A stretch of DNA of 60,101 bases, filler included. It is 3 parts of 3 records of this genome, joined end to end, with 100 filler letters (N's around TTAATTAATTAA, not from the genome) between each part and the next. Parts side by side here need not be neighbours in the genome. Positions count along the whole stretch, not along the records: positions 1 to 29,790 come from DRR723986_7813; 2 more parts are not named here. One strand, given 5' to 3'. The notes below the pieces were generated by a model. The model searched no databases. It was not told the DNA's origin and worked only from the letters and a program-made list of their open reading frames with translations. This document shows, piece by piece, positions 1-60,101 of this stretch; position 1 is the stretch's first letter; every line of letters starts with the position of its first letter. A program made the position numbers and the translations under genes.

Positions 1-810
1 CTCAACTATGAAAGGCCCGTGAGGGCTTGCCGGTAAGACTTGCGGAAGACGCTGCCGAGCAGCGAAAGACCTTGGTCGATGGGTAAGGGGGTGCTTCTAC
101 GTTCGGCCCCCTGAAATGCACTGAGGGCGTCTGACGCTTTCAGTGTGAAACTATGCCGGCCCTGGCGGGCTGGACATACGACCAACGTTCCTCCCGATAG
201 ATCGGGATAGCGACGTGATCCGCAAGTAGATGGATAAGACTAACGCAGGAAGCTCTGCGGCTGCCGGAGTAGTTACCGGTGCCTGGAACTGTTTCTTAAG
301 TTGAAGCAGTGCGTCATCCAGGTGATTGAAAAGCCGTAGAGTGGGAGTGTGGCCTAAGTAGAAAGCCGAGTGGTTTGTGGGCGGGAGCTTGCGAACTTAC
401 TCGGGCGATGTTTCCTGCAAGGCAGTGGGAACTCGTTAGCGTCGTAACAGGTGGTGCTGACGGCAATGCTACGACGAAAGGGCTGACGGGTAGTATGAAA
501 TGCTACGAATGAACTGTGCTGAAAGCTGAGTGATTCTCAGTGCTTAGTCCTTGGAAGGGCTGCGGGCGGCTACAAGAGAACTGCATGGGAATGCTGTTGT
601 TTTGTGGCGGCGATCTGACGGCATACCCGTGGAGTGCGTCTGCACTCTACGGAGTATGACCGACGGTTTTTTGCTGGTGGGTTGTATGAATTAGCGAGGC
701 ACAATTCTTGAATGTAGTGCCGAGCAAATACTGCCGCCCCGATTGCAATCTGTTCGCCTGAAGGATGTAAGGCTTTTTGAGGAGTATGTGCCAGTGAACA
801 AATTCCTCAC
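1..810 (+). ncRNA. Candidate large structured non-coding RNA (GOLLD/ROOL-size class; family unassigned; 5' end may be truncated)
   Basis: No ORF >=60 aa in 1-690; back-to-back stems with G-U wobbles on + strand: 13-28 (GUGA loop), 118-146 (13 bp), 152-178, 281-323, 366-403 (GGGA loop), 490-506 (UGAAA loop), 622-658; long-range helices 670-675/723-728 and 564-570 (or 606-611) with 733-739. Confidence 0.65.
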
Positions 811-851
811 GCTACTGTTTAAATCTGCAAGGAGAGTGCTTGGGAGGGCCC

Positions 852-1511
852 ATGTACCGTGCGGTGGCCACATCTGTGGAAGGCTTCATTCAGCAAATTG
901 CCTGCTGCTATCTTCGCCATGGCTACTGGTTCTATGTTGTCGGGCGAGTGCCTGAGGGCAAGAACCCAGAGACAATCGATGACAAGCTAATCAGCAAATA
1001 CGGCATTGCTGTATCTGAATCCACGAGGGCGAGACGCAAGAAGGCGGGCAGGGCAAACCTGCAATACATTCGCCACGGGCGAACCTTTGTGATCTTAGCG
1101 ACCAAAGGCGAGCATCCGTTTTTCCTTGAAGAAGGGAAGTTAGTGCGTGACTTCAGGAGGAAAGCCCTTCGCTACGCTGGCTACTCCGTCACGTACAAGC
1201 CAGGCGGTAGAACCAAAGAAGGCAAGCGAGACCACAAATGGCATTCGCATGTCGAGATTGAGCGTGAGAAATACTTAGACCTCAGGGCTTGGTTTTCAGA
1301 GCGAGCACTTAGAGACTCACCCAACAAACTCGCCTTGGCGTTCTACGAACTCCCCGTTGCACCCTACGCCCCCGTGCGGCGGCAGCTACTCAAGTTGCTG
1401 AAAGAAGTGAACCGCGTTCGCAAACGAGCGGGCAAGAGCCAATTGCCCTACGAGATTCTTCCGCTGAGAAGACGGGTAGTGAAGCCTTTTGCGAGCCGAC
1501 CTGACGCCTAA
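852..1511 (+). CDS. Basic hypothetical protein (219 aa), unknown function
   Basis: ATG at 852 with GGGAGGG RBS at 842-848; Arg/Lys-rich (RARRKKAG, RVRKRAGK). Confidence 0.8.
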   Translation: MYRAVATSVEGFIQQIACCYLRHGYWFYVVGRVPEGKNPETIDDKLISKYGIAVSESTRARRKKAGRANLQYIRHGRTFVILATKGEHPFFLEEGKLVRDFRRKALRYAGYSVTYKPGGRTKEGKRDHKWHSHVEIEREKYLDLRAWFSERALRDSPNKLALAFYELPVAPYAPVRRQLLKLLKEVNRVRKRAGKSQLPYEILPLRRRVVKPFASRPDA

Positions 1512-1579
1512 GGTTACGCAAGCGTTCCGTTCTGATATCCTCTGAGTAGATTAGGCGGGACTAGAACGGCAGGAATCAA

Positions 1580-2488
1580 ATGGGCGACATCAAGCTATTC
1601 AAGACAAAAGCGGACGGTGTAGAGCAACTCGAGGGGAAATCAGTTGCTCTGGAGAAATCCCTCCAAGCCTTGTTTGAGAAGCATCTAGAGGCTTTTCTTG
1701 GGATTCGCTTTTTAGCAACTGAGTATTCAACGGGCAAAACCCATGGCGGGCGAATCGATACTTTGGGCATTGATGAGAACGGCTGCCCATGCATTATCGA
1801 ATACAAACGCTCCAGCAACGAGAATGTCATTAACCAGGGCTTGTTCTATCTCGATTGGCTTTTGGACCACAAAGCAGAGTTTGAGCTCTTGGTACTCAAG
1901 ACATTCGGCCAAGACGTTGCGGATTCAATCGAGTGGTCGAGCCCGCGGCTACTCTGCATTGCTGGCGACTTTACGAAGTATGACAGCCATGCCGTTCAGC
2001 AAATCAACCGCAATATTGAGCTGCTTAAGTACTCACGATACGGCGATGAATTGTTGATGTTGGACTTGGTCAACGCCGTTCAAGCCTCTAGCACAGAGTC
2101 AACGACTTCTAGCGGTGGAAGTAAAAGCAAAGACAAGTCAGTCAGCGAACAGCTCAAGGCCGCTAGCCCTGAACTGACTGACCTATATGAATCCCTCAAG
2201 GCGACGTGTTTAGGTTTTGGGGATGATGTCCAAGAGAAGGTACTCAAGCTCTACGTAGCGTTTAAAAGACTCAAGAATTTTGCCAGCGTCGAAGTGAAAG
2301 CTGGTGCGAACTCCCTCGTGGTCTACGTAAAAGTCGATCCTGATTCGATAACACTCGAGGAAGGATTCACTAGAGACGTTCGCGAAATTGGTCACTGGGG
2401 AACTGGCGATCTCTCTATTTCAATCGCGAGCCAGTCCGACCTTGAAAAGGCAGCTCCTCTTCTTCAAAAGAGCTACGAAGCGTCATAG
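1580..2488 (+). CDS. NucS/EndoMS-like PD-(D/E)XK nuclease domain fused to DUF5655-like domain
   Basis: E...RIDTLG...IIEYK nuclease motif; C-terminal YVAFK...RDVREIGHWGTGD signature. Confidence 0.75.
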   Translation: MGDIKLFKTKADGVEQLEGKSVALEKSLQALFEKHLEAFLGIRFLATEYSTGKTHGGRIDTLGIDENGCPCIIEYKRSSNENVINQGLFYLDWLLDHKAEFELLVLKTFGQDVADSIEWSSPRLLCIAGDFTKYDSHAVQQINRNIELLKYSRYGDELLMLDLVNAVQASSTESTTSSGGSKSKDKSVSEQLKAASPELTDLYESLKATCLGFGDDVQEKVLKLYVAFKRLKNFASVEVKAGANSLVVYVKVDPDSITLEEGFTRDVREIGHWGTGDLSISIASQSDLEKAAPLLQKSYEAS

Positions 2489-2617
2489 CCTCTCTGGCTA
2501 GCCAAGCTTTTTCTCTTAGCGTGGCCTTTCTTTCTCAAGGCAAACTACCGATTGCCCTTTGGTCAGCGTTTGGTAAGGTTTGAGCCTCGCAGTTCTTTTG
2601 GGTGGGAGCCAATCGCC

Positions 2618-2839
2618 ATGATGCAAAACAAGGGATTTGTAACGGTCAAAGAAGCAGCCAGGCTGCTTGATGTCGTTCCCAACACCGTGAGGGCCTGGGG
2701 AGCGGCAGGGAAAATTGTGGAACACCGTCACCCGGTCAACAACTATCGGCTTTATGCCAAAGATGAGATTGAAGCACTTGTTGCTCAAATCATGGAGCCA
2801 GTCTCGGTTTCTAAGAAAGCCCCGCGGAAAGCAAAGTAG
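2618..2839 (+). CDS. MerR/excisionase-type HTH DNA-binding protein preceding the R-M operon
   Basis: TVKEAARLLDVVPNTVRAW...HPVNNYRLY; GGAG RBS upstream of ATG 2618. Confidence 0.8.
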   Translation: MMQNKGFVTVKEAARLLDVVPNTVRAWGAAGKIVEHRHPVNNYRLYAKDEIEALVAQIMEPVSVSKKAPRKAK

Positions 2840-2851
2840 TTCAGGACGGTT

Positions 2852-4660
2852 ATGAGCAAGGAAAACCTCTCTTCATTTATTTGGTCTGTCGCAGATTTGC
2901 TGCGGGGAGACTACAAGCAATCGGAATACGGCAAAGTAATCTTGCCATTCACGGTGCTGCGTCGTCTCGATTGTGTACTGGAGCCAACCAAGAAAGCAGT
3001 GCTTGCCGAGAAGGAAAAACGAGAGGCGGCTGGCGTTAATCCCGAGCCATTCTTGCTGAAGAAATCTGGAGCTTTCTTCTTCAATACCTTCTCGCGTGAT
3101 TTAACGGCCATCGCCGGTGACCAGGACAACATCAGAGAGAACCTCTTTTCCTATGTCCAAGCGTTCTCTTCTGAAGTGAGAGACATCTTTGAGTGCTTTG
3201 ACTTCCACACCCAGATTGAGCGTCTATCGAAAGCGGGCTTGCTTTATCTCGTCACTGAGAAATTTGTAAACATCGATCTGCATCCTGATGCGGTCAGCAA
3301 TGCCCAGATGGGCCTGGTGTTTGAAGAGTTGATTCGCAAGTTTGCTGAACTCTCGAATGAAACGGCTGGGGAACACTTTACCCCGCGTGAAGTCATCAAA
3401 CTGATGGTGAACCTCTTGTTCATTGAGGACGATGAAGCTCTGACAAAGCCCGGAATCGTTCGCTCGCTCTACGACCCTACGGCTGGAACTGGCGGGATGC
3501 TTTCCGTAGCTGACGAGCACTTAAGCGGCCACAACCCGGATGCTCGGCTCGTCATGTATGGCCAAGAGCTCAACGATGAGTCCTACGCAATCTGTAAAGC
3601 AGACATGCTCATTAAGGGCCAAGATGTAAGCAACATCATTAACGGCAACACGCTATCCGAGGACGGTCTTCCAGATAAGAAATTTGATTACATGCTTTCC
3701 AATCCTCCATTTGGAGTGGAATGGAAGAAAATTCAAAAGGATGTAAAGAAAGAGCACGAGCAAGAGGGCTTCAATGGGCGATTCGGCCCAGGCTTACCTC
3801 GCGTGAGCGACGGTTCACTACTCTTCCTGATGCACCTGATCTCCAAAATGCGACCGACCAAGGATGGAGGCAGTCGCTTTGGCATTGTTCTTAACGGCTC
3901 GCCGCTATTCACGGGAAGTGCGGGCTCAGGAGAATCCGAGATTCGTCGATACGTATTGGAGAACGATTTACTGGAAGCCATCATCGGCCTGCCTACCGAC
4001 ATGTTCTATAACACCGGCATCAGCACCTACATCTGGATCGTAACCAACCGCAAGCCACCGGAAAGAAAGGGCAAGGTGCAGCTAATCGATGCCGGCGAGA
4101 TGTGGCAAAAGATGCGAAAGAGTCTCGGAAGCAAACGCAAGGAATTGAGGGACGACCACATTGCAGAAATTACACGCCTGTTCGGCGAAGCCAAAGAAGT
4201 CTACGTCGATCCCGAAACTGGCAAGAAAGTGAGCAGCAAGGTAATTGCCACAGGCAAAGCACCATCTGGCCAACCACCAACACCCATTAGCCGCATCTTC
4301 AAGACGACCGACTTTGGCTACCAAACGATCACGGTCGAAAGACCGCTGTTGGATGAAGACGGTCAGCCGCAGCTTGAAACGCGAGGCAAAAAGAAAGGCA
4401 AGCCTAAGCCTGACTCGAAACTGCGAGACACCGAAGAAGTTCCGCTGGGCGAAGACATCTACGAGTATTTCCAGCGAGAGGTCGAGCCACACGTTCCCGA
4501 CGCATGGATCGATGAGGACAAGACGAAGATCGGCTACGAGATCCCGTTCAACCGTCATTTCTATGTGTTCAAACCGCCCCGCGAGTTGGATGAGATCGAC
4601 ACGGAATTGAAAGGGGTCACTGACGCAATCGTCAACATGATCGGAGAGCTTTCGCAATGA
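2852..4660 (+). CDS. hsdM: Type I restriction-modification methyltransferase subunit M
   Basis: [14 protein letters not shown]-terminus, [10 protein letters not shown] (SAM binding), NPPF (N6-adenine catalytic motif). Confidence 0.97.
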
Positions 4661-5970
4661 GTCTCGTCGTTCATTTGGAGAAAGTTGAAAGCGGAATCGA
4701 TTGGCTTGGCGAAATACCGGTTGATTGGGAGGTCATGCGTCTTCGCCATGTCGCTGAACTAAATCCGTCGAAGTCCGAAGTAGCCGAAGTTGATCGAGAT
4801 CAACACGTTTCTTTCTTACCGATGGAGGCAATTGGAGACGACGGCACGATTGAACTTGAGAAGTCACGACCGATTGGAGCAGTCGAGAGTGGTTACACGT
4901 ACTTTCGCGACGGCGACGTAACTCTTGCGAAGATCACTCCGTGCTTCGAGAACGGCAAAGGTGCGATCATGCGTGACTTACTCAATGGAATCGGGTTTGG
5001 CACAACGGAGTTAATCGTCGCGCGTCCGCGAGAAGAGCGAATCACAGGCGAGTACCTCAATTGGCTTTTTAGATCGACATACTTCCGCAAGTTGGGTGAA
5101 GGCTCGATGTACGGAGCAGGCGGACAGAAGCGAGTTCCCGATGATTTTGTCCGTAACTTTGAAATCGCGATCCCACCGCTCAACGAGCAAAAGGCGATCT
5201 CGTCGTTCCTCGATGTGGAAACATCGAAGATCGACGCTTTGGTATCGGAGCAGCGTCGTTTGATCGAGTTACTGAAGGAAAAGCGTCAGGCGGTCATCAG
5301 TCACGCGGTCACCAAAGGCCTGAACCCGAACGCCCCACTAAAACCCTCCGGCATCCAATGGCTCGGCGATATCCCAGAGCATTGGGATGTGAAATCAGTC
5401 CGTTACGCCTGTGATGTTCACAACACCTTAAGGACGCCAATCGACAGGCAGACGAGATTAAACATAGCAGGTGACTTTCCGTACTACGGTCCAACCGGCG
5501 TGCTTTCGTGGATCAACAAGTACGTTGTTGATGGCGAGTACTTTCTGCTCGGAGAAGATGGTGACCACTTTTTGAAGTACCGGACTCAGTCGATGACGGT
5601 CAATGTTGAAGGGCAATTCAACGTTAACAATCACGCGCACCTGATTCGGGGCAAAGGCAACTGCTCAACGAAGTGGGCTTCCCTTTACTTCGAGCATAAA
5701 GACGTGAGCCCGTGGCTCATCAAGCAGGGTGTTGGACGAATGAAGCTGCGGAAGGAAAAGCTGCTCACGATTCCAATTCTTGTGCCACCACCGGCTGAGC
5801 AAATGGAGCTACTTGCCGAAGCCGATCGAATGAGAGAGACCACGAGGTCGCTCATCGCGGAAGCTGAACGAGCCATCGAGCTTTTCCAAGAACGCCGCAC
5901 CGCCCTCATCTCCGCAGCCGTCACCGGCAAGATCGACGTCCGGAACTTTGCCAGACAGGAGGTCTCATGA
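4657..5970 (+). CDS. hsdS: Type I R-M specificity subunit S
   Basis: Two TRDs with conserved WLG(E/D)IP..W, PPLNEQ/PPPAEQ and [17 protein letters not shown] overlap with hsdM. Confidence 0.95.
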
Positions 5971-7661
5971 GTATTGAGGAAGAGCAGAATAAGCGACTCG
6001 AGGCTCTCGTCAAAGACAAGGAAGGGGAAGTACTCGAATTTAAGAAGGCTACGAATCGGTATGATTTTGAAGAGTTGGCTCGCTACTGCTCGGCTTTAGC
6101 CAATGAGGGAGGAGGGAAAATACTCCTTGGCGTATCGGACGAGCGACCAAGGCAAATTCTCGGCTCAAAAGCCTTCGACCAGCCTGAGCGTACTAGGAAA
6201 GGCCTTTGTGAAAGAATTCCTTTAGCAATTGATTTTGAGGAGGTTTACCACCCGGACTGCTCTGCTGATTCGCGAGTACTGATTTTTGAAGTTCCATCTC
6301 GTCCCGTTGGTATTCCGATTAAATACGACGGACGTTACTGGATGCGAAAGGAGGATAGTCTTGTCGAAATGTCGGAAGAACGGCTGCGGGCAATTTTCGA
6401 TGAGAGCGGACACGACTTTACATCAGATACAGTTGCTGGACTCACGATCGCAGCTCTTGAGGAATCCTCCATTGAGACTTTTAGAGAACGATGGATTTCG
6501 AAGGCAACTAAGGCAGAAGATAGTGAACTTGCGGAGCGTTTGCGGTCTCTGGATCAAATGCAGCTTTTAGAGGATGCAGAGGCAATTGTAGGAGGCTCTC
6601 TTACTTATGCAGCTCTCATTCTATTTGGAAAAAGGCAAACACTAAGCAAGCATCTCGCGGCAGCCGAAATCGTCTTTGAGTATCGCTCAAGTGATGCTTC
6701 TGGACCGGCACAAGACCGGAAGGAGTTCCGCGAGGGTTTCTTTGGCTTCTACGACGCTATATGGAAACAGGTTAATCTGCGAAATGACAAACAAGATTTT
6801 CAGGAAGGGCTCTTCGTTGCTCCCATTTCGACTTTTGCGGAACGTGCTGTCCGTGAAGCCATTCTCAACGCGGTGAGCCATCGGAACTATCAGTTGAACG
6901 GGAGTATCTTCGTTCGCCAGTATCCAAGACGGTTGGAGATTGATAGTCCAGGAGGGCTACCTCACGGAATCACGTTGGAAAATATTCTCGACAGGCAGAA
7001 TCCACGAAATCGACGTTTGGCTGAAATCCTAACCCGTTGTGGTCTGGTCGAAAGGTCAGGGCAAGGGATGAATTTGATCTTTGAAGAACAGATTAAACAA
7101 AGCAAGCCAGCTCCTGACTTTGATAGGACAGATCAATATCAAGTTGGTCTTACCTTGCACGGTACCGTTCAAGACCCTGCCTTTGTTCGCTTTGTGGAAA
7201 AGGTCTCCAATGAGGCAACAACTTATTTCAATACTCATGATTGGCTACTGATGTCTGCAGCCGCCAGGGGCGAGAAGTTACCGAGGGGTTTTGAAAAGAG
7301 TATTGCTCGTTTGGTTGATGTCGGAATTCTGGAACGTGGCAAAGGTCGAACACATATCCTCTCTCGGCGATTCTATGAGTTCGTTGGAGAGACGGGTGCG
7401 TACACTCGTAAGAAGGGCCTAGATAGAGAGCACAACTTGGCTCTGTTGAAGAAGCATATTGACGAAAATGCTGCGGTTGGCTCAAAGCTGGATGAGCTCT
7501 GCCAAGTGATTCCCTCGCTACCTCGCACGCACGTTCAATCGCTATTACAGACTCTAAAGCGTAGGGACCTAGCCCATCCAGTTGGGCAACGCCGTGCAGG
7601 CGTTTGGTATCCAGGCCCTGCAGGGCAGGATAACGAGGAGGACGAGAGCAGTGACGCATAA
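5967..7661 (+). CDS. Schlafen/AlbA_2 domain + HATPase_c_4 + wHTH protein inserted in the R-M operon
   Basis: EGEVLEFK...SALANEGGG.ILLGVSD; REAILNAVSHRNY, SPGGLP, RNRRLA, VERSGQG. Confidence 0.85.
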   Translation: MSIEEEQNKRLEALVKDKEGEVLEFKKATNRYDFEELARYCSALANEGGGKILLGVSDERPRQILGSKAFDQPERTRKGLCERIPLAIDFEEVYHPDCSADSRVLIFEVPSRPVGIPIKYDGRYWMRKEDSLVEMSEERLRAIFDESGHDFTSDTVAGLTIAALEESSIETFRERWISKATKAEDSELAERLRSLDQMQLLEDAEAIVGGSLTYAALILFGKRQTLSKHLAAAEIVFEYRSSDASGPAQDRKEFREGFFGFYDAIWKQVNLRNDKQDFQEGLFVAPISTFAERAVREAILNAVSHRNYQLNGSIFVRQYPRRLEIDSPGGLPHGITLENILDRQNPRNRRLAEILTRCGLVERSGQGMNLIFEEQIKQSKPAPDFDRTDQYQVGLTLHGTVQDPAFVRFVEKVSNEATTYFNTHDWLLMSAAARGEKLPRGFEKSIARLVDVGILERGKGRTHILSRRFYEFVGETGAYTRKKGLDREHNLALLKKHIDENAAVGSKLDELCQVIPSLPRTHVQSLLQTLKRRDLAHPVGQRRAGVWYPGPAGQDNEEDESSDA

Positions 7662-7781
7662 CGACGCAAAAAAGGAATCAGAAACCAGGCAACTCTCCGA
7701 CCAAAAGTCCCGTATTTATAAAGACTTATGGCGAATAAGTCAGGTTGGCGATGACGCAAAAAAACGCCTTTCGACGCATAA
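7653..7781 (+). repeat. Four GACGCAWAA direct repeats around an AAGTC...GACTT inverted repeat
   Basis: Copies at 7653, 7663, 7753, 7773. Confidence 0.55.
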
Positions 7782-7917
7782 TCTGGCCGCCAAGAATTGT
7801 GGCCCAAAATGGTCAATTTTTGGTCCACAGTCCCCTTTTTGGCCCGTGAGTCGTCCACAAACTGCGATTCGGCGAACGCAGCAGGATATTCAGTTTCAGT
7901 GATTTGATGGCGGACTA

Positions 7918-10900
7918 ATGGCAATTCACAACGAAATCAAGTTTGAAGACGAAATCTGCGATTACCTGTCCTCGCAGGGTTGGAATTATGCCAAAGGTGA
8001 TGCGGACAAATACGATCGAGAGCTTGCTCTATTTCCTGAAGATGTTGTTCAGTGGGTAAAGGGCAGTTTGCCTGATGCCTGGGAGGCACTCGAGAAAAAT
8101 CACGGTGCGTCGGCTCAGCAAACGCTCTTAAAGAGATTGCGGGATTGCCTCAATCAAGGAGGAGCACTCGAAGTCCTCAGAAACGGATTTGATGTGCTTG
8201 GCCTCCGTAGCAAACTTAAGATGGCTCAATTTAAGCCAGCTCTTCCAACTGAAGAGATTGTCGAACGCTACGAGCAAAACATCCTTCGAGTCGTGAGACA
8301 GGTTCACTATTCAGTTCACAACGAACTGAACATTGACCTGGTGCTTTTCTTGAATGGAATTCCGGTTGCTACAGTCGAACTAAAAACTGACTTCACTCAA
8401 AGCATCGATGATGCAGTGGATCAGTATCGCTTTGATCGGCTTCCGATCCAAAAAGGAAAAGGTCCAGAGCCACTTTTGCAATTTGCTTCCGGTGCATTGG
8501 TGCACTTCGCAGTTAGTAGCAGCGAAGTGATGATGACGACGAAGCTGGCGGGGCCAGCTACGGTCTTCCTTCCCTTCAACCAAGGGAGCAATGGCCCAGG
8601 CAACGATGGCTCCAAAGGGAACCCGCAGAATCCAGAGGGTCATAAGACGTCGTATCTCTGGGAAAAAGTTTGGCAGCGAGATAGTTGGCTGGACATCCTC
8701 GGGCGATACATGCTTGCAGAGCGTGACTCGAAGAAGAACATCAAGACGATAGTCTTCCCGCGTTTCCATCAGCTCGATGTCACCCGTGAATTAGTCAGCA
8801 CCGTTTTAGATGAAGGGCCAGGTAGGAAATACCTAGTCCAACACTCTGCCGGCTCAGGTAAAACAAAATCGATCGCATGGACTGCTCACTTCCTCGCAGA
8901 CCTTCACGAACCGAAGACCGGCGAAAAGGTTTTTCAGTCCGTCATTGTCGTATCAGATAGAAACGTCATCGATGGCCAGCTCCAAGATGCCATCTTTGAG
9001 ATGGAACGTAATAAGGGTGTTGTGGCGACAATCAAGGGCCGTTCTGGCAGCAAGAGCGGAGAACTTGCAGAAGCCCTGGCAGGGAATAAGAAAATAGTTG
9101 TCTGCACCATCCAGACTTTTCCCTTTGCAATGGAGGAAGTCAGCCGACTATCTGCGACTGAGGGTAAGAAGTTCGCAGTTATCGCAGACGAAGCCCATAG
9201 TTCTCAAACCGGGCGGGCTGCCACCAAGCTGAAGCAGATGCTCACCGTCGAGGAGCAAGAAGACCTAGAAGACGGTGGGACAATCAGCACTGAGGATTTG
9301 CTCGCCGTTCAGATGTCTTCCCGTGCATCTGACGCTGGAGTGACTTACGTCGCCTTTACCGCAACGCCAAAAGAAAAGACGCTTGAGAACTTTGGAAGAC
9401 TTCCAGACCCAACAAAGCCACGCGGAAAAGACAACCTGCCGGAACCATTTCATGTTTACTCGATGCAACAAGCCATCGAGGAGGGATTCATTCTCGATGT
9501 TCTCAAGAACTACACTTCTTACAAGTTAGCGTTTCGGCTGGCCAATGATGGCAAGGAATGGACAGACGATGAAGTTGAGACCAGCGAAGCCAAAGCAGGC
9601 TTGATGAGATGGGTACGTCTACACCCATATAACATCGCTCAGAAGGTTCAGATTGTCGTCGAACACTTTCGAGAGCAGGTTGCTCCGCTTCTCGAAGGTC
9701 GAGCAAAGGCCATGGTTGTGACTAGCAGCCGTAAAGAAGCAGTTCGATGGCAGGTGGCCATCAATAAATACATCAAGGACTCAGGCTATCCGCTGAAGAC
9801 GCTTGTCGCCTTCTCCGGGGAAGTTAATGACAAAGAATCTGGCCCAGACCCATTCAAAGAAACAAGCTCAGACTTGAATCCAGATTTGAAAGGCCGTGAT
9901 ATTCGCGAGGCTTTCAAAGGTGACGAATACCAAATCCTTCTGGTCGCCAACAAATTCCAGACTGGGTTCGACCAGCCATTACTTTGCGGCATGTATGTCG
10001 ATAAGAAACTAAAGGGGATTCACACCGTTCAGACACTATCTCGCCTTAACCGTTGCTATCCCGGCAAGGAGGATACGTACGTCCTCGATTTTGTGAATGA
10101 GCCCGCTGATATCCTACTCGAATTCAAAAAGTACTTCACAACTGCTTCACTCGAGGATGTTACCGATCGCAATATCGTTCTGGATCTTCGAACAAAGCTT
10201 GATCAAGCAGGGCACTATGACGAGCCTGAGATTGAACGAGTTGTAGCAATTGAGTTGAATCCGAACTCAAAACAAAAGCAGCTAGAGGCTGCGATTGCTC
10301 CAGTAGCAGATAGATTGCTTAAGAAATTCGAATCGGCGAAAGCAGCACTAAAGGAAGCCAAGGCCAACGAAGATAAGAAAGCAGAAAGTGAAGCCAAGGA
10401 CGAAATGAATGCGTTGCTCTTGTTCAAGGCAGACCTCTCAACGTACCAGCGAGCATATACCTTCCTATCCCAGATATTCGATTACGCGAATACCGACCTC
10501 GAGAAGCGAAGCATTTTCTACCGTTACTTGATTCCTCTGCTCAAGTTCGGACGAGAACGGCAAGGTGTTGATTTGTCTCAAGTGAAGCTGACTCACTACA
10601 AGCTTCGCAATCGAGGCAAGCAACCGATGCCACTGAAGGACAAGGAGTATCCAACAATTCCACCAATAACAGCGGCGGGAACCGGTTCGGTCCGTGAAGA
10701 GAAGAAGGCCTACCTCTCTGAAATCATTGAACAGCTAAACGAGTTGTTCGAGGGCGACTTAACCGACGATGACAAACTGATTTACGTGAACAATGTCATC
10801 AAAGGTAAGTTACTAGAGTCCGACACGCTTCGGCAGCAAGCCAAGAGCAACTCAAAAGAGCAGTTCGCCAACTCACCAGACTTAAGCACCGAGATCATGA

Positions 10901-11046
10901 ACGCCATCATGGCCGCTCTTGATGCACATACCGAAATGAGTTCACAGGCTCTTGCCTCCGAACAGGTTCGCGATGGCATCAAGCAAGTGCTTATGGGGCC
11001 ATCGAAGCTCTATGAGGCTTTGAGAGATGAAGAACAGGTCGACTAA
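7918..11046 (+). CDS. hsdR: Type I R-M restriction subunit R
   Basis: DLVLFLNGIPVATVELK nuclease motif, HSAGSGKT Walker A, DEAH, FTATPK, QTLSRLNR. Confidence 0.97.
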   Translation: MAIHNEIKFEDEICDYLSSQGWNYAKGDADKYDRELALFPEDVVQWVKGSLPDAWEALEKNHGASAQQTLLKRLRDCLNQGGALEVLRNGFDVLGLRSKLKMAQFKPALPTEEIVERYEQNILRVVRQVHYSVHNELNIDLVLFLNGIPVATVELKTDFTQSIDDAVDQYRFDRLPIQKGKGPEPLLQFASGALVHFAVSSSEVMMTTKLAGPATVFLPFNQGSNGPGNDGSKGNPQNPEGHKTSYLWEKVWQRDSWLDILGRYMLAERDSKKNIKTIVFPRFHQLDVTRELVSTVLDEGPGRKYLVQHSAGSGKTKSIAWTAHFLADLHEPKTGEKVFQSVIVVSDRNVIDGQLQDAIFEMERNKGVVATIKGRSGSKSGELAEALAGNKKIVVCTIQTFPFAMEEVSRLSATEGKKFAVIADEAHSSQTGRAATKLKQMLTVEEQEDLEDGGTISTEDLLAVQMSSRASDAGVTYVAFTATPKEKTLENFGRLPDPTKPRGKDNLPEPFHVYSMQQAIEEGFILDVLKNYTSYKLAFRLANDGKEWTDDEVETSEAKAGLMRWVRLHPYNIAQKVQIVVEHFREQVAPLLEGRAKAMVVTSSRKEAVRWQVAINKYIKDSGYPLKTLVAFSGEVNDKESGPDPFKETSSDLNPDLKGRDIREAFKGDEYQILLVANKFQTGFDQPLLCGMYVDKKLKGIHTVQTLSRLNRCYPGKEDTYVLDFVNEPADILLEFKKYFTTASLEDVTDRNIVLDLRTKLDQAGHYDEPEIERVVAIELNPNSKQKQLEAAIAPVADRLLKKFESAKAALKEAKANEDKKAESEAKDEMNALLLFKADLSTYQRAYTFLSQIFDYANTDLEKRSIFYRYLIPLLKFGRERQGVDLSQVKLTHYKLRNRGKQPMPLKDKEYPTIPPITAAGTGSVREEKKAYLSEIIEQLNELFEGDLTDDDKLIYVNNVIKGKLLESDTLRQQAKSNSKEQFANSPDLSTEIMNAIMAALDAHTEMSSQALASEQVRDGIKQVLMGPSKLYEALRDEEQVD

Positions 11047-11090
11047 TGGTGAAAGCGAACCAAGAAACCAGATTTCTGGTCTTGGTGTAA

Positions 11091-11792
11091 TTGAGTCGAC
11101 TCGTGGAGGCTAGCTTGGTGAACGGCTGGAAAGAAATTGATACCAACGAGGCGCTTGCAAGAGTTGAAAGCTATGGTTTTTGCTGCATCCAAGAGACATC
11201 AGTTTCAAGTGAAAACCTTCTTAAGCTTGGTGGTCGGCTTGGTTCGGTGGTCCCTTCTCGCAATGATGGCGGGCCGGTAGATGAACTCACGATCAGGAAT
11301 TGCGATGCGGGAAGAGAATCATCACTGACAGCTTGTTATGGTGAGGGTGCCTTTCCGTTTCACACGGATACTGCCTACTGGACCATTCCCGCCCGATTTA
11401 TCGCATTACAGTGCGTTGTCCCAGGCCGAGCGACCTTGCTCCTCGACTCAAGAACCTGGGCTTTGGACGAAGGCTGTTGGAGAGATTTTCAGAATTCAGT
11501 CTTTGCTGTAAGGAACGGCAGGCATTCCTTTTATGGAAATTGCATTGCTAAAGATGCAGGGACAATAAGATACGATCCAGCCTGTATGACACCGAAAAAC
11601 TCCGCTGCTCACGCGTGTGAAGAACTATTGGCCGGTCTGGCAACGGAAGAGCACTGCACGAAACGTATAGATTGGGAGCAGGGGCTAATCGTACTTATCG
11701 ATAATTGGCGTCTGCTCCACGCAAGAAGTGGAGTCGACGATGGGACGATTGAAAACCCAGAACGGAAGCTATACAGAGTAACGATAAGATGA
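11091..11792 (+). CDS. TauD/TfdA-family Fe(II)/2-oxoglutarate dioxygenase
   Basis: FPFHTDTAY (HxD) and IDNWRLLHAR...R motifs; TTG start is uncertain. Confidence 0.8.
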   Translation: MSRLVEASLVNGWKEIDTNEALARVESYGFCCIQETSVSSENLLKLGGRLGSVVPSRNDGGPVDELTIRNCDAGRESSLTACYGEGAFPFHTDTAYWTIPARFIALQCVVPGRATLLLDSRTWALDEGCWRDFQNSVFAVRNGRHSFYGNCIAKDAGTIRYDPACMTPKNSAAHACEELLAGLATEEHCTKRIDWEQGLIVLIDNWRLLHARSGVDDGTIENPERKLYRVTIR

Positions 11793-12745
11793 ACCAACCA
11801 CACAAGGCTTTTGACAAATCTGCTCTTTTCAAGAAGTCGCAGCTATATATCTCGCGCGGATATAGGGCATTCAAAGCGAACGATTTAGACGAATATCAGC
11901 TTTGGGCATCAATGGCTCTCGAACTCTTAGCGAAGTCTTCATTGAGCCATTTCAGTCCGACATTGGTTGCTGATCCCGACCATTTCAGATCACTTTTTTC
12001 CGCTTGTGGAGCAAAGCAATACTTTGATGTAAAGACGATTCAAGCCTCGACACTCTTCAAACGAATCGGGGTGTTGGATAAGACTTTTGACAAGCGGATT
12101 GAGCAATTTTGTACCGACATTTCCAAACGGAGGAATGCAGAGCTTCATTCTGGAGAGGCACCGTTTGTAGGTATGGACCTAAAACGATGGGAGAACCACT
12201 TTTGGCATGCAATTGATGTGCTATTGAAACTTCAAGAGCAGGATCTTGAGGACTGGTTAGATCCTCAAGATGCGAAGGAAAAGTCGGAGTTTCTTGCTGA
12301 AGCAGAGAGTGCCAGGGGCAAAGCAATTTTGGCAAGAATTCAGAATTGCAAAGAAGAGTTCAAGGAGAAATGGAAAGACGATCAGGAGGGAAAATCGGAG
12401 AGGCTAACCGCATCAGCGAGCATATCTCCAACGAGCTTCTTTAAAAGATTCCCGTCAGACATGGATGCTTTTGATCTTCAGGATTGCCCTTCCTGCACCG
12501 GAAAAGGAATTGTCGCAGGAACTGAATGCAACGAAGAGGTCATCGACTCAGATTGGGAGGAGGATTGGGATGGGCCTCCAATCGACGTCGTACAGATTTC
12601 ATACGTTACAGAAGAGTTCTGGTGTCCGGTTTGCGGCCTGAAGTTGGCTGGAGTTCAAGAAGTTGGGGCCAGCAACATTCCAGAAGAATTTCAGCAGGAA
12701 ACAGAAAGAGAACGAGAGTTTGAGCCCGACTACGGAAATGACTAG
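11789..12745 (+). CDS. Putative HEPN-like protein with C-terminal Zn-finger and acidic tail
   Basis: ALELLAK helix, RNAELH (R-x4-H), CPSC...CPVC; ATGA overlap with upstream gene. Confidence 0.6.
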   Translation: MNQPHKAFDKSALFKKSQLYISRGYRAFKANDLDEYQLWASMALELLAKSSLSHFSPTLVADPDHFRSLFSACGAKQYFDVKTIQASTLFKRIGVLDKTFDKRIEQFCTDISKRRNAELHSGEAPFVGMDLKRWENHFWHAIDVLLKLQEQDLEDWLDPQDAKEKSEFLAEAESARGKAILARIQNCKEEFKEKWKDDQEGKSERLTASASISPTSFFKRFPSDMDAFDLQDCPSCTGKGIVAGTECNEEVIDSDWEEDWDGPPIDVVQISYVTEEFWCPVCGLKLAGVQEVGASNIPEEFQQETEREREFEPDYGND

Positions 12746-12886
12746 TTGGACGCAAAAGTTTTTCTTCGCTAATCCACTGAATCCCCAACACTCGGAGCTA
12801 GAAAGTGCTTAAGCGCAAACTGCGTTAGCAGGGCCTCTTCTGTGTAACCCCCTGCAAACAAAGGGATTAAGTGCTTAAACGCAATT

Positions 12887-13900
12887 CTAAATTGAGATTC
12901 TCTCGACAATATTCCTGCTGATTTTACGGCCTCTGCGGTCATAGAGGCGTGTGGTCCGAGGGTCAGCATGCCCAGCTAGACGTTGCACGTCTTCCAACGG
13001 AATTCCTTGACTGAGTAGGTCGGTAATTGTGGTGACACGGAATGAGTGAGGGGAAAGCGATGGAGGCAGACCAGCTTGCTTCATCCGTCGTTTTACCATG
13101 CGGCCTATGTCGTTGGCCGTCATTCCATTTTCTGTAAGCTCCCGTGTCCGACGAACGGTTGAGCGGAATAAGGGCGTTGCCTTATCAGCGTCTTTCAAGC
13201 CAGCACAGTGGATGTATTCACTGATAAAGGCTTTCAGGTCATAGCGGGCGGGAATCTCTCTCTGTTTGCCGCCCTTCTCACGAAAACGAAGCGAATACTG
13301 GTCGCCCAAGTCAACGAAATCTCCGATTCGAAGATTAGCAACGGCACTAACTCGAGCTGCTGTGTAGACAAGCACACCGATGATCGCTTGGTCACGAAGG
13401 CCAACCACGGAAAGGTGGTCAATGGACTGGAATAGTGTTCGAACTTGCTCCTTCGAGACCTCCGGAGTTTTCCCTTCAACAACAGAGAGCCTTTCGCTAC
13501 GAACCGAGTTTGCGGGATTAAGCACCACAACGTGCCGAGTGACCAGACAATCAAAGAAATGCCGCAGGGCTGACAAGTGAACCTTCTTCGTTGACGGCCC
13601 AACATCGAGGTCGTCGAGGTAATCTGCGACATCACGCGGCAACACGTGAGGAAGGCTTCTGCCGATTGTCTCACACTTGCTCAGGAAGCTTCTGATTGAG
13701 TGCTCGTAAGCACGCCTAGTGTGCTTGTTTCGAATCTTCGCATAGATGAACTCTTCCCAAGCGAACCTGGCACCAGGGCCCGCAGATGCGACGAGCGAGG
13801 GCAAGTCGTTGCTCTCAAGTGCGGCGGATAGTTTCAGTTGAGTGGGAGCAACTAACGTGCGGTTCTGAGAAGAGGCATCGGTCTTTTCGTCTGAATTCAT
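12887..13900 (-). CDS. Tyrosine recombinase (XerC/D-like, resolvase-type)
   Basis: TAARVSA (R), EKGGK (K), SPHSFR (HxxR), AGHADPRTTRLY (H, Y). Confidence 0.92.
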   Translation of the reverse strand: MNSDEKTDASSQNRTLVAPTQLKLSAALESNDLPSLVASAGPGARFAWEEFIYAKIRNKHTRRAYEHSIRSFLSKCETIGRSLPHVLPRDVADYLDDLDVGPSTKKVHLSALRHFFDCLVTRHVVVLNPANSVRSERLSVVEGKTPEVSKEQVRTLFQSIDHLSVVGLRDQAIIGVLVYTAARVSAVANLRIGDFVDLGDQYSLRFREKGGKQREIPARYDLKAFISEYIHCAGLKDADKATPLFRSTVRRTRELTENGMTANDIGRMVKRRMKQAGLPPSLSPHSFRVTTITDLLSQGIPLEDVQRLAGHADPRTTRLYDRRGRKISRNIVERISI

Positions 13901-13996
13901 TCTTGGGCACTCAAGAGAATGCTGCTCTTCGCAGCAAATCATTCACACAGTGTCCCCATCGTAAAACAGCCAAATGCGGACTTATCGGCCATTGCA

Positions 13997-14032
13997 GTTA
14001 ATGCATGATAACGTCTTTTGTCATGCATTAAC
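13997..14032. other. Putative tyrosine-recombinase core site (15-6-15 inverted repeat)
   Basis: GTTAATGCATGATAA-CGTCTT-TTGTCATGCATTAAC, one mismatch, ~100 bp upstream of the recombinase start. Confidence 0.7.
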
Positions 14033-14132
14033 TTGCAACATTGCATTGCACTTGTAAATAGAGAATGTGTTCGAAGCGACACATTAAATCTGGTAGGAAG
14101 TTAGGGACTGTAAACTAGAACTGCCTGATGCC

Positions 14133-14798
14133 ATGCGTAACGTTATTTTCTCGATTTTGACCCTCTGTGTTTGCTCATGCACTACATCAGTAAATGATTC
14201 CTGGGTTGACGACGAGCAATCGGAACAGAGCTACTCCGATCGTGTCTTTTCAGAAACCTTCCACGAGCTGGACGACTACACGGCAAACGAGAAAATAACC
14301 GGGCCAACTTATCCCGAGGACCACGGAGAGAACCTACGACGCAACACATTCCTAGCCGGTTTAGCTGGCGGTAGACGTTCTGTCATAGGCAGAAGACTCT
14401 TAAAGGACCGAGGTCCGAGTTCCAAGTTGATAGCAGTCCGAGGATCTAATGATCCGAAAACTCCTGACACTAAGGAGTGGAGAGTCCTCTTGGTCGTATC
14501 TGCGGTAGGCATCGATTGGAAGTTTCTTCGTCAGGCATATGCACGAGGAGGGAGGAAACTACAGACTCATGAGCTTGGTCGTCGGGTCTACTCTGGCAAT
14601 TCCGTGGCGGAATTCATCGCTATCGAGCTTCCAAAAGAGTACTATGCAGGAGAAGCAATGGAGGAAGGTATAGATGTTCGAATTGACGGAAAATGGGGAG
14701 TCATGCACGTAAATCTGCCAGCAGACTACTTGCAGGGATTCGAGAAGAAAAAAGCATCATTGATAAGTGAAATGCGAAAATCTTCCGAGGCCAAGTAG
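14133..14798 (+). CDS. Hypothetical lipoprotein
   Basis: Signal peptide MRNVIFSILTLCVCSC with lipobox-like Cys. Confidence 0.65.
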   Translation: MRNVIFSILTLCVCSCTTSVNDSWVDDEQSEQSYSDRVFSETFHELDDYTANEKITGPTYPEDHGENLRRNTFLAGLAGGRRSVIGRRLLKDRGPSSKLIAVRGSNDPKTPDTKEWRVLLVVSAVGIDWKFLRQAYARGGRKLQTHELGRRVYSGNSVAEFIAIELPKEYYAGEAMEEGIDVRIDGKWGVMHVNLPADYLQGFEKKKASLISEMRKSSEAK

Positions 14799-14889
14799 TC
14801 GAGTAACCACTAAAACCTTCGGTATCTGGAGTCTCACTTCCAGTCGACATACTTGGAGCCAAGCCTTGGTTCTTGGCTCGCAAAATTCT

Positions 14890-15123
14890 CTACGTACCGG
14901 CTTGCTCAAAGATCCAGGTGTGAGCCCGATCGCTAACCTTAGCAACAAGAGGCAAGTCATCACGTCCAAAGGACGTTGAGTCTTTCCAGTCGTTGCCGTC
15001 CTTGTAGAGCCGTGTGAGGGTCACGTTGTAGCGAACGCCATTCTGAGTTTGATTTTCCCAGACTGCTGCCTTGATGGCACCGAGACGCACTTCGTGAACA
15101 GGACGCGACTTCTTTTCAGTCAT
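14890..15123 (-). CDS. Small PC4/SSB-like protein (77 aa), copy 1
   Basis: IKAAVWEN...YNVTLTRLYKD..WKDSTSFGRDDLPLVAKV; GGAG RBS; paralogue at 23397-23633; fold assignment is inference. Confidence 0.75.
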   Translation of the reverse strand: MTEKKSRPVHEVRLGAIKAAVWENQTQNGVRYNVTLTRLYKDGNDWKDSTSFGRDDLPLVAKVSDRAHTWIFEQAGT

Positions 15124-15161
15124 TCGACTTACTCCGAAAAAAAACTGCTTTACCGCCAACA

Positions 15162-15598
15162 TGGCCGGGTTCTGCAGGATGCGTTGATACTCCTCCAGAA
15201 CCCGGCCAGCATTGGCTCAAACCTCAGTCGACTACAGGCCTCGAGCAGTGCGATGCACTACACGAGGTCAGTACAGCTCTTCTTCCGTCGCTTACGACAG
15301 GTCTACACCAGAGTTCTTCAGAAGTCATCACTCTTAGAGAAGGCTTCGTCGTCCTATCAATCTTCGGGGCTCGCCTGCGATTTACTTTGGCCCCGAAGAT
15401 TGTGGACGGCTAGAAGCCGTCTTAGGAGCAAGGCTTTGTTGTTCGGATTTCTGAGGGGCGTTTCGCCGAAAGAGTGAGACTTTCCAGTTTTGAGCCATTT
15501 TCCGGATCCGGAAACCTGAGCGAAACTGGAAACTAAAGCTCTGCGGCTAAGCCCGCGTATTGATGCAGGCTTGCCCTGCATGGAAAGCGGGCTTAGCC
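15162..15598. repeat. Long inverted repeats upstream of the PC4-like gene
   Basis: 13-bp stem 15162-15174/15196-15208; nested stem 15481-15532 containing the 16-bp palindrome TTTCCGGATCCGGAAA; 12-bp stem 15545-15556/15587-15598. Confidence 0.7.
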
Positions 15599-15793
15599 TT
15601 TGCTATTGCCCTCGAGCCTGTGGACTCTGAAGCTCAGTTTGCTCTTCACCAAGGGCATGACAGAATCCAGTAGCACGCCTATTCCGCCAGCAAACTGACT
15701 TCAGTATTCACAGGCGGGAAGGTGATGTGAGATTCTCCAGCAATCCATTTCTCTGACTATTGCTCTTGCCCATTGAGCGGTCATACTCAGAGA

Positions 15794-15877
15794 AGTTGTT
15801 CCCAGCGAAGTCGGGAATGAAAACATAAGACTTCCCGACCCACCGCCGGGTCTGTGAAAACATAAGGCGGTTTTTTT
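15794..15877 (+). ncRNA. Candidate small RNA with two hairpins showing the same 12-nt sequence, ending in an intrinsic terminator
   Basis: TGAAAACATAAG at 15818-15829 and 15855-15866 in stems GTCGGGAA/TTCCCGAC and ACCGCC/GGCGGT+T-run; TTGCTC-N16-CATACT at 15760-15787. Confidence 0.5.
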
Positions 15878-15887
15878 ATGCGCAGTC

Positions 15888-17180
15888 CTAAGGACTTAGC
15901 ATTCCTTTCTCCACGAGCTTTGGTCCCCATTTTCTAAGCAAAGCTTGTCCGCGTTTCGGAATCGTGAGGTCAATCTGCGACCAGAATCCTTGAGAGGTCA
16001 TCTTCCAGTCTTTCGCCCATTCAGCATTAGGGCGTTTATGGTTAGCCGCGTGCACGCGAATGTACTGCAGCAAGCCGTTCTGGTTGTCAGCCGTAGCTCC
16101 CAGCCCAACTAGGTAGCCATATGAGGCAGGCTTTTTCTCTAGTGTTGCGTTGGGGCCTCTCAGTGATTCAGATTCAGCCAGCAATGTCGCCAGGTACCGC
16201 TTGATGTCGGGCAAGTCAGCTTGGAACTGGCCCTCTTCAGCTGCTTGCTCCGTCTTCTTTTGAATCTCCGCTAGCTTGCGTTCTTCCTCTTCTTGCTTCG
16301 CTTTGGACTCTGCTGCGATTCTCGCCTGCTCCTTCGCGAGCAAGGCATTTTCTGCTTTCCTCTGAGCGTCGGCTAGCTTCTGCTCGTTCGCTTCTTTCAG
16401 AGCCAACAACTCAGCCTGGTTCTTCGATCGAACCTGCTCCATATGCTCAATCTCGGCTTGAAGCTGAGCCTCTCTGTCCAATTCATTCAGCGAAGCGATG
16501 GTTTCGCGCAATGTCATTCCTGTGACTGTCGCATAGGTCGCATTTGCAAGCGTCTTCAGTGGCGGTAGGACCTTCGTGAGATTCTTAAGTGCTTGTGTGG
16601 TTTCACGGTCAATATCTGCAATCTGTGAATTGACTTCAGGTGTTACGGAGTAGCCAGGCCGTGGATTATCTACAGCGGCCTTAATGGGAATCCCTAGGAC
16701 TTCTAGTTGCCTTTGTAGTCGCTTTGCATTCGGTATCCCAAAACTCTCTGCCAACTCCAGTAAGTGCTTAGCTTTTTTAGTAGCCGCTTTGTCTGATGCA
16801 ATCCGTTGTCCAGATTCACCGTCCAGAACATCCGCCTGAAGAGCTTCCCATTCATCTGCTCGTACCTGAAGTTCCTCAACACTAGACTCAATCTCTTGAA
16901 TATTCTCGAGCACAGCTAAAGCCACGGCACGGGAAACAGCCGTTTGCTCATCGAGAATTTGCTGCTGTGCAATCCGCTGAGCCTTCTCTTCATCGATTTC
17001 ATTCAGAGCGGCTGCAGTGGAGTCATCCGCCCGCAGTTCAGCAAGCAGTGCTTCACGCGAAGACTCTCGTCGATGCTTGAGGTAGGTTGGTAGCAATAGT
17101 ACTGCCGCAATTGCAGCAACGATGGCAAAGCGGAATAGGTTCGGGCCAGAGTTAGACTCGGATTGAAGCTGATCAGTCAT
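15888..17180 (-). CDS. Membrane-anchored coiled-coil hypothetical protein
   Basis: N-terminal TM helix (FAIVAAIAAVLLLP), long E/A/K/Q-rich helical region; last gene of the mobilisation operon. Confidence 0.8.
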   Translation of the reverse strand: MTDQLQSESNSGPNLFRFAIVAAIAAVLLLPTYLKHRRESSREALLAELRADDSTAAALNEIDEEKAQRIAQQQILDEQTAVSRAVALAVLENIQEIESSVEELQVRADEWEALQADVLDGESGQRIASDKAATKKAKHLLELAESFGIPNAKRLQRQLEVLGIPIKAAVDNPRPGYSVTPEVNSQIADIDRETTQALKNLTKVLPPLKTLANATYATVTGMTLRETIASLNELDREAQLQAEIEHMEQVRSKNQAELLALKEANEQKLADAQRKAENALLAKEQARIAAESKAKQEEEERKLAEIQKKTEQAAEEGQFQADLPDIKRYLATLLAESESLRGPNATLEKKPASYGYLVGLGATADNQNGLLQYIRVHAANHKRPNAEWAKDWKMTSQGFWSQIDLTIPKRGQALLRKWGPKLVEKGMLSP

Positions 17181-17202
17181 CAGAGGACTCTACAAATTCG
17201 GA

Positions 17203-19995
17203 TTAGAGGAAAATGTCGGGGTTAGGAGGAGCAACATCAGGCTTTGGTGCTCCTTGGGCTTGGTAGTTTCGCTCGCGGTGAAACTCTTTAATGGTTCCAT
17301 CGGAAGCTTCAGGCCAAGGAGCAGACTTGCGTTCGATGAACTCTTCTTCAGAAATCGTGTAGCCCGATTGCATCACGAAGGAAAAGCCACCGTACTGGGC
17401 AAAGCCTGCACCACGACGAAGCTGCACTAGGCTACGTCCTTCCTTATCCGTAGCTAGAAGAATGTCGTTGAGTCTCTGCCTGCTGACAACTCGTTCGCTT
17501 AGTGAGAGAGAGCCGAGCCCAACCGTGCTGGCAATCGAATCGAGAAAGCTCGCGTGATGTTGGACGGTTTCACCTGAGGCTCGAACAAGCCTTTCTTGGT
17601 CATCGAGATACGACGATGCAAAGACCTGACGAAACCGCGTGTTGGTGCTCACAGCGGGAATAAGATCCACGCCTGGGGTTTTGAGGTCGGAGATCGTTTG
17701 ATTTGCCAGGACAAGACCAATGTTCAGGCTTCGAGCCAACTGCAGCACCATCTCCAAATTGGAAGCCACAATACGTTGGAACTCGTCGATGATGACATAA
17801 GTCTGCACACGCTCAGAAGGCGGCACGCCGTAGGCAGAGTGCATCAACGAATACAGAGCAAGCCTGGCGATCTCACCGGAGACTCCTGTGCCTGCACCCG
17901 AGGAGAGATGGAAATAGGCTGTTTGTGGTTTTCGGCAAACGCTTGAGAAATCAATGGCATGCGCACATGCAACCTCGTCCTCACAATTCAGAGCCTCACT
18001 ATCCGCAAGTCGCTTTACGACGTGAACCACATGAGAAGCATTTCTTCTGTGCTCTCTATCCGCTCGCTTTGAAGTAGCGGCAAGAAGCCTATCAAGCTGG
18101 CGGAAGGAACGAACAGGTTCGCCAGCTTCGGAGAGTGCCCGCGTCAGTAACTCTAAGTTGGCATCCCCATAGAATGCCCGCCCATAGTCGCGACCATACT
18201 GAAGCCCTAAGGCATTCGCGATAATGTCTGCTTGAATCGTCGCGGGTTGCCCATCCAGATAATCGTGGGCGAGGGGATTGAAGACGTGCGTTGATTTACC
18301 AACGAGGTTTGTGAACCAACGAAAATCTAGGCCAGCATTCACGCTTTCCCGTCTCACACCCTCCATCAACGCGTGATCATCGCCCTTCAGGTCCAGCACC
18401 ACTACCGAACAGTTCGCTCGACGTAGGAGCTGAGACACGATGGAAGCAATACCTATAGAAGTCTTACCCGAGCCCGTATCACCCAAGATGTGAGCATGGT
18501 CATTGAATACTTTTTGGGGAACCAAGACCGGTGCGTTATCAGCAGCATTCACGCCAAGAAAGAGGCTCTGCTTCTCAAAGGAATCTTCGGGACAGCCCTC
18601 CATTTCGTCCACTATGGAATGCCAATCATCGGCTGAGATAAGGTCTCCCTGTTTCAGCCGCTTATTTCTTCCCGCAATGCCGCAGCAAGCCGAAAGGCAT
18701 CCGAGCCAGAGTAATCCCAGCGATACGAGAAATGCGAAGATTGGGTAAGTCGCGATCAGGAGAATGCCACCGCTGAAGAGAAGCACATTCTGAGCCTCTT
18801 CGCTAAGTTTGCTCTCCTCAAGTGCCTTGACCGTTGAATCGACAAAGCCTGGACGACGCATTTCATCTAAGCGACGTTTCCGCTCCGCCTCATCTTCCTC
18901 TTGCTGCTCCTTACGCTGCTTTCTTTCCGCGACTTCCTCAATAATCTGCTCCCGAGTCTTGGGTTCCAGGTCGAGGTAAGGAAAGGTGCCGTATTGAATC
19001 CGCCACAAGTGGCGTAGGTCGCTATCGTTATCGCCAATCGGCGTATTGAGTGGCCCAGGCTGATAAGGGCTTACCATGAAGCCCGTCAACATAAAGCAGG
19101 TGCAAGCCAGCAGCAGAATTCGAAGTCCATGCACTCCAAACGGGCTTTTGTGCACGCCTGGTGACTGACTGTTCCCTCGGTCATAGGTGAGCCAATCCCG
19201 AAGCCCCAGACGCATCGCTTTTCGAAGCGTTGACCAGGTACGAACCGGTCGCTTCCAAAGGAAGGAGCTTAGATTCTCAAGCAAGAAAACAGCACAGGCA
19301 GCACCACCAAGTACGAACAGCGACCGGTAGGTGAAGTCTTCGCTAAAGACGACTGCTTCCTGCATCTCCCAATACCAATATGCATAAGCACAGGCCGGAG
19401 CGATAAGTAGGTAAGCAGGATAGAGTTCGGCTCCAGGAATCGCCCCAAGTTTCCATAGCCGATGGTTCCAAGCAGAGCGAAGTCGCTGACTCTCCTTGGG
19501 GTTCATCGGAGCACAGGTTTCAATCAGAAAGCAGTGGGTTGCAATCGTGTCTGCCATCAAGGCGATAGCACCAGCCGCCACAAAGAAGAACAGATAAGGC
19601 TCCCGGTAGCAGAAAGCAATCGCCCAGGCGAAAACAGCTAAGACAAAGGCCAGCCACTTAAACCGGGATTGCCGGGCAGTTCCGTACAGCCAGACAAAGC
19701 CAAGCGTGCCGATGAAACTCACAAAGCAGCCAACGGCCCAGCTATCAATCAAGTGATTGGGCGTCATCAAGAAAGCGGGAAACGCGAGCCAAATGAATGC
19801 ACCCACACCAAAGATTGCCCAGAAGCGAACAAGACGCTTGTTGCTGAAAACCTCAGGGTCATCCAGGGCAGGGAATGACAGAGAAAGCTTCTCGTCTTCT
19901 GGTAAGCGACTGGTCTGAACTGGATTGCCTGTTTCCTGCCGCAACGACTCTGGAATCGTTGGCAGTCCACCCGCCAGTTCTCGAATACTATCCAT
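17203..19995 (-). CDS. VirD4/TraD-like type IV coupling protein with multi-TM N-terminus
   Basis: HAHILGDTGSGKT Walker A, VLDLKGD, IIDEFQ Walker B, ARS..IGLVLANQ. Confidence 0.85.
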   Translation of the reverse strand: MDSIRELAGGLPTIPESLRQETGNPVQTSRLPEDEKLSLSFPALDDPEVFSNKRLVRFWAIFGVGAFIWLAFPAFLMTPNHLIDSWAVGCFVSFIGTLGFVWLYGTARQSRFKWLAFVLAVFAWAIAFCYREPYLFFFVAAGAIALMADTIATHCFLIETCAPMNPKESQRLRSAWNHRLWKLGAIPGAELYPAYLLIAPACAYAYWYWEMQEAVVFSEDFTYRSLFVLGGAACAVFLLENLSSFLWKRPVRTWSTLRKAMRLGLRDWLTYDRGNSQSPGVHKSPFGVHGLRILLLACTCFMLTGFMVSPYQPGPLNTPIGDNDSDLRHLWRIQYGTFPYLDLEPKTREQIIEEVAERKQRKEQQEEDEAERKRRLDEMRRPGFVDSTVKALEESKLSEEAQNVLLFSGGILLIATYPIFAFLVSLGLLWLGCLSACCGIAGRNKRLKQGDLISADDWHSIVDEMEGCPEDSFEKQSLFLGVNAADNAPVLVPQKVFNDHAHILGDTGSGKTSIGIASIVSQLLRRANCSVVVLDLKGDDHALMEGVRRESVNAGLDFRWFTNLVGKSTHVFNPLAHDYLDGQPATIQADIIANALGLQYGRDYGRAFYGDANLELLTRALSEAGEPVRSFRQLDRLLAATSKRADREHRRNASHVVHVVKRLADSEALNCEDEVACAHAIDFSSVCRKPQTAYFHLSSGAGTGVSGEIARLALYSLMHSAYGVPPSERVQTYVIIDEFQRIVASNLEMVLQLARSLNIGLVLANQTISDLKTPGVDLIPAVSTNTRFRQVFASSYLDDQERLVRASGETVQHHASFLDSIASTVGLGSLSLSERVVSRQRLNDILLATDKEGRSLVQLRRGAGFAQYGGFSFVMQSGYTISEEEFIERKSAPWPEASDGTIKEFHRERNYQAQGAPKPDVAPPNPDIFL

Positions 19996-20010
19996 GACAA
20001 CTCCCGTGGC

Positions 20011-20709
20011 TTATACAGCCGTCCTAGAAATGAGAGTTGCTAAATCCGGACACACTTCTATTCGAAAGCGAATCGTCCAGCTACGTCTAGCCAGTGTGTC
20101 CTTGATGAGCTCTGCCTTGTTGTCATGCCCGGTGACAACTGCAATCACAAAATGGCCCTGCTCAATAAGACCTGTAAACGCAGGAACCTTCAGGCGTTTC
20201 TCAATGTCTGCGGCACACTTGCGGGCGATGTGATCAGGTGGCCCTCCTTGGTCAACACGGATAAGTCCGAGAACGGCTTGTTCGCTCCCTGGTAGCTGGT
20301 CGTAGTAGTAGTGAGAGGAATCAATTCCCTTGGCCAGCCAGTCCGGGTGACTCTTACTAATCTCCCCGACAAGCAGTCTGGTTCTTTGCACTTCCGAAGC
20401 ACAACAAAAGTGAAGCATCCCCAGTTCAGTAGGTAACGCCTGAGAGCCTAGAGGCTTCGTCTTCTTCAGGCTAAGTCCGAAAAGTCGACAAGCTTCAGAC
20501 CCCAGGCCATAATACTTCTTCGCACCGTCGAGATCGTGCGAGCTTAAGAAACCGGCTCTCTCTAAACGGCTAGTCACTTTCGATACGGCATTGATCTCTG
20601 AATCATCAAAGAACAGCTTGTGCAGAATCTCTCTGGTACTAAGTCGATACCTACGAACATGATCGAGGATTTCATAGTCGCGGTCGCCGAGTTTGGTTTT
20701 CTTTGCCAT
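20011..20709 (-). CDS. Replication-relaxation (Replic_Relax/MOBC-like) family protein, divergent copy
   Basis: LGDRDYEIL...RYRLST.E.L wHTH N-terminus; nuclease motif not clearly intact. Confidence 0.55.
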   Translation of the reverse strand: MAKKTKLGDRDYEILDHVRRYRLSTREILHKLFFDDSEINAVSKVTSRLERAGFLSSHDLDGAKKYYGLGSEACRLFGLSLKKTKPLGSQALPTELGMLHFCCASEVQRTRLLVGEISKSHPDWLAKGIDSSHYYYDQLPGSEQAVLGLIRVDQGGPPDHIARKCAADIEKRLKVPAFTGLIEQGHFVIAVVTGHDNKAELIKDTLARRSWTIRFRIEVCPDLATLISRTAV

Positions 20710-20715
20710 CAGAAA

Positions 20716-21354
20716 TCACCAAACTTCATAAGCCAATTCGCGTTTAGCACAATCCTTGTGGAATGCTTCAACGCGTCGTTTATCGTAAGCCCCTCCGAAC
20801 TCGAGAACCAAGCAAGGATTCTCACCAGGAGCCGAAGCCAACACTGCGTCAGGAAGCTTCTGGCCCTTGCGATAATGGGCCAGCACATCTTCACCAATCC
20901 AATTGGCAACGGCTTGTTCTGATTCGATTCTTCGCTGGATATACATTTGGCTTACGCCAAGATCGTGGGTGGCTTGGTACTCAGCCTTGAGGCTGCCTTG
21001 TCGTTTGCCCCCGAAGAGGCGACAAGCCTTGCTTGTCGCTAGATAAATGCGAGTCAGCTCAACTGGCTCCTTCCAACGACTTTGCAACTGCCATGCAGCA
21101 GCACCGTAGTTGGGAGCTTCGTCACCTGGAGCCCAAGCAATTACTGGAGAATGCAGGAGAGGAAGAGGAGCGGCGAGGACTCGCAACTGAGCAACAAACT
21201 CGCTCGCTACGAGTTTGCCCATTCGCTGCCTAGCTGTAGCCAGCGAGGTAGAAGCATCCCTCCACCAGCAATCAGCGATTTGCTGAGCTGTAAAAAGCCG
21301 CACTTTCGTGCAGAGGGAGGATAGTATTTCCTGGTCGCGGTCCGTAAGTCGCAT
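20716..21354 (-). CDS. Replication-relaxation (Replic_Relax/MOBC-like) family protein
   Basis: MRLTDRDQEIL..L wHTH, HDLGV, LPDAVL...LEFGGAY PD-(D/E)XK-like motif. Confidence 0.65.
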   Translation of the reverse strand: MRLTDRDQEILSSLCTKVRLFTAQQIADCWWRDASTSLATARQRMGKLVASEFVAQLRVLAAPLPLLHSPVIAWAPGDEAPNYGAAAWQLQSRWKEPVELTRIYLATSKACRLFGGKRQGSLKAEYQATHDLGVSQMYIQRRIESEQAVANWIGEDVLAHYRKGQKLPDAVLASAPGENPCLVLEFGGAYDKRRVEAFHKDCAKRELAYEVW

Positions 21355-21488
21355 CGCAGCGTTGGGGCAAACAAACCAGGATGATTAAAGCTCTGTAACA
21401 TTTCAAATAGTTCCAGGCGTTAGTCGTTACTCTTAGCTAACACCTTGTCTCTGGATGAGCTGTTTCACGTAGGTATTTACTACCTGAA

Positions 21489-21962
21489 GGCCGCCATCAG
21501 GCGGCCCCCTCCACGGCACCCAGCCGTGGAGGCCCGCGTGCCGCGTACCGGCACGCGAAGAGCACCGCTGCTGAAAGCAGCGGTTGACGGCGAGGCGGCC
21601 TAGCCGAGTCCGTCAAAGCGAGACCGTCCAGGGCTCGCTTGAGTCAAGGCCAGTAAGATCCCCAGATCTACGCTGGCCGCACTCCGCAGGCTGCCCACTG
21701 ACTGCGGAGGAGCGATCGTACAGATCGCGAGTAAGCGGCTTGCGGCCCTCGGAGCACGCCGCGCTCAGCCCGTTCAGGGCAGCCGGCGTTCAGACGGCCA
21801 TAAGCTGCCTTTCGAGTGCGAAAGGAGCGAAGCCAACTCCCACATTGGCGTAGTGACTGCAGCCACTCGTAGGCAGCCAGGCGACACTGCCGCGAAGCGA
21901 CCGCTAGCCCGGCCCCCGCGAGCATCTTGTAAGAAAAACCACCCACTTTTTATTACAAGATG
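21489..21962. repeat. Dense array of GC-rich hairpins plus 16-8-16 AT-rich palindrome (candidate sso/oriT)
   Basis: Perfect stems 21489-21506, 21508-21532, 21535-21557, 21564-21584 (GAA loop) and further stems to ~21890; CATCTTGTAAGAAAAA-N8-TTTTTATTACAAGATG at 21923-21962. Confidence 0.75.
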
Positions 21963-22164
21963 AGTGTCTATCTGTCCCAAGGTGAATGGCCACGGTGTGA
22001 GGTCAGAATCTCCCAAGTGACCGAGTGAATCGCTGTAGAAGCTTGGAAGGGGCGTCTAAACGAAGTGCCATCTGTAACGCCATATTTTTCGTCGATGGAG
22101 ATTTCGAGCGTTTAATGCTGCCGTCTTATTTACAACCCGCCAATCTCTATGAAAGGGCAGCTTC

Positions 22165-23232
22165 ATGGGAATCTTCTCGAGAAGTAACGATGATCTCGAG
22201 CCGTGCTCCACTGGAGAAATCATCACCACACAGCCGCAAGTCACTGCCGATGAGCAGCGTCAACTAGCGGCCATCGATAATACTAGCACCGCCTTAGCGA
22301 ATGCTGAAACTGTGGAGGACGTGAAGGAAATTCGCGATCAAGCTGAAGCTATTCGCCAGTACATTGAGAATGCAGGAATCAGCTTCGATATGCAGAACCG
22401 TGCCGCAGAAATCAAACTGCGTGCGGAACGCAAAGCTGGGCAGATGCTCTCCTCTCTCGACTTAAAGGGAGGTGATCGAAGGAGCGAGGAAAGCCCGAAA
22501 AGAATGCAACTAAGCGACCTAGGGATTTCCAAGGACCAGTCCTCCCGCTGGCAACTGATTGCAAGTATTGAAGAGCAGGCTTTTGAAGAGTTCGTAGCGA
22601 GCACTCTCTCAGAGCCAAGTGAGCTGACGACAGCTTCCGCCTTGCGGTTTGCAAAGGCACAAAGGGCTAGCACTCGAGCCAGTTCGAGAAGCAGCCGAAA
22701 TGCGACCAAGCCGCTGGCCACCGCCGAGGGCGGAGTCTTCCATGGAGAATTGCAGACTGCCATCGACTCAGGTCAGAAGTTTGGCTGCCTTTACTGCATG
22801 GCCGACTGGCCAAGTGAAGTAAGCGAATTGGAGTCCTTTGCGGATCATCTATGCGGCTTGGATGTGGGGGCTCTCGGAGAAGAGCGTTCACACGCACACC
22901 TTTGGACTCCCTACGATCGCCTTGAGCTTGCCAAGAAAGTGCTTCGAGCTTGGGGCTATGAGCCTGAAGACATTTTGATTTGGGTGAACCGGATTCGAGG
23001 TGAGGGGAAATACTGGCGTCGGGCTCACGAGTTCTTGGTCTTGGGAGTCCGGGGGGAATGTAAATTCGAAGCCAAGAATTTTCATAGCTGGATCGAAGCA
23101 AGAAAGCCGCGGAACGGCAGCAAGCCGGTCAAAGTCCGTGAGCTACTCGAGGCGGTAAGCCCAGGGCCTTTCATGCAGGTCTTTGAAGAGACGACGGCCC
23201 GTGGCTGGAGTTCTTGCCACGTGCCGTCGTGA
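22165..23232 (+). CDS. Phage-type MT-A70-family adenine methyltransferase homologue, catalytic motif degenerate
   Basis: N-terminal IRDQAEAIRQY...AEIKLRAERKAG; C-terminal HLWT...AWGY...IW...G.YWRRAHEFLVLG.RG...SKP...SPGP; DPPW position reads MADWP. Confidence 0.7.
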   Translation: MGIFSRSNDDLEPCSTGEIITTQPQVTADEQRQLAAIDNTSTALANAETVEDVKEIRDQAEAIRQYIENAGISFDMQNRAAEIKLRAERKAGQMLSSLDLKGGDRRSEESPKRMQLSDLGISKDQSSRWQLIASIEEQAFEEFVASTLSEPSELTTASALRFAKAQRASTRASSRSSRNATKPLATAEGGVFHGELQTAIDSGQKFGCLYCMADWPSEVSELESFADHLCGLDVGALGEERSHAHLWTPYDRLELAKKVLRAWGYEPEDILIWVNRIRGEGKYWRRAHEFLVLGVRGECKFEAKNFHSWIEARKPRNGSKPVKVRELLEAVSPGPFMQVFEETTARGWSSCHVPS

Positions 23233-23633
23233 CGCAATGGCACGTCGCACGCTGCATTGAGTGTGATAGCCAGTGGCGAGCTCCTTTTGCTCCTATCCCC
23301 TGTTACCACTGCGGCGGTTTACATCCGGTGGTTCGACTTGAACCACCGAGACCGAAGACTCAAATCCAAAATCCAAGTTTCGAAAAGAGCAAAGCGATGA
23401 GCCAAAAGACACCGGAGACTGAAATTCGGATGGGGCTGATTAAGGCCACCGTCTGGGCCAATGAAAACAGACAACGCGGCATCTACTACCGCGTCACTCT
23501 TTGCCGACTGTACCGCGACGGTGCGGGTTGGAAAGAGTCGACGAGGTTCGACCGCGATGACTTGCCGCTTCTAGCCAAAGTCGCAGACCGAGCCCACTCG
23601 TGGATCTACGACAAGCAACAGGGGGCCATTTGA
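23229..23633 (+). CDS. PC4/SSB-like protein copy 2, possibly with N-terminal Zn-ribbon (alternative start 23397)
   Basis: GTG overlaps upstream TGA; CIEC...CYHC in frame with IKATVWAN...FDRDDLPLLAKV. Confidence 0.65.
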   Translation: MTQWHVARCIECDSQWRAPFAPIPCYHCGGLHPVVRLEPPRPKTQIQNPSFEKSKAMSQKTPETEIRMGLIKATVWANENRQRGIYYRVTLCRLYRDGAGWKESTRFDRDDLPLLAKVADRAHSWIYDKQQGAI

Positions 23634-23795
23634 ACCTCGGTGGTTGATCCCAGCCGTGTAATTGGGGCTCAAACCCGCTTCCGGTTTGTCAAACATAGGG
23701 AAGGTTTTTTCGGGGCTTACTGCCTCCTCCAGCAGCATTGTTCTCACCTGCTCGTAAGCAGGTGAGTTGAGTGTAAAACAGCCAAAGGAGGAACC

Positions 23796-24047
23796 ATGGC
23801 AAGTAATCAACGAGCAAGAAGGGGTACGCATACCCAAACGAAAGTGGCTGCTATTGAGCAGTGTGCTTTCAAGGTGGCGAATGAAACAGAGGTGCAGAAA
23901 CCAGTTCATCAAGTGAAGTGCGTCATGCGTCTTCATGAGAAGGACTTGGAGGTCATTAGCAAAATGGTCTGCAACATGTTCTCTGCAAATCTCATGTTCA
24001 TAGCTGGTTTGTTTTTGATGTTCACTTTGAACAGATTTTTCAACTAG
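23796..24047 (+). CDS. Small hypothetical protein with hydrophobic C-terminus
   Basis: Strong AAGGAGGA RBS; C-terminal LMFIAGLFLMFTL. Confidence 0.55.
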   Translation: MASNQRARRGTHTQTKVAAIEQCAFKVANETEVQKPVHQVKCVMRLHEKDLEVISKMVCNMFSANLMFIAGLFLMFTLNRFFN

Positions 24048-24113
24048 CTGCCCTGGGCCCGTGTCTTTTTGACCGGGCCATTTTTCCTTCAGAGTTTGAG
24101 CAAGAGCGGAACA

Positions 24114-24365
24114 ATGCAACAAGAGAACAAGCTGCTCACTGTTGGGCAGGTAGCCGACTGGCTGAGCGTCTCCAAAAGCTCGGTGTATCAGATGGTTGAG
24201 GCTGGCAAGCTGCCAGTCATCCGTCTTGGCTCGGCCAAAGGCTCAATTCGCTTCGAACAAGGCGACATTCTCGAGTTCTTAGCCAACTCGAAGACCATTC
24301 AGTCCAGGACTGATATGCCTAAGACCCGTGCGAGGAAAGCCCTCAAGCACGTCCAAATCAAATGA
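24114..24365 (+). CDS. Excisionase-like HTH_17 DNA-binding protein
   Basis: LLTVGQVADWLSVSKSSVYQMVEAGKLP.IRLG...IRF. Confidence 0.85.
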   Translation: MQQENKLLTVGQVADWLSVSKSSVYQMVEAGKLPVIRLGSAKGSIRFEQGDILEFLANSKTIQSRTDMPKTRARKALKHVQIK

Positions 24366-24501
24366 CACATCAGAGGCGGCGTTTAGTTGTCTCATCCCGC
24401 CTGGCTGCCACTAGGCGGGATAGATTCAGCTTCCTATCTGTTAGATAATCAGCAATCGATGTGTTACTGATTCGTTGAATATCTACTTTGAAGCTTGCAC
24501 C

Positions 24502-27500
24502 ATGGGCGGTAACAAGGGCAATAAACGTTTGCCTAAGAACAGTGTCAATACAACTAAAGCAAAGAAGCTGAGCAATCCGCTTTCTACTGGGAACAGTGGC
24601 GGCAACTTCGAAGCAAGAGTACAGGCATCTTTCGTAGTGCAGATGCTTGCCGAGGGCTCAGCTCCGTGTCTTACAGGCACGAGAATAACCAAGGTAGAGT
24701 TCCAGAATAAGTTCAAGGGAATTGAGACCGACGATGCGACGGTTTATGCGGAAGGAGCAGGAGGGAGAGAGTCCCGTCTTCTGTGTCAAATAAAGCGGGG
24801 GATTCGGATTCAGAAGAATGCTCCTAAACTGGCTGAGACGATAAAGGCAGCATGGGATGACTTTAAGAAGCCGAAATTCAGGAAGGATTCAGACAGGCTT
24901 GCACTCATTACGGACCACCTCAGCTCTACTGACATAGCCTTGCGCGAAGTTCTTGAGGCCGCAACTGCCAGTCAAAGTGTCGCAGAGTTTCGCAAACGCA
25001 TGAGTCTCGGACAATTTACGAGCGAAAATCAGAGGAACAAGCTAAAAGTTGTTGAGCACCATCTAAAACGGGCAAATGGCAATGCTCTAGTTAATGATCA
25101 AGAGCTATTCGAATTTCTCCGATGCTTCCGAGTACTCACTTACGACTTGGATATTAAGGGAGCTAGTCTCTCTCTTCTACAGACAATTACTGGGATGTTC
25201 TCCAGTGATGCTGAAGGCCTATGGGCGAAAATTCTAATGCACGTTAGCTATCGCAACGAGCGGGCGAGTTCAATTAGTAAAGAGGATTTGCCAGCTGACA
25301 TCCTTAGTGAGCTTCAGAAACAGCCTCGAATTCTTATTCCAGATGGGCTGGCCCCATCCATAGACGAAGGGAATTGGCATGACCTTGATGGTATCGAAAA
25401 TCTCGTTCCGGCCATTCTTGTAGGTCAGTGGCAAGAGGGCTCTGACGGTGACCGAAGCCTGTTCGAAAGAGTATCCGATTCGTCCTACGACGACTGGCAG
25501 AAATCTATTCAACCAGTGGTAGTGAATGCGGGAGTTCCCCTTCGCGTGCAAAAGGGGCTCTGGGAATTCGTGAACAGGAGAGAGAATTGGGATTTTTTTC
25601 GAGCGTTGCTATTTGATCGTACTGCAGAGAAGTTCATTGATGTGGCAAGGGAGGCTCTACTTGAAAGTTCACCAGCATTCGATTTACCTCCAGACGAAAG
25701 AGTTCTCGCCTCGATCAAAGGCAAAGTGCCTAAGTATTCTCCTCAAATAAAGATGGGGTTTGCTGAAGGTCTAGCGTTGCTGTCCCAAAAGACTGAGGTC
25801 TTCAACAAAATGGACAAGACCAAAGCCCAAGGGCTGGTGTTCGTCTGCGTTAGAAAAATCTATGACAAAGCGGATTGGAAACTATGGGCTTCTCTCGACC
25901 GTCTTCATCCATATTTGGCCGAAGCTGCTCCGGTTGAATTCTTAGACGCGGTGGAAGAATTACTAAACTCGAAGAGCGGGACACTTCAGCGTCTATTCTC
26001 TCTTGAGTCATCTGATCTGTTGGGCGGTGGAAACTACGTAACCGGCCTGCTTTGGGCACTCGAAACGCTTGCTTGGAGTGAAGAATATTTGTCCCGAGTA
26101 ACAGATCTCCTCGGACAGCTAGCATCGCGGGACCCTGGAGGGAATTGGGCGAACAGACCTTTCAACTCCCTCATCAGTATCTTTCTACCATGGTATCCGC
26201 AAACGCTAGCACCTTCTTCGCGACGAGTTGCTGCGGTCAAGATGCTTTCCAACGAGTGCGAAGAAGTAGCGTTCAAACTGATTCTGAGTTTGATGCCACA
26301 ACAGCACCAGTCAACTAGTGGCACACACAAGCCAAGTTACTTTCTTTCAGTCCCCGAGGAATCTGAAGTTGACTCAAGGGATTCCTATGCAAAAGAAGTG
26401 AGAGAGTATTCTAAGCTGCTACTCAAGCTGGGGCTTGGCAGAATAGAAAGAATGAAACTTATCATTCGCGTTCTACCCCAATTGTCTTCTGCGCAACTGA
26501 ATGAGTTTATTGAATCTGTGCAAGAGTTGCATACTGGGGGTGAAGACCTACTGGATCTTTGGCATTTGCTCCTAGAACACTGCACAATTTATAAAGCCAG
26601 CTCAGCAAAAACGAGTGGGTTTAAGAAACTCAAAGCGCTAACCGATAGCATCGCGCCGAAGCAAGTTGCTGACCGAGCCAAGCATCTCTTCGGTCCAGAA
26701 GCTTACCAAGAATTCTATTCCGACCCCAAATACACTGACCCAGATGAAGCTCTCAATAGAAAACGAGACGAGGCTGTTGCCGAGATCTTTGCGACAGGAG
26801 GATTCAAGTCAGCCCTAGGCTTCGCAAATTCCGTTGATGATGCACATCTAGTTGGAGTAAGCCTTGCTCACGCGACCCGCGAGTGCATTCAAGAAACGAT
26901 CTCGATTGTCACTACCAAGAAAGATAGTAAGGCAATAGACTTCGCCCGCTATTACATTAAGGAAGTGTTCAGGCTTGAAGGTGGTTGGACGTGGTTTGAA
27001 GCTTTGGAGCTTTCGCATTTGAATGCTCAGTCGATGGCAAGCGTGCTGTTGTCACTACCCGGCACCAATGAACTAATTCTTTACTTGAAAAATCTCAGCA
27101 AAAAGACCCAGGAACACTATTGGAGCAAAGTCGGAAGAGTTGCTGCTTTTGCCGATTGGGATATGAACGCTGCGGCAAAGGAGCTGTTAAAGCATAATCG
27201 ACCTGCCCTCGCATTAAGCTGCATTCACAAGAGATTGTATAGAAGCAAGAAACTCGATTCTCAGCTTGCGCTGACCGCCTTAAACGCAATGACGCAAGGC
27301 TCAGGTTCCGAGGGAGACGGCTATGAAGTTGTCCAGGTGCTGGCGGAACTTCAAAAAGACAAACGTGTCGAAGTATCTCAACTTATTCCTCTTGAGTTTT
27401 ACTTCTTGGATCTTCTGACTCACTACCCCGAAACACGACCATTAACTCTGGTATCAGAACTTGCAACAGACCCAGTGGCTTTTCACGAGCTAATCAAGAC

Positions 27501-28029
27501 TGCGTTCCGCTCACGTTCTGCAAGCAAAAAGAGAGAGTTGTCGGAATCGGAGTCAGCAAGAGCTTTGCAATGCTACAAAGTTCTTGAGGCTTGGGATTCC
27601 CCTCCAGGCCTTCAAGTAGGAGGCAAGGTGAATGCAGCACTTCTAAACTCATGGGTAAACGAAGCACTACGCTTAGCGGAAGACTCTGGCCACGTCGAGA
27701 TTGCCCAACAACAGATAGGGGCCGTATTCCTTTATGCTCCGACCAAGACCAACGATGGGGTGCTAGAGGACAGCTACGCGAAGATGCTTAATGCTTCGGA
27801 ACACAAAGACATGAGGCGAGGCTTTGAAATAGCAACCTATAACTCAAGAGGAGCCCACAACGTCGACCCGAAAGCCCGACCAGAACTCAAGCTGCAAGAA
27901 ACTTACTCGGCACGTGCCGATGCAGCTGAGCTCGAAGGATTTCACCGCCTCGCGGAGACATACCGGAATATATCTGGCTTTTATGAAAGGGAAGCTCAGA
28001 GGATTCTCGAACGCTATGAAGACACTTAG
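24502..28029 (+). CDS. Large putative defence protein: N-terminal PD-(D/E)XK-like nuclease + long helical domain
   Basis: GGNFE...EFQ...TDD...CQIK; C-terminal LAEAAP.EFLDAVE, LLWALETLAW, DPGGNWANRP.NSL; no clear Walker A. Confidence 0.7.
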   Translation: MGGNKGNKRLPKNSVNTTKAKKLSNPLSTGNSGGNFEARVQASFVVQMLAEGSAPCLTGTRITKVEFQNKFKGIETDDATVYAEGAGGRESRLLCQIKRGIRIQKNAPKLAETIKAAWDDFKKPKFRKDSDRLALITDHLSSTDIALREVLEAATASQSVAEFRKRMSLGQFTSENQRNKLKVVEHHLKRANGNALVNDQELFEFLRCFRVLTYDLDIKGASLSLLQTITGMFSSDAEGLWAKILMHVSYRNERASSISKEDLPADILSELQKQPRILIPDGLAPSIDEGNWHDLDGIENLVPAILVGQWQEGSDGDRSLFERVSDSSYDDWQKSIQPVVVNAGVPLRVQKGLWEFVNRRENWDFFRALLFDRTAEKFIDVAREALLESSPAFDLPPDERVLASIKGKVPKYSPQIKMGFAEGLALLSQKTEVFNKMDKTKAQGLVFVCVRKIYDKADWKLWASLDRLHPYLAEAAPVEFLDAVEELLNSKSGTLQRLFSLESSDLLGGGNYVTGLLWALETLAWSEEYLSRVTDLLGQLASRDPGGNWANRPFNSLISIFLPWYPQTLAPSSRRVAAVKMLSNECEEVAFKLILSLMPQQHQSTSGTHKPSYFLSVPEESEVDSRDSYAKEVREYSKLLLKLGLGRIERMKLIIRVLPQLSSAQLNEFIESVQELHTGGEDLLDLWHLLLEHCTIYKASSAKTSGFKKLKALTDSIAPKQVADRAKHLFGPEAYQEFYSDPKYTDPDEALNRKRDEAVAEIFATGGFKSALGFANSVDDAHLVGVSLAHATRECIQETISIVTTKKDSKAIDFARYYIKEVFRLEGGWTWFEALELSHLNAQSMASVLLSLPGTNELILYLKNLSKKTQEHYWSKVGRVAAFADWDMNAAAKELLKHNRPALALSCIHKRLYRSKKLDSQLALTALNAMTQGSGSEGDGYEVVQVLAELQKDKRVEVSQLIPLEFYFLDLLTHYPETRPLTLVSELATDPVAFHELIKTAFRSRSASKKRELSESESARALQCYKVLEAWDSPPGLQVGGKVNAALLNSWVNEALRLAEDSGHVEIAQQQIGAVFLYAPTKTNDGVLEDSYAKMLNASEHKDMRRGFEIATYNSRGAHNVDPKARPELKLQETYSARADAAELEGFHRLAETYRNISGFYEREAQRILERYEDT

Positions 28030-29198
28030 ATATTTACCCTCGAGGCCTGCTCCAGCATGTGCTCGGGGCTATGCGATAGGTGCTGATAAACTCGAGCCAG
28101 CATCGAGGGGTCTTTGTGCCCCATGAGCAAGGCGACGGTTAGCGGATCAACCCCTTGTTTAAGGGCATTGGTGGCCCAAGAGTGCCTTAACGCATAGAGC
28201 GAATAACGTGGAGCCATTTCCTTAGCCATTGATTGATACAGCTTTCGCTTGGCTTCCTCCCTGAGTTCAGGTTTCGTCTTTTGCCGGAGCTTTCCTCTTC
28301 GCTTCGTTGTTTTCTTCAGCGACTTAATCTTCTCGCGGATAGCCAATTCCGAAGGCTGCTTGCCGCTCGCATCAAGTCTCGCTCTGCCCATTCGAATTCG
28401 AATCCGGTCCACAGCACAATTGACGGATTCTGAGTTCCAGGGAACCTCTGCGGTATTGCGAAAGAGATTCCCACTTGGATACTGCTTGAGAAGTCGCTTG
28501 GTTATCTCAAGGGCAGTGTCATCAAGGTAGACGATACGCGGAGCGTGCTTGCCCTTAGACTTCTTCTGAGGGAACACCCAGCGAGAATTGCCAAGGTCAA
28601 CATACTCACCAGTGAGGATGAGCGTCTCCTGAGGCCGTGCTCCGGTGTGATAGGTGGTAATGAACAGATCTTTGAGTTCTTCGCACTCGATGTAGCCAAG
28701 AAGCTCCTGGAACTCCTCAGGCGGTAGGTAGACATCTTTCCTTTCTGAACCCGGCATCTGAAGAGCCTCGAGCGGATGCCTATCGATATGCCCCTGCTTA
28801 AGAGCCCAAGTGAGGCAGGTCTTAATCGAGCGAAAGTAGTTCCGCCTGGTAGTCTCTGCAAACTTGTACTGGTCGACCCACTGCTCAACGTGAAAGGGCT
28901 TGAGGCTATTCACCTTGATGTCTGGATAGCGGTCAACGAATCGCTGAAGCCGGTACTGATACCACTCGTAGGTATCCGGGGCTCGGTGCTTTTGAACCCA
29001 ATCGAGATAGAGGTCAATCAACTCGGTGACACTCGGGTTGAGATTGGTCTGAAGCTTAGGCTCAGGATTCGCCATCAGCTCATGGTAGAGCTTGAACGCT
29101 TCATCCTTGTCTTTGCCAAGGTTGATTTGCTTACCGGAAATTTGGACGTACCAGACGCCCCTGGATGCCTTAAAAAAGGGCTTTGGATAATGTGGCAT
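28026..29198 (-). CDS. Tyrosine integrase
   Basis: TGARPQE, KSKGK, YALRHSWAT, MGHKD...Y; adjacent to tRNA 3' end. Confidence 0.95.
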   Translation of the reverse strand: MPHYPKPFFKASRGVWYVQISGKQINLGKDKDEAFKLYHELMANPEPKLQTNLNPSVTELIDLYLDWVQKHRAPDTYEWYQYRLQRFVDRYPDIKVNSLKPFHVEQWVDQYKFAETTRRNYFRSIKTCLTWALKQGHIDRHPLEALQMPGSERKDVYLPPEEFQELLGYIECEELKDLFITTYHTGARPQETLILTGEYVDLGNSRWVFPQKKSKGKHAPRIVYLDDTALEITKRLLKQYPSGNLFRNTAEVPWNSESVNCAVDRIRIRMGRARLDASGKQPSELAIREKIKSLKKTTKRRGKLRQKTKPELREEAKRKLYQSMAKEMAPRYSLYALRHSWATNALKQGVDPLTVALLMGHKDPSMLARVYQHLSHSPEHMLEQASRVNI

Positions 29199-29317
29199 GG
29201 GTGAACTCTCGTCGTAACCAGGAAGGAAACATCAGAGGCGACGAGTCAGCTCACTCACTTAAGAACTCCGGCTGCCACCGGAGGCGTTCGCATGAGAACG
29301 CAAATGCTGTGCCGAAG

Positions 29318-29340
29318 TTCTCGTACAATTTCTCGTACAA
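29318..29340. repeat. Tandem TTCTCGTACAA repeat, probable integrase arm-type binding sites
   Basis: Identical 11-mers at 29318-29328 and 29330-29340 between int and tRNA. Confidence 0.6.
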
Positions 29341-29390
29341 GCTCGGTTTGTCAGAGGTGTTTTTCCTCGTTGACCCAAGGAAAACAAAGG

Positions 29391-29464
29391 CACGCCCGGC
29401 AGGATTCGAACCTGCAACCCTCGGTTCCGAAGACCGATGCGCTATCCAGTTGCGCCACGGACGC
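29391..29464 (-). tRNA. tRNA-Arg (anticodon UCG), CCA not encoded
   Basis: GCGTCCGTGGCGCAACTGGATAGCGCATCGGTCTTCGGAACCGAGGGTTGCAGGTTCGAATCCTGCCGGGCGTG folds as cloverleaf; anticodon loop CT-TCG-GA. Confidence 0.95.
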
Positions 29465-29790
29465 GTGAGACTTGAATTTTAGGGGGTGGCCCCAATCGTT
29501 TCAAGCCTGCTTTGTAATTGGGGCAAAAGCAAATCTGATTTCTGCGTCCCCCCCATGACAAGCCTACGCAGTCGTCGCCTCGGCGGGCAGACACAGCGTT
29601 TGGTACCGCCACAGAATTTCTGCATGGTGGGTACCGGTTGGTGGTCACCGCAGCGGGAGAGTAGGGTGGGCTGGAGCGTCTACGAAGAGGGCGTCTGCCT
29701 TAGCGACAGCAAATCGACCGCGAACGTAGCCCAAAGGCAGGCGGAGCCAACTGCACTAGCCCCAACCGCAATGGGCCCAACCGCAATGGG

Positions 29791-29890
29791 NNNNNNNNNN
29801 NNNNNNNNNNNNNNNNNNNNNNNNNNNNNNNNNNTTAATTAATTAANNNNNNNNNNNNNNNNNNNNNNNNNNNNNNNNNNNNNNNNNNNN
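29791..29890. other. Artificial contig linker
   Basis: N-run, TTAATTAATTAA (29835-29846; stops in all six frames), N-run. Confidence 0.98.
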
Positions 29891-31802
29891 TCTCGCCCTG
29901 GATATACATGCCGCGGATCTGCCCCGCGTGCACGGCATCGAGGATTTCCGTCACCGTCAGGCCCTTTTCGGCGCTGAAGTCGGACGTTCCCCAGACCCTG
30001 TTGAAGGCATCGCGGATCGTGTCCTGCGTCACGTCCTGGTAGTCGGGCAGGAACATCGGGATCAGCCCCGCGTCCGAGGCGCCCTGCACGTTGTTCTGCC
30101 CCCGGAGCGGGTGTAGCCCGGTGCCGGGGCGTCCGACATGGCCGGTCATCAGCGCCAGCGAGATCAGGCAGCGCGAGTTGTCGGTGCCGTGGATGTGCTG
30201 GCTGACGCCCATGCCCCAGAAGATCATGCCCGCCTGCGCCCCCGCGAAGGTGCGGGCCACGTCGCGCAGCACTTCGGCGGGGATGCCGCAGACCTCTGCC
30301 ATCTTCTCGGGGGGGAAGTCCCTGAGGTGCTCTTTCTCGGCCTCCCAGTTCTCGGTGAAGGCTTGGATGTACTGTTCGTCGTACAGCCCCTCTTCGACGA
30401 TGACATGCATGATCGCGTTCAGCATGGACACGTCGGCGCCGGGTTTGAACTGCAGCATGTGGCTGGCATAGCGGCGCAGGCCGACGCCGCGCGGGTCCAT
30501 GACGATCAGCTTGCCGCCGCGCTTGGTGAACTGCTTGAAGTAGGTGGCCGCGACGGGGTGGTTCTCGATCGGGTTGGCGCCGATCACGATGGCCACGTCG
30601 GCGTTCTCGATCTCGTTGAAGGTGGCGGTGACGGCGCCGCTGCCGACGTTTTCCATCAGGGCGGCCACCGAGGAGGCGTGGCACAGCCGCGTGCAATGGT
30701 CGACGTTGTTGTGGCCAAAGCCCTGTCGGATCAGCTTCTGGAAGAGGTAGGCCTCTTCGTTGGTGCATTTGGCGGAGCCGAAGCCCGCGACGGCCTGCCC
30801 GCCATGCTGGTCCTTCAGGCGTTTCCAGCCGTTCGCGGCGAGGTCCAGCGCCTCGTCCCATTCGGCCTCGCGGAAGACATGGCTCCAGTTGCCGGGTTCG
30901 ACGTTAAGCCCCTTCGCGGGCGCGTCATCGCGGCGGATCAGCGGTTTCGTCAGGCGGTGCGGGTGGTGGATGTAGTCGAAGCCGAAGCGCCCCTTGACGC
31001 ACAGCCGCCCCTCGTTCGCCGGACCGTTCAGGCCCTGGACGTATTTGACCTTGTCGTCCTTGACCTTCAGCGAGACCTGGCAGCCCACCCCGCAGAAGGG
31101 GCAGACGCTTTGCACCTCGCGGTCGAAATCGGCGCGGTCGCCCACCTGGTTCTCGTCCACCACGGTCGAGGGCATCAGCGCCCCCGTGGGGCAGGCCTGT
31201 ACGCATTCGCCGCAGGCCACGCAGGTCGAGGCGCCCATGTCGTCGCCAAGATCGAAGACCGGATAGGCGTCGTGGCCGCGCCCGGCCATGCCGATCACAT
31301 CGTTGACCTGCACTTCGCGGCAGGCGCGCACGCACAGCCCGCACTGGATGCAGGCGTCGAGGTTCACCGACATCGCGATATGGCTGTCGTCGAGCAGCGG
31401 GATGCGCTCGGCCTCCAGCGTCGGAAAGCGCGACTCCGCAATGCCCTGCCGGTCGGCCATGTCCCAAAGGTGGGCGGATTTGTCGTGGGCGGCCTCGCGT
31501 TCGGGCTGATCCGCCAGCAGCAGTTCCATCACCAGCTTACGGGCCGTCTGCGCGCGCGGAGTCGCGGTCTTCACCACCATGCCCTCGGCCGGTTCGCGGA
31601 TGCAGGAGGCCGCGAGAACGCGCTCTCCCTCGATCTCGACCATGCAGGCGCGGCAGTTGCCGTCGGGGCGGTAGCCCGGCGCGGGTTTGTGGCACAGATG
31701 CGGGATCGTCAGGCCACGCCCGTTCGCCACCTCCCAGATGGTCATGCCGGGCTGTGCCTCGACCTGGGTTCCATCGAGGGTGAATCGGATTGTCTCGGCC
31801 AT
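29891..31802 (-). CDS. fdhF: Formate dehydrogenase alpha subunit (3' truncated by contig end)
   Basis: N-terminal Fe-S motifs (CRAC, CIQCGLCVRAC, CVACGECVQAC), CPFCGVGC, RLCHASS (Cys ligand), PLRGQNNVQG; GGAGG RBS. Confidence 0.93.
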
Positions 31803-32072
31803 GAGAACGCCTCCCCTGCGTGTTCCGGGCATCTTAGACCATGCGCAGGCCGGCCCGCATGGAACAATGCCGACCTTCGGCGGCGTTTTTGCGTCGCGGG
31901 GTTTCGGATCGGCGTCCGGGGCCGGCGAAGGCGAAACCCGGCGCCGCCGGACCTGTGCGAATTCGTCGCAAAACCCTGCAAGTGTGCGTTTGCGCACCAA
32001 CCCTCAGCGGCCATGACCGTATTCCGGACGCGCCGCCCTGCCTATCTTGGTAGAGAAGCAAGGAGGCCAGCC

Positions 32073-32552
32073 ATGAAAGCCCACCCCGAAACCCGCATCG
32101 GCCATGTGCATCTGAAAGTCACCGATCTCGAACGATCCATCGCGTTCTATCGCGACGTGATCGGGCTGGAGGTCACGCAGCGCTACGGCGTGCAGGCGGC
32201 CTTTCTTTCCGCCGGAGGCTATCACCACCACATCGGCCTGAACACATGGCACAGCGAGAACGGCCCGCGTCCCGATCCCCGCGCGCCCGGGCTCTACCAC
32301 ACCGCCTTCGTCTACCCGGACCGCAAGGCGCTGGCGGCGGCGCTGCAACTGGCGCTGGATCACGGGGTCGTGCTCGAGGGGGCCGCCGACCACGGCGTGT
32401 CGGAGGCGGTGTATTTCTCGGACCCTGACGGCAACGGCATAGAGCTGTACCGCGACCGCGATCCCGCCGACTGGCCGCGGGGCGGTGACGGCGCGCTGGT
32501 CATGTCCAACCGGCCGCTCGACCTGAAGGCGCTGCTGGGCGAACTGGCCTGA
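32073..32552 (+). CDS. VOC/glyoxalase family protein (catechol 2,3-dioxygenase-like)
   Basis: IGHVHLKV, GGYHHHIGLNTW, DHGVSEAVYFSDPDGNGIELY. Confidence 0.9.
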   Translation: MKAHPETRIGHVHLKVTDLERSIAFYRDVIGLEVTQRYGVQAAFLSAGGYHHHIGLNTWHSENGPRPDPRAPGLYHTAFVYPDRKALAAALQLALDHGVVLEGAADHGVSEAVYFSDPDGNGIELYRDRDPADWPRGGDGALVMSNRPLDLKALLGELA

Positions 32553-32615
32553 GCGCGGACGGGGTGGACCTTGCGCGGCGGCGCCCCTAGGCTCCGCCGC
32601 AAAAAGGAGATCCCC

Positions 32616-33476
32616 ATGGCGACCGGCACCGACATCCGCACCTATTTCAACGGCCAGTGGCACGATGCCGACGCGATGATCATGCGCGCCGCCGACCATG
32701 GCGCATGGCTGGGATCCGGCGTCTTCGACGGCGCGCGGATGGTCGACGGGATGGTCCCCGACCTTCAGGCGCATTGCGCCCGCGTCAACCGCTCTGCCAA
32801 GGCGCTGATGCTTACGCCCACCGTCTCGACCGAGGACATGGTCGAGATGATCCGCGAGGGCTTGCAGGCCTACCCCGCCGATGCGGCGGTCTACATCCGG
32901 CCGATGTACTGGGGCATCCACGGCGACGCCACGGCGATCGTGCCGCAGCGGGACGAGACCGGCTTTGCCATCTGCCTCGAACGCATCCCCATGGCGCCCG
33001 CGACGGCCAGCGTCACGCTGGGCCGGACGCGGTTCCGGCGTCCGGTTCTGGAAAGCGCGGTGGTCAACGCCAAGGCGGGCTGCCTCTATCCGAACAACGC
33101 GCGGATGCTGGCCGAGGTGCGCGCGCGCGGCTTCAACAACGCGCTGGTGACGGATGCCATGGGCAACATCGCCGAGAGCGCCACGGCCAATGTCTTCATG
33201 GTGCGCGACGGGGTGGTCTTCACGCCCATTCCGAACGGCACCTTCCTTGCCGGCATCACCCGCGCGCGGCACATCGCCAACATGAAGGCGGACGGGATCG
33301 AGGTGGTCGAGGGCGTGCTGTCCTTCGAGGATTTCGAGGCGGCGGACGAGGTCTTCCTGTCCGGCAACATGAACAAGGTGACGGCGGTGAGCGGCTTCGA
33401 GGACGTCTCGTACCAGACCGGGCCGGTGACGAAGCGCGTGCGCGAGATGTATTGGGACTGGGCCGCTTCGGCCTAA
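32616..33476 (+). CDS. Branched-chain amino acid aminotransferase (class IV PLP)
   Basis: VFDGAR, AKAGCLYPN, AESATANVF, FLAGITR, ADEVF. Confidence 0.9.
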   Translation: MATGTDIRTYFNGQWHDADAMIMRAADHGAWLGSGVFDGARMVDGMVPDLQAHCARVNRSAKALMLTPTVSTEDMVEMIREGLQAYPADAAVYIRPMYWGIHGDATAIVPQRDETGFAICLERIPMAPATASVTLGRTRFRRPVLESAVVNAKAGCLYPNNARMLAEVRARGFNNALVTDAMGNIAESATANVFMVRDGVVFTPIPNGTFLAGITRARHIANMKADGIEVVEGVLSFEDFEAADEVFLSGNMNKVTAVSGFEDVSYQTGPVTKRVREMYWDWAASA

Positions 33477-33485
33477 GGCGGCGCC

Positions 33486-33638
33486 ATGGAAAAGCTGATC
33501 GTCATCGGCATCGTTCTGGCGCTTTTCGGCGGGGCCATCGCGGTGATCCACCGCAACCACAAGCGCGAACAGGCAGAGCGCCGGGCGCGGCGCGACGCCG
33601 CGCGGCAAGAAGCCGACACCTCCGGGGACCGCGAATAG
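33486..33638 (+). CDS. Small single-TM protein (50 aa, below ORF-track cutoff)
   Basis: MEKLIVIGIVLALFGGAIAVIHRNHKREQAERRARRDAARQEADTSGDRE; GC3-rich codons. Confidence 0.6.
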   Translation: MEKLIVIGIVLALFGGAIAVIHRNHKREQAERRARRDAARQEADTSGDRE

Positions 33639-33740
33639 GCGCCGGGCCCGCGCAGGGCGGACGGCGGCAGAGCCGCAGCGCGCGCCATGCTGGACAGGCC
33701 CTCCGCCCTCTGCCACTGTCCCGCTTCAGGAGGCCCCCCG

Positions 33741-34196
33741 ATGCGCAAGTTCCTCGTCGTGCTCGACGACAGCCGAGAATGCCTGAACGCCATGCGCTTC
33801 GCTGCCATGCGCGCGGCGAAGTCCGGCGGCGGCGTGGCGATCCTTTCGGTGATCCCGCCCGATGAGTTCAACCACTGGATCGGCGTCGGGGACATCATGC
33901 GCGAAGAGGCACGGGAACGCATTCACGCCCATTTCGAGGTCTTCGCCAAATGGATGCGCGACAAGCAGGGCGTCGACCCCGAGCTTGTGATCCGCGAGGG
34001 CGATCCGGTGACCGAAATCCTTGCGCAGGTCGCCGACGACCCCGAGATCGGGCTTCTGGTGCTTGGCGCCTCGGTCGACAAGAAGGGCCCCGGCCCGCTG
34101 GTGAACCAGATGACCCGCACCTCGGGCACTCTGCCCATCCCGGTCACGATCGTGCCGGGGGATCTCTCGAAAGAGCGGCTGGAAGCCATCACCTGA
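33741..34196 (+). CDS. Universal stress protein
   Basis: MRKFLVVLDDS...LLVLGA...GPGPLV...PVTIVP. Confidence 0.9.
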   Translation: MRKFLVVLDDSRECLNAMRFAAMRAAKSGGGVAILSVIPPDEFNHWIGVGDIMREEARERIHAHFEVFAKWMRDKQGVDPELVIREGDPVTEILAQVADDPEIGLLVLGASVDKKGPGPLVNQMTRTSGTLPIPVTIVPGDLSKERLEAIT

Positions 34197-34230
34197 CCCA
34201 CGACGCCGACCATTTCCACGGACCATTTTC

Positions 34231-35304
34231 ATGTATCGCCCTTTCGCTGCTGCCCTCGCCCTTGCCACCCTTGCCCTGTCCGCCCCGACCACTCCCGCCA
34301 GGGCCGAGGTGCCGCTGATCTCGGAGCATTGCCTCGGCAATGCCTCGGAGACATGCTTCATCATCGTGGAAGGCCAGATCGAGGCGGGGCTGACCGACCA
34401 ACTGCGCGCCTTCATCGGCCATGGGCGGGACGCGCGGCGGGTGGTGCTGAACAGCCCCGGCGGCAACCTCGGCGAAGCGGTGAAGCTGGGCCGCTACCTG
34501 CGCGAGGCCGACCTCGACACCTCGATCGGCAGTTCCGACGCCATGACCCGCGACGCGGACGGGCGGCTGACGCCGATGACGCTGGCGGCGGCGGGTCCGG
34601 GGCGCTGCGAAAGCGCCTGCGCCTATGCCTTCATGGGCGGGGTGCGGCGCGCGCTGCGCGAGGACGACGTGCTGGGCCTGCACCGCTTCCACGCGCCGGG
34701 CCAGTCCATCGACGGCGATTCGGCGCAGCAGCTTTCGGGGATGCTGATCTCCTACATGGTCGAGATGGGCATCGACGCGCGGATCTTCACGCTGGCCAGC
34801 ATGCAGGGATCGGACCAGATGCATCGCGTGACGTTGGCCGAGGCCGAGGAATACGACCTGACCACGCCCTTCGGCTATGCGCCGCTGTTCCTCGAGCCCT
34901 ACAAGGACGGGCTGATCGCCTCGGCAAAGCGGCTGGACACGGTCTCGGCCTACAGCGGCGTGGATCAGGTGACCTTTTTGTGCCGGGGCGGACAACCGCT
35001 GGTGCTGCTCCATGCCGCCCTGCACGCGCTGGACGAGAATTCGCCCGGCACCTTCGAGGCCGAGATCGACGGCACCTACGTCTCCCTCCCCGGCAGCAGC
35101 CTGACGATCCGGCCCAAGCGCGACGAGGCCTTCATCACCGCAGCCGTGACCCCCGAGATCGCGCGGGGCATCGCGGGCGCCAGCGACATGTGGCTCTCGG
35201 CCTCCTTCGCGCGGGTGATCGGCGGCAACTACGCCGTGGCGATGAAACCCTCGGCCATGGACCGCAGGATGATCGCCAGCGCCTTCCGCTTCTGCATCGA
35301 CTGA
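34231..35304 (+). CDS. Exported ClpP/crotonase-fold protein (COG3904-like)
   Basis: Signal peptide; LNSPGGNL, CESACAYAFMGG, LGLH. Confidence 0.75.
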   Translation: MYRPFAAALALATLALSAPTTPARAEVPLISEHCLGNASETCFIIVEGQIEAGLTDQLRAFIGHGRDARRVVLNSPGGNLGEAVKLGRYLREADLDTSIGSSDAMTRDADGRLTPMTLAAAGPGRCESACAYAFMGGVRRALREDDVLGLHRFHAPGQSIDGDSAQQLSGMLISYMVEMGIDARIFTLASMQGSDQMHRVTLAEAEEYDLTTPFGYAPLFLEPYKDGLIASAKRLDTVSAYSGVDQVTFLCRGGQPLVLLHAALHALDENSPGTFEAEIDGTYVSLPGSSLTIRPKRDEAFITAAVTPEIARGIAGASDMWLSASFARVIGGNYAVAMKPSAMDRRMIASAFRFCID

Positions 35305-35329
35305 GGGCCAGTTTAGAACGGTTCCAATC

Positions 35330-35359
35330 CTTGACGCATGGGCCGCGGAGGCGCATATA
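35330..35359 (+). promoter_or_regulatory. Possible RpoH-type promoter
   Basis: CTTGAC...CGCATATA upstream of the NifU-family gene. Confidence 0.35.
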
Positions 35360-35389
35360 GGGGGCCAGGCCAGAAAAGGTGCAGAACCG

Positions 35390-35953
35390 ATGTTCATCCA
35401 GACCGAATCCACCCCGAACCCCGCGACGCTGAAGTTCCTGCCCGGCCAGACCGTGCTGGAGATGGGGACCGCCGATTTCCCGACCGCCGAGGCCGGTGAG
35501 AAGTCGCCGCTGGCGCAGCGGCTGTTCGCGGTCGAGGGCGTGACGGGCGTCTTCTTCGGCACCGATTTCGTGACCGTGACCAAGGACGACGGCGCCGATT
35601 GGGACCACCTGAAGCCCGCGATCCTCGGCGCGATCATGGAGCATTTCCAGTCCGGCGCGCCGGTCATGGAGGACGGTGCCACGCAGGCGGGCGGCCATGC
35701 ACAGCACGACGGCGAAGACGGCGAGATCGTCAACCAGATCAAGGAACTGCTGGACACGCGCGTGCGCCCTGCGGTGGCGCAGGATGGTGGCGACATCACC
35801 TTCCACGGCTTCGACCGTGGCGTGGTCTACCTGCACATGCAGGGCGCCTGCGCGGGCTGCCCCTCGTCGACCCTGACGCTGAAGATGGGCATCGAGAACC
35901 TGCTTCGGCACTACATCCCCGAAGTCTCCGAGGTGCGCCCGGTCGCCGTCTGA
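35390..35953 (+). CDS. NifU/NfuA-family Fe-S carrier
   Basis: MFIQTESTPNPATLKFLPG; RPAVAQDGGDI; GACAGC. Confidence 0.95.
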   Translation: MFIQTESTPNPATLKFLPGQTVLEMGTADFPTAEAGEKSPLAQRLFAVEGVTGVFFGTDFVTVTKDDGADWDHLKPAILGAIMEHFQSGAPVMEDGATQAGGHAQHDGEDGEIVNQIKELLDTRVRPAVAQDGGDITFHGFDRGVVYLHMQGACAGCPSSTLTLKMGIENLLRHYIPEVSEVRPVAV

Positions 35954-36062
35954 GCGAAAGGCCCTTGAAGGGCCTTTCACCCGCCGTCCACGGCGGGTCG
36001 AAGCCGGTTCCAACCGGCTTCCCCACGTTGCGCAGGCCCCGCGCCCGGGGCATAAGCACCGC

Positions 36063-36656
36063 ATGATCCTCGCCTTCGACACCTCCGGACCGCATTGCGC
36101 CGCAGCCCTTCTGGACGGCGACCGCCTCCTCACCCGTGTCGAGGCCATGAAGAAGGGTCAGGCGGAACGGCTCATGCCGCTGCTGGCAGAGCTTCTGGCC
36201 GAGGCCGGGGCCGACTGGTCCGATCTGGACCGCATCGGCGTGGGCATCGGTCCCGGCAACTTCACCGGCATCCGCATCGCCGTCAGCGCGGCGCGCGGAC
36301 TGGCGCTGTCGCTCGACATCCCCGCCCTTGGCGTTTCGGGTTTCGAGATCGTGCGTGCCGGTGCGATGGAGGCCTCGGGCCAAGGCGAACACCCCACGCT
36401 TGCGGTCATCCCCGGCCCCCGCGATCAGGCCTATATTCAGCATCCGGACGGCAGCATCGCCTTCGGCGCCTTGCCCACCGCCCCCTCGGCGGCCACTGCC
36501 CTGCCCGACGATTGGCACGCAAACATGGCAACCCTTGCCCGGCTCGCCGCGGCAAAGACGCCCGGCCCGCGCCCCGCGCCCCTCTACGTCAAACCCGCCG
36601 ACGCCGCGCCCGCCAGCGATCCGCCGCCGGTGATCCTCGACGCCGATGACGCCTGA
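36063..36656 (+). CDS. tsaB: t6A biosynthesis protein TsaB
   Basis: ILAFDTS, GQAERL, GIGPGNFTGIRI. Confidence 0.93.
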   Translation: MILAFDTSGPHCAAALLDGDRLLTRVEAMKKGQAERLMPLLAELLAEAGADWSDLDRIGVGIGPGNFTGIRIAVSAARGLALSLDIPALGVSGFEIVRAGAMEASGQGEHPTLAVIPGPRDQAYIQHPDGSIAFGALPTAPSAATALPDDWHANMATLARLAAAKTPGPRPAPLYVKPADAAPASDPPPVILDADDA

Positions 36657-37059
36657 GGCCCTCGCCGCGCTCTCGGCCCGCGCCTACCGCCACATGACGC
36701 CGTGGAGCGCGCAGGCCTTCGCCGACACCCTCGCCCGGCCCCACGCCCTGCTGACCGCGACGGACCACGCCTTCGTGCTCGGCCTCGTGGTGGCGGGCGA
36801 GGCGGAAATCCTCGCGCTCGCCGCCGATCCGGACCACCAACGCCAAGGCGCCGCCAGCGCCGCGCTGACCCGCTTCCACGCCGAGGCCGCCGCCCGCGAC
36901 GCCAGCCGCGTCCTGCTCGAGGTCGCCAGCGCCAACGACCCGGCCCGGGCCTTCTACACCCGCCACGGATACCGCGCGACAGGCCTGCGCCGCGCCTACT
37001 ACCGGCGCCCGGACGGGCCGCCCGATGACGCGGTGATCATGGAGCGCGCGCTGCCGTGA
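36646..37059 (+). CDS. RimI-like GNAT acetyltransferase
   Basis: EAEILALA...QRQG...LLEVAS.N.PA.AFY...G.RRAYY; follows tsaB. Confidence 0.85.
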   Translation: MTPEALAALSARAYRHMTPWSAQAFADTLARPHALLTATDHAFVLGLVVAGEAEILALAADPDHQRQGAASAALTRFHAEAAARDASRVLLEVASANDPARAFYTRHGYRATGLRRAYYRRPDGPPDDAVIMERALP

Positions 37060-37174
37060 CGTCGCTGCTGCGTCTGCAAAAACCGGTTGACCCTCCCCTT
37101 CCGCTGCGGCTTTGATTGATCTGTCACAATCAGACGGGCAGAGACCTTGCCCGCGTCTCAACTGGGAGCATTTC

Positions 37175-38179
37175 ATGACCTTCATGCAGAAGACCCTCGG
37201 CACCTGCGCCGCGCTGGCCCTGTCCGCCGGCGCCGCACTCGCCGACCCGGCCCTGATTTACGACCTCGGCGGCAAGTTCGACAAATCCTTCAACGAAGCC
37301 GCCTTCAACGGCGCCGAACGCTGGGCCAAGGAAACCGGCGGCAGCTACCGCGATATCGAGATCCAGTCCGAAGCCCAGCGCGAGCAGGCCCTGCGCCGCT
37401 TCGCCGAGGCGGGCTTCAACCCGGTCGTCACCACCGGCTTCGCCATCGCCGACATCATGGGCAAGGTCGCGGCCGACTACCCGGACACCAAGTTCGTGAA
37501 CGTCGACGGCTTCCTGCCCGAAGTGCCCGACAACGTGCTGATCACCACCTTCCAGGAGCATCAGGGGTCGTACCTCGTCGGAATGCTGGCCGCCATGGCC
37601 TCGGAAAGCGGCACCGTCGGCTTCATCGGCGGCATGGACATCCCGCTGATCCGGCATTTCGGCTGCGGCTACGCGCAGGGCGCCAAGGCGGTCAACCCCG
37701 ACATCACCGTGGTCGCCAACATGACCGGCACCACGCCGACCGCGTGGAACGACCCGGTGAAGGGGTCCGAACTGGCCAAGGCGCAGATCAGCCAGGGCGC
37801 CGACGTGATCTATGCCGCCGCCGGCGGCACCGGCGTGGGCGTTCTGCAGACCGCCGCGGATGAGGGCATCTACTCGATCGGCGTGGACAGCAACCAGAAC
37901 CACCTGCACCCGGGCTCCGTCCTGACCTCGATGCTTAAGCGTGTCGATGTCGCGGTCTATGACGCCATGTCGGCGGGCGAAGCGCTCGAGACCGGCAAGG
38001 TCGTCACCCTCGGCCTCGCCGAAGAGGGCGTCGGCTATGCGGTGGACGAGAACAACGAATCCCTGCTGACCGAAGAGATGACCGCCGCCGCCGAAGAGGC
38101 CAAGCAGAAGATCATCGACGGCGAGATCGAGGTGGTCAGCTACTACGCCAACGACAGCTGCCCGGCCCTGCAGTTCTGA
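37175..38179 (+). CDS. BMP-family ABC transporter substrate-binding protein
   Basis: GGKFDKSFNEAA, GADVIYAAAGGTG, IGVDSNQ, TSMLKRVD. Confidence 0.92.
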   Translation: MTFMQKTLGTCAALALSAGAALADPALIYDLGGKFDKSFNEAAFNGAERWAKETGGSYRDIEIQSEAQREQALRRFAEAGFNPVVTTGFAIADIMGKVAADYPDTKFVNVDGFLPEVPDNVLITTFQEHQGSYLVGMLAAMASESGTVGFIGGMDIPLIRHFGCGYAQGAKAVNPDITVVANMTGTTPTAWNDPVKGSELAKAQISQGADVIYAAAGGTGVGVLQTAADEGIYSIGVDSNQNHLHPGSVLTSMLKRVDVAVYDAMSAGEALETGKVVTLGLAEEGVGYAVDENNESLLTEEMTAAAEEAKQKIIDGEIEVVSYYANDSCPALQF

Positions 38180-38313
38180 TCCGCAGGAACCACAAGACGG
38201 GCCGGTTGCCATAACGGCACCCGGCCCGGAATTTCTGGAAAATTCCGGCACCGCCCGGCCCGGCTCCGAAAAGGCCGGTCCGGGCGGGTCGCCGCATTTC
38301 AGCCGGGACGCGC

Positions 38314-38922
38314 ATGAACGACACCCCCGCCATCGAGCTCAAGGGCATCTCCAAGGCCTTCGGCCCCGTGCAGGCCAACAAGGACATCTCGATCCGCGTG
38401 ATGCCCGGGACGATCCACGGCATCATCGGCGAGAACGGCGCGGGCAAGTCGACGCTCATGTCGATCCTCTACGGCTTCTACAAAGCCGACGCGGGCGAGA
38501 TCCTGATCAAGGGCCAGCCCACGCAGATCCCCGACAGCCAGGCCGCCATCGCGGCGGGCATCGGCATGGTCTTCCAGCACTTCAAGCTGGTGCAGAACTT
38601 CACCGTGCTGGAAAACGTCATCCTCGGGGCCGAGGACGGCGGCCTCCTGAAACCCTCGCTGGCCAAGGCGCGCGGCGTGCTCAAGCATCTGGCGCAGGAA
38701 TACCAGCTGAACGTCGACCCCGACGCGCTGATCGAGAACCTCTCGGTCGGGCACCAGCAACGGGTCGAGATCCTCAAGGCGCTCTACCGCGAGGCGGACA
38801 TCCTGATCCTCGACGAGCCCACCGGCGTGCTGACCCCCGCCGAGGCCGACCACCTCTTCCGCATCCTCGAAGGCCTCAGGGCCGAGGGAAAGACCATCAT
38901 CCTGATCACCCACAAGCTGCGC
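38314..38922 (+). CDS. Sugar/nucleoside ABC transporter ATP-binding protein (truncated)
   Basis: GENGAGKST, LSVG.QQRVEI, ILDEPT. Confidence 0.92.
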
Positions 38923-39022
38923 NNNNNNNNNNNNNNNNNNNNNNNNNNNNNNNNNNNNNNNNNNNNTTAATTAATTAANNNNNNNNNNNNNNNNNNNNNN
39001 NNNNNNNNNNNNNNNNNNNNNN
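38923..39022. other. Artificial contig linker
   Basis: N-run, TTAATTAATTAA (38967-38978), N-run. Confidence 0.98.
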
Positions 39023-41044
39023 ACGCTGGTCGTTCATCACGTCATCGAATTTCAGCAGGTTCTTGCGGATGTCGAAGTTGCGTGCCTCGACCTTCTGCTG
39101 AGCTTTTTCAAGCGCCTTGTTGATCCATGGGTGGATGATGGCTTCGCCTTCTTCCAGTCCGAGTTTCTGCAGCATGGAATCCATGCGCTCGGACCCGAAG
39201 ATGCGCATCAGGTCATCCTGCAGGGACAGGAAAAACTTGGAATGGCCCGGGTCGCCCTGGCGGCCGGAACGGCCACGCAGCTGGTTGTCGATGCGGCGGC
39301 TCTCGTGACGCTCGGTGCCGATGACATAAAGACCGCCGGCCGCAAGCGCCTTCTGCTTCATGTCCTCGACTTCGGCGCGGATCTGCGCTTCCCTGGCGCT
39401 GCGCTCTTCACCTTCCGACATGTCGCCCAGTTCCATGGCGATCTGCATGTCGGCGTTGCCGCCGAGCTGAATGTCCGTACCGCGGCCGGCCATGTTTGTG
39501 GCAATGGTCACGGCGCCCGGCAGACCAGCCTGGGCAACGATGAAAGCTTCCTGCTCGTGGTAGCGCGCGTTGAGGACCGCGAAGACCTTGGTCTTGCCGC
39601 CTTCGTTCTTCTGCGCGGCGGCAAAGGCAGCCGGATCGCTGAGATCGATCTGCTTGTAGCCATGCTTCTTGAGCATCTCGGCAAGATATTCGGACTTCTC
39701 GATCGACGTGGTGCCGACCAGGATCGGCTGGGCGCGCTGCTTGCAGTCGTCGATCAGCTTGACGATGGCCTGGAATTTTTCCTGAACGGTCCGGTAGACC
39801 TCGTCGTCGTCATCGATCCGCTTGACGGAAACGTTGGTCGGAATTTCGACCACTTCCAGCTTGTAGATGTCGGCAAATTCGTCGGCTTCGGTGGACGCGG
39901 TACCGGTCATGCCGGCCAGCTTGCCGTACATGCGGAAATAGTTCTGGAACGTGATGGAGGCCAGCGTCTGGTTTTCCGGCTGGATGCGCACTTTCTCGCG
40001 GGCTTCCAGCGCCTGATGCAGGCCTTCGGAGAAACGGCGGCCCGGCATCATGCGGCCGGTGAACTCGTCGATGATGACCACTTCGTCGTTGCGGACGATG
40101 TAATCCTTGTCGCGCTGGAACAGCTTGTGCGCCTTCAGCGCCTGCTGCAGATGGTGCACGATGGCGACGTTCTCGACGTCATAGAGCGAATCGCCTTTCA
40201 GCAGGCCGGCTTCGCCGAGCAGCTTTTCCAGCTTCTCGTTACCGGCTTCGGTGAAGGTGGTCGAACGCTGTTTTTCGTCGAGCTCGTAATCTTCTTCAGT
40301 CAGATGCGGAATGAAGGCGTCGACCGAATTGTAGAACTCGGAGCGATCTTCCAGCGGACCGGAAATGATCAGAGGCGTACGGGCTTCGTCGATCAGGATC
40401 GAATCCACTTCATCGACGATGGCATAGGCATGTCCGCGCTGAACCATGGACTGACGGTCATGCTTCATGTTGTCGCGGAGATAATCGAAGCCGAATTCGT
40501 TGTTCGTGCCGTAGGTGACGTCAGCGGCGTAGGCTGCCCGGCGTTCCTCGTCGCTCAGGCCGTGGGTGATACAGCCGACGCTGAGGCCGAGGAATTTGTA
40601 GACCTGACCCATCCAGTCGCTGTCGCGCTGTGCCAGGTAGTCGTTGACGGTAACGACGTGAACGCCGTTTCCGGTCAGGGCGTTGAGATAGACCGGGGCG
40701 GTTGCCACAAGTGTCTTGCCCTCACCGGTGCGCATTTCTGCAATCTGTCCGGAATTGAGGACCATGCCGCCGATGAGCTGCACGTCGTAGTGTCGCTGAC
40801 CGAGTGCCCTGCGAGCAGCTTCGCGGACGGTGGCGAACGCGGGAACCAAGAGGTCATCGACGCTTGCGCCGTTTTTCAGCTGGTTTCGGAACTCGTCGGT
40901 CTTGGCTCTGAGAGCGTCGTCCGAAAGAGCCTGGATCTCAGACTCCAGGGCGTTGATCTGTTCGACCTTTGCCCGAAATGTCTTCACCTTCCGGTCGTTC
41001 GCCGAACCGAAAATCTTACGTGCTAAAGCGCCAAGGCCAGCCAT
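39023..41044 (-). CDS. secA: Preprotein translocase subunit SecA (3' truncated)
   Basis: [51 protein letters not shown]. Confidence 0.98.
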
Positions 41045-41313
41045 GTGGCGGTCCTTCCCTACCGGGCGGCGCCAACTGGCAAAGAGGCGCCTGCCCATGA
41101 AATCGTCTCAATTGCTGTCCACGTTGCCGCCTGGCGCAGAGCGCTGGCCGGCATTCGCGGCCTAAAAGATGCCTTCCCGGCGCTACGGCCAGGACGCCCG
41201 ACAGATAAGAGGGGGCTGAATGCTTGTCAACGCCGCAGGAATGCGCAATGTAGCCACGCCCCTGCAAGACAGGGGAAAGAAAGATTACTGTTCCGATACG
41301 TAAAGGACTACTC

Positions 41314-42198
41314 ATGTTCCGAATTTCGATGCGCAGGCCGGCTCAGGCGCTTGCCGTTTCTCTCCTGGCGCTGTCGCTCGGATCCACCGTTCTGTCCGCT
41401 GCAGAACCGGACGATGTGGTCGCGAAAGTTGGCGACACGGAAATCACCGAAGCCGATCTCGCCTTTGCTGCGCAGGACTTGGGCAAGGAATTGCAGCGGT
41501 TCCCGCCGGCACAGTGGCGCAAGCTTCTTCTGGACGTCATGGTCGACATGGAACTGATGGCGCATGCTGCTCGTGAAGATGGCCTGGACAAGGATCCGGA
41601 CTTCGAGCGCCAGCTCGACTTCCTGAAACTGCGTGCCTTGCGGAATGCTTACCTTGCCCAGAAAATCGACGGTGCCGTAACCGACGAAGAGGTGCAGGCG
41701 GCATACGACAAGGAATTCGCCGACTTCGAAGGTCCGGAAGAAATCAACGCCCGTCACATCCTGGTGAAGGAAAAGGCTGAAGCTGAAGCCCTTATTGCGG
41801 AACTGGACGGTGGCGCGGACTTCGCTGAACTGGCTCGCGAAAAATCTACTGGTCCGTCCGGTCCCAATGGCGGCAGCCTGGGCTACTTCGTCAAGGGTCA
41901 GATGGTTCCGCCGTTCGAGGCTGCGGCTTTTGCGCTGGAGCCGGGCACATACACCAAGGAGCCTGTCGAAACCCAGTTCGGCTGGCACGTGATCAAGCTT
42001 GAAGACAAGCGTCGTCAGGAAAAGCCGGCGTTCGAGGAAGTCGCAAACGGTCTGCGCCAGCAGCTGATGCGCGAGCGCTATGACGCCCGCATGGCCGAGC
42101 TGAAGGATCAGGTTGCAGTCGAAATCCTCGATGAAGCCCTGGCCAAGTCCGAAGAAGAAGGTGCTGCTGCCGAAGACGGTGCGGCCAAGACCGAATAA
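41314..42198 (+). CDS. PpiC-type (parvulin) peptidyl-prolyl isomerase
   Basis: Signal peptide; ARHILV, FAELA, GGSLG, MVPPF, TQFGWHVI. Confidence 0.92.
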   Translation: MFRISMRRPAQALAVSLLALSLGSTVLSAAEPDDVVAKVGDTEITEADLAFAAQDLGKELQRFPPAQWRKLLLDVMVDMELMAHAAREDGLDKDPDFERQLDFLKLRALRNAYLAQKIDGAVTDEEVQAAYDKEFADFEGPEEINARHILVKEKAEAEALIAELDGGADFAELAREKSTGPSGPNGGSLGYFVKGQMVPPFEAAAFALEPGTYTKEPVETQFGWHVIKLEDKRRQEKPAFEEVANGLRQQLMRERYDARMAELKDQVAVEILDEALAKSEEEGAAAEDGAAKTE

Positions 42199-42220
42199 GG
42201 CAAACGCTGCCTGAAACCAG

Positions 42221-42252
42221 AAAGCCCGGCAGTCAGACTGCCGGGCTTTTTT
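42221..42252 (+). terminator. Intrinsic terminator
   Basis: AAAGCCCGGCAGT-CAG-ACTGCCGGGCTTTTTT. Confidence 0.85.
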
Positions 42253-42453
42253 GCTGCCCTTGTGCACCACGCCCGAAAAGGCTTGAAAAGGCTTGCCTTT
42301 GTCCCATGCTTACGGCAAGAGCATCCAGTGTTCAGGCGAGCGCTGACAAGGTGCTCGCACGCATTTGAATGGATCAATGTCCGGACGGTCAAACGATCTC
42401 GATTGAGCGCCCGTTGATCCGGAACTTTGTATCATCTGACCGGGACCGCCTTG

Positions 42454-43695
42454 ATGTCGACCACCGTATCTCCCCTTGCACCCAAGTCCTATCCCGAGAT
42501 GCCGGAGATCGAGGGTGTTCAGTTCGCGACCGCCTCTGCCGGGATCAAGTACAAGGGCCGGACCGACGTCCTGCTGGCAACGGTTGCCGAGGGAACGGCC
42601 GTCGCAGGGGTCTTCACCCGTTCCAAGTGTTCTTCCGCGCCGGTTGACTGGTGCAAGGCTCGGGTCGGTGGCGGCAAGGCCCGCGCGCTCCTGGTCAATT
42701 CCGGCAATGCCAATGCCTTTACCGGCAAGAAGGGCAAGGCAGCTGTTGAACTGTCTGCCGAAATCGTCTCCAGGGAGCTTGGCTGCAGCGAAGGTGAAAT
42801 CTTCCTGGCATCAACCGGCGTGATCGGCGAACCGCTTCCGGCGGACAAGTTTTCCGGTGTCATCGGAGAATTGAAGGCCAACCAGGGCAGCGCGAGCTGG
42901 CTGGATGCCGCCAAGGCGATCATGACCACTGACACCTATCCGAAGGTCTCCACTGCAAGCGTTGAACTGGATGGTGTTACCGTGACGATCAACGGCATTG
43001 CCAAGGGCGCAGGGATGATTGCACCGGATATGGCCACCATGCTGTCGTTCATCTATACCGACGCTCCGATCGCGCCGTCAGTTCTTAAGGCTCTGCTCAG
43101 CGGGGAAGTCGACGGCAGCTTCAACGCGGTGACCGTCGACAGCGATACGTCCACCTCCGATACGGTTCTTCTGTTCGCGACCGGTGCAGCCGGCAAAAAG
43201 GGCGTGGAGAGCGTTGCCTCGCTCGATGATCCGCGCGTCGACGTGCTGAGGGCCGCTCTTGGTGACGTCATGCTGGACCTTTCCCATCAGATCGTCCGTG
43301 ACGGTGAAGGCGCACGCAAATTCGTGGAAGTGCGGGTTGAAGGTGCCGAAAGCGATGGGTCCGCAAAGCGGATCGCGCTGTCGATTGCCAATTCGCCGCT
43401 GGTCAAGACGGCAATCGCCGGCGAAGACGCCAATTGGGGCCGCGTCGTCATGGCCGTCGGCAAGGCTGGTGAGCCGGCCGACCGCGACAAGCTGGCCATC
43501 TGGTTCGGTGATGTGCGGGTGGCCGTGGAAGGTGAACGCGATCCAGACTACAGCGAAGCGGCGGCTTCTGCCGTCATGGAGCAGGAAGACATTGTCATCC
43601 GGGTCGATCTCGGTCTCGGCAGTGGCCAGGCGGCGGTCTGGACCTGTGATCTCACCAAGGAATATGTCGCCATTAATGGCGACTACCGGAGCTGA
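42454..43695 (+). CDS. argJ: Ornithine acetyltransferase ArgJ
   Basis: [45 protein letters not shown]. Confidence 0.97.
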
Positions 43696-43735
43696 GTATC
43701 CCTAGTAGTTCTGACGGTACTGCCCGCAAACGTGC

Positions 43736-43750
43736 TTAACCGCGCGTTAA
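43736..43750. promoter_or_regulatory. CtrA-box-like motif TTAA-N7-TTAA
   Basis: TTAA CCGCGCG TTAA in argJ-mutT intergenic region. Confidence 0.45.
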
Positions 43751-43780
43751 TTCAGCGTTTCAGGATTGGACAATCTGCCA

Positions 43781-44182
43781 ATGACCAAGATCGTGCTCGT
43801 CGCCGCTTGCGCCCTTGTGGATGCGGATGGCCGCATTCTTCTGGCGCAACGGCCCGAAGGCAAATCCATGGCCGGACTGTGGGAATTCCCCGGTGGCAAG
43901 GTCGAGCAAGGTGAGCGTCCCGAGGAGACGCTGATACGCGAGTTGGAGGAAGAGCTCGGCATTGAAGTTAACGAAGCGTGTCTGGCGCCACTTACTTTTG
44001 CCAGCCACTCTTACGAAGATTTTCACCTACTTATGCCATTGTTCATTTGCCGCAGGTGGAATGGAACTCCACTCGGCAAGGAAGGCCAGGCGTTGAAATG
44101 GGTGCGGGCTGTCAGGCTGAGGGATTATCCGATGCCTGCCGCTGATGAACCTCTGATACCCCATCTCCTGGATGCAGTTTAA
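43781..44182 (+). CDS. mutT: 8-oxo-dGTP diphosphatase (Nudix)
   Basis: WEFPGGKVE.GE.PEETLIRELEEELG Nudix box; follows argJ. Confidence 0.9.
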   Translation: MTKIVLVAACALVDADGRILLAQRPEGKSMAGLWEFPGGKVEQGERPEETLIRELEEELGIEVNEACLAPLTFASHSYEDFHLLMPLFICRRWNGTPLGKEGQALKWVRAVRLRDYPMPAADEPLIPHLLDAV

Positions 44183-44209
44183 GTCAGTTTTCTTGGCGCC
44201 GGGGGCCTC

Positions 44210-44437
44210 ATGCAGTTTAGATTTGAATCTGACGCGAACCGCATAGCGACCGTTGCTCGTATAGTCCGAAAACTTGATCGCGATGAACGTGGTGCGACCG
44301 TAATCGAATATGGTCTGATTGTCGGATTGATCGGCGTTGTCGTTCTGGTTTCTATGACTGCAATAGGTTCAGCCATGCGCGACGATATTTTCGGTGCGAT
44401 AACGACTGCCCTTCAAGGGGCGCTCGGTTCCAGCTGA
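44210..44437 (+). CDS. Flp family type IVb pilin
   Basis: DERG/ATVIEYGLI prepilin motif followed by hydrophobic helix. Confidence 0.85.
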   Translation: MQFRFESDANRIATVARIVRKLDRDERGATVIEYGLIVGLIGVVVLVSMTAIGSAMRDDIFGAITTALQGALGSS

Positions 44438-44457
44438 TCCGGGTCGTTAGGCTACCC

Positions 44458-45369
44458 CTAGTCGCCTATTTTCCGTTCCTGAACGCCAAGCGCGTCTGCG
44501 AGCCGTGTCTTGGCCGAGCCGGGGCGCAACGGTTTCTGCTGGCTTTCATGCGGCGCCCAGCCCGACAGGGTTACCAGTGAAAATGTCGCCCGGATTCTGC
44601 TGTCCGCATCGGCGTGGTTCTGCGCATAAAGTTCGGCCGCACGCAGCAGTACCTGTCGAGACAGCGGCTTTCTGCTGCGGTCTTTCAACACGGATGTTGC
44701 ACCCATGGCCCTGAGATCCGCCAGCAGTGCGAACATCGTGTCGTAGCGCACCGTCAGAGTGTCCAGATCCGTGACCGGCAGCGCAAAGCCTGCCCTTTGA
44801 AGCAGGCTGCCGAGGTCGCGCGTGTCGGCAAATGGCAACACCCTTGCAGCCGCACCGCCTTTTACTTCCAGCTCAGCCCGCGTGAGGCTGTCGCGCAGCT
44901 CGCTCAAGGTGCCGGCTCCGGGCAAGGTTGCCATAAAAAGGCCGTCCGGCTTCAAGGCACGGCGGAGCTGTACCAGTGTTCCCGGCAGGTCGTTGACGAA
45001 TTGGAGGTTGAGAGCGGAGACGATCAGATCCACCGACTGGTCGCCAAAGGGGATCAGGGCGTCATCGAAGACAAGGTCAGGTGCAGCAAGGCTCGGGTCG
45101 GCAGCAAACAGATCTGCGCGCAACACGAGGTCTGCCTTGCCGGACTGCCGGATTGCTTCGCTCACGTGAGCGCAGTGCCCACCGAGATCGACAGCAACCG
45201 GAAACCGCCGATTGACCAGCAGCAGGCGGTCCTGCAGATCTTCGCTGACGGCTTTCAGCAGAAAGTCCGCGCCCGGTTTGGCAGCCATCAGCGCCCGCAG
45301 GCGGCAGGTACGGAAGAAGGAGCGGTCGAAGAGATCTGGTTGTGCGGTCACGGCAATTCCGGTTGTCAT
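44458..45369 (-). CDS. SAM-dependent methyltransferase (BioC/NDUFAF5-like)
   Basis: VDLGG, NDLPG.L...LKPDGLF, RAGFALPV.D, QQKPLRPGSA; start uncertain. Confidence 0.85.
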   Translation of the reverse strand: MTTGIAVTAQPDLFDRSFFRTCRLRALMAAKPGADFLLKAVSEDLQDRLLLVNRRFPVAVDLGGHCAHVSEAIRQSGKADLVLRADLFAADPSLAAPDLVFDDALIPFGDQSVDLIVSALNLQFVNDLPGTLVQLRRALKPDGLFMATLPGAGTLSELRDSLTRAELEVKGGAAARVLPFADTRDLGSLLQRAGFALPVTDLDTLTVRYDTMFALLADLRAMGATSVLKDRSRKPLSRQVLLRAAELYAQNHADADSRIRATFSLVTLSGWAPHESQQKPLRPGSAKTRLADALGVQERKIGD

Positions 45370-45583
45370 CGAACTTATCGCGGTCACATATGGTATCCGC
45401 CCGCCAAGGTCAAAGGCGCAAGGGTCGCGCCAGGCGGCTTGCGGAGCAGGCATCCAGAAAGTTCCGGCCGGTTCCTGCTTGTTTGGGCTGGCCAGATTTG
45501 TGTTTTCAGTGCCAAGGTATTCCTCAGTTTGAAGAATTATTCCTGTCGGGTGCCATTGGGGAGCGGTTTTGCGAAGCCTTGCG

Positions 45584-46345
45584 ATGAACATTGCCGGCCT
45601 GCCGGAAGTCGCGGCGCGATTTGCGCTCGATTTCGTGCTGCCGCAGCGCTGCTTCAGTTGCGATGCACGGGTGTCCGAGCAGACGGGATTGTGCGCGGAA
45701 TGCTGGTCCCGGATGCCGTTCCTGGAGCGGCCCTGGTGTGAGCGGCTCGGTATTCCTTTCTCCTATGATGTCGGCGACGGTGCCTGGAGCCCGCAGGCGA
45801 TCGCCTCGCCGCCTGTGTTCGACAGGTTGCGGGCGGTCGCCTTTTATGATGGTCCTGCCCGGCAGATGGTGCATGCGCTGAAGTTTTCCGGGCGGCGGGA
45901 ACTTGCCCGTCCGATGGCACGCTGGATGGCGCGTTCCGGCAATGAACTTCTGAGCAGGGACAGCCTGCTGGTGCCGGTGCCGCTGCACTGGATGCGACTG
46001 CTGCAGCGCCGGTTCAACCAGGCGGCAGATCTGGCGAAGGAAGTTGCCCGCGAATGCGGTGGTCAGTTCGAACCGCAGGTCCTCAGGCGGCAAAAGCGTA
46101 CACGCCGGCAGGTTGGCCTGTCAGCCAAGGACCGCCACAAGAATGTCCGCTCGGCTTTCAAGGTCGATGGTGGCCGGGCCGATCTGGTTCAGGGGCGTCA
46201 CGTTGTGTTGATCGATGATGTGCTGACGACCGGCTCAACGGTGTCGGCCTGCTGTAAATGCCTGCTTTCTTCAGGGGCAGCTTCCGTCGACGTGCTCACA
46301 TTCGCGCAAGTCGACCCTGCTTTGCGCTCGGGCAACACGACCTGA
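45584..46345 (+). CDS. ComF family amidophosphoribosyltransferase
   Basis: N-terminal CxxC motifs, PVPLH..R...R.FNQ, LIDDVLTTGST. Confidence 0.9.
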   Translation: MNIAGLPEVAARFALDFVLPQRCFSCDARVSEQTGLCAECWSRMPFLERPWCERLGIPFSYDVGDGAWSPQAIASPPVFDRLRAVAFYDGPARQMVHALKFSGRRELARPMARWMARSGNELLSRDSLLVPVPLHWMRLLQRRFNQAADLAKEVARECGGQFEPQVLRRQKRTRRQVGLSAKDRHKNVRSAFKVDGGRADLVQGRHVVLIDDVLTTGSTVSACCKCLLSSGAASVDVLTFAQVDPALRSGNTT

Positions 46346-46361
46346 TCCCGACGGTCTTCCT

Positions 46362-46390
46362 CTTGAGTTTTCGCCGCGCGCTCGCATATA
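46362..46390 (+). promoter_or_regulatory. Possible RpoH-type promoter
   Basis: CTTGAG...CGCATATA upstream of grxC. Confidence 0.35.
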
Positions 46391-46459
46391 ACGCCCGGAT
46401 TTGGTGTGCGGCGGTGCGGGAAAAAGCGTGCAGCTGCCAAAAAGCAAGGAAAAGACCTG

Positions 46460-46717
46460 ATGGCTGAAGTGGTGATCTATACGCGCCAGCTCTGCGGCTT
46501 CTGCACGGCGGCCAAGCGGCTGCTGGACAAGAAAGGCGTTGCCTACACGGAACACGATGCCACGTTCGATCCAGGCCTGCGCAAGGAAATGGTGCAGAAG
46601 GCCAATGGTCATTCAACGTTCCCGCAGGTCTTCGTCGGCAAAACCCATGTGGGCGGCTGCGACGATCTTCACGATCTGGAACGGGCAGGTAAACTGGACG
46701 CATTGCTCGCGTCCTGA
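46460..46717 (+). CDS. grxC: Glutaredoxin 3
   Basis: CGFC, TFPQVF, GGCDDL. Confidence 0.92.
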   Translation: MAEVVIYTRQLCGFCTAAKRLLDKKGVAYTEHDATFDPGLRKEMVQKANGHSTFPQVFVGKTHVGGCDDLHDLERAGKLDALLAS

Positions 46718-46764
46718 TTTACTGAACGAACAATCTTACCTACCAGGACGGAGACAGCGGTCGG

Positions 46765-47619
46765 ATGACCTCATTCACGGCAGCATGCATTCAGCTGCGC
46801 AGCGGCAAGACGATTTCGGACAACGCCGATGCTGCGGAAAACCTGATCCGGGCAGCGGCAAAGGATGGCGCGCAATTCGTTCAAACGCCTGAAATGTCCA
46901 ATGTTCTGGTGCGCAGCCGCGAAGAACTGCTGGAGCGGATTTCCGATGCCGAAGACGACCTGTTCCTGAAAAGAGCACGTGCGCTTGCAGCCGAGCTTGG
47001 CATCTATCTGCATCTGGGGTCGCTGGCCGTGCTTGCCGGCAACGGCAAGGTCGCCAACCGTGCCTTTCTGATCGGGCCTGACGGCAAGATCCTTGCGACC
47101 TACGACAAGATCCACATGTTCGACGTGGACCTGCCAAATGGCGAAAGCTGGCGCGAGTCCGCAACCTATGAACCTGGAACACAGACGGTCATCGCGGATC
47201 TGCCCTTTGCCAAGGTCGGCATGGCTGTCTGTTACGATATAAGATTTCCTGCGATTTTCCGGACCCAGGCTCGTCAGGGTGCACAGGTTCTGACGGGGCC
47301 GGCAGCCTTTACCCGCCAGACCGGGCAGGCGCATTGGCACGTACTGCAGCGCTCTCGCGCCATTGAAAACGGTGCCTACGTGATTTCGGCTGCACAGGGT
47401 GGCACGCATGAAGACGGGCGTGAAACCTATGGTCACAGCCTGATTATCGACCCCTGGGGTGCCGTGATCGCCGAGATAGACAATGATGATCCCGGCTACG
47501 TTCTCGCCGAGATCGACACCCAGAAGGTTGCCGATGCGCGGGCGCGCATCCCTGCGATCGCCAACGAGCGGGATTTCGTCTGCTGTCACGCGGATGGTCT
47601 GAAGGAGATTTCGGCGTGA
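46765..47619 (+). CDS. Carbon-nitrogen hydrolase (Nit family)
   Basis: TPE, YDKIHMFDV, VCYDIRFP (E-K-C triad). Confidence 0.93.
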   Translation: MTSFTAACIQLRSGKTISDNADAAENLIRAAAKDGAQFVQTPEMSNVLVRSREELLERISDAEDDLFLKRARALAAELGIYLHLGSLAVLAGNGKVANRAFLIGPDGKILATYDKIHMFDVDLPNGESWRESATYEPGTQTVIADLPFAKVGMAVCYDIRFPAIFRTQARQGAQVLTGPAAFTRQTGQAHWHVLQRSRAIENGAYVISAAQGGTHEDGRETYGHSLIIDPWGAVIAEIDNDDPGYVLAEIDTQKVADARARIPAIANERDFVCCHADGLKEISA

Positions 47620-48143
47620 TCAAATACACGCTCGTTTGCGACAGTGCACATTCCTTCGAAGGCTGGTTCCGCAATTCCGATGATTTCGACGCGCAGTGTG
47701 CGCGAAAACTGGTTGTCTGCCCGATCTGCGGAGCAACCAGCGTTCAGAAAGGTTTGATGGCGCCGGCAGTTTCGACCGCACGCAAGCGGGAAGCGCTTGT
47801 CGGTGCCGCGCAGGCGGAAATGCAGTCGGTGGCCGCAGCCGCTGCCAACAAGGCCGATGCGCCGACGGCAGCTGCCTCGACCGAAATGCGCCCGTCCGCC
47901 CTGTTGCCGCAGGATGTGCAGCAGAAGGAAATCCTCGAAGCTCTTCGGCTGGTGCGTGCGCGTATCGTCGAAAGTTCGGAAAACGTCGGTCAGAATTTTG
48001 CGGCGGAAGCCCGCAAGATCCACTATGGCGAAGCTGAAGAACGCAGCATCTATGGCGAGACAACGCCCAAGGATGTCGAGGCATTGCTTGACGAGGGTAT
48101 CCAGGTGTTCGCACTTCCTGAACTGCCTGACGACAAGAACTGA
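47616..48143 (+). CDS. DUF1178 family protein
   Basis: C...H.FEGWF, CPICG, FA.EARKIHYGEAEERSIYGE. Confidence 0.88.
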   Translation: MIKYTLVCDSAHSFEGWFRNSDDFDAQCARKLVVCPICGATSVQKGLMAPAVSTARKREALVGAAQAEMQSVAAAAANKADAPTAAASTEMRPSALLPQDVQQKEILEALRLVRARIVESSENVGQNFAAEARKIHYGEAEERSIYGETTPKDVEALLDEGIQVFALPELPDDKN

Positions 48144-48502
48144 GTTCAGGGGCTTTCAGCTTGAAGTTCGTGGCGTACCCAGGAAAGGGGCGGGAGCTTC
48201 GCGTCCGGGTTGCCGGCCTCTGCAATTTCCCTGCAATCGCAGTTTCTCCGCCGTTTCGACGGAAGTTTAGGTTGCCGGGAAGGAGGCGTTTCTCTTTCGG
48301 TAGTCTCAGATGAAGATCACGTAGGAGAAGATATATTGCGTTTATGTAGTAGGTTTGATCCGAAAAATTTCTTACGTAGTGTTAATCATTGTTAATTATT
48401 TTGGATATTTAAAATTTACATCGACTTGGGAACTTTCTCGGTTTGTCGGTGTTGAATATTGAAACAAGCATTTATAATCATGAAGCTGTGCCGAGGTTCC
48501 CG

Positions 48503-48895
48503 ATGTCGATGACTGAGATGAACATGCCCGATACGATACGTGTGATGGTGGCGGAAGATGAGCCGCTGATCGCCTGGATGCTGGAAGATATCCTGTCTGG
48601 CATGGGTTTGCAGGTTGTCGGGCCATTCGCGACCGTTGCCGAGGCACGTTCCTGCGTGTCTTCCGAGCCGCCAGAGTTGGCGCTTCTGGATGTCGATCTG
48701 GCCGATGGCGTTGTCTATCCGCTGGCTGACACGCTGCATGCTCAGAAAGTGCCGATCATCTTCCATACCGGTAATACGGACAAGGTGGACCTGAAGAATC
48801 GCTACGGTGGGGCTGAAGTCGTTCCGAAACCGTCCAACCCCAAGCGGTTGCAGATTGCCGTGGAAGCGGCCCGGACGCTGCTCAAACGGGCGTAA
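48503..48895 (+). CDS. Single-domain response regulator
   Basis: VAEDE, ALLDVDL, FHTG, PKP. Confidence 0.88.
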   Translation: MSMTEMNMPDTIRVMVAEDEPLIAWMLEDILSGMGLQVVGPFATVAEARSCVSSEPPELALLDVDLADGVVYPLADTLHAQKVPIIFHTGNTDKVDLKNRYGGAEVVPKPSNPKRLQIAVEAARTLLKRA

Positions 48896-49096
48896 GCGCC
48901 CCTTCAGAGCGCGCTTTGCTGATCGGTTTGGGTTCTGGCGTCTTCCTGGCTTCCGAACTGTGCAACGTCGCAACGGCTTCACCGGGAGCTGGTGGAGCCA
49001 GGCGCCTGGAATTTTCCGGGACAGCCAAAATGAAACCTGCTTCAGCCCGGGCGGATGAAGCAGGTTAATCGGTATAGGGCCGGTCTGGCGAGGATG

Positions 49097-49642
49097 TCAG
49101 GGTTTCGCTGAAGCCGGCTTGCGCCGCGCCTGCGCCGGTTTCAGCGCAGCCTTGGTTTCTTCCAGGCTTTCTTCTGCAGCCTTGCTCATCTCGTTGACGC
49201 TTTCCATCGCCGTTTCATTGAGCTCCTCAACCACGGCGGCGCTTTCTGAAAAGCTGTCCCGGAAGAGGGCAGCCTGCTTCTCGAAATGGTCCTGATATTC
49301 GCTCGCCATTCTGGAATAGAAATCCTGCAGGGTTGCCATGGTTTCTTCCGGCGCGGCGCACTGGCTGAGGGACTTGGCGCATTCCATGTCCTGGTGCAGC
49401 CGGTGGCTGACGAAATTCATGTGGTCATCAAACGCCTTTTCGGCATGGGACCACATGGTCTTGCCTACTTTCTGAAAACTTGCGATGGCCTTGGCTTCAA
49501 TGCGGTCTTCGCGCTCGGCAAACGCCCAGTTGGAAAAGGCAGGCATTGGCCATTCGGTCGATGCAGGCCATTCCGGCAGCTTGGGCCATTCGGCCATCAT
49601 GGCGCTGAAGTCGAAGGCACCTGTATTGCTTTTCGTCGGCAT
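49097..49642 (-). CDS. Phasin-like protein
   Basis: Amphipathic helical FVSHRL..D...L..C...E...Q pattern. Confidence 0.55.
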   Translation of the reverse strand: MPTKSNTGAFDFSAMMAEWPKLPEWPASTEWPMPAFSNWAFAEREDRIEAKAIASFQKVGKTMWSHAEKAFDDHMNFVSHRLHQDMECAKSLSQCAAPEETMATLQDFYSRMASEYQDHFEKQAALFRDSFSESAAVVEELNETAMESVNEMSKAAEESLEETKAALKPAQARRKPASAKP

Positions 49643-49872
49643 GAAAGATCCTCCGGTTGTTCGTGTGACGTCCTGCGGCTGGCCATGGCGTTCTTCGCCG
49701 GCTTGCCGTCCCCGGACCTGCGCATTCTGTCATTCCCAGCGCAGGGCCCCGCTCCAAAGGTGACGTAACTGTACCTTTGCATCAAGGCCAAGCTTTGACA
49801 CGGATCAAATCGCATACCGATTCTTACGTAAAAGGCATTTGTGCCGCAGGTTTGTGCAGCCGACTTGCAGGC

Positions 49873-50568
49873 TTAAGGGCGATTGAGAAAATCGCGCAGT
49901 GTCGCCGTTACCTTTTCAGGGGCTTCAAGAGGCGACAGGTGGCCGCTGCCCTGGATCACCGCCAATTCGCTTTGGGGAATGTGGTCGTGGATTTCCTGCG
50001 AGATTTCAACCGGTGTGAGCCGGTCGCCATCACCGACCAGCACAAGCGTGGGGCATGCGATTTCGCCGAGACGGGGGCGGGAATCGATGCGGTTGATAAG
50101 AGCTGTCTGCTGGCGGATGAAGGCCTCGGGCCCGGTTTCCTGCGCCATCTCGACGACGATTGCCTTCAGCTCTTCGTCTTCCTCGCGCTTTTCATGAACG
50201 AACCCGGGGTAAAGCAGATGGGGAACCTTGGAAAAGCCCTTCTTGCGGGTCAGGTCGATGAGGAACTGCCGGCGCTCCGACTGGTCGGGCGTATCCGGCC
50301 GGGAGTTGGTGTCCAGAAGGGCAAGTTTGCCGACGCGCTCCGGCGCTTCACGCATGATTTCCATGGCGACATAGCCGCCCATGGACAAGGCGATAAGGGA
50401 AAACCGCTCCGGTGCTTTTTCCAGGATGCTGCCGGCGATCGCCTTGATGCTGTCGTGTTCGCGGTGGTTTGCCACCATGATCGGTCGGTCGGCAAAGGCA
50501 ACGATCTGCGGGGCGTAGAGCGCTTCGGTGCACAGAAGGCCTGGTACGAACAGGATCGGATCGCTCAT
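49873..50568 (-). CDS. Alpha/beta hydrolase
   Basis: ALSMGG nucleophile elbow, GDGD, GHLSPLE; TGATG overlap with ubiG. Confidence 0.88.
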   Translation of the reverse strand: MSDPILFVPGLLCTEALYAPQIVAFADRPIMVANHREHDSIKAIAGSILEKAPERFSLIALSMGGYVAMEIMREAPERVGKLALLDTNSRPDTPDQSERRQFLIDLTRKKGFSKVPHLLYPGFVHEKREEDEELKAIVVEMAQETGPEAFIRQQTALINRIDSRPRLGEIACPTLVLVGDGDRLTPVEISQEIHDHIPQSELAVIQGSGHLSPLEAPEKVTATLRDFLNRP

Positions 50569-51329
50569 CAGCTGTCTTTCGCCCGTTCCGCCAGCAGCAT
50601 GTAGTTCACGTCCATGTCGCGCGATCTGGCCCAGGTGTCTGTCAGCGGATTGTAGGTGACGCCGCAACGGTCGATCATGGTGAGCCCGGCGGTCTGAAGC
50701 GGGCCTTCGATCTCGGAAGGGCGGACCAGCTTTTCGTAGGAATGGGTGCCCTTCGGCAACCAGCGCAGGACGTATTCGGCGCCGACGATGGCAAGTGCAT
50801 AGGCTTTCATCGTGCGATTGATGGTCGCGACGAACATCAGCCCACCCGGACGGACCATTTGCGCGGTGGCCTCCAGAAACAGAGGTACGTCGGCGACGTG
50901 CTCGACCACTTCCATGTTGAACACAACGTCGAAGGTCTCCCCCGCCGCTGCCAATGCTTCAGCTGTTTCTGCCCTGTAGTCGATTTCAAGGCCGGAGGTC
51001 TTCATGTGAAGGCGGGCGATCTCGATGTTGGTTTCGGACGGGTCCGCGCCGACCACATCGGCACCGAGCCGTGCCATCGGTTCGCTCAACAGGCCGCCGC
51101 CACAGCCGATATCGAGGCAGCGCAGCCCCTTGAACGCGTCCGTGGTCTTCGGGTCGCGGTTGAAATGCCGGCAGACATGCTCCTTGATGTAGCCCAGCCG
51201 CACCGGGCTGAACTTGTGCAAGGGCTTGAACTTGCCCGTCGGGTCCCACCACTCTTCTGCCATGGCGGAAAAGCGCGCGACTTCCTCGCTGTCGATCGTG
51301 CTTCTGGTTTCCTGAGCCCTGCCAGTCAT
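50568..51329 (-). CDS. ubiG: Ubiquinone biosynthesis O-methyltransferase
   Basis: [36 protein letters not shown]. Confidence 0.95.
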
Positions 51330-51522
51330 CGGACGGTCCTTTCAAGAGCGTGAAGCGGTTTGGCGCTTCGCCTGGTCATTCAACGGTTCGAAGTCGTTCC
51401 AAGGTCTGAGACTATTTGTCAAGACACCCAGTTGCAGCAAAGGAACGCAGCCTGTATGCATGTGCGCCGATCCCAGAGGCGCAACAGCGCTTCCAGACAC
51501 GACTATAAAGAATACGAGTGGT

Positions 51523-52773
51523 ATGGCCCGACTGGTTTTAAAATTTGGCGGGACTTCGGTTGCCGATCTCGATCGCATCCGTAACGTCGCCCGCCATGTC
51601 AAACGGGAAGTGGACGCCGGCCATCAGGTCGCGGTGGTAGTTTCGGCCATGGCCGGACAGACCAACAAGCTGGTGGAGTTTTGCCGTGAGGCATCACCGC
51701 TCCACGATGCCCGCGAATATGATGCTGTGGTTGCTTCCGGCGAGCAGGTGACGTCCGGTCTCCTGGCCATCGTGCTGCAGGACATGGGCGTCAACGCCCG
51801 GTCGTGGCAAGGCTGGCAGGTGCCGATCAAGACCGACGAGAACCACGGTGCGGCCCGCATCCGCGATATCGAGGGCAGCTTCCTGAGCGAGCGTCTCGAG
51901 CAGGGCCAGGTGGCCGTGCTCGCGGGCTTCCAGGGTGTGGCGCCGGACAACCGGATCGCGACCCTGGGTCGCGGCGGGTCCGACACCAGCGCCGTTGCCA
52001 TCGCCGCTGCCATCAAGGCCGACCGCTGTGATATCTATACCGATGTCGACGGCGTCTACACCACCGATCCGCGCATCGTGCCCAAGGCGCAGCGTCTTGA
52101 CCGGGTGTCTTTCGAGGAAATGCTCGAAATGGCCTCGCTCGGCGCCAAGGTGCTCCAGGTGCGCTCCGTGGAAATGGCCATGGTCCATGGCGTCAGAACA
52201 TTTGTGCGCTCCAGCTTTGACGATCCGGATGCGCCCCAGGTCGGCGAGAACGGCCTTCCGATTGGAACTCTTATTTGCGACGAGGATGAACTCGTGGAAC
52301 AGCAGGTTGTCACCGGCATTGCCTATGCCAAGGACGAAGCCCAGATCTCACTTCGTGACGTTGCCGACAAGCCGGGTGTCGCCGAATCCGTGTTCGGTCC
52401 GCTGGCGGATGCCAACATCAACGTCGACATGATCGTCCAGAACATCTCGCCGGATGGCAAGACCACCGACATCACCTTCACGGTTCCCGAAGGCGATTTC
52501 GAACGCGCCAACAAGGTGCTGGAAGACAATCGCGGCGTCATCGGTTTCCAGAACCTTGAGGGCGCCCGTGACGTGGTGAAAGTCTCCGTCATCGGCATCG
52601 GCATGCGCTCGCATGCAGGCATCGCGGCCCAGTGTTTCCGCGGCCTCGCGTCCAAGGGTATCAACATCCGAGCCATCACCACATCCGAGATCAAGATCTC
52701 TGTGCTTATTGATTCAGCATATGCAGAACTTGCGGTGCGGACTCTGCATTCGCTATACGGGTTGGACGGATAG
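51523..52773 (+). CDS. lysC: Aspartate kinase
   Basis: KFGGTSV, TLGRGGSDTSA, DVDGVYTTDPR, two ACT domains. Confidence 0.96.
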   Translation: MARLVLKFGGTSVADLDRIRNVARHVKREVDAGHQVAVVVSAMAGQTNKLVEFCREASPLHDAREYDAVVASGEQVTSGLLAIVLQDMGVNARSWQGWQVPIKTDENHGAARIRDIEGSFLSERLEQGQVAVLAGFQGVAPDNRIATLGRGGSDTSAVAIAAAIKADRCDIYTDVDGVYTTDPRIVPKAQRLDRVSFEEMLEMASLGAKVLQVRSVEMAMVHGVRTFVRSSFDDPDAPQVGENGLPIGTLICDEDELVEQQVVTGIAYAKDEAQISLRDVADKPGVAESVFGPLADANINVDMIVQNISPDGKTTDITFTVPEGDFERANKVLEDNRGVIGFQNLEGARDVVKVSVIGIGMRSHAGIAAQCFRGLASKGINIRAITTSEIKISVLIDSAYAELAVRTLHSLYGLDG

Positions 52774-52837
52774 TTCATCCGGGAGGCAGGCCCCTGTAGA
52801 AAAGGGGCCTGTTTGAAGCGGGATCAACGGGGGCGCT

Positions 52838-55105
52838 ATGCGCAGCAACCTAGCCGGACCGCGCCTTCTGCTCCGCCGGCTTCGCGAAGTCATGGCGGAG
52901 CCGATCACGGCGCAGGAGCGACTCGACAAGATCGTGGTGTTGATCGCCTCGAACGTCGTCGCGGAAGTCTGTTCCGTTTATATCCTGCGCGCTGATGGTG
53001 TTCTCGAACTCTATGCGACCGAAGGTCTGAAGAGCGAAGCGGTCCACAATGCCTCGCTGCGCGTCGGCCAGGGTCTTGTCGGCCTGATCGCGGCCGAAGC
53101 CCGGCCGCTGAACCTGCCCAACGCCAGTGCCCACCCGGGCTTTGCCTATCTGCCGGAAACGGGTGAAGAGGCCTATAATTCCTTCCTCGGTGTGCCGATC
53201 CTGAGAGCCGGCCGCACGCTTGGCGTTCTTGTCGTCCAGAACAAGTCTCACCGGACCTATCTGGAAGACGAAGTCGAAGCGCTGCAGACGACGGCCATGG
53301 TGATCGCCGAAATGGTCGCCGCCGGAGAACTGGAAGCCATTTCCCAGAAGGCCACCGGTCTGGATCTTTCCCGGCCGATCACCTCCAACGGTGTTGGCCT
53401 TGCCGAAGGTGTCGGCCTCGGTCATGTGGTTCTGCATGAGCCGCGTGTCGTCGTTACGAACCTGATCGCGGAAGATACGGACCGGGAAAAGGGGCGTCTG
53501 GAAGCTGCCATCAACCGGCTGCGTCTTTCGATCGACGATCTGCTGGCCAGCGGAGAAATCGCGGCCATCGGCGAGCACCGCGAGGTGCTGGAAGCCTACC
53601 GCATGTTCGCTTACGACCGCGGCTGGATCCGGAAGATTGAGGAAGCGATCCGCAACGGCCTGACCGCCGAGGCTGCCGTCGAAAAGGTCCAGAGCGACAC
53701 GCGCGCCCGGATGCTTCGCCAGACCGATCCGTATCTGCGTGAGCGCCTGCACGACCTCGACGACCTTGCCCACAGGCTTATCCGCGAACTCATGGGCCGC
53801 GAACACGGCCCAGGCCTGGATGAACTGCCCCAGGATGCGATCGTCGTCGGCCGCAACATGGGTGCCGCGGAACTGCTGGACTACGGCCGCGACCGCATTC
53901 GCGGCCTGGTGCTGGAAGAAGGCGGTCCGACAAGCCACGTGACCATCGTTGCCAGGGCACTCGGCATCCCGACGGTCGGACTTGTGGATGATATCGTCAG
54001 CCTGGCCGATGGCGGCGACGCGATCATCGTGGATGGTGATACCGGCGAAGTGCACTTGCGCCCGGCCGCCGATCTGGAAAATGCCTATGCGGAAAAAGTC
54101 CGCTTCCGTGCGCGGCGACAGGCCCAGTACCGGCGCCTGCGCAACAAGCCGTCCGTCACGCGGGACGGTGTCGACATCTCGCTTCAGATGAATGCGGGTC
54201 TTCTGGTCGACCTGCCGCACCTGGATGAGGCTGGCGCGGCCGGGGTAGGCCTGTTCCGCACCGAACTGCAGTTCATGGTGGCGTCTTCGTTCCCGCGCAT
54301 GCGGGAGCAGCAGTCCCAGTACAGCCAGGTTCTCGATGCGGCTGCGGGCCGGCCGGTTACGTTCCGGTCGCTCGATATCGGTGGTGACAAGGTGCTGCCG
54401 TACCTGCGCTCGATCCAGGAGGAAAACCCAGCGATGGGCTGGCGCGCACTGCGCCTCGGCCTTGATCGGCCGGGCCTGCTCAGAACCCAGATCCGGGCCT
54501 TGCTGCATGCGGCCGCCGGCCGGGACCTGAAACTGATGTTCCCGATGGTTGCCGTGGTCGATGAATTCCTGCAGGCCAAATCGCTGGTGGACAAGGAAGT
54601 CAAACACCTGCGCCGCCACGGTCACGCCACGCCGGAAAACATCCGCCTGGGTGTGATGGTGGAAGTGCCTTCGCTGCTGTTCCAACTGGAAGAGCTGATG
54701 AGCCATGTCGACTTCGTGTCTGTCGGTTCCAACGATCTGTTCCAGTTCTTCTGCGCCGTCGACCGGGGCAACACGCGTGTTGCCGACAGGTTCGACACAT
54801 TGGGTGTCGGCTTCCTCCGGGCCTTGAAATCCATCGTGGATGCCGCAAATAAGGCTCATGTGCCCGTGACCCTTTGCGGAGAGCTTGCTGGCCGTCCACT
54901 TGAAGGCATGGCGTTGATAGGCCTGGGCTTCAGGGACCTTTCCATGTCGCCCGCGTCTCTTGGGCCGGTGAAAGCCATGCTTCGGACCCTTGATGCCGGT
55001 CGCCTGTCCGCCAGGTTGCTGCCGCGACTGGAGCCGGGACACGATGACAGCAACATACGGGAAGTGTTGAAGCGCTTTGCCGCCGATACCGATGTTGCCC
55101 TTTAG
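52838..55105 (+). CDS. ptsP: PEP-protein phosphotransferase EI(Ntr) with GAF domain
   Basis: N-terminal GAF, TSHV, GLFRTE, GSNDL, CGE. Confidence 0.96.
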   Translation: MRSNLAGPRLLLRRLREVMAEPITAQERLDKIVVLIASNVVAEVCSVYILRADGVLELYATEGLKSEAVHNASLRVGQGLVGLIAAEARPLNLPNASAHPGFAYLPETGEEAYNSFLGVPILRAGRTLGVLVVQNKSHRTYLEDEVEALQTTAMVIAEMVAAGELEAISQKATGLDLSRPITSNGVGLAEGVGLGHVVLHEPRVVVTNLIAEDTDREKGRLEAAINRLRLSIDDLLASGEIAAIGEHREVLEAYRMFAYDRGWIRKIEEAIRNGLTAEAAVEKVQSDTRARMLRQTDPYLRERLHDLDDLAHRLIRELMGREHGPGLDELPQDAIVVGRNMGAAELLDYGRDRIRGLVLEEGGPTSHVTIVARALGIPTVGLVDDIVSLADGGDAIIVDGDTGEVHLRPAADLENAYAEKVRFRARRQAQYRRLRNKPSVTRDGVDISLQMNAGLLVDLPHLDEAGAAGVGLFRTELQFMVASSFPRMREQQSQYSQVLDAAAGRPVTFRSLDIGGDKVLPYLRSIQEENPAMGWRALRLGLDRPGLLRTQIRALLHAAAGRDLKLMFPMVAVVDEFLQAKSLVDKEVKHLRRHGHATPENIRLGVMVEVPSLLFQLEELMSHVDFVSVGSNDLFQFFCAVDRGNTRVADRFDTLGVGFLRALKSIVDAANKAHVPVTLCGELAGRPLEGMALIGLGFRDLSMSPASLGPVKAMLRTLDAGRLSARLLPRLEPGHDDSNIREVLKRFAADTDVAL

Positions 55106-55159
55106 CGCTAACGGGCGTAACTCACCGTCAAAGCGATAATTTCTGGAGAATCAGCGCGT

Positions 55160-56233
55160 ATGCTGGCGCGTCACAAACTTGATACCCTGCTGGACCGGTT
55201 CGCTGAACTCGAACACATGATGTCCGCCAATCCGGATCCGGGCGCTTATGTAAAGCTGTCGCGGGAATATGCCGGACTGGAGCCTTTGGTCGGCAAAATC
55301 CGTGCGTTGATCAAGGCGGAACAGGATCTGGCCGGTGCAAAGTCACTGGTGCAGGATCCGTCCTCCGACGCGGAAATGCGCGAGCTTGCCGAAATGGAGC
55401 GCGACGAGCTGGAAGAGCGCGTCGAAGAACTGGCCCAGGATGTACGCATCGGGCTGCTGCCGAAGGACGAGGCGGACTCCAACGATGCCATCCTGGAAGT
55501 GCGGGCGGGGACCGGCGGCGACGAGGCGGCTCTCTTTGCCGGTGATCTCTTCCGCATGTACCAGCGTTATGCCGAACTTCAGGGCTGGAAGGTGGAAATC
55601 CTGTCTGCCAGCGAAGGTGAAGTCGGCGGCTACAAGGAAGTGATCGCGTCCGTTTCCGGCGACAACGTTTTTGCCAAGATGAAATTCGAGTCCGGTGTTC
55701 ACCGGGTGCAACGGGTGCCCGCGACCGAGTCGGGCGGACGTATTCATACGTCGGCGGCAACCGTTGCCGTGCTGCCTCAGGCGGAGGACGTCGATATCGA
55801 CGTTCAGGAGAGCGACTTGAGGATCGACACCTATCGCGCATCCGGCGCAGGTGGGCAGCACGTCAACACGACCGATTCAGCAGTGCGCATTACGCACTTG
55901 CCGACGGGTATCGTCGTCGCCGTTCAGGATGAACGCTCCCAGCACAAGAACAAGGCGCGAGCCATGCAGCTTCTGCGGGCGCGCATTTATGACGAGGAGC
56001 GCGAGCGGGCTGCGAGTGAACGGACCGAGGCCCGGCGCCTACAGGTCGGGTCCGGCGACCGATCGGAGCGTATCCGCACCTACAACTACCCGCAGGGCCG
56101 CGTGACGGATCATCGTATCGGCTTGACGCTCTACAAGCTGGAGCAGATCCTTTCCGGGGAAGCACTCGGCGAGGTCATCGAGCCGTTGATCCTGGACCAC
56201 CAGGCCAATCTTCTGGCAACCGAAGAGGCCTGA
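55160..56233 (+). CDS. prfA: Peptide chain release factor 1
   Basis: PAT motif, [17 protein letters not shown]. Confidence 0.97.
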
Positions 56234-56234
56234 G

Positions 56235-57083
56235 GTGACCATCGGCCAGCTTTACCGGTCCGTGCGCGACCGGTTTCGGGTGGCCGGTTTGCCGACACCG
56301 GAACTGGATGCAAGGCTTCTGGTCAGCGCGGCGCTCAAGCTGCCCCTGTCGGATCTTGTCTTTCGAGAACAGGAAGAGGCAGCACCTGGTGCGGCCGAAC
56401 TTGCAGAGGCTTATGCGCGGAAACGCCTGGATGGGATGCCCGTCGGCCGGATACTCGGAGAACGGGATTTTTACGGCCGGCGATTTTGCTTGAACGAGGC
56501 AACGCTGGAGCCCCGGCCGGACACTGAAACCCTGATCGATGCCGTGCTGGAAAGATGTGCTCCTGAAGAAGCACCGTTTATCTGCGATATCGGGACAGGT
56601 ACGGGAGCGATCGCCGTCACGTTGCTGGCCGAGTTGCCCCGAAGCCGGATGATCGCGGTGGACCTGTCGGAACAGGCGCTTGAATGTGCTGCAGGCAACG
56701 CCTCTCTGCACGGCGTGGAAGACCGGTTTCTTCCCGTGCGGGCGGACTATACCTCCGCGCTGCGACCGGAAAGCGGCTTCGACTGGGTTGTCAGCAACCC
56801 GCCCTATATCCGCAGCGCTGTCCTCGCCGAACTGTCGCGCGAAGTGATTCAGCATGACCCGAAGCTTGCTCTTGATGGCGGTGAGGACGGCCTGACAGCC
56901 TATGTTCGTATCGTCGCGGATGCTGTGAAGCTGCTGCGCCCGGGCGGTTGGATCGCTCTCGAAATCGGCTTCGATCAAGGAGAGGATCTGAAAAAACAGC
57001 TGCGTCATCATGGCTTTGTAGAGATTGAAATCATTAAAGATCTTTCCGGAAACGACCGTGTTGTGGTGGGGCGCAGGCTCTAA
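56235..57083 (+). CDS. prmC: Release factor glutamine methyltransferase
   Basis: PRPDTE, DIGTGTGAI, SNPPY, ALDGGEDGL. Confidence 0.96.
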   Translation: MTIGQLYRSVRDRFRVAGLPTPELDARLLVSAALKLPLSDLVFREQEEAAPGAAELAEAYARKRLDGMPVGRILGERDFYGRRFCLNEATLEPRPDTETLIDAVLERCAPEEAPFICDIGTGTGAIAVTLLAELPRSRMIAVDLSEQALECAAGNASLHGVEDRFLPVRADYTSALRPESGFDWVVSNPPYIRSAVLAELSREVIQHDPKLALDGGEDGLTAYVRIVADAVKLLRPGGWIALEIGFDQGEDLKKQLRHHGFVEIEIIKDLSGNDRVVVGRRL

Positions 57084-57444
57084 TTTTGCGGATTTGATCC
57101 AAAGGCGAAAAAGCACTTGGAAATCGCAACGGAAACGGGTACGTTCCTCTTGCCGAGACCGGAAATGTTATCAGCGTTTAGCGGGGCATGCGCATCCGGC
57201 AGCTGGGAACCGGCGCAACTTCAGCGTTTTGGAAACCGTTGCAAATCGGACTATCCGGTGTTTCGGACTGTCGAAGAAAAAGACAATCGCGTTGGCCATC
57301 GGCCTTTAGCGCGCTGCGTATGTTTTCAATGACAGCCGCTAACCAGCATTGTTGGTTTCGGCAGGTATTTCGTGTCGGTTTTAGGCAATTCCGATGTTGG
57401 GTCAGCGTCAAGCTGACCGCCGTTCCTTAAGAGAAAACGGCAGG

Positions 57445-58170
57445 ATGAGACCAGGTAATCAAAGCAATAAGCGTATGCGCGGACGGGGCCGCAAGGGCCC
57501 AAATCCGTTAACCCGGACTTACGAATCAAACGGTCCTGATGTGAAAATCCGCGGTACTGCGATGCACGTTGCAGAGAAGTACCAGCAGCTTGCACGGGAT
57601 GCCCAGGCATCCGGCGACCGGGTGATGTCCGAGAACTATAACCAGCATGCGGAGCACTATCTGCGCATTGTGGCTGCCGCGCAGCCGCAACAGCAGCCGA
57701 TGGCGCATGCCTCTTCCCGCAACGAAGCCGAAGACGGTTTCGAAGCCGCGGCAACGAATGGCTCAGGCCACTCCAATGGCGCAGAACGGTCTTCCCAGGA
57801 CGTGTCCTCCTCGGACAACGACCTGATGGATGCCGACAGCCCGCAGCCTTTCATCGACGACATGCCTGTCATCGATCAGGAAGGTAAGGTCAACGGCGCT
57901 TCCCAGAAGGCAGAGAAAGCCGAAGCCGGCGACGACGAAGCGGACGAAAAGCCGCGCCGCCGCCCCCGGACACCTCGTGCGCGCACGCCGCGCCGGGCTT
58001 CCGGTGATCAGGCTGACGCAGGCCAGGCCACGGCGGAAGCCGCGGACGGTGCTGAAGCTTCTGGCGGTTCCGACGAAGAGGATCAGCCGAAACCACGCCG
58101 CCGGGTCGCGCGCCCGCGCCGTGCCAAGGCGGCTGAAGAGGCTCCGGCCGAGGCACCTGCCGGAGAATGA
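57445..58170 (+). CDS. DUF4167 domain protein
   Basis: ESNGPDVKIRG...EKY.QLARDA...ENY.QHAEHY followed by disordered tail. Confidence 0.88.
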   Translation: MRPGNQSNKRMRGRGRKGPNPLTRTYESNGPDVKIRGTAMHVAEKYQQLARDAQASGDRVMSENYNQHAEHYLRIVAAAQPQQQPMAHASSRNEAEDGFEAAATNGSGHSNGAERSSQDVSSSDNDLMDADSPQPFIDDMPVIDQEGKVNGASQKAEKAEAGDDEADEKPRRRPRTPRARTPRRASGDQADAGQATAEAADGAEASGGSDEEDQPKPRRRVARPRRAKAAEEAPAEAPAGE

Positions 58171-58208
58171 TCCGGTAGATAGTCAGCCTCGATAAAGCTG
58201 AAACAGAT

Positions 58209-58239
58209 AAAACGGCGTCCATGATGGGCGCCGTTTTTT
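58209..58239 (+). terminator. Intrinsic terminator
   Basis: AAAACGGCGTCC-ATGAT-GGGCGCCGTTTTTT. Confidence 0.8.
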
Positions 58240-58425
58240 GTTTGGCTTGCAGACATCCGTTCCGGACGGCACAGAATAAGATGCCGCAGGGGCTTTTGTG
58301 GTGAATATGCAACACTATATTAGAGGAGCAGCACTGCAAAAGGCTGTGCGGATGCCCGTATCAGGGGTCCGTATTCCAGATCGTTCCCCACGCTTCGGGT
58401 GGTGCGGACGGGTAGGAGGTAACTT

Positions 58426-60101
58426 ATGAACTTTGAAAAATACACAGAGCGTGCGCGCGGTTTTGTTCAGTCCGCTCAGACCTTTGCCTTGGGGCGGGGC
58501 CATCAGCAATTCGCACCTGAACACATCCTGAAGGTTCTTCTGGATGATCCTGAAGGCATGGCCAGTGGTCTGATCGACCGTGCCGGCGGCAACGCCAAGG
58601 CATTGAAGGGCGATCTTGAGGGCCTTCTGGACAAGATGCCGAAAGTTTCCGGTGGGTCCGGACAGCTTTACATGGGCCAGGCGACCGCACGCCTGTTCGA
58701 GCAGGCCGAGAAGATTGCCGACAAGGCCGGAGACAGTTTCGTCACCGTGGAGCGGCTTCTGCTCGCCCTTGCCATGGACAGCGACAGCGAAACCGGCAAG
58801 CTGATGAAGCGGCACGGCATTACGCCAAACGGACTGAACGAGGCAATCAACCAGCTTCGCCAGGGCCGGACGGCCGATACCGCGACTGCCGAAAACCAGT
58901 ATGACGCGCTGAAGAAATTCGCTCGGGATCTGACCCAGGTTGCCCGGGAAGGCAAACTCGACCCGGTGATCGGCCGTGACGAGGAAATCCGCCGGACCAT
59001 CCAGGTCCTGTCGCGCCGTACCAAGAACAACCCGGTTCTGATTGGTGAGCCAGGGGTCGGCAAGACTGCGATTGCAGAGGGCCTTGCGCTGCGCATCGTC
59101 AATGGCGATGTGCCGGAATCGCTCAAGGACAAGCAGCTTCTTGCGCTCGACATGGGCTCGCTGATTGCCGGCGCGAAATACCGGGGTGAGTTCGAGGAGC
59201 GCCTGAAGGGTGTTCTGTCTGAGGTCCAGGCGGCCGCGGGCAAGGTAATCCTGTTCATCGACGAGATGCACACGCTGGTTGGAGCCGGCAAGGCGGATGG
59301 GGCCATGGATGCCTCGAACCTCTTGAAGCCTGCTCTGGCGCGCGGTGAGCTGCACTGTGTCGGTGCGACAACGCTGGACGAATACCGCAAGCACGTTGAA
59401 AAGGACGCCGCTCTGGCGCGCCGGTTCCAGCCGGTGTTCGTGAGCGAGCCGACGGTCGAGGACACGGTTTCGATCCTTCGCGGGATCAAGGAGAAGTACG
59501 AACTCCATCACGGGGTCCGTATCACCGACAGTGCTATCGTCTCGGCAGCGTCTCTTTCCAACCGCTACATCACCGACCGGTTCCTGCCGGACAAGGCGAT
59601 CGATCTTGTGGACGAAGCCGCCAGCCGGCTGCGGATGCAGGTCGACAGCAAGCCGGAGGAACTGGATGAACTGGATCGCCGGATCATCCAGCTCAAGATC
59701 GAGCGCGAGGCGCTGAAGGCAGAAAGCGACGAAGCTTCAAAGGATCGTCTGTCCAGGCTCGAGAAGGAGCTGACGGATCTGGAAGAAAAGTCGCAGGCAC
59801 TCAGCAACCGCTGGCAGGGCGAGAAGGAAAAGCTGAACCTTGAACAGAAGATCAAGGAACAGCTGGAACAGGCCCGCATCGACCTGGAAATCGCGCAGCG
59901 TCGCGGTGATCTGGCCAAGGCTGGTGAGCTTGCCTACGGCGTGGTTCCGGAGCTGGAACGCAAACTCGCCGAAGCGGAAGCTTCAGAGGATGCCGATGCC
60001 ATGGTCGATGAGGCCGTGACGCCGGCTCACATTGCCCAGGTCGTTTCGAAGTGGACCGGAATTCCGGTCGACAAGATGCTGGAAGGCGAGCGCGAAAAGC
60101 T
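58426..60101 (+). CDS. clpB: Chaperone ClpB (runs off window end; absent from ORF track)
   Basis: [54 protein letters not shown], coiled-coil middle domain. Confidence 0.97.

Follow-up and report, generated by a model that had tools for sequence, protein, structure and literature searches.

A probable circularly permuted group II ribozyme beside an AcpG-like protein gene on an integrative, plasmid-like element

A structured RNA and a basic protein gene at the start of the window

The window, by which we mean the whole stretch of DNA analyzed (60,101 nt including filler, three parts of one genome joined end to end), opens on its plus strand with a strongly structured RNA that contains no ORF (positions 1 to ~725), followed by a leader that is poorly conserved in the family profile (726–851, plus strand) and a gene for an AcpG-like protein of 219 aa (852–1511, plus strand; ATG at 852, TAA at 1509–1511). 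The encoded protein has a pI of 10.3 and an Arg+Lys content of 21.5%, and a Shine-Dalgarno-like GGGAGGG lies at 842–848, which agrees with the ribosome-binding site and Arg/Lys-rich ORF given in a preliminary description of this DNA. The minimum free energy of positions 1–850 on the plus strand is −359 kcal/mol (z −8.3), a value equaled by none of 20 shuffles, and the reverse strand of the same stretch scores z −3.4. All three plus frames of 1–850 are closed, with 13–16 stops each and a longest open run of 60 codons. Across the family alignments, 153 of 184 predicted pairs feature compensatory changes. The structured region described ahead of the ORF is real.

Its limits differ from those first proposed. 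The register was set with L001, a twin locus approximately 98% identical to the window, which supplies the RNA to the left of the window edge. Window base 1, the counterpart of L001 base 5149, is internal to a conserved motif (AUAGCUCAAC), and in L001 a further ~500 nt of conserved RNA, with the catalytic D5, D6, and both splice sites, precede it; the RNA does not begin within the window. Nor does it end 30–40 nt before the ribosome-binding site, since covarying conserved structure stops near window position 725, ~125 nt before the start codon. The reported lack of a U-tract terminator holds for the interval between RNA and ORF, where a simple terminator scan found none; a T6 run does occur at 667–672, inside the RNA and after a hairpin.

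The RNA within the window can be divided into four overlapping or adjoining elements, all on the plus strand. Positions 1–197 resemble the middle of a D1-like ribozyme domain, truncated at the left edge of the window inside an AUAGCUCAACYAUGAAAGG box, and in the corresponding alignment (A9, L001 4970–5345) 54 of 71 predicted pairs are compensatory. The putative ribozyme core (182–387) comprises a GACUAACGCAGGAA box (239–252), a three-way junction and a GGGAGUGUGGCCUAAGUAGAAAG box, with compensatory changes in 20 of 25 pairs of alignment A6. A covariance model, R1, was built from a shorter alignment (A7) that covers the window's part of the RNA; it matches window 232–366 with 109.6 bits (E 5.8e-29), from a training set that excludes the window's own sequence but includes its 98% twin L001. 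Positions 372–702 are assigned from A8 covariation (35 of 40 pairs) to 3′ domains resembling D2, D3, and D4a, whose individual borders are approximate. This region features a GGCAAGGCAGUC hairpin, an invariant ACGAAAG (474–480), a long hairpin at ~617–660 followed by the T6 run, and a conserved GUAUGAAUU at 684–692, such that conserved RNA carries on 3′ of the T6 run. The last conserved element, with moderate support, is a candidate terminal hairpin with a conserved GAAU..AG loop (694–725). With its structure drawn by hand on alignment A10, 60.5% of cells are paired against 52.7% in shuffles (0 of 500 as high), the covariation score is 0.255 against 0.162, and the register is the best of seven slid along the block; RNAalifold predicted no structure here because the alignment contains a misaligned insertion. 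In the two other blocks of the family, 37 of 41 and 7 of 7 pairs are compensatory.

Group II domains and reversed splice sites

The identity of this RNA is suggested by what lies to its left. The Rfam model for group II D5-D6 (RF00029) matches L001 4722–4846 on the plus strand, 303–427 nt left of window base 1, with 41.9 bits against a gathering score of 40. Among 35 aligned family members, D5 carries GAGC in 32 and a GAGA loop in 30, has a 2-nt bulge, and its pairs covary; D6 follows the pattern UUCUAUCC-R-AU, in which an A is left unpaired. AU closes the 3′ boundary in every one of the 35 rows, and a linker of 70–200 nt (median 85; 125 nt in L001) comes next. At the 5′ boundary beyond the linker the same rows read GUGAG (15), GUGCG (9), GUGAU (3), or GUGAA (3), often with A rather than Y at base four, the remaining rows being cut after GUG (4) or misaligned (1). 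The linker, which is the predicted circle, contains an invariant box (GGGCGAYRCGGA) and a covarying 7-bp hairpin, and D5 is preceded by a covarying outer stem and two hairpins. The 5′ third of the putative ribozyme, comprising P1/P2 stems, D5, D6, the 3′ splice site, a short "exon" and the 5′ splice site, thus sits just left of the window.

Beyond D5-D6 come ~1.1 kb of RNA that is conserved, covaries and contains no ORF, an order repeated in 35 of 37 loci. By its position, size, covariation and a few boxes, this downstream block suggests D1-D4. It matches no Rfam D1-D4 model, at E≤1 in L001 and L002 or at E≤0.1 in L074–L077; Rfam likewise gave no match at E≤10 in window 1–1600, and at gathering score over the whole window it gave tRNA only. 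The canonical order, with D1-D4 5′ of D5-D6, was not found at L001. A 429-aa ORF stops 520 nt before D5 in L001, iteron-like repeats occupy the space between them, and only ~70 nt upstream of D5 are conserved; therefore no D1-D4 can precede D5 at this locus. [quoted passage not shown]

Alternatively, D5-D6 could simply belong to the tail of a group II intron, either canonical or decayed, with the window's structured RNA being something unrelated, a leader or ncRNA that goes with the downstream gene. RF00029 models canonical introns, the L001 score is barely above threshold, and the window RNA is without any Rfam D1-D4 match, as this alternative would have it. Against this, the conservation profile is unbroken, starting ~70 nt before D5 and reaching ~1.1 kb beyond D6, 35 of 37 loci preserve the spacing between D5-D6 and the ORF, and there is nothing further conserved upstream of D5 in L001 and no room there for D1-D4. 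Moreover, the GUGAG/GUGCG boundary recurs at a conserved short distance 3′ of the 3′ splice site, and the partner protein is related to AcpG. We regard an intron tail beside an unrelated RNA as very unlikely, and the circularly permuted layout as the appropriate frame for the comparisons below.

CP group II ribozymes and their associated protein AcpG were described by Roth, Weinberg, Vanderschuren, Murdock and Breaker (2021; PMC8637638), and later cryo-EM work has addressed Cte 1 and Gdi-1 (PMC13717195; bioRxiv 10.64898/2025.12.30.696962). In Cte 1, the branch A is at 127 and the 5′ splice site at G220 (PMC8637638). The RNA described here shares with that class an initial D5-D6, a linker between reversed splice sites followed by a large multi-domain RNA, stems 5′ of D5, the absence of an ORF within the RNA, both plasmid and chromosome locations, a predicted circle of ~85 nt, and an adjoining protein of the AcpG family. 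It differs in size (~1.2 kb, compared with a published ~900 nt; PMC8637638) and in its 5′ boundary, which is mostly GUGAG here and GUGYG in the published class (PMC8637638). Its D5-D6 is near enough to canonical introns to pass RF00029, unlike that of the copy on pTT8. The phyla also differ: those given in the published main text are Deinococcus-Thermus, Firmicutes and Proteobacteria, and the string "Planctomycet" occurs in it 0 times (PMC8637638).

Two long-range contacts were considered. The P2-D2 loop-loop pseudoknot is, according to PMC8637638, the best supported CP-specific feature. In our alignment a hairpin loop RCCA 5′ of D5 complements the conserved UGGU loop of a hairpin that may be D2 (window ~270–278) in 22 of 33 rows, without clean compensatory change. 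For the pairing that would close D4 (omega-omega′), RNAduplex of the 5′ region against the 3′ tail returned only spurious full-length duplexes.

The T. thermophilus plasmid pTT8, the minus strand of which is the site of a published CP RNA, permits a more direct comparison. That strand and Bacillus cereus p30090_4 both carry the boxes GGGCGAYNYKRA, AKAGCUC and NNUAAYGNNGGAD in this order, which was found in 0 of 2000 pTT8 shuffles; the three boxes were picked post hoc, and all three regular expressions together match only 20 of the 35 family RNAs. On pTT8, R1 yielded E 6.9 (the box only) under default filters, and once the filters were switched off it had no match at E≤1; the best block HMM reached E 0.32, and RF00029 had no match at E≤1. 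As no covariance-model or HMM match there is significant, homology to the published class at the RNA level is argued from motif order.

An AcpG-like protein with a predicted reverse transcriptase fold

The 219-aa protein belongs to a large lineage (1599 homologs at E≤0.001 in one search, 1231 representatives at the same threshold). The preliminary description could assign it to no characterized family. This stands for Pfam (best E 0.16, a chance match to Peptidase_S68, with no RVT_1), PHROGs, NCBIfam and PADLOC, profile searches of PDB sequences gave chance matches only (E≥0.27), and the Atlas yielded no more than a lead (0.80), to a cluster in which 15% is RVT_1; it does not stand for profile-profile comparison. 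There, hhalign of the family (A2) against an AcpG family built around the pTT8 ORF (A3) returned 94.9% with E 4.5e-8 over 163 columns, with collinear GY.aW, LhhAT and LP.F..V..Q blocks. The link to AcpG is confined to this profile-profile level: BLASTP against the pTT8 ORF gave E 0.21, and the family profile against that single sequence 1.4%. The pTT8 ORF (L003 6164–6943, 259 aa) is equated with TTHC007/AcpG from the paper's description rather than from an identifier, because it is ~260 aa long and both adjoins and diverges from the RNA. On this comparison, the 219-aa protein reads as a remote AcpG homolog.

Modeling the structure and searching with Foldseek, a check that the preliminary description had proposed, pointed to group II intron reverse transcriptases (RTs). 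The AF2 model (pLDDT 96.7, pTM 0.90) matches 8h2h_D best, with Z 9.9 and an rmsd of 4.3 over 197 aligned residues, followed by further group II intron RTs (8t2r_D, Z 9.3; 6me0_C, Z 8.9; 7uim_D, Z 8.7); these Z scores of 8–10 are "middling" by the search tool's own note and derive from predicted models. Foldseek assigns the top three matches a probability of 0.99, and a Foldseek-independent search of 48,161 chains places group II or G2L4 RTs at ranks 1–3. An independent model of the Thermus-type AcpG (pLDDT 89.9) also ranks 6me0_C first (Z 8.3, 188 residues aligned). All the long structural matches (>140 residues) are to proteins of the RT family, and none is a LAGLIDADG enzyme. One homolog (P0013) carries the label "Homing endonuclease LAGLIDADG", which found no support in either fold or profile searches and was set aside. 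The protein is thus predicted to adopt an RT palm and thumb, maturase-like in character.

The resemblance to intron-encoded RTs is partial. The N-terminal fingers part is absent, the structural alignments begin at RT chain residue ~103–155, and the protein is 219 aa long against ~400–600 for intron-encoded RTs. No conserved YxDD-type acidic residues were seen: among 77 sequences D43 and D100 are the only nearly invariant acidic residues, the β-hairpin at 70–83 reads Y72-x-R74...T84 with no conserved Asp, and the AcpG alignment A3 has no invariant Asp either. Read from the alignment, the catalytic aspartates (the motif A Asp and the motif C YxDD) appear to have been lost. As the protein has no En or DNA-binding domain, retromobility is not expected.

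Other members of the palm/thumb fold family are close behind, including the RT-like core of Prp8 (Z 7.0–7.8), DRT9 (Z 7.8–8.1), G2L4 (Z 7.9–8.3) and a DGR RT (Z 8.0). There is no sequence similarity to Prp8 or to retron, DRT2/DRT9, DGR and G2L4 RTs, all of which are much larger, and unlike retron and DRT-type RTs the locus has no defense operon and no msDNA-type template RNA. The parallel with Prp8 is one of use, in that the RT fold would serve to hold a splicing RNA and not to polymerize. Compared with the canonical group II intron RNP, the locus shares the D5 AGC triad, 2-nt bulge and GNRA-type loop, the D6 bulged A with AY after it, a partner with a predicted intron RT palm/thumb (Z 8.7–9.9), and an ORF beside the RNA end equivalent to D4; the domain order is permuted here.

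These structural data also bear on the proposal that the protein is functionally unrelated to the RNA, for instance serving the element in DNA binding or replication, and that the RNA is a long structured 5′ leader. The strongly basic composition of the protein, the LAGLIDADG label on one homolog and the moderate structural Z scores are what such a proposal can draw on. Yet 153 covarying pairs, together with a catalytic D5 and the branch site in D6, far exceed a leader, and the structural matches longer than 140 residues are of the RT family throughout. In Thermus, moreover, the AcpG gene adjoins the RNA but is divergent from it (PMC8637638), so linkage is independent of a leader relationship. 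We consider a leader with an unrelated protein highly improbable, and return to the protein as a partner of the ribozyme.

Linkage, spread and a proposed mechanism

The preliminary description had envisaged RNA and protein as partners and proposed looking for the RNA upstream of homologous genes. In the genomic sense the partnership is borne out, and by reciprocal searches. In 35 of 37 homolog loci, D5-D6 precedes the ORF by 1145–1889 nt and is encoded on the same strand; in a 36th (L050) the RNA blocks are found further upstream, behind a ~1.1-kb insertion. Conversely, R1 yielded 41 matches in 31 of 151 genomes, and for 38 of these matches the protein gene follows downstream, on the contig and strand of the match; kinship with AcpG points the same way. 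Here the gene nearly always comes immediately 3′ of the RNA and shares its strand, whereas published AcpG genes vary in orientation and distance and are often absent (PMC8637638). Six RF00029 matches with a "long D6" (L078–L083) were considered as examples of the RNA without the protein and rejected, having no block HMM match at E≤1e-3 and no protein gene; they fall outside this RNA family.

The AcpG-like lineage is present in 34 of 151 sampled genomes of one order (a sample taken around G202), and homologs are named in Rhodopirellula bahusiensis, Stieleria maiorica, Crateriforma conspicua and Novipirellula artificiosorum. Outside Pirellulales, plasmids of planctomycetes and cyanobacteria, and weakly one of B. 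cereus, again show the RNA paired with the protein gene. Among them, the planctomycete plasmid pK2D_1 matches RF00029 with 49.4 bits and R1 with E 2.4e-16. The RNA was also detected in Leptolyngbya pLBX (RF00029 47.6 bits; R1 E 2.5e-6), in Calothrix plasmid5 (P1-D6 HMM E 2.6e-21; R1 E 1.7e-4) and, weakly, in B. cereus p30090_4 (R1 E 0.009), where the D5-like hairpin carries CGC. The nearest genome (G001) lacks the DNA of window 1–1511, and the protein was found in 0 of 201 genomes of its order, in which the element is simply uncommon. A back-translated scan of genome contigs with the single protein returned two loci only.

The module rides on an integrative, plasmid-like element. In L001 it neighbors a ParA-like ORF and the iteron-like repeats, in pLBX it neighbors ParA/ParB, pTT8 and p30090_4 are small plasmids, and the island in the window carries integrases and a T4SS coupling-protein-like ORF. 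Downstream genes vary across the loci examined (aminotransferase-like, integrase, exonuclease, sigma-54 activator, R-M). The adjacency to an R-M cluster in the preliminary description is accurate for this element but is not conserved in the other loci examined. With R-M and nuclease neighbors not conserved and no PADLOC match, the defense role offered there lacks support, as does an RNA-guided process, given that the RNA bears the hallmarks of a self-processing ribozyme and not of a guide.

Taken as a whole, the locus is a variant of the already known CP group II and AcpG system. We think it probable that a ribozyme of the CP group II intron type, ~1.2 kb long, contributes its 3′ two-thirds, from most of D1 through D2-D4a, to window 1 to ~725, and that ORF 852–1511 encodes a distant AcpG homolog with a predicted RT palm/thumb, which would act as a maturase-like cofactor. 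In the proposed mechanism, which is an analogy with CP group II ribozymes assayed in vitro, the transcript would fold and the bulged A of D6 would attack the downstream 5′ splice site, before GUGAG/GUGCG; the freed 3′-OH would then attack the upstream 3′ splice site, after AU. The products would be a small circular RNA (predicted at 70–200 nt, median 85) and a 2′-5′ branched RNA. A circle and a branched RNA, in place of spliced exons and a lariat, are the products expected from the permuted order. The branched RNA would hold D1-D4 and, if co-transcribed, the downstream ORF, the product of which would bind the ribozyme and, like a maturase, help it to fold or splice. CP group II RNAs have been described and studied as protein-free, and PMC8637638 leaves the interaction of AcpG with the RNA open. 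The ORF lies where an intron-encoded protein would land if a canonical intron were permuted in the D4 loop. What the sequences show is a structured, covarying RNA, the identity of D5/D6 and the order of the domains, synteny of RNA and protein gene, a remote homology to AcpG and a similar predicted fold; that the RNA is catalytic, forms a circle, binds the protein and is co-transcribed with its gene, and how the arrangement evolved, we infer.

A different emphasis, which takes up the element maintenance or defense of the preliminary description, is that the working product is an RNA, whether circle or branched, serving replication, partition, copy control or defense, and that the ribozyme chemistry is maturation only. 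The invariant box and covarying 7-bp hairpin of the circle exceed the apparent need for exon binding, copies adjoin Rep/ParA/ParB-type genes on plasmids or integrative elements, and the island in the window has its integrases and T4SS coupling-protein-like ORF. Conservation of the exon may nonetheless reflect the IBS/delta′ pairings described for CP introns (PMC13717195), the neighbors vary widely, the protein has no PADLOC match, and there is no link from the RNA to replication. We consider it unlikely that such an RNA product is the primary function, and favor the ribozyme and its maturase-like cofactor.

A broader evolutionary reading can be put forward tentatively, and we give it slightly less than even weight. 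AcpG-type proteins may be shrunken, polymerase-dead remnants of an intron-encoded RT, making CP group II elements two-part RNPs. The planctomycete and cyanobacterial order, D4b-D5-D6-exon-D1-D2-D3-D4a-ORF, may be ancestral, derived from a canonical ORF-bearing intron opened in the D4 loop just downstream of the ORF. The protein would then be a minimal "maturase", comparable to the RT-like core of Prp8, aiding the back-splicing that yields a small, conserved circular RNA, of which plasmids and integrative elements of at least three phyla would make use.

The literature covered, which lay mostly outside subscription journals and included the text of PMC8637638, contains no report of an RT-like AcpG or of a planctomycete CP group II RNA. 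The RNA and the AcpG-like gene are here almost never apart and share a strand across a large lineage. If the RT fold holds, AcpG gains a testable role as a maturase-like cofactor, and the permutation a simple origin, with the D4 loop having broken next to the ORF. Culturable planctomycetes would then be on offer for an in vivo search for the circle, and the system may interest those who engineer CP introns for circular RNA production.

A structured RNA cut by the window edge

The first 850 nucleotides of the window (+) have every frame closed, with 13-16 stops in each and a longest open stretch of 60 codons, are G-rich (32.6% G, 21.2% C) and fold with a minimum free energy of -359 kcal/mol (z = -8.3 relative to 20 dinucleotide-shuffled sequences; the same folding test gives z = -3.4 for the reverse strand). 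With no open frame, strong folding and an ORF without a family at 852-1511, the preliminary description of a structured RNA followed by a basic ORF on one strand therefore stands. An Rfam search of window 1-1600 returned no match, even at E<=10. The window edge cuts this RNA: in L001, an Aureliella MAG contig whose identity to the window is ~98% in the RNA and 97% in the protein, the sequence carries on to the left of position 5149, the equivalent of window base 1. There, L001 4722-4846 is recognized on the same strand by RF00029, the Rfam model of group II intron D5-D6, at 41.9 bits (gathering score 40), 303-427 nt ahead of the window start. Across 35 related loci, unbroken blocks of 90-100% identity run from ~L001 4650 to ~5875 (window ~725); the proteins of those same loci are just 33-78% identical.

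The only conserved sequence 5' of D5 is ~70 nt long and forms an outer stem, which covaries, plus two hairpins, and in L001 a 429-aa ORF stops 520 nt ahead of D5, with three iteron-like repeats in between. D1-D4 therefore cannot fit ahead of D5, and the long conserved RNA lies 3' of D6. Of the 35 aligned rows, 32 have GAGC in D5 and 30 have a GAGA loop there; D5 also has a 2-nt bulge and covarying stems, and D6, which has an unpaired A, terminates in UUCUAUCC-R-AU. This AU is followed, in order, by a variable stretch, the invariant box GGGCGAYRCGGA, a 7-bp hairpin, CCGUCA..UCAAAG and a 5' boundary that reads GUGAG in 15 of the 35 rows, GUGCG in 9, GUGAU in 3 and GUGAA in 3 (four further rows are cut after GUG and one is misaligned). 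The two boundaries lie 70-200 nt apart (median 85; 125 nt in L001). The predicted circular 'exon' maps to L001 4895-4976 and to the same place in 34 other loci, and also to ~5794 (-) in L003, the Thermus thermophilus plasmid pTT8, and ~2296 in locus L076. With its GGGCGAYRCGGA box, fully covarying 7-bp hairpin and CCGUCA..UCAAAG, it is not free sequence; the first of these boxes also occurs in pTT8 and in Bacillus cereus p30090_4.

Covariation was assessed by applying RNAalifold to MAFFT alignments of five blocks, each with 34-35 loci, and counting predicted pairs with changes on both sides. Compensatory change was found in 153 of 184 predicted pairs: 37/41 in the P1-D6 block, 7/7 in the linker hairpin, 54/71 in the first half of the D1-like domain, 20/25 in the core block with the GACUAACG and CCUAAG boxes, and 35/40 in the 3' domains taken as one block. 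The last hairpin (window 694-725) has moderate support.

Roth et al. (PMC8637638) describe circularly permuted (CP) group II RNAs with the order D5-D6-D1-D2-D3-D4 and no ORF inside, AY and GUGYG boundaries reversed around a short linker, and extra P1/P2 stems at the 5' end. A 2026 paper (PMC13717195) describes pairing of the 5' and 3' ends of the CP intron that rebuilds the D4 stem, so that the permutation point would lie inside D4. The predicted architecture of the window-family RNA matches the ribozymes described by Roth et al., although its 5' boundary is more often GUGAG than the published GUGYG and the RNA is longer than described. The P2-D2 pseudoknot, a feature of CP group II RNAs, was not clearly seen, and none of the Rfam D1-D4 models matches the family RNA in window 1-1600, L001, L002 or L074-L077. 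Neither the block HMMs nor R1, a covariance model built from the in-window block alignment A7 (33 of 35 rows; two with large insertions omitted), significantly matches the pTT8 RNA. The two RNAs share a common motif order, found in 0/2000 shuffles, with boxes picked after sequence inspection and three regexes satisfied by just 20 of 35 family members. Overall, these data suggest that the locus is a CP group II-type ribozyme with an AcpG-type partner, AcpG being a protein reported beside CP group II RNAs, and that the window probably holds only the non-catalytic two-thirds of the ribozyme.

Linkage of the RNA to the protein gene

At E<=0.001, the window protein finds 1599 relatives in the 90% clusters, most of them with names from Pirellulales, and 1231 among 50% representatives. 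Within the order of G202, an Aureliella MAG, protein matches occur at 44 places in 34 of 151 genomes, several genomes having two; G202 itself has two copies, whose proteins are 97% and 77% identical to that of the window, and genome G203 has three. This multi-copy, patchy spread fits a mobile or element-borne module.

The preliminary description had proposed examining whether homologs of the protein carry the RNA upstream, and the linkage holds in both directions. For 37 loci taken with ~2.3 kb of upstream sequence, a profile search detected D5-D6 on the same strand, 1145-1889 nt ahead of the ORF, in 35. In locus L050, a ~1.1-kb insertion places the other RNA blocks further upstream and D5-D6 would fall beyond the stretch taken; in locus L073, no RNA was found in the ~2.3 kb upstream of the gene. 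The L050 (G284:C45) insertion, at 818-2304 and ~1.1-1.5 kb long, lies between the ribozyme end and the AcpG-like gene and occurs in this one locus. Conversely, R1, which matches window 232-366 at 109.6 bits, gives 41 matches in 31 of the same 151 genomes, and 38 of these are followed by a protein match on the same contig and strand. One more has its gene on another contig, at contig ends, and two lack a gene, one of them a weak match (E 8e-4). Of the six protein places that have no R1 match, three are short fragments, two lie at contig ends and one is L073. Six further long RF00029 matches without the protein were considered as RNAs lacking the partner and rejected as a different RNA.

The pairing extends beyond a single order. 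When plasmids were searched by tblastn, nine records gave a protein match, and all four examined feature an unannotated gap of 1.4-1.7 kb ahead of the gene. RF00029 matches pK2D_1 (Planctomycetota) at 49.4 bits and Leptolyngbya boryana pLBX at 47.6 bits, with R1 E-values (computed here, as for the other plasmids, with filters off) of 2.4e-16 and 2.5e-6, respectively; Calothrix plasmid5 is matched by the P1-D6 profile (E 2.6e-21) and by R1 (E 1.7e-4). In B. cereus p30090_4 (R1 E 0.009), the same boxes were seen by eye and a D5-like hairpin has CGC replacing AGC, CGC being the variant of the triad that class IIC introns carry.

The 219-aa protein and its predicted fold

The ORF runs from ATG 852 to TAA 1511 (+), with GGGAGGG at 842-848, and its 219-aa product is basic (pI 10.3, 21.5% Arg+Lys). 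The preliminary description could not assign the protein to a characterized family, and it matches no family in PHROGs, NCBIfam, PADLOC or Pfam (a chance Peptidase_S68 match only, E 0.16), but a profile-profile comparison links it to the AcpG family. Roth et al. gave the name AcpG to TTHC007 of pTT8, a ~260-aa protein whose role they report as unknown and which often, but not always, adjoins CP group II RNAs in any orientation (PMC8637638). The sole ~260-aa ORF of pTT8, at 6164-6943, abuts a 1965-nt unannotated gap with a D5-like hairpin and a D6-like GGUCUAUCGCAAU on its minus strand, and we infer that this ORF is AcpG. Its BLASTP match to the window protein is not significant (E 0.21), and the window-family profile aligns with this single ORF collinearly over 155 columns at a probability of 1.4%. 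Comparison by hhalign of 77 window-family proteins (alignment A2) with 32 AcpG-family proteins (A3) gives 94.9%, E 4.5e-8, over 163 columns.

The structural check proposed earlier was also run. An AlphaFold2 model of the window protein from A2 (pLDDT 96.7, pTM 0.90) retrieved group II intron RNP reverse transcriptases (RTs) first in a Foldseek search of the PDB (8t2r_D, 8t2s_D; probability 0.99, E 1.5e-3), then retron, G2L4 and Prp8 chains. Structural Z-scores of 7-8 are common for unrelated folds; VIA-align gave the Foldseek candidates Z 9.9 for 8h2h_D (197 aligned, rmsd 4.3), 9.3 for 8t2r_D and 8fli_B, and 8.9 for 6me0_C. A Foldseek-independent search of 48,161 chains returned 6me0_C (Z 8.9), 7uim_D (Z 8.7) and the G2L4 RT (Z 8.2), then AbiA, DGR RT, DRT9, Prp8, DRT2 and retron RTs; all alignments of >140 residues were to RT-family proteins, and the matched chain ranges (~103-456) correspond to palm plus thumb. 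A separate model of a Thermus-type AcpG (pLDDT 89.9) places 6me0_C first (Z 8.3, 188 aligned), with the same RT set among its long alignments. What carries weight for the RT-fold reading is that the match list is consistent, that coverage is high for these matches and that two models sharing ~20% identity agree. In A2 the only nearly invariant acidic residues are D43 and D100, the β-hairpin 70-83, at the RT YxDD site, has Y72-x-R74 and T84 instead, and A3 has no invariant Asp. The aspartate loss read from these alignments therefore suggests that the protein is a polymerase-dead RT remnant.

Element context and a proposed splicing route

Window 1-29.4 kb (~50% GC) ends at a tRNA (29391-29464, -) beside a tyrosine integrase, and includes a second integrase, a type IV secretion system (T4SS) coupling-protein-like ORF and an MT-A70 methylase. 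Upstream of the module, L001 has a ParA-like ORF (2-712, -), the 429-aa ORF without a Pfam hit, and iteron-like repeats; the element that carries the module is thus integrative and plasmid-like. The L001 region just upstream of the ribozyme, where three direct repeats of GACGNNACCGACACG come after the Pfam-less ORF (2914-4430), looks like a replication/partition region. The left half (1-29464) is 96% identical to an Aureliella MAG contig (G202:C4), and the right half (30000-60101, 58-68% GC) shares 97% identity with the chromosome of genome G001, where the island is absent; the 219-aa protein is absent from the 201 genomes of G001's order. At the junction lie the tRNA and the integrase (28026-29198, -). 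Either two distant hosts carry a near-identical integrative element, or one of the assemblies is a chimera. Window 30000-38000 forms a third compositional zone (66-73% GC), flanked by the tRNA on one side and the ~60% GC remainder on the other, with long overlapping ORFs on both strands (29835-32000, -; 30138-32552, +).

The pair was said to sit beside a nuclease/restriction-modification (R-M) cluster; this is true in the window, but the type I R-M and PDC-S18 genes are not conserved neighbors. In the other loci inspected, the downstream gene is a class-V aminotransferase-like ORF (six loci), an integrase, a DEDDh exonuclease, a sigma-54 activator, an AAA ATPase or others. The six, in Pirellulales (L010, L011, L012, L018, L021, L028), are convergent ORFs of ~390-435 aa just downstream of the AcpG-like gene, with 31-51% mutual identity and a class-V aminotransferase match in both of the two scanned. 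The window ORF at 1580-2488 (+) matches the PADLOC candidate defense family PDC-S18 (E 2.6e-149), with a NucS-like N-terminal and a DUF5655 C-terminal part. L001 lacks it and has a MerR-type HTH ORF directly 3' of its AcpG-like gene; the two copies of this one element differ here by an indel. A 564-aa Schlafen/AlbA_2 + HATPase_c_4 ORF (5967-7661, +) with weak PADLOC matches to pAgo-associated proteins lies between hsdS and hsdR of the type I R-M system; no such ORF was found between these genes in L001.

We propose that the transcript would begin ahead of P1 and fold into a group II active site, in which the D6 adenosine would attack the downstream 5' splice site and the new 3'-OH would then attack the upstream 3' splice site, freeing a small circle and leaving a branched RNA with D1-D4. 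The ORF would lie on this branched RNA if co-transcribed. The terminator scan found none between RNA and ORF, as the preliminary description had noted; a T6 run (667-672) lies 3' of a hairpin, and conserved RNA goes on beyond it. The basic RT-fold protein may bind the RNA as intron maturases do. According to Roth et al. (PMC8637638), no CP group II RNA shows an intron-encoded protein (IEP) ORF inside it or close by. The gene lies directly 3' of the D4a-like RNA end, which is the expected ORF site if a canonical intron had been split within its D4 loop, on the 3' side of the ORF, and an origin by such an opening of an ORF-bearing intron would be an attractive possibility.

Our literature search found no account of an RT-like AcpG and no CP group II RNAs in Planctomycetes; Data S1 of PMC8637638 may already include some of the taxa. 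What these data add is a large planctomycete and cyanobacterial lineage with near-obligate same-strand linkage of RNA and gene, and a predicted reverse-transcriptase palm/thumb fold for AcpG proteins.
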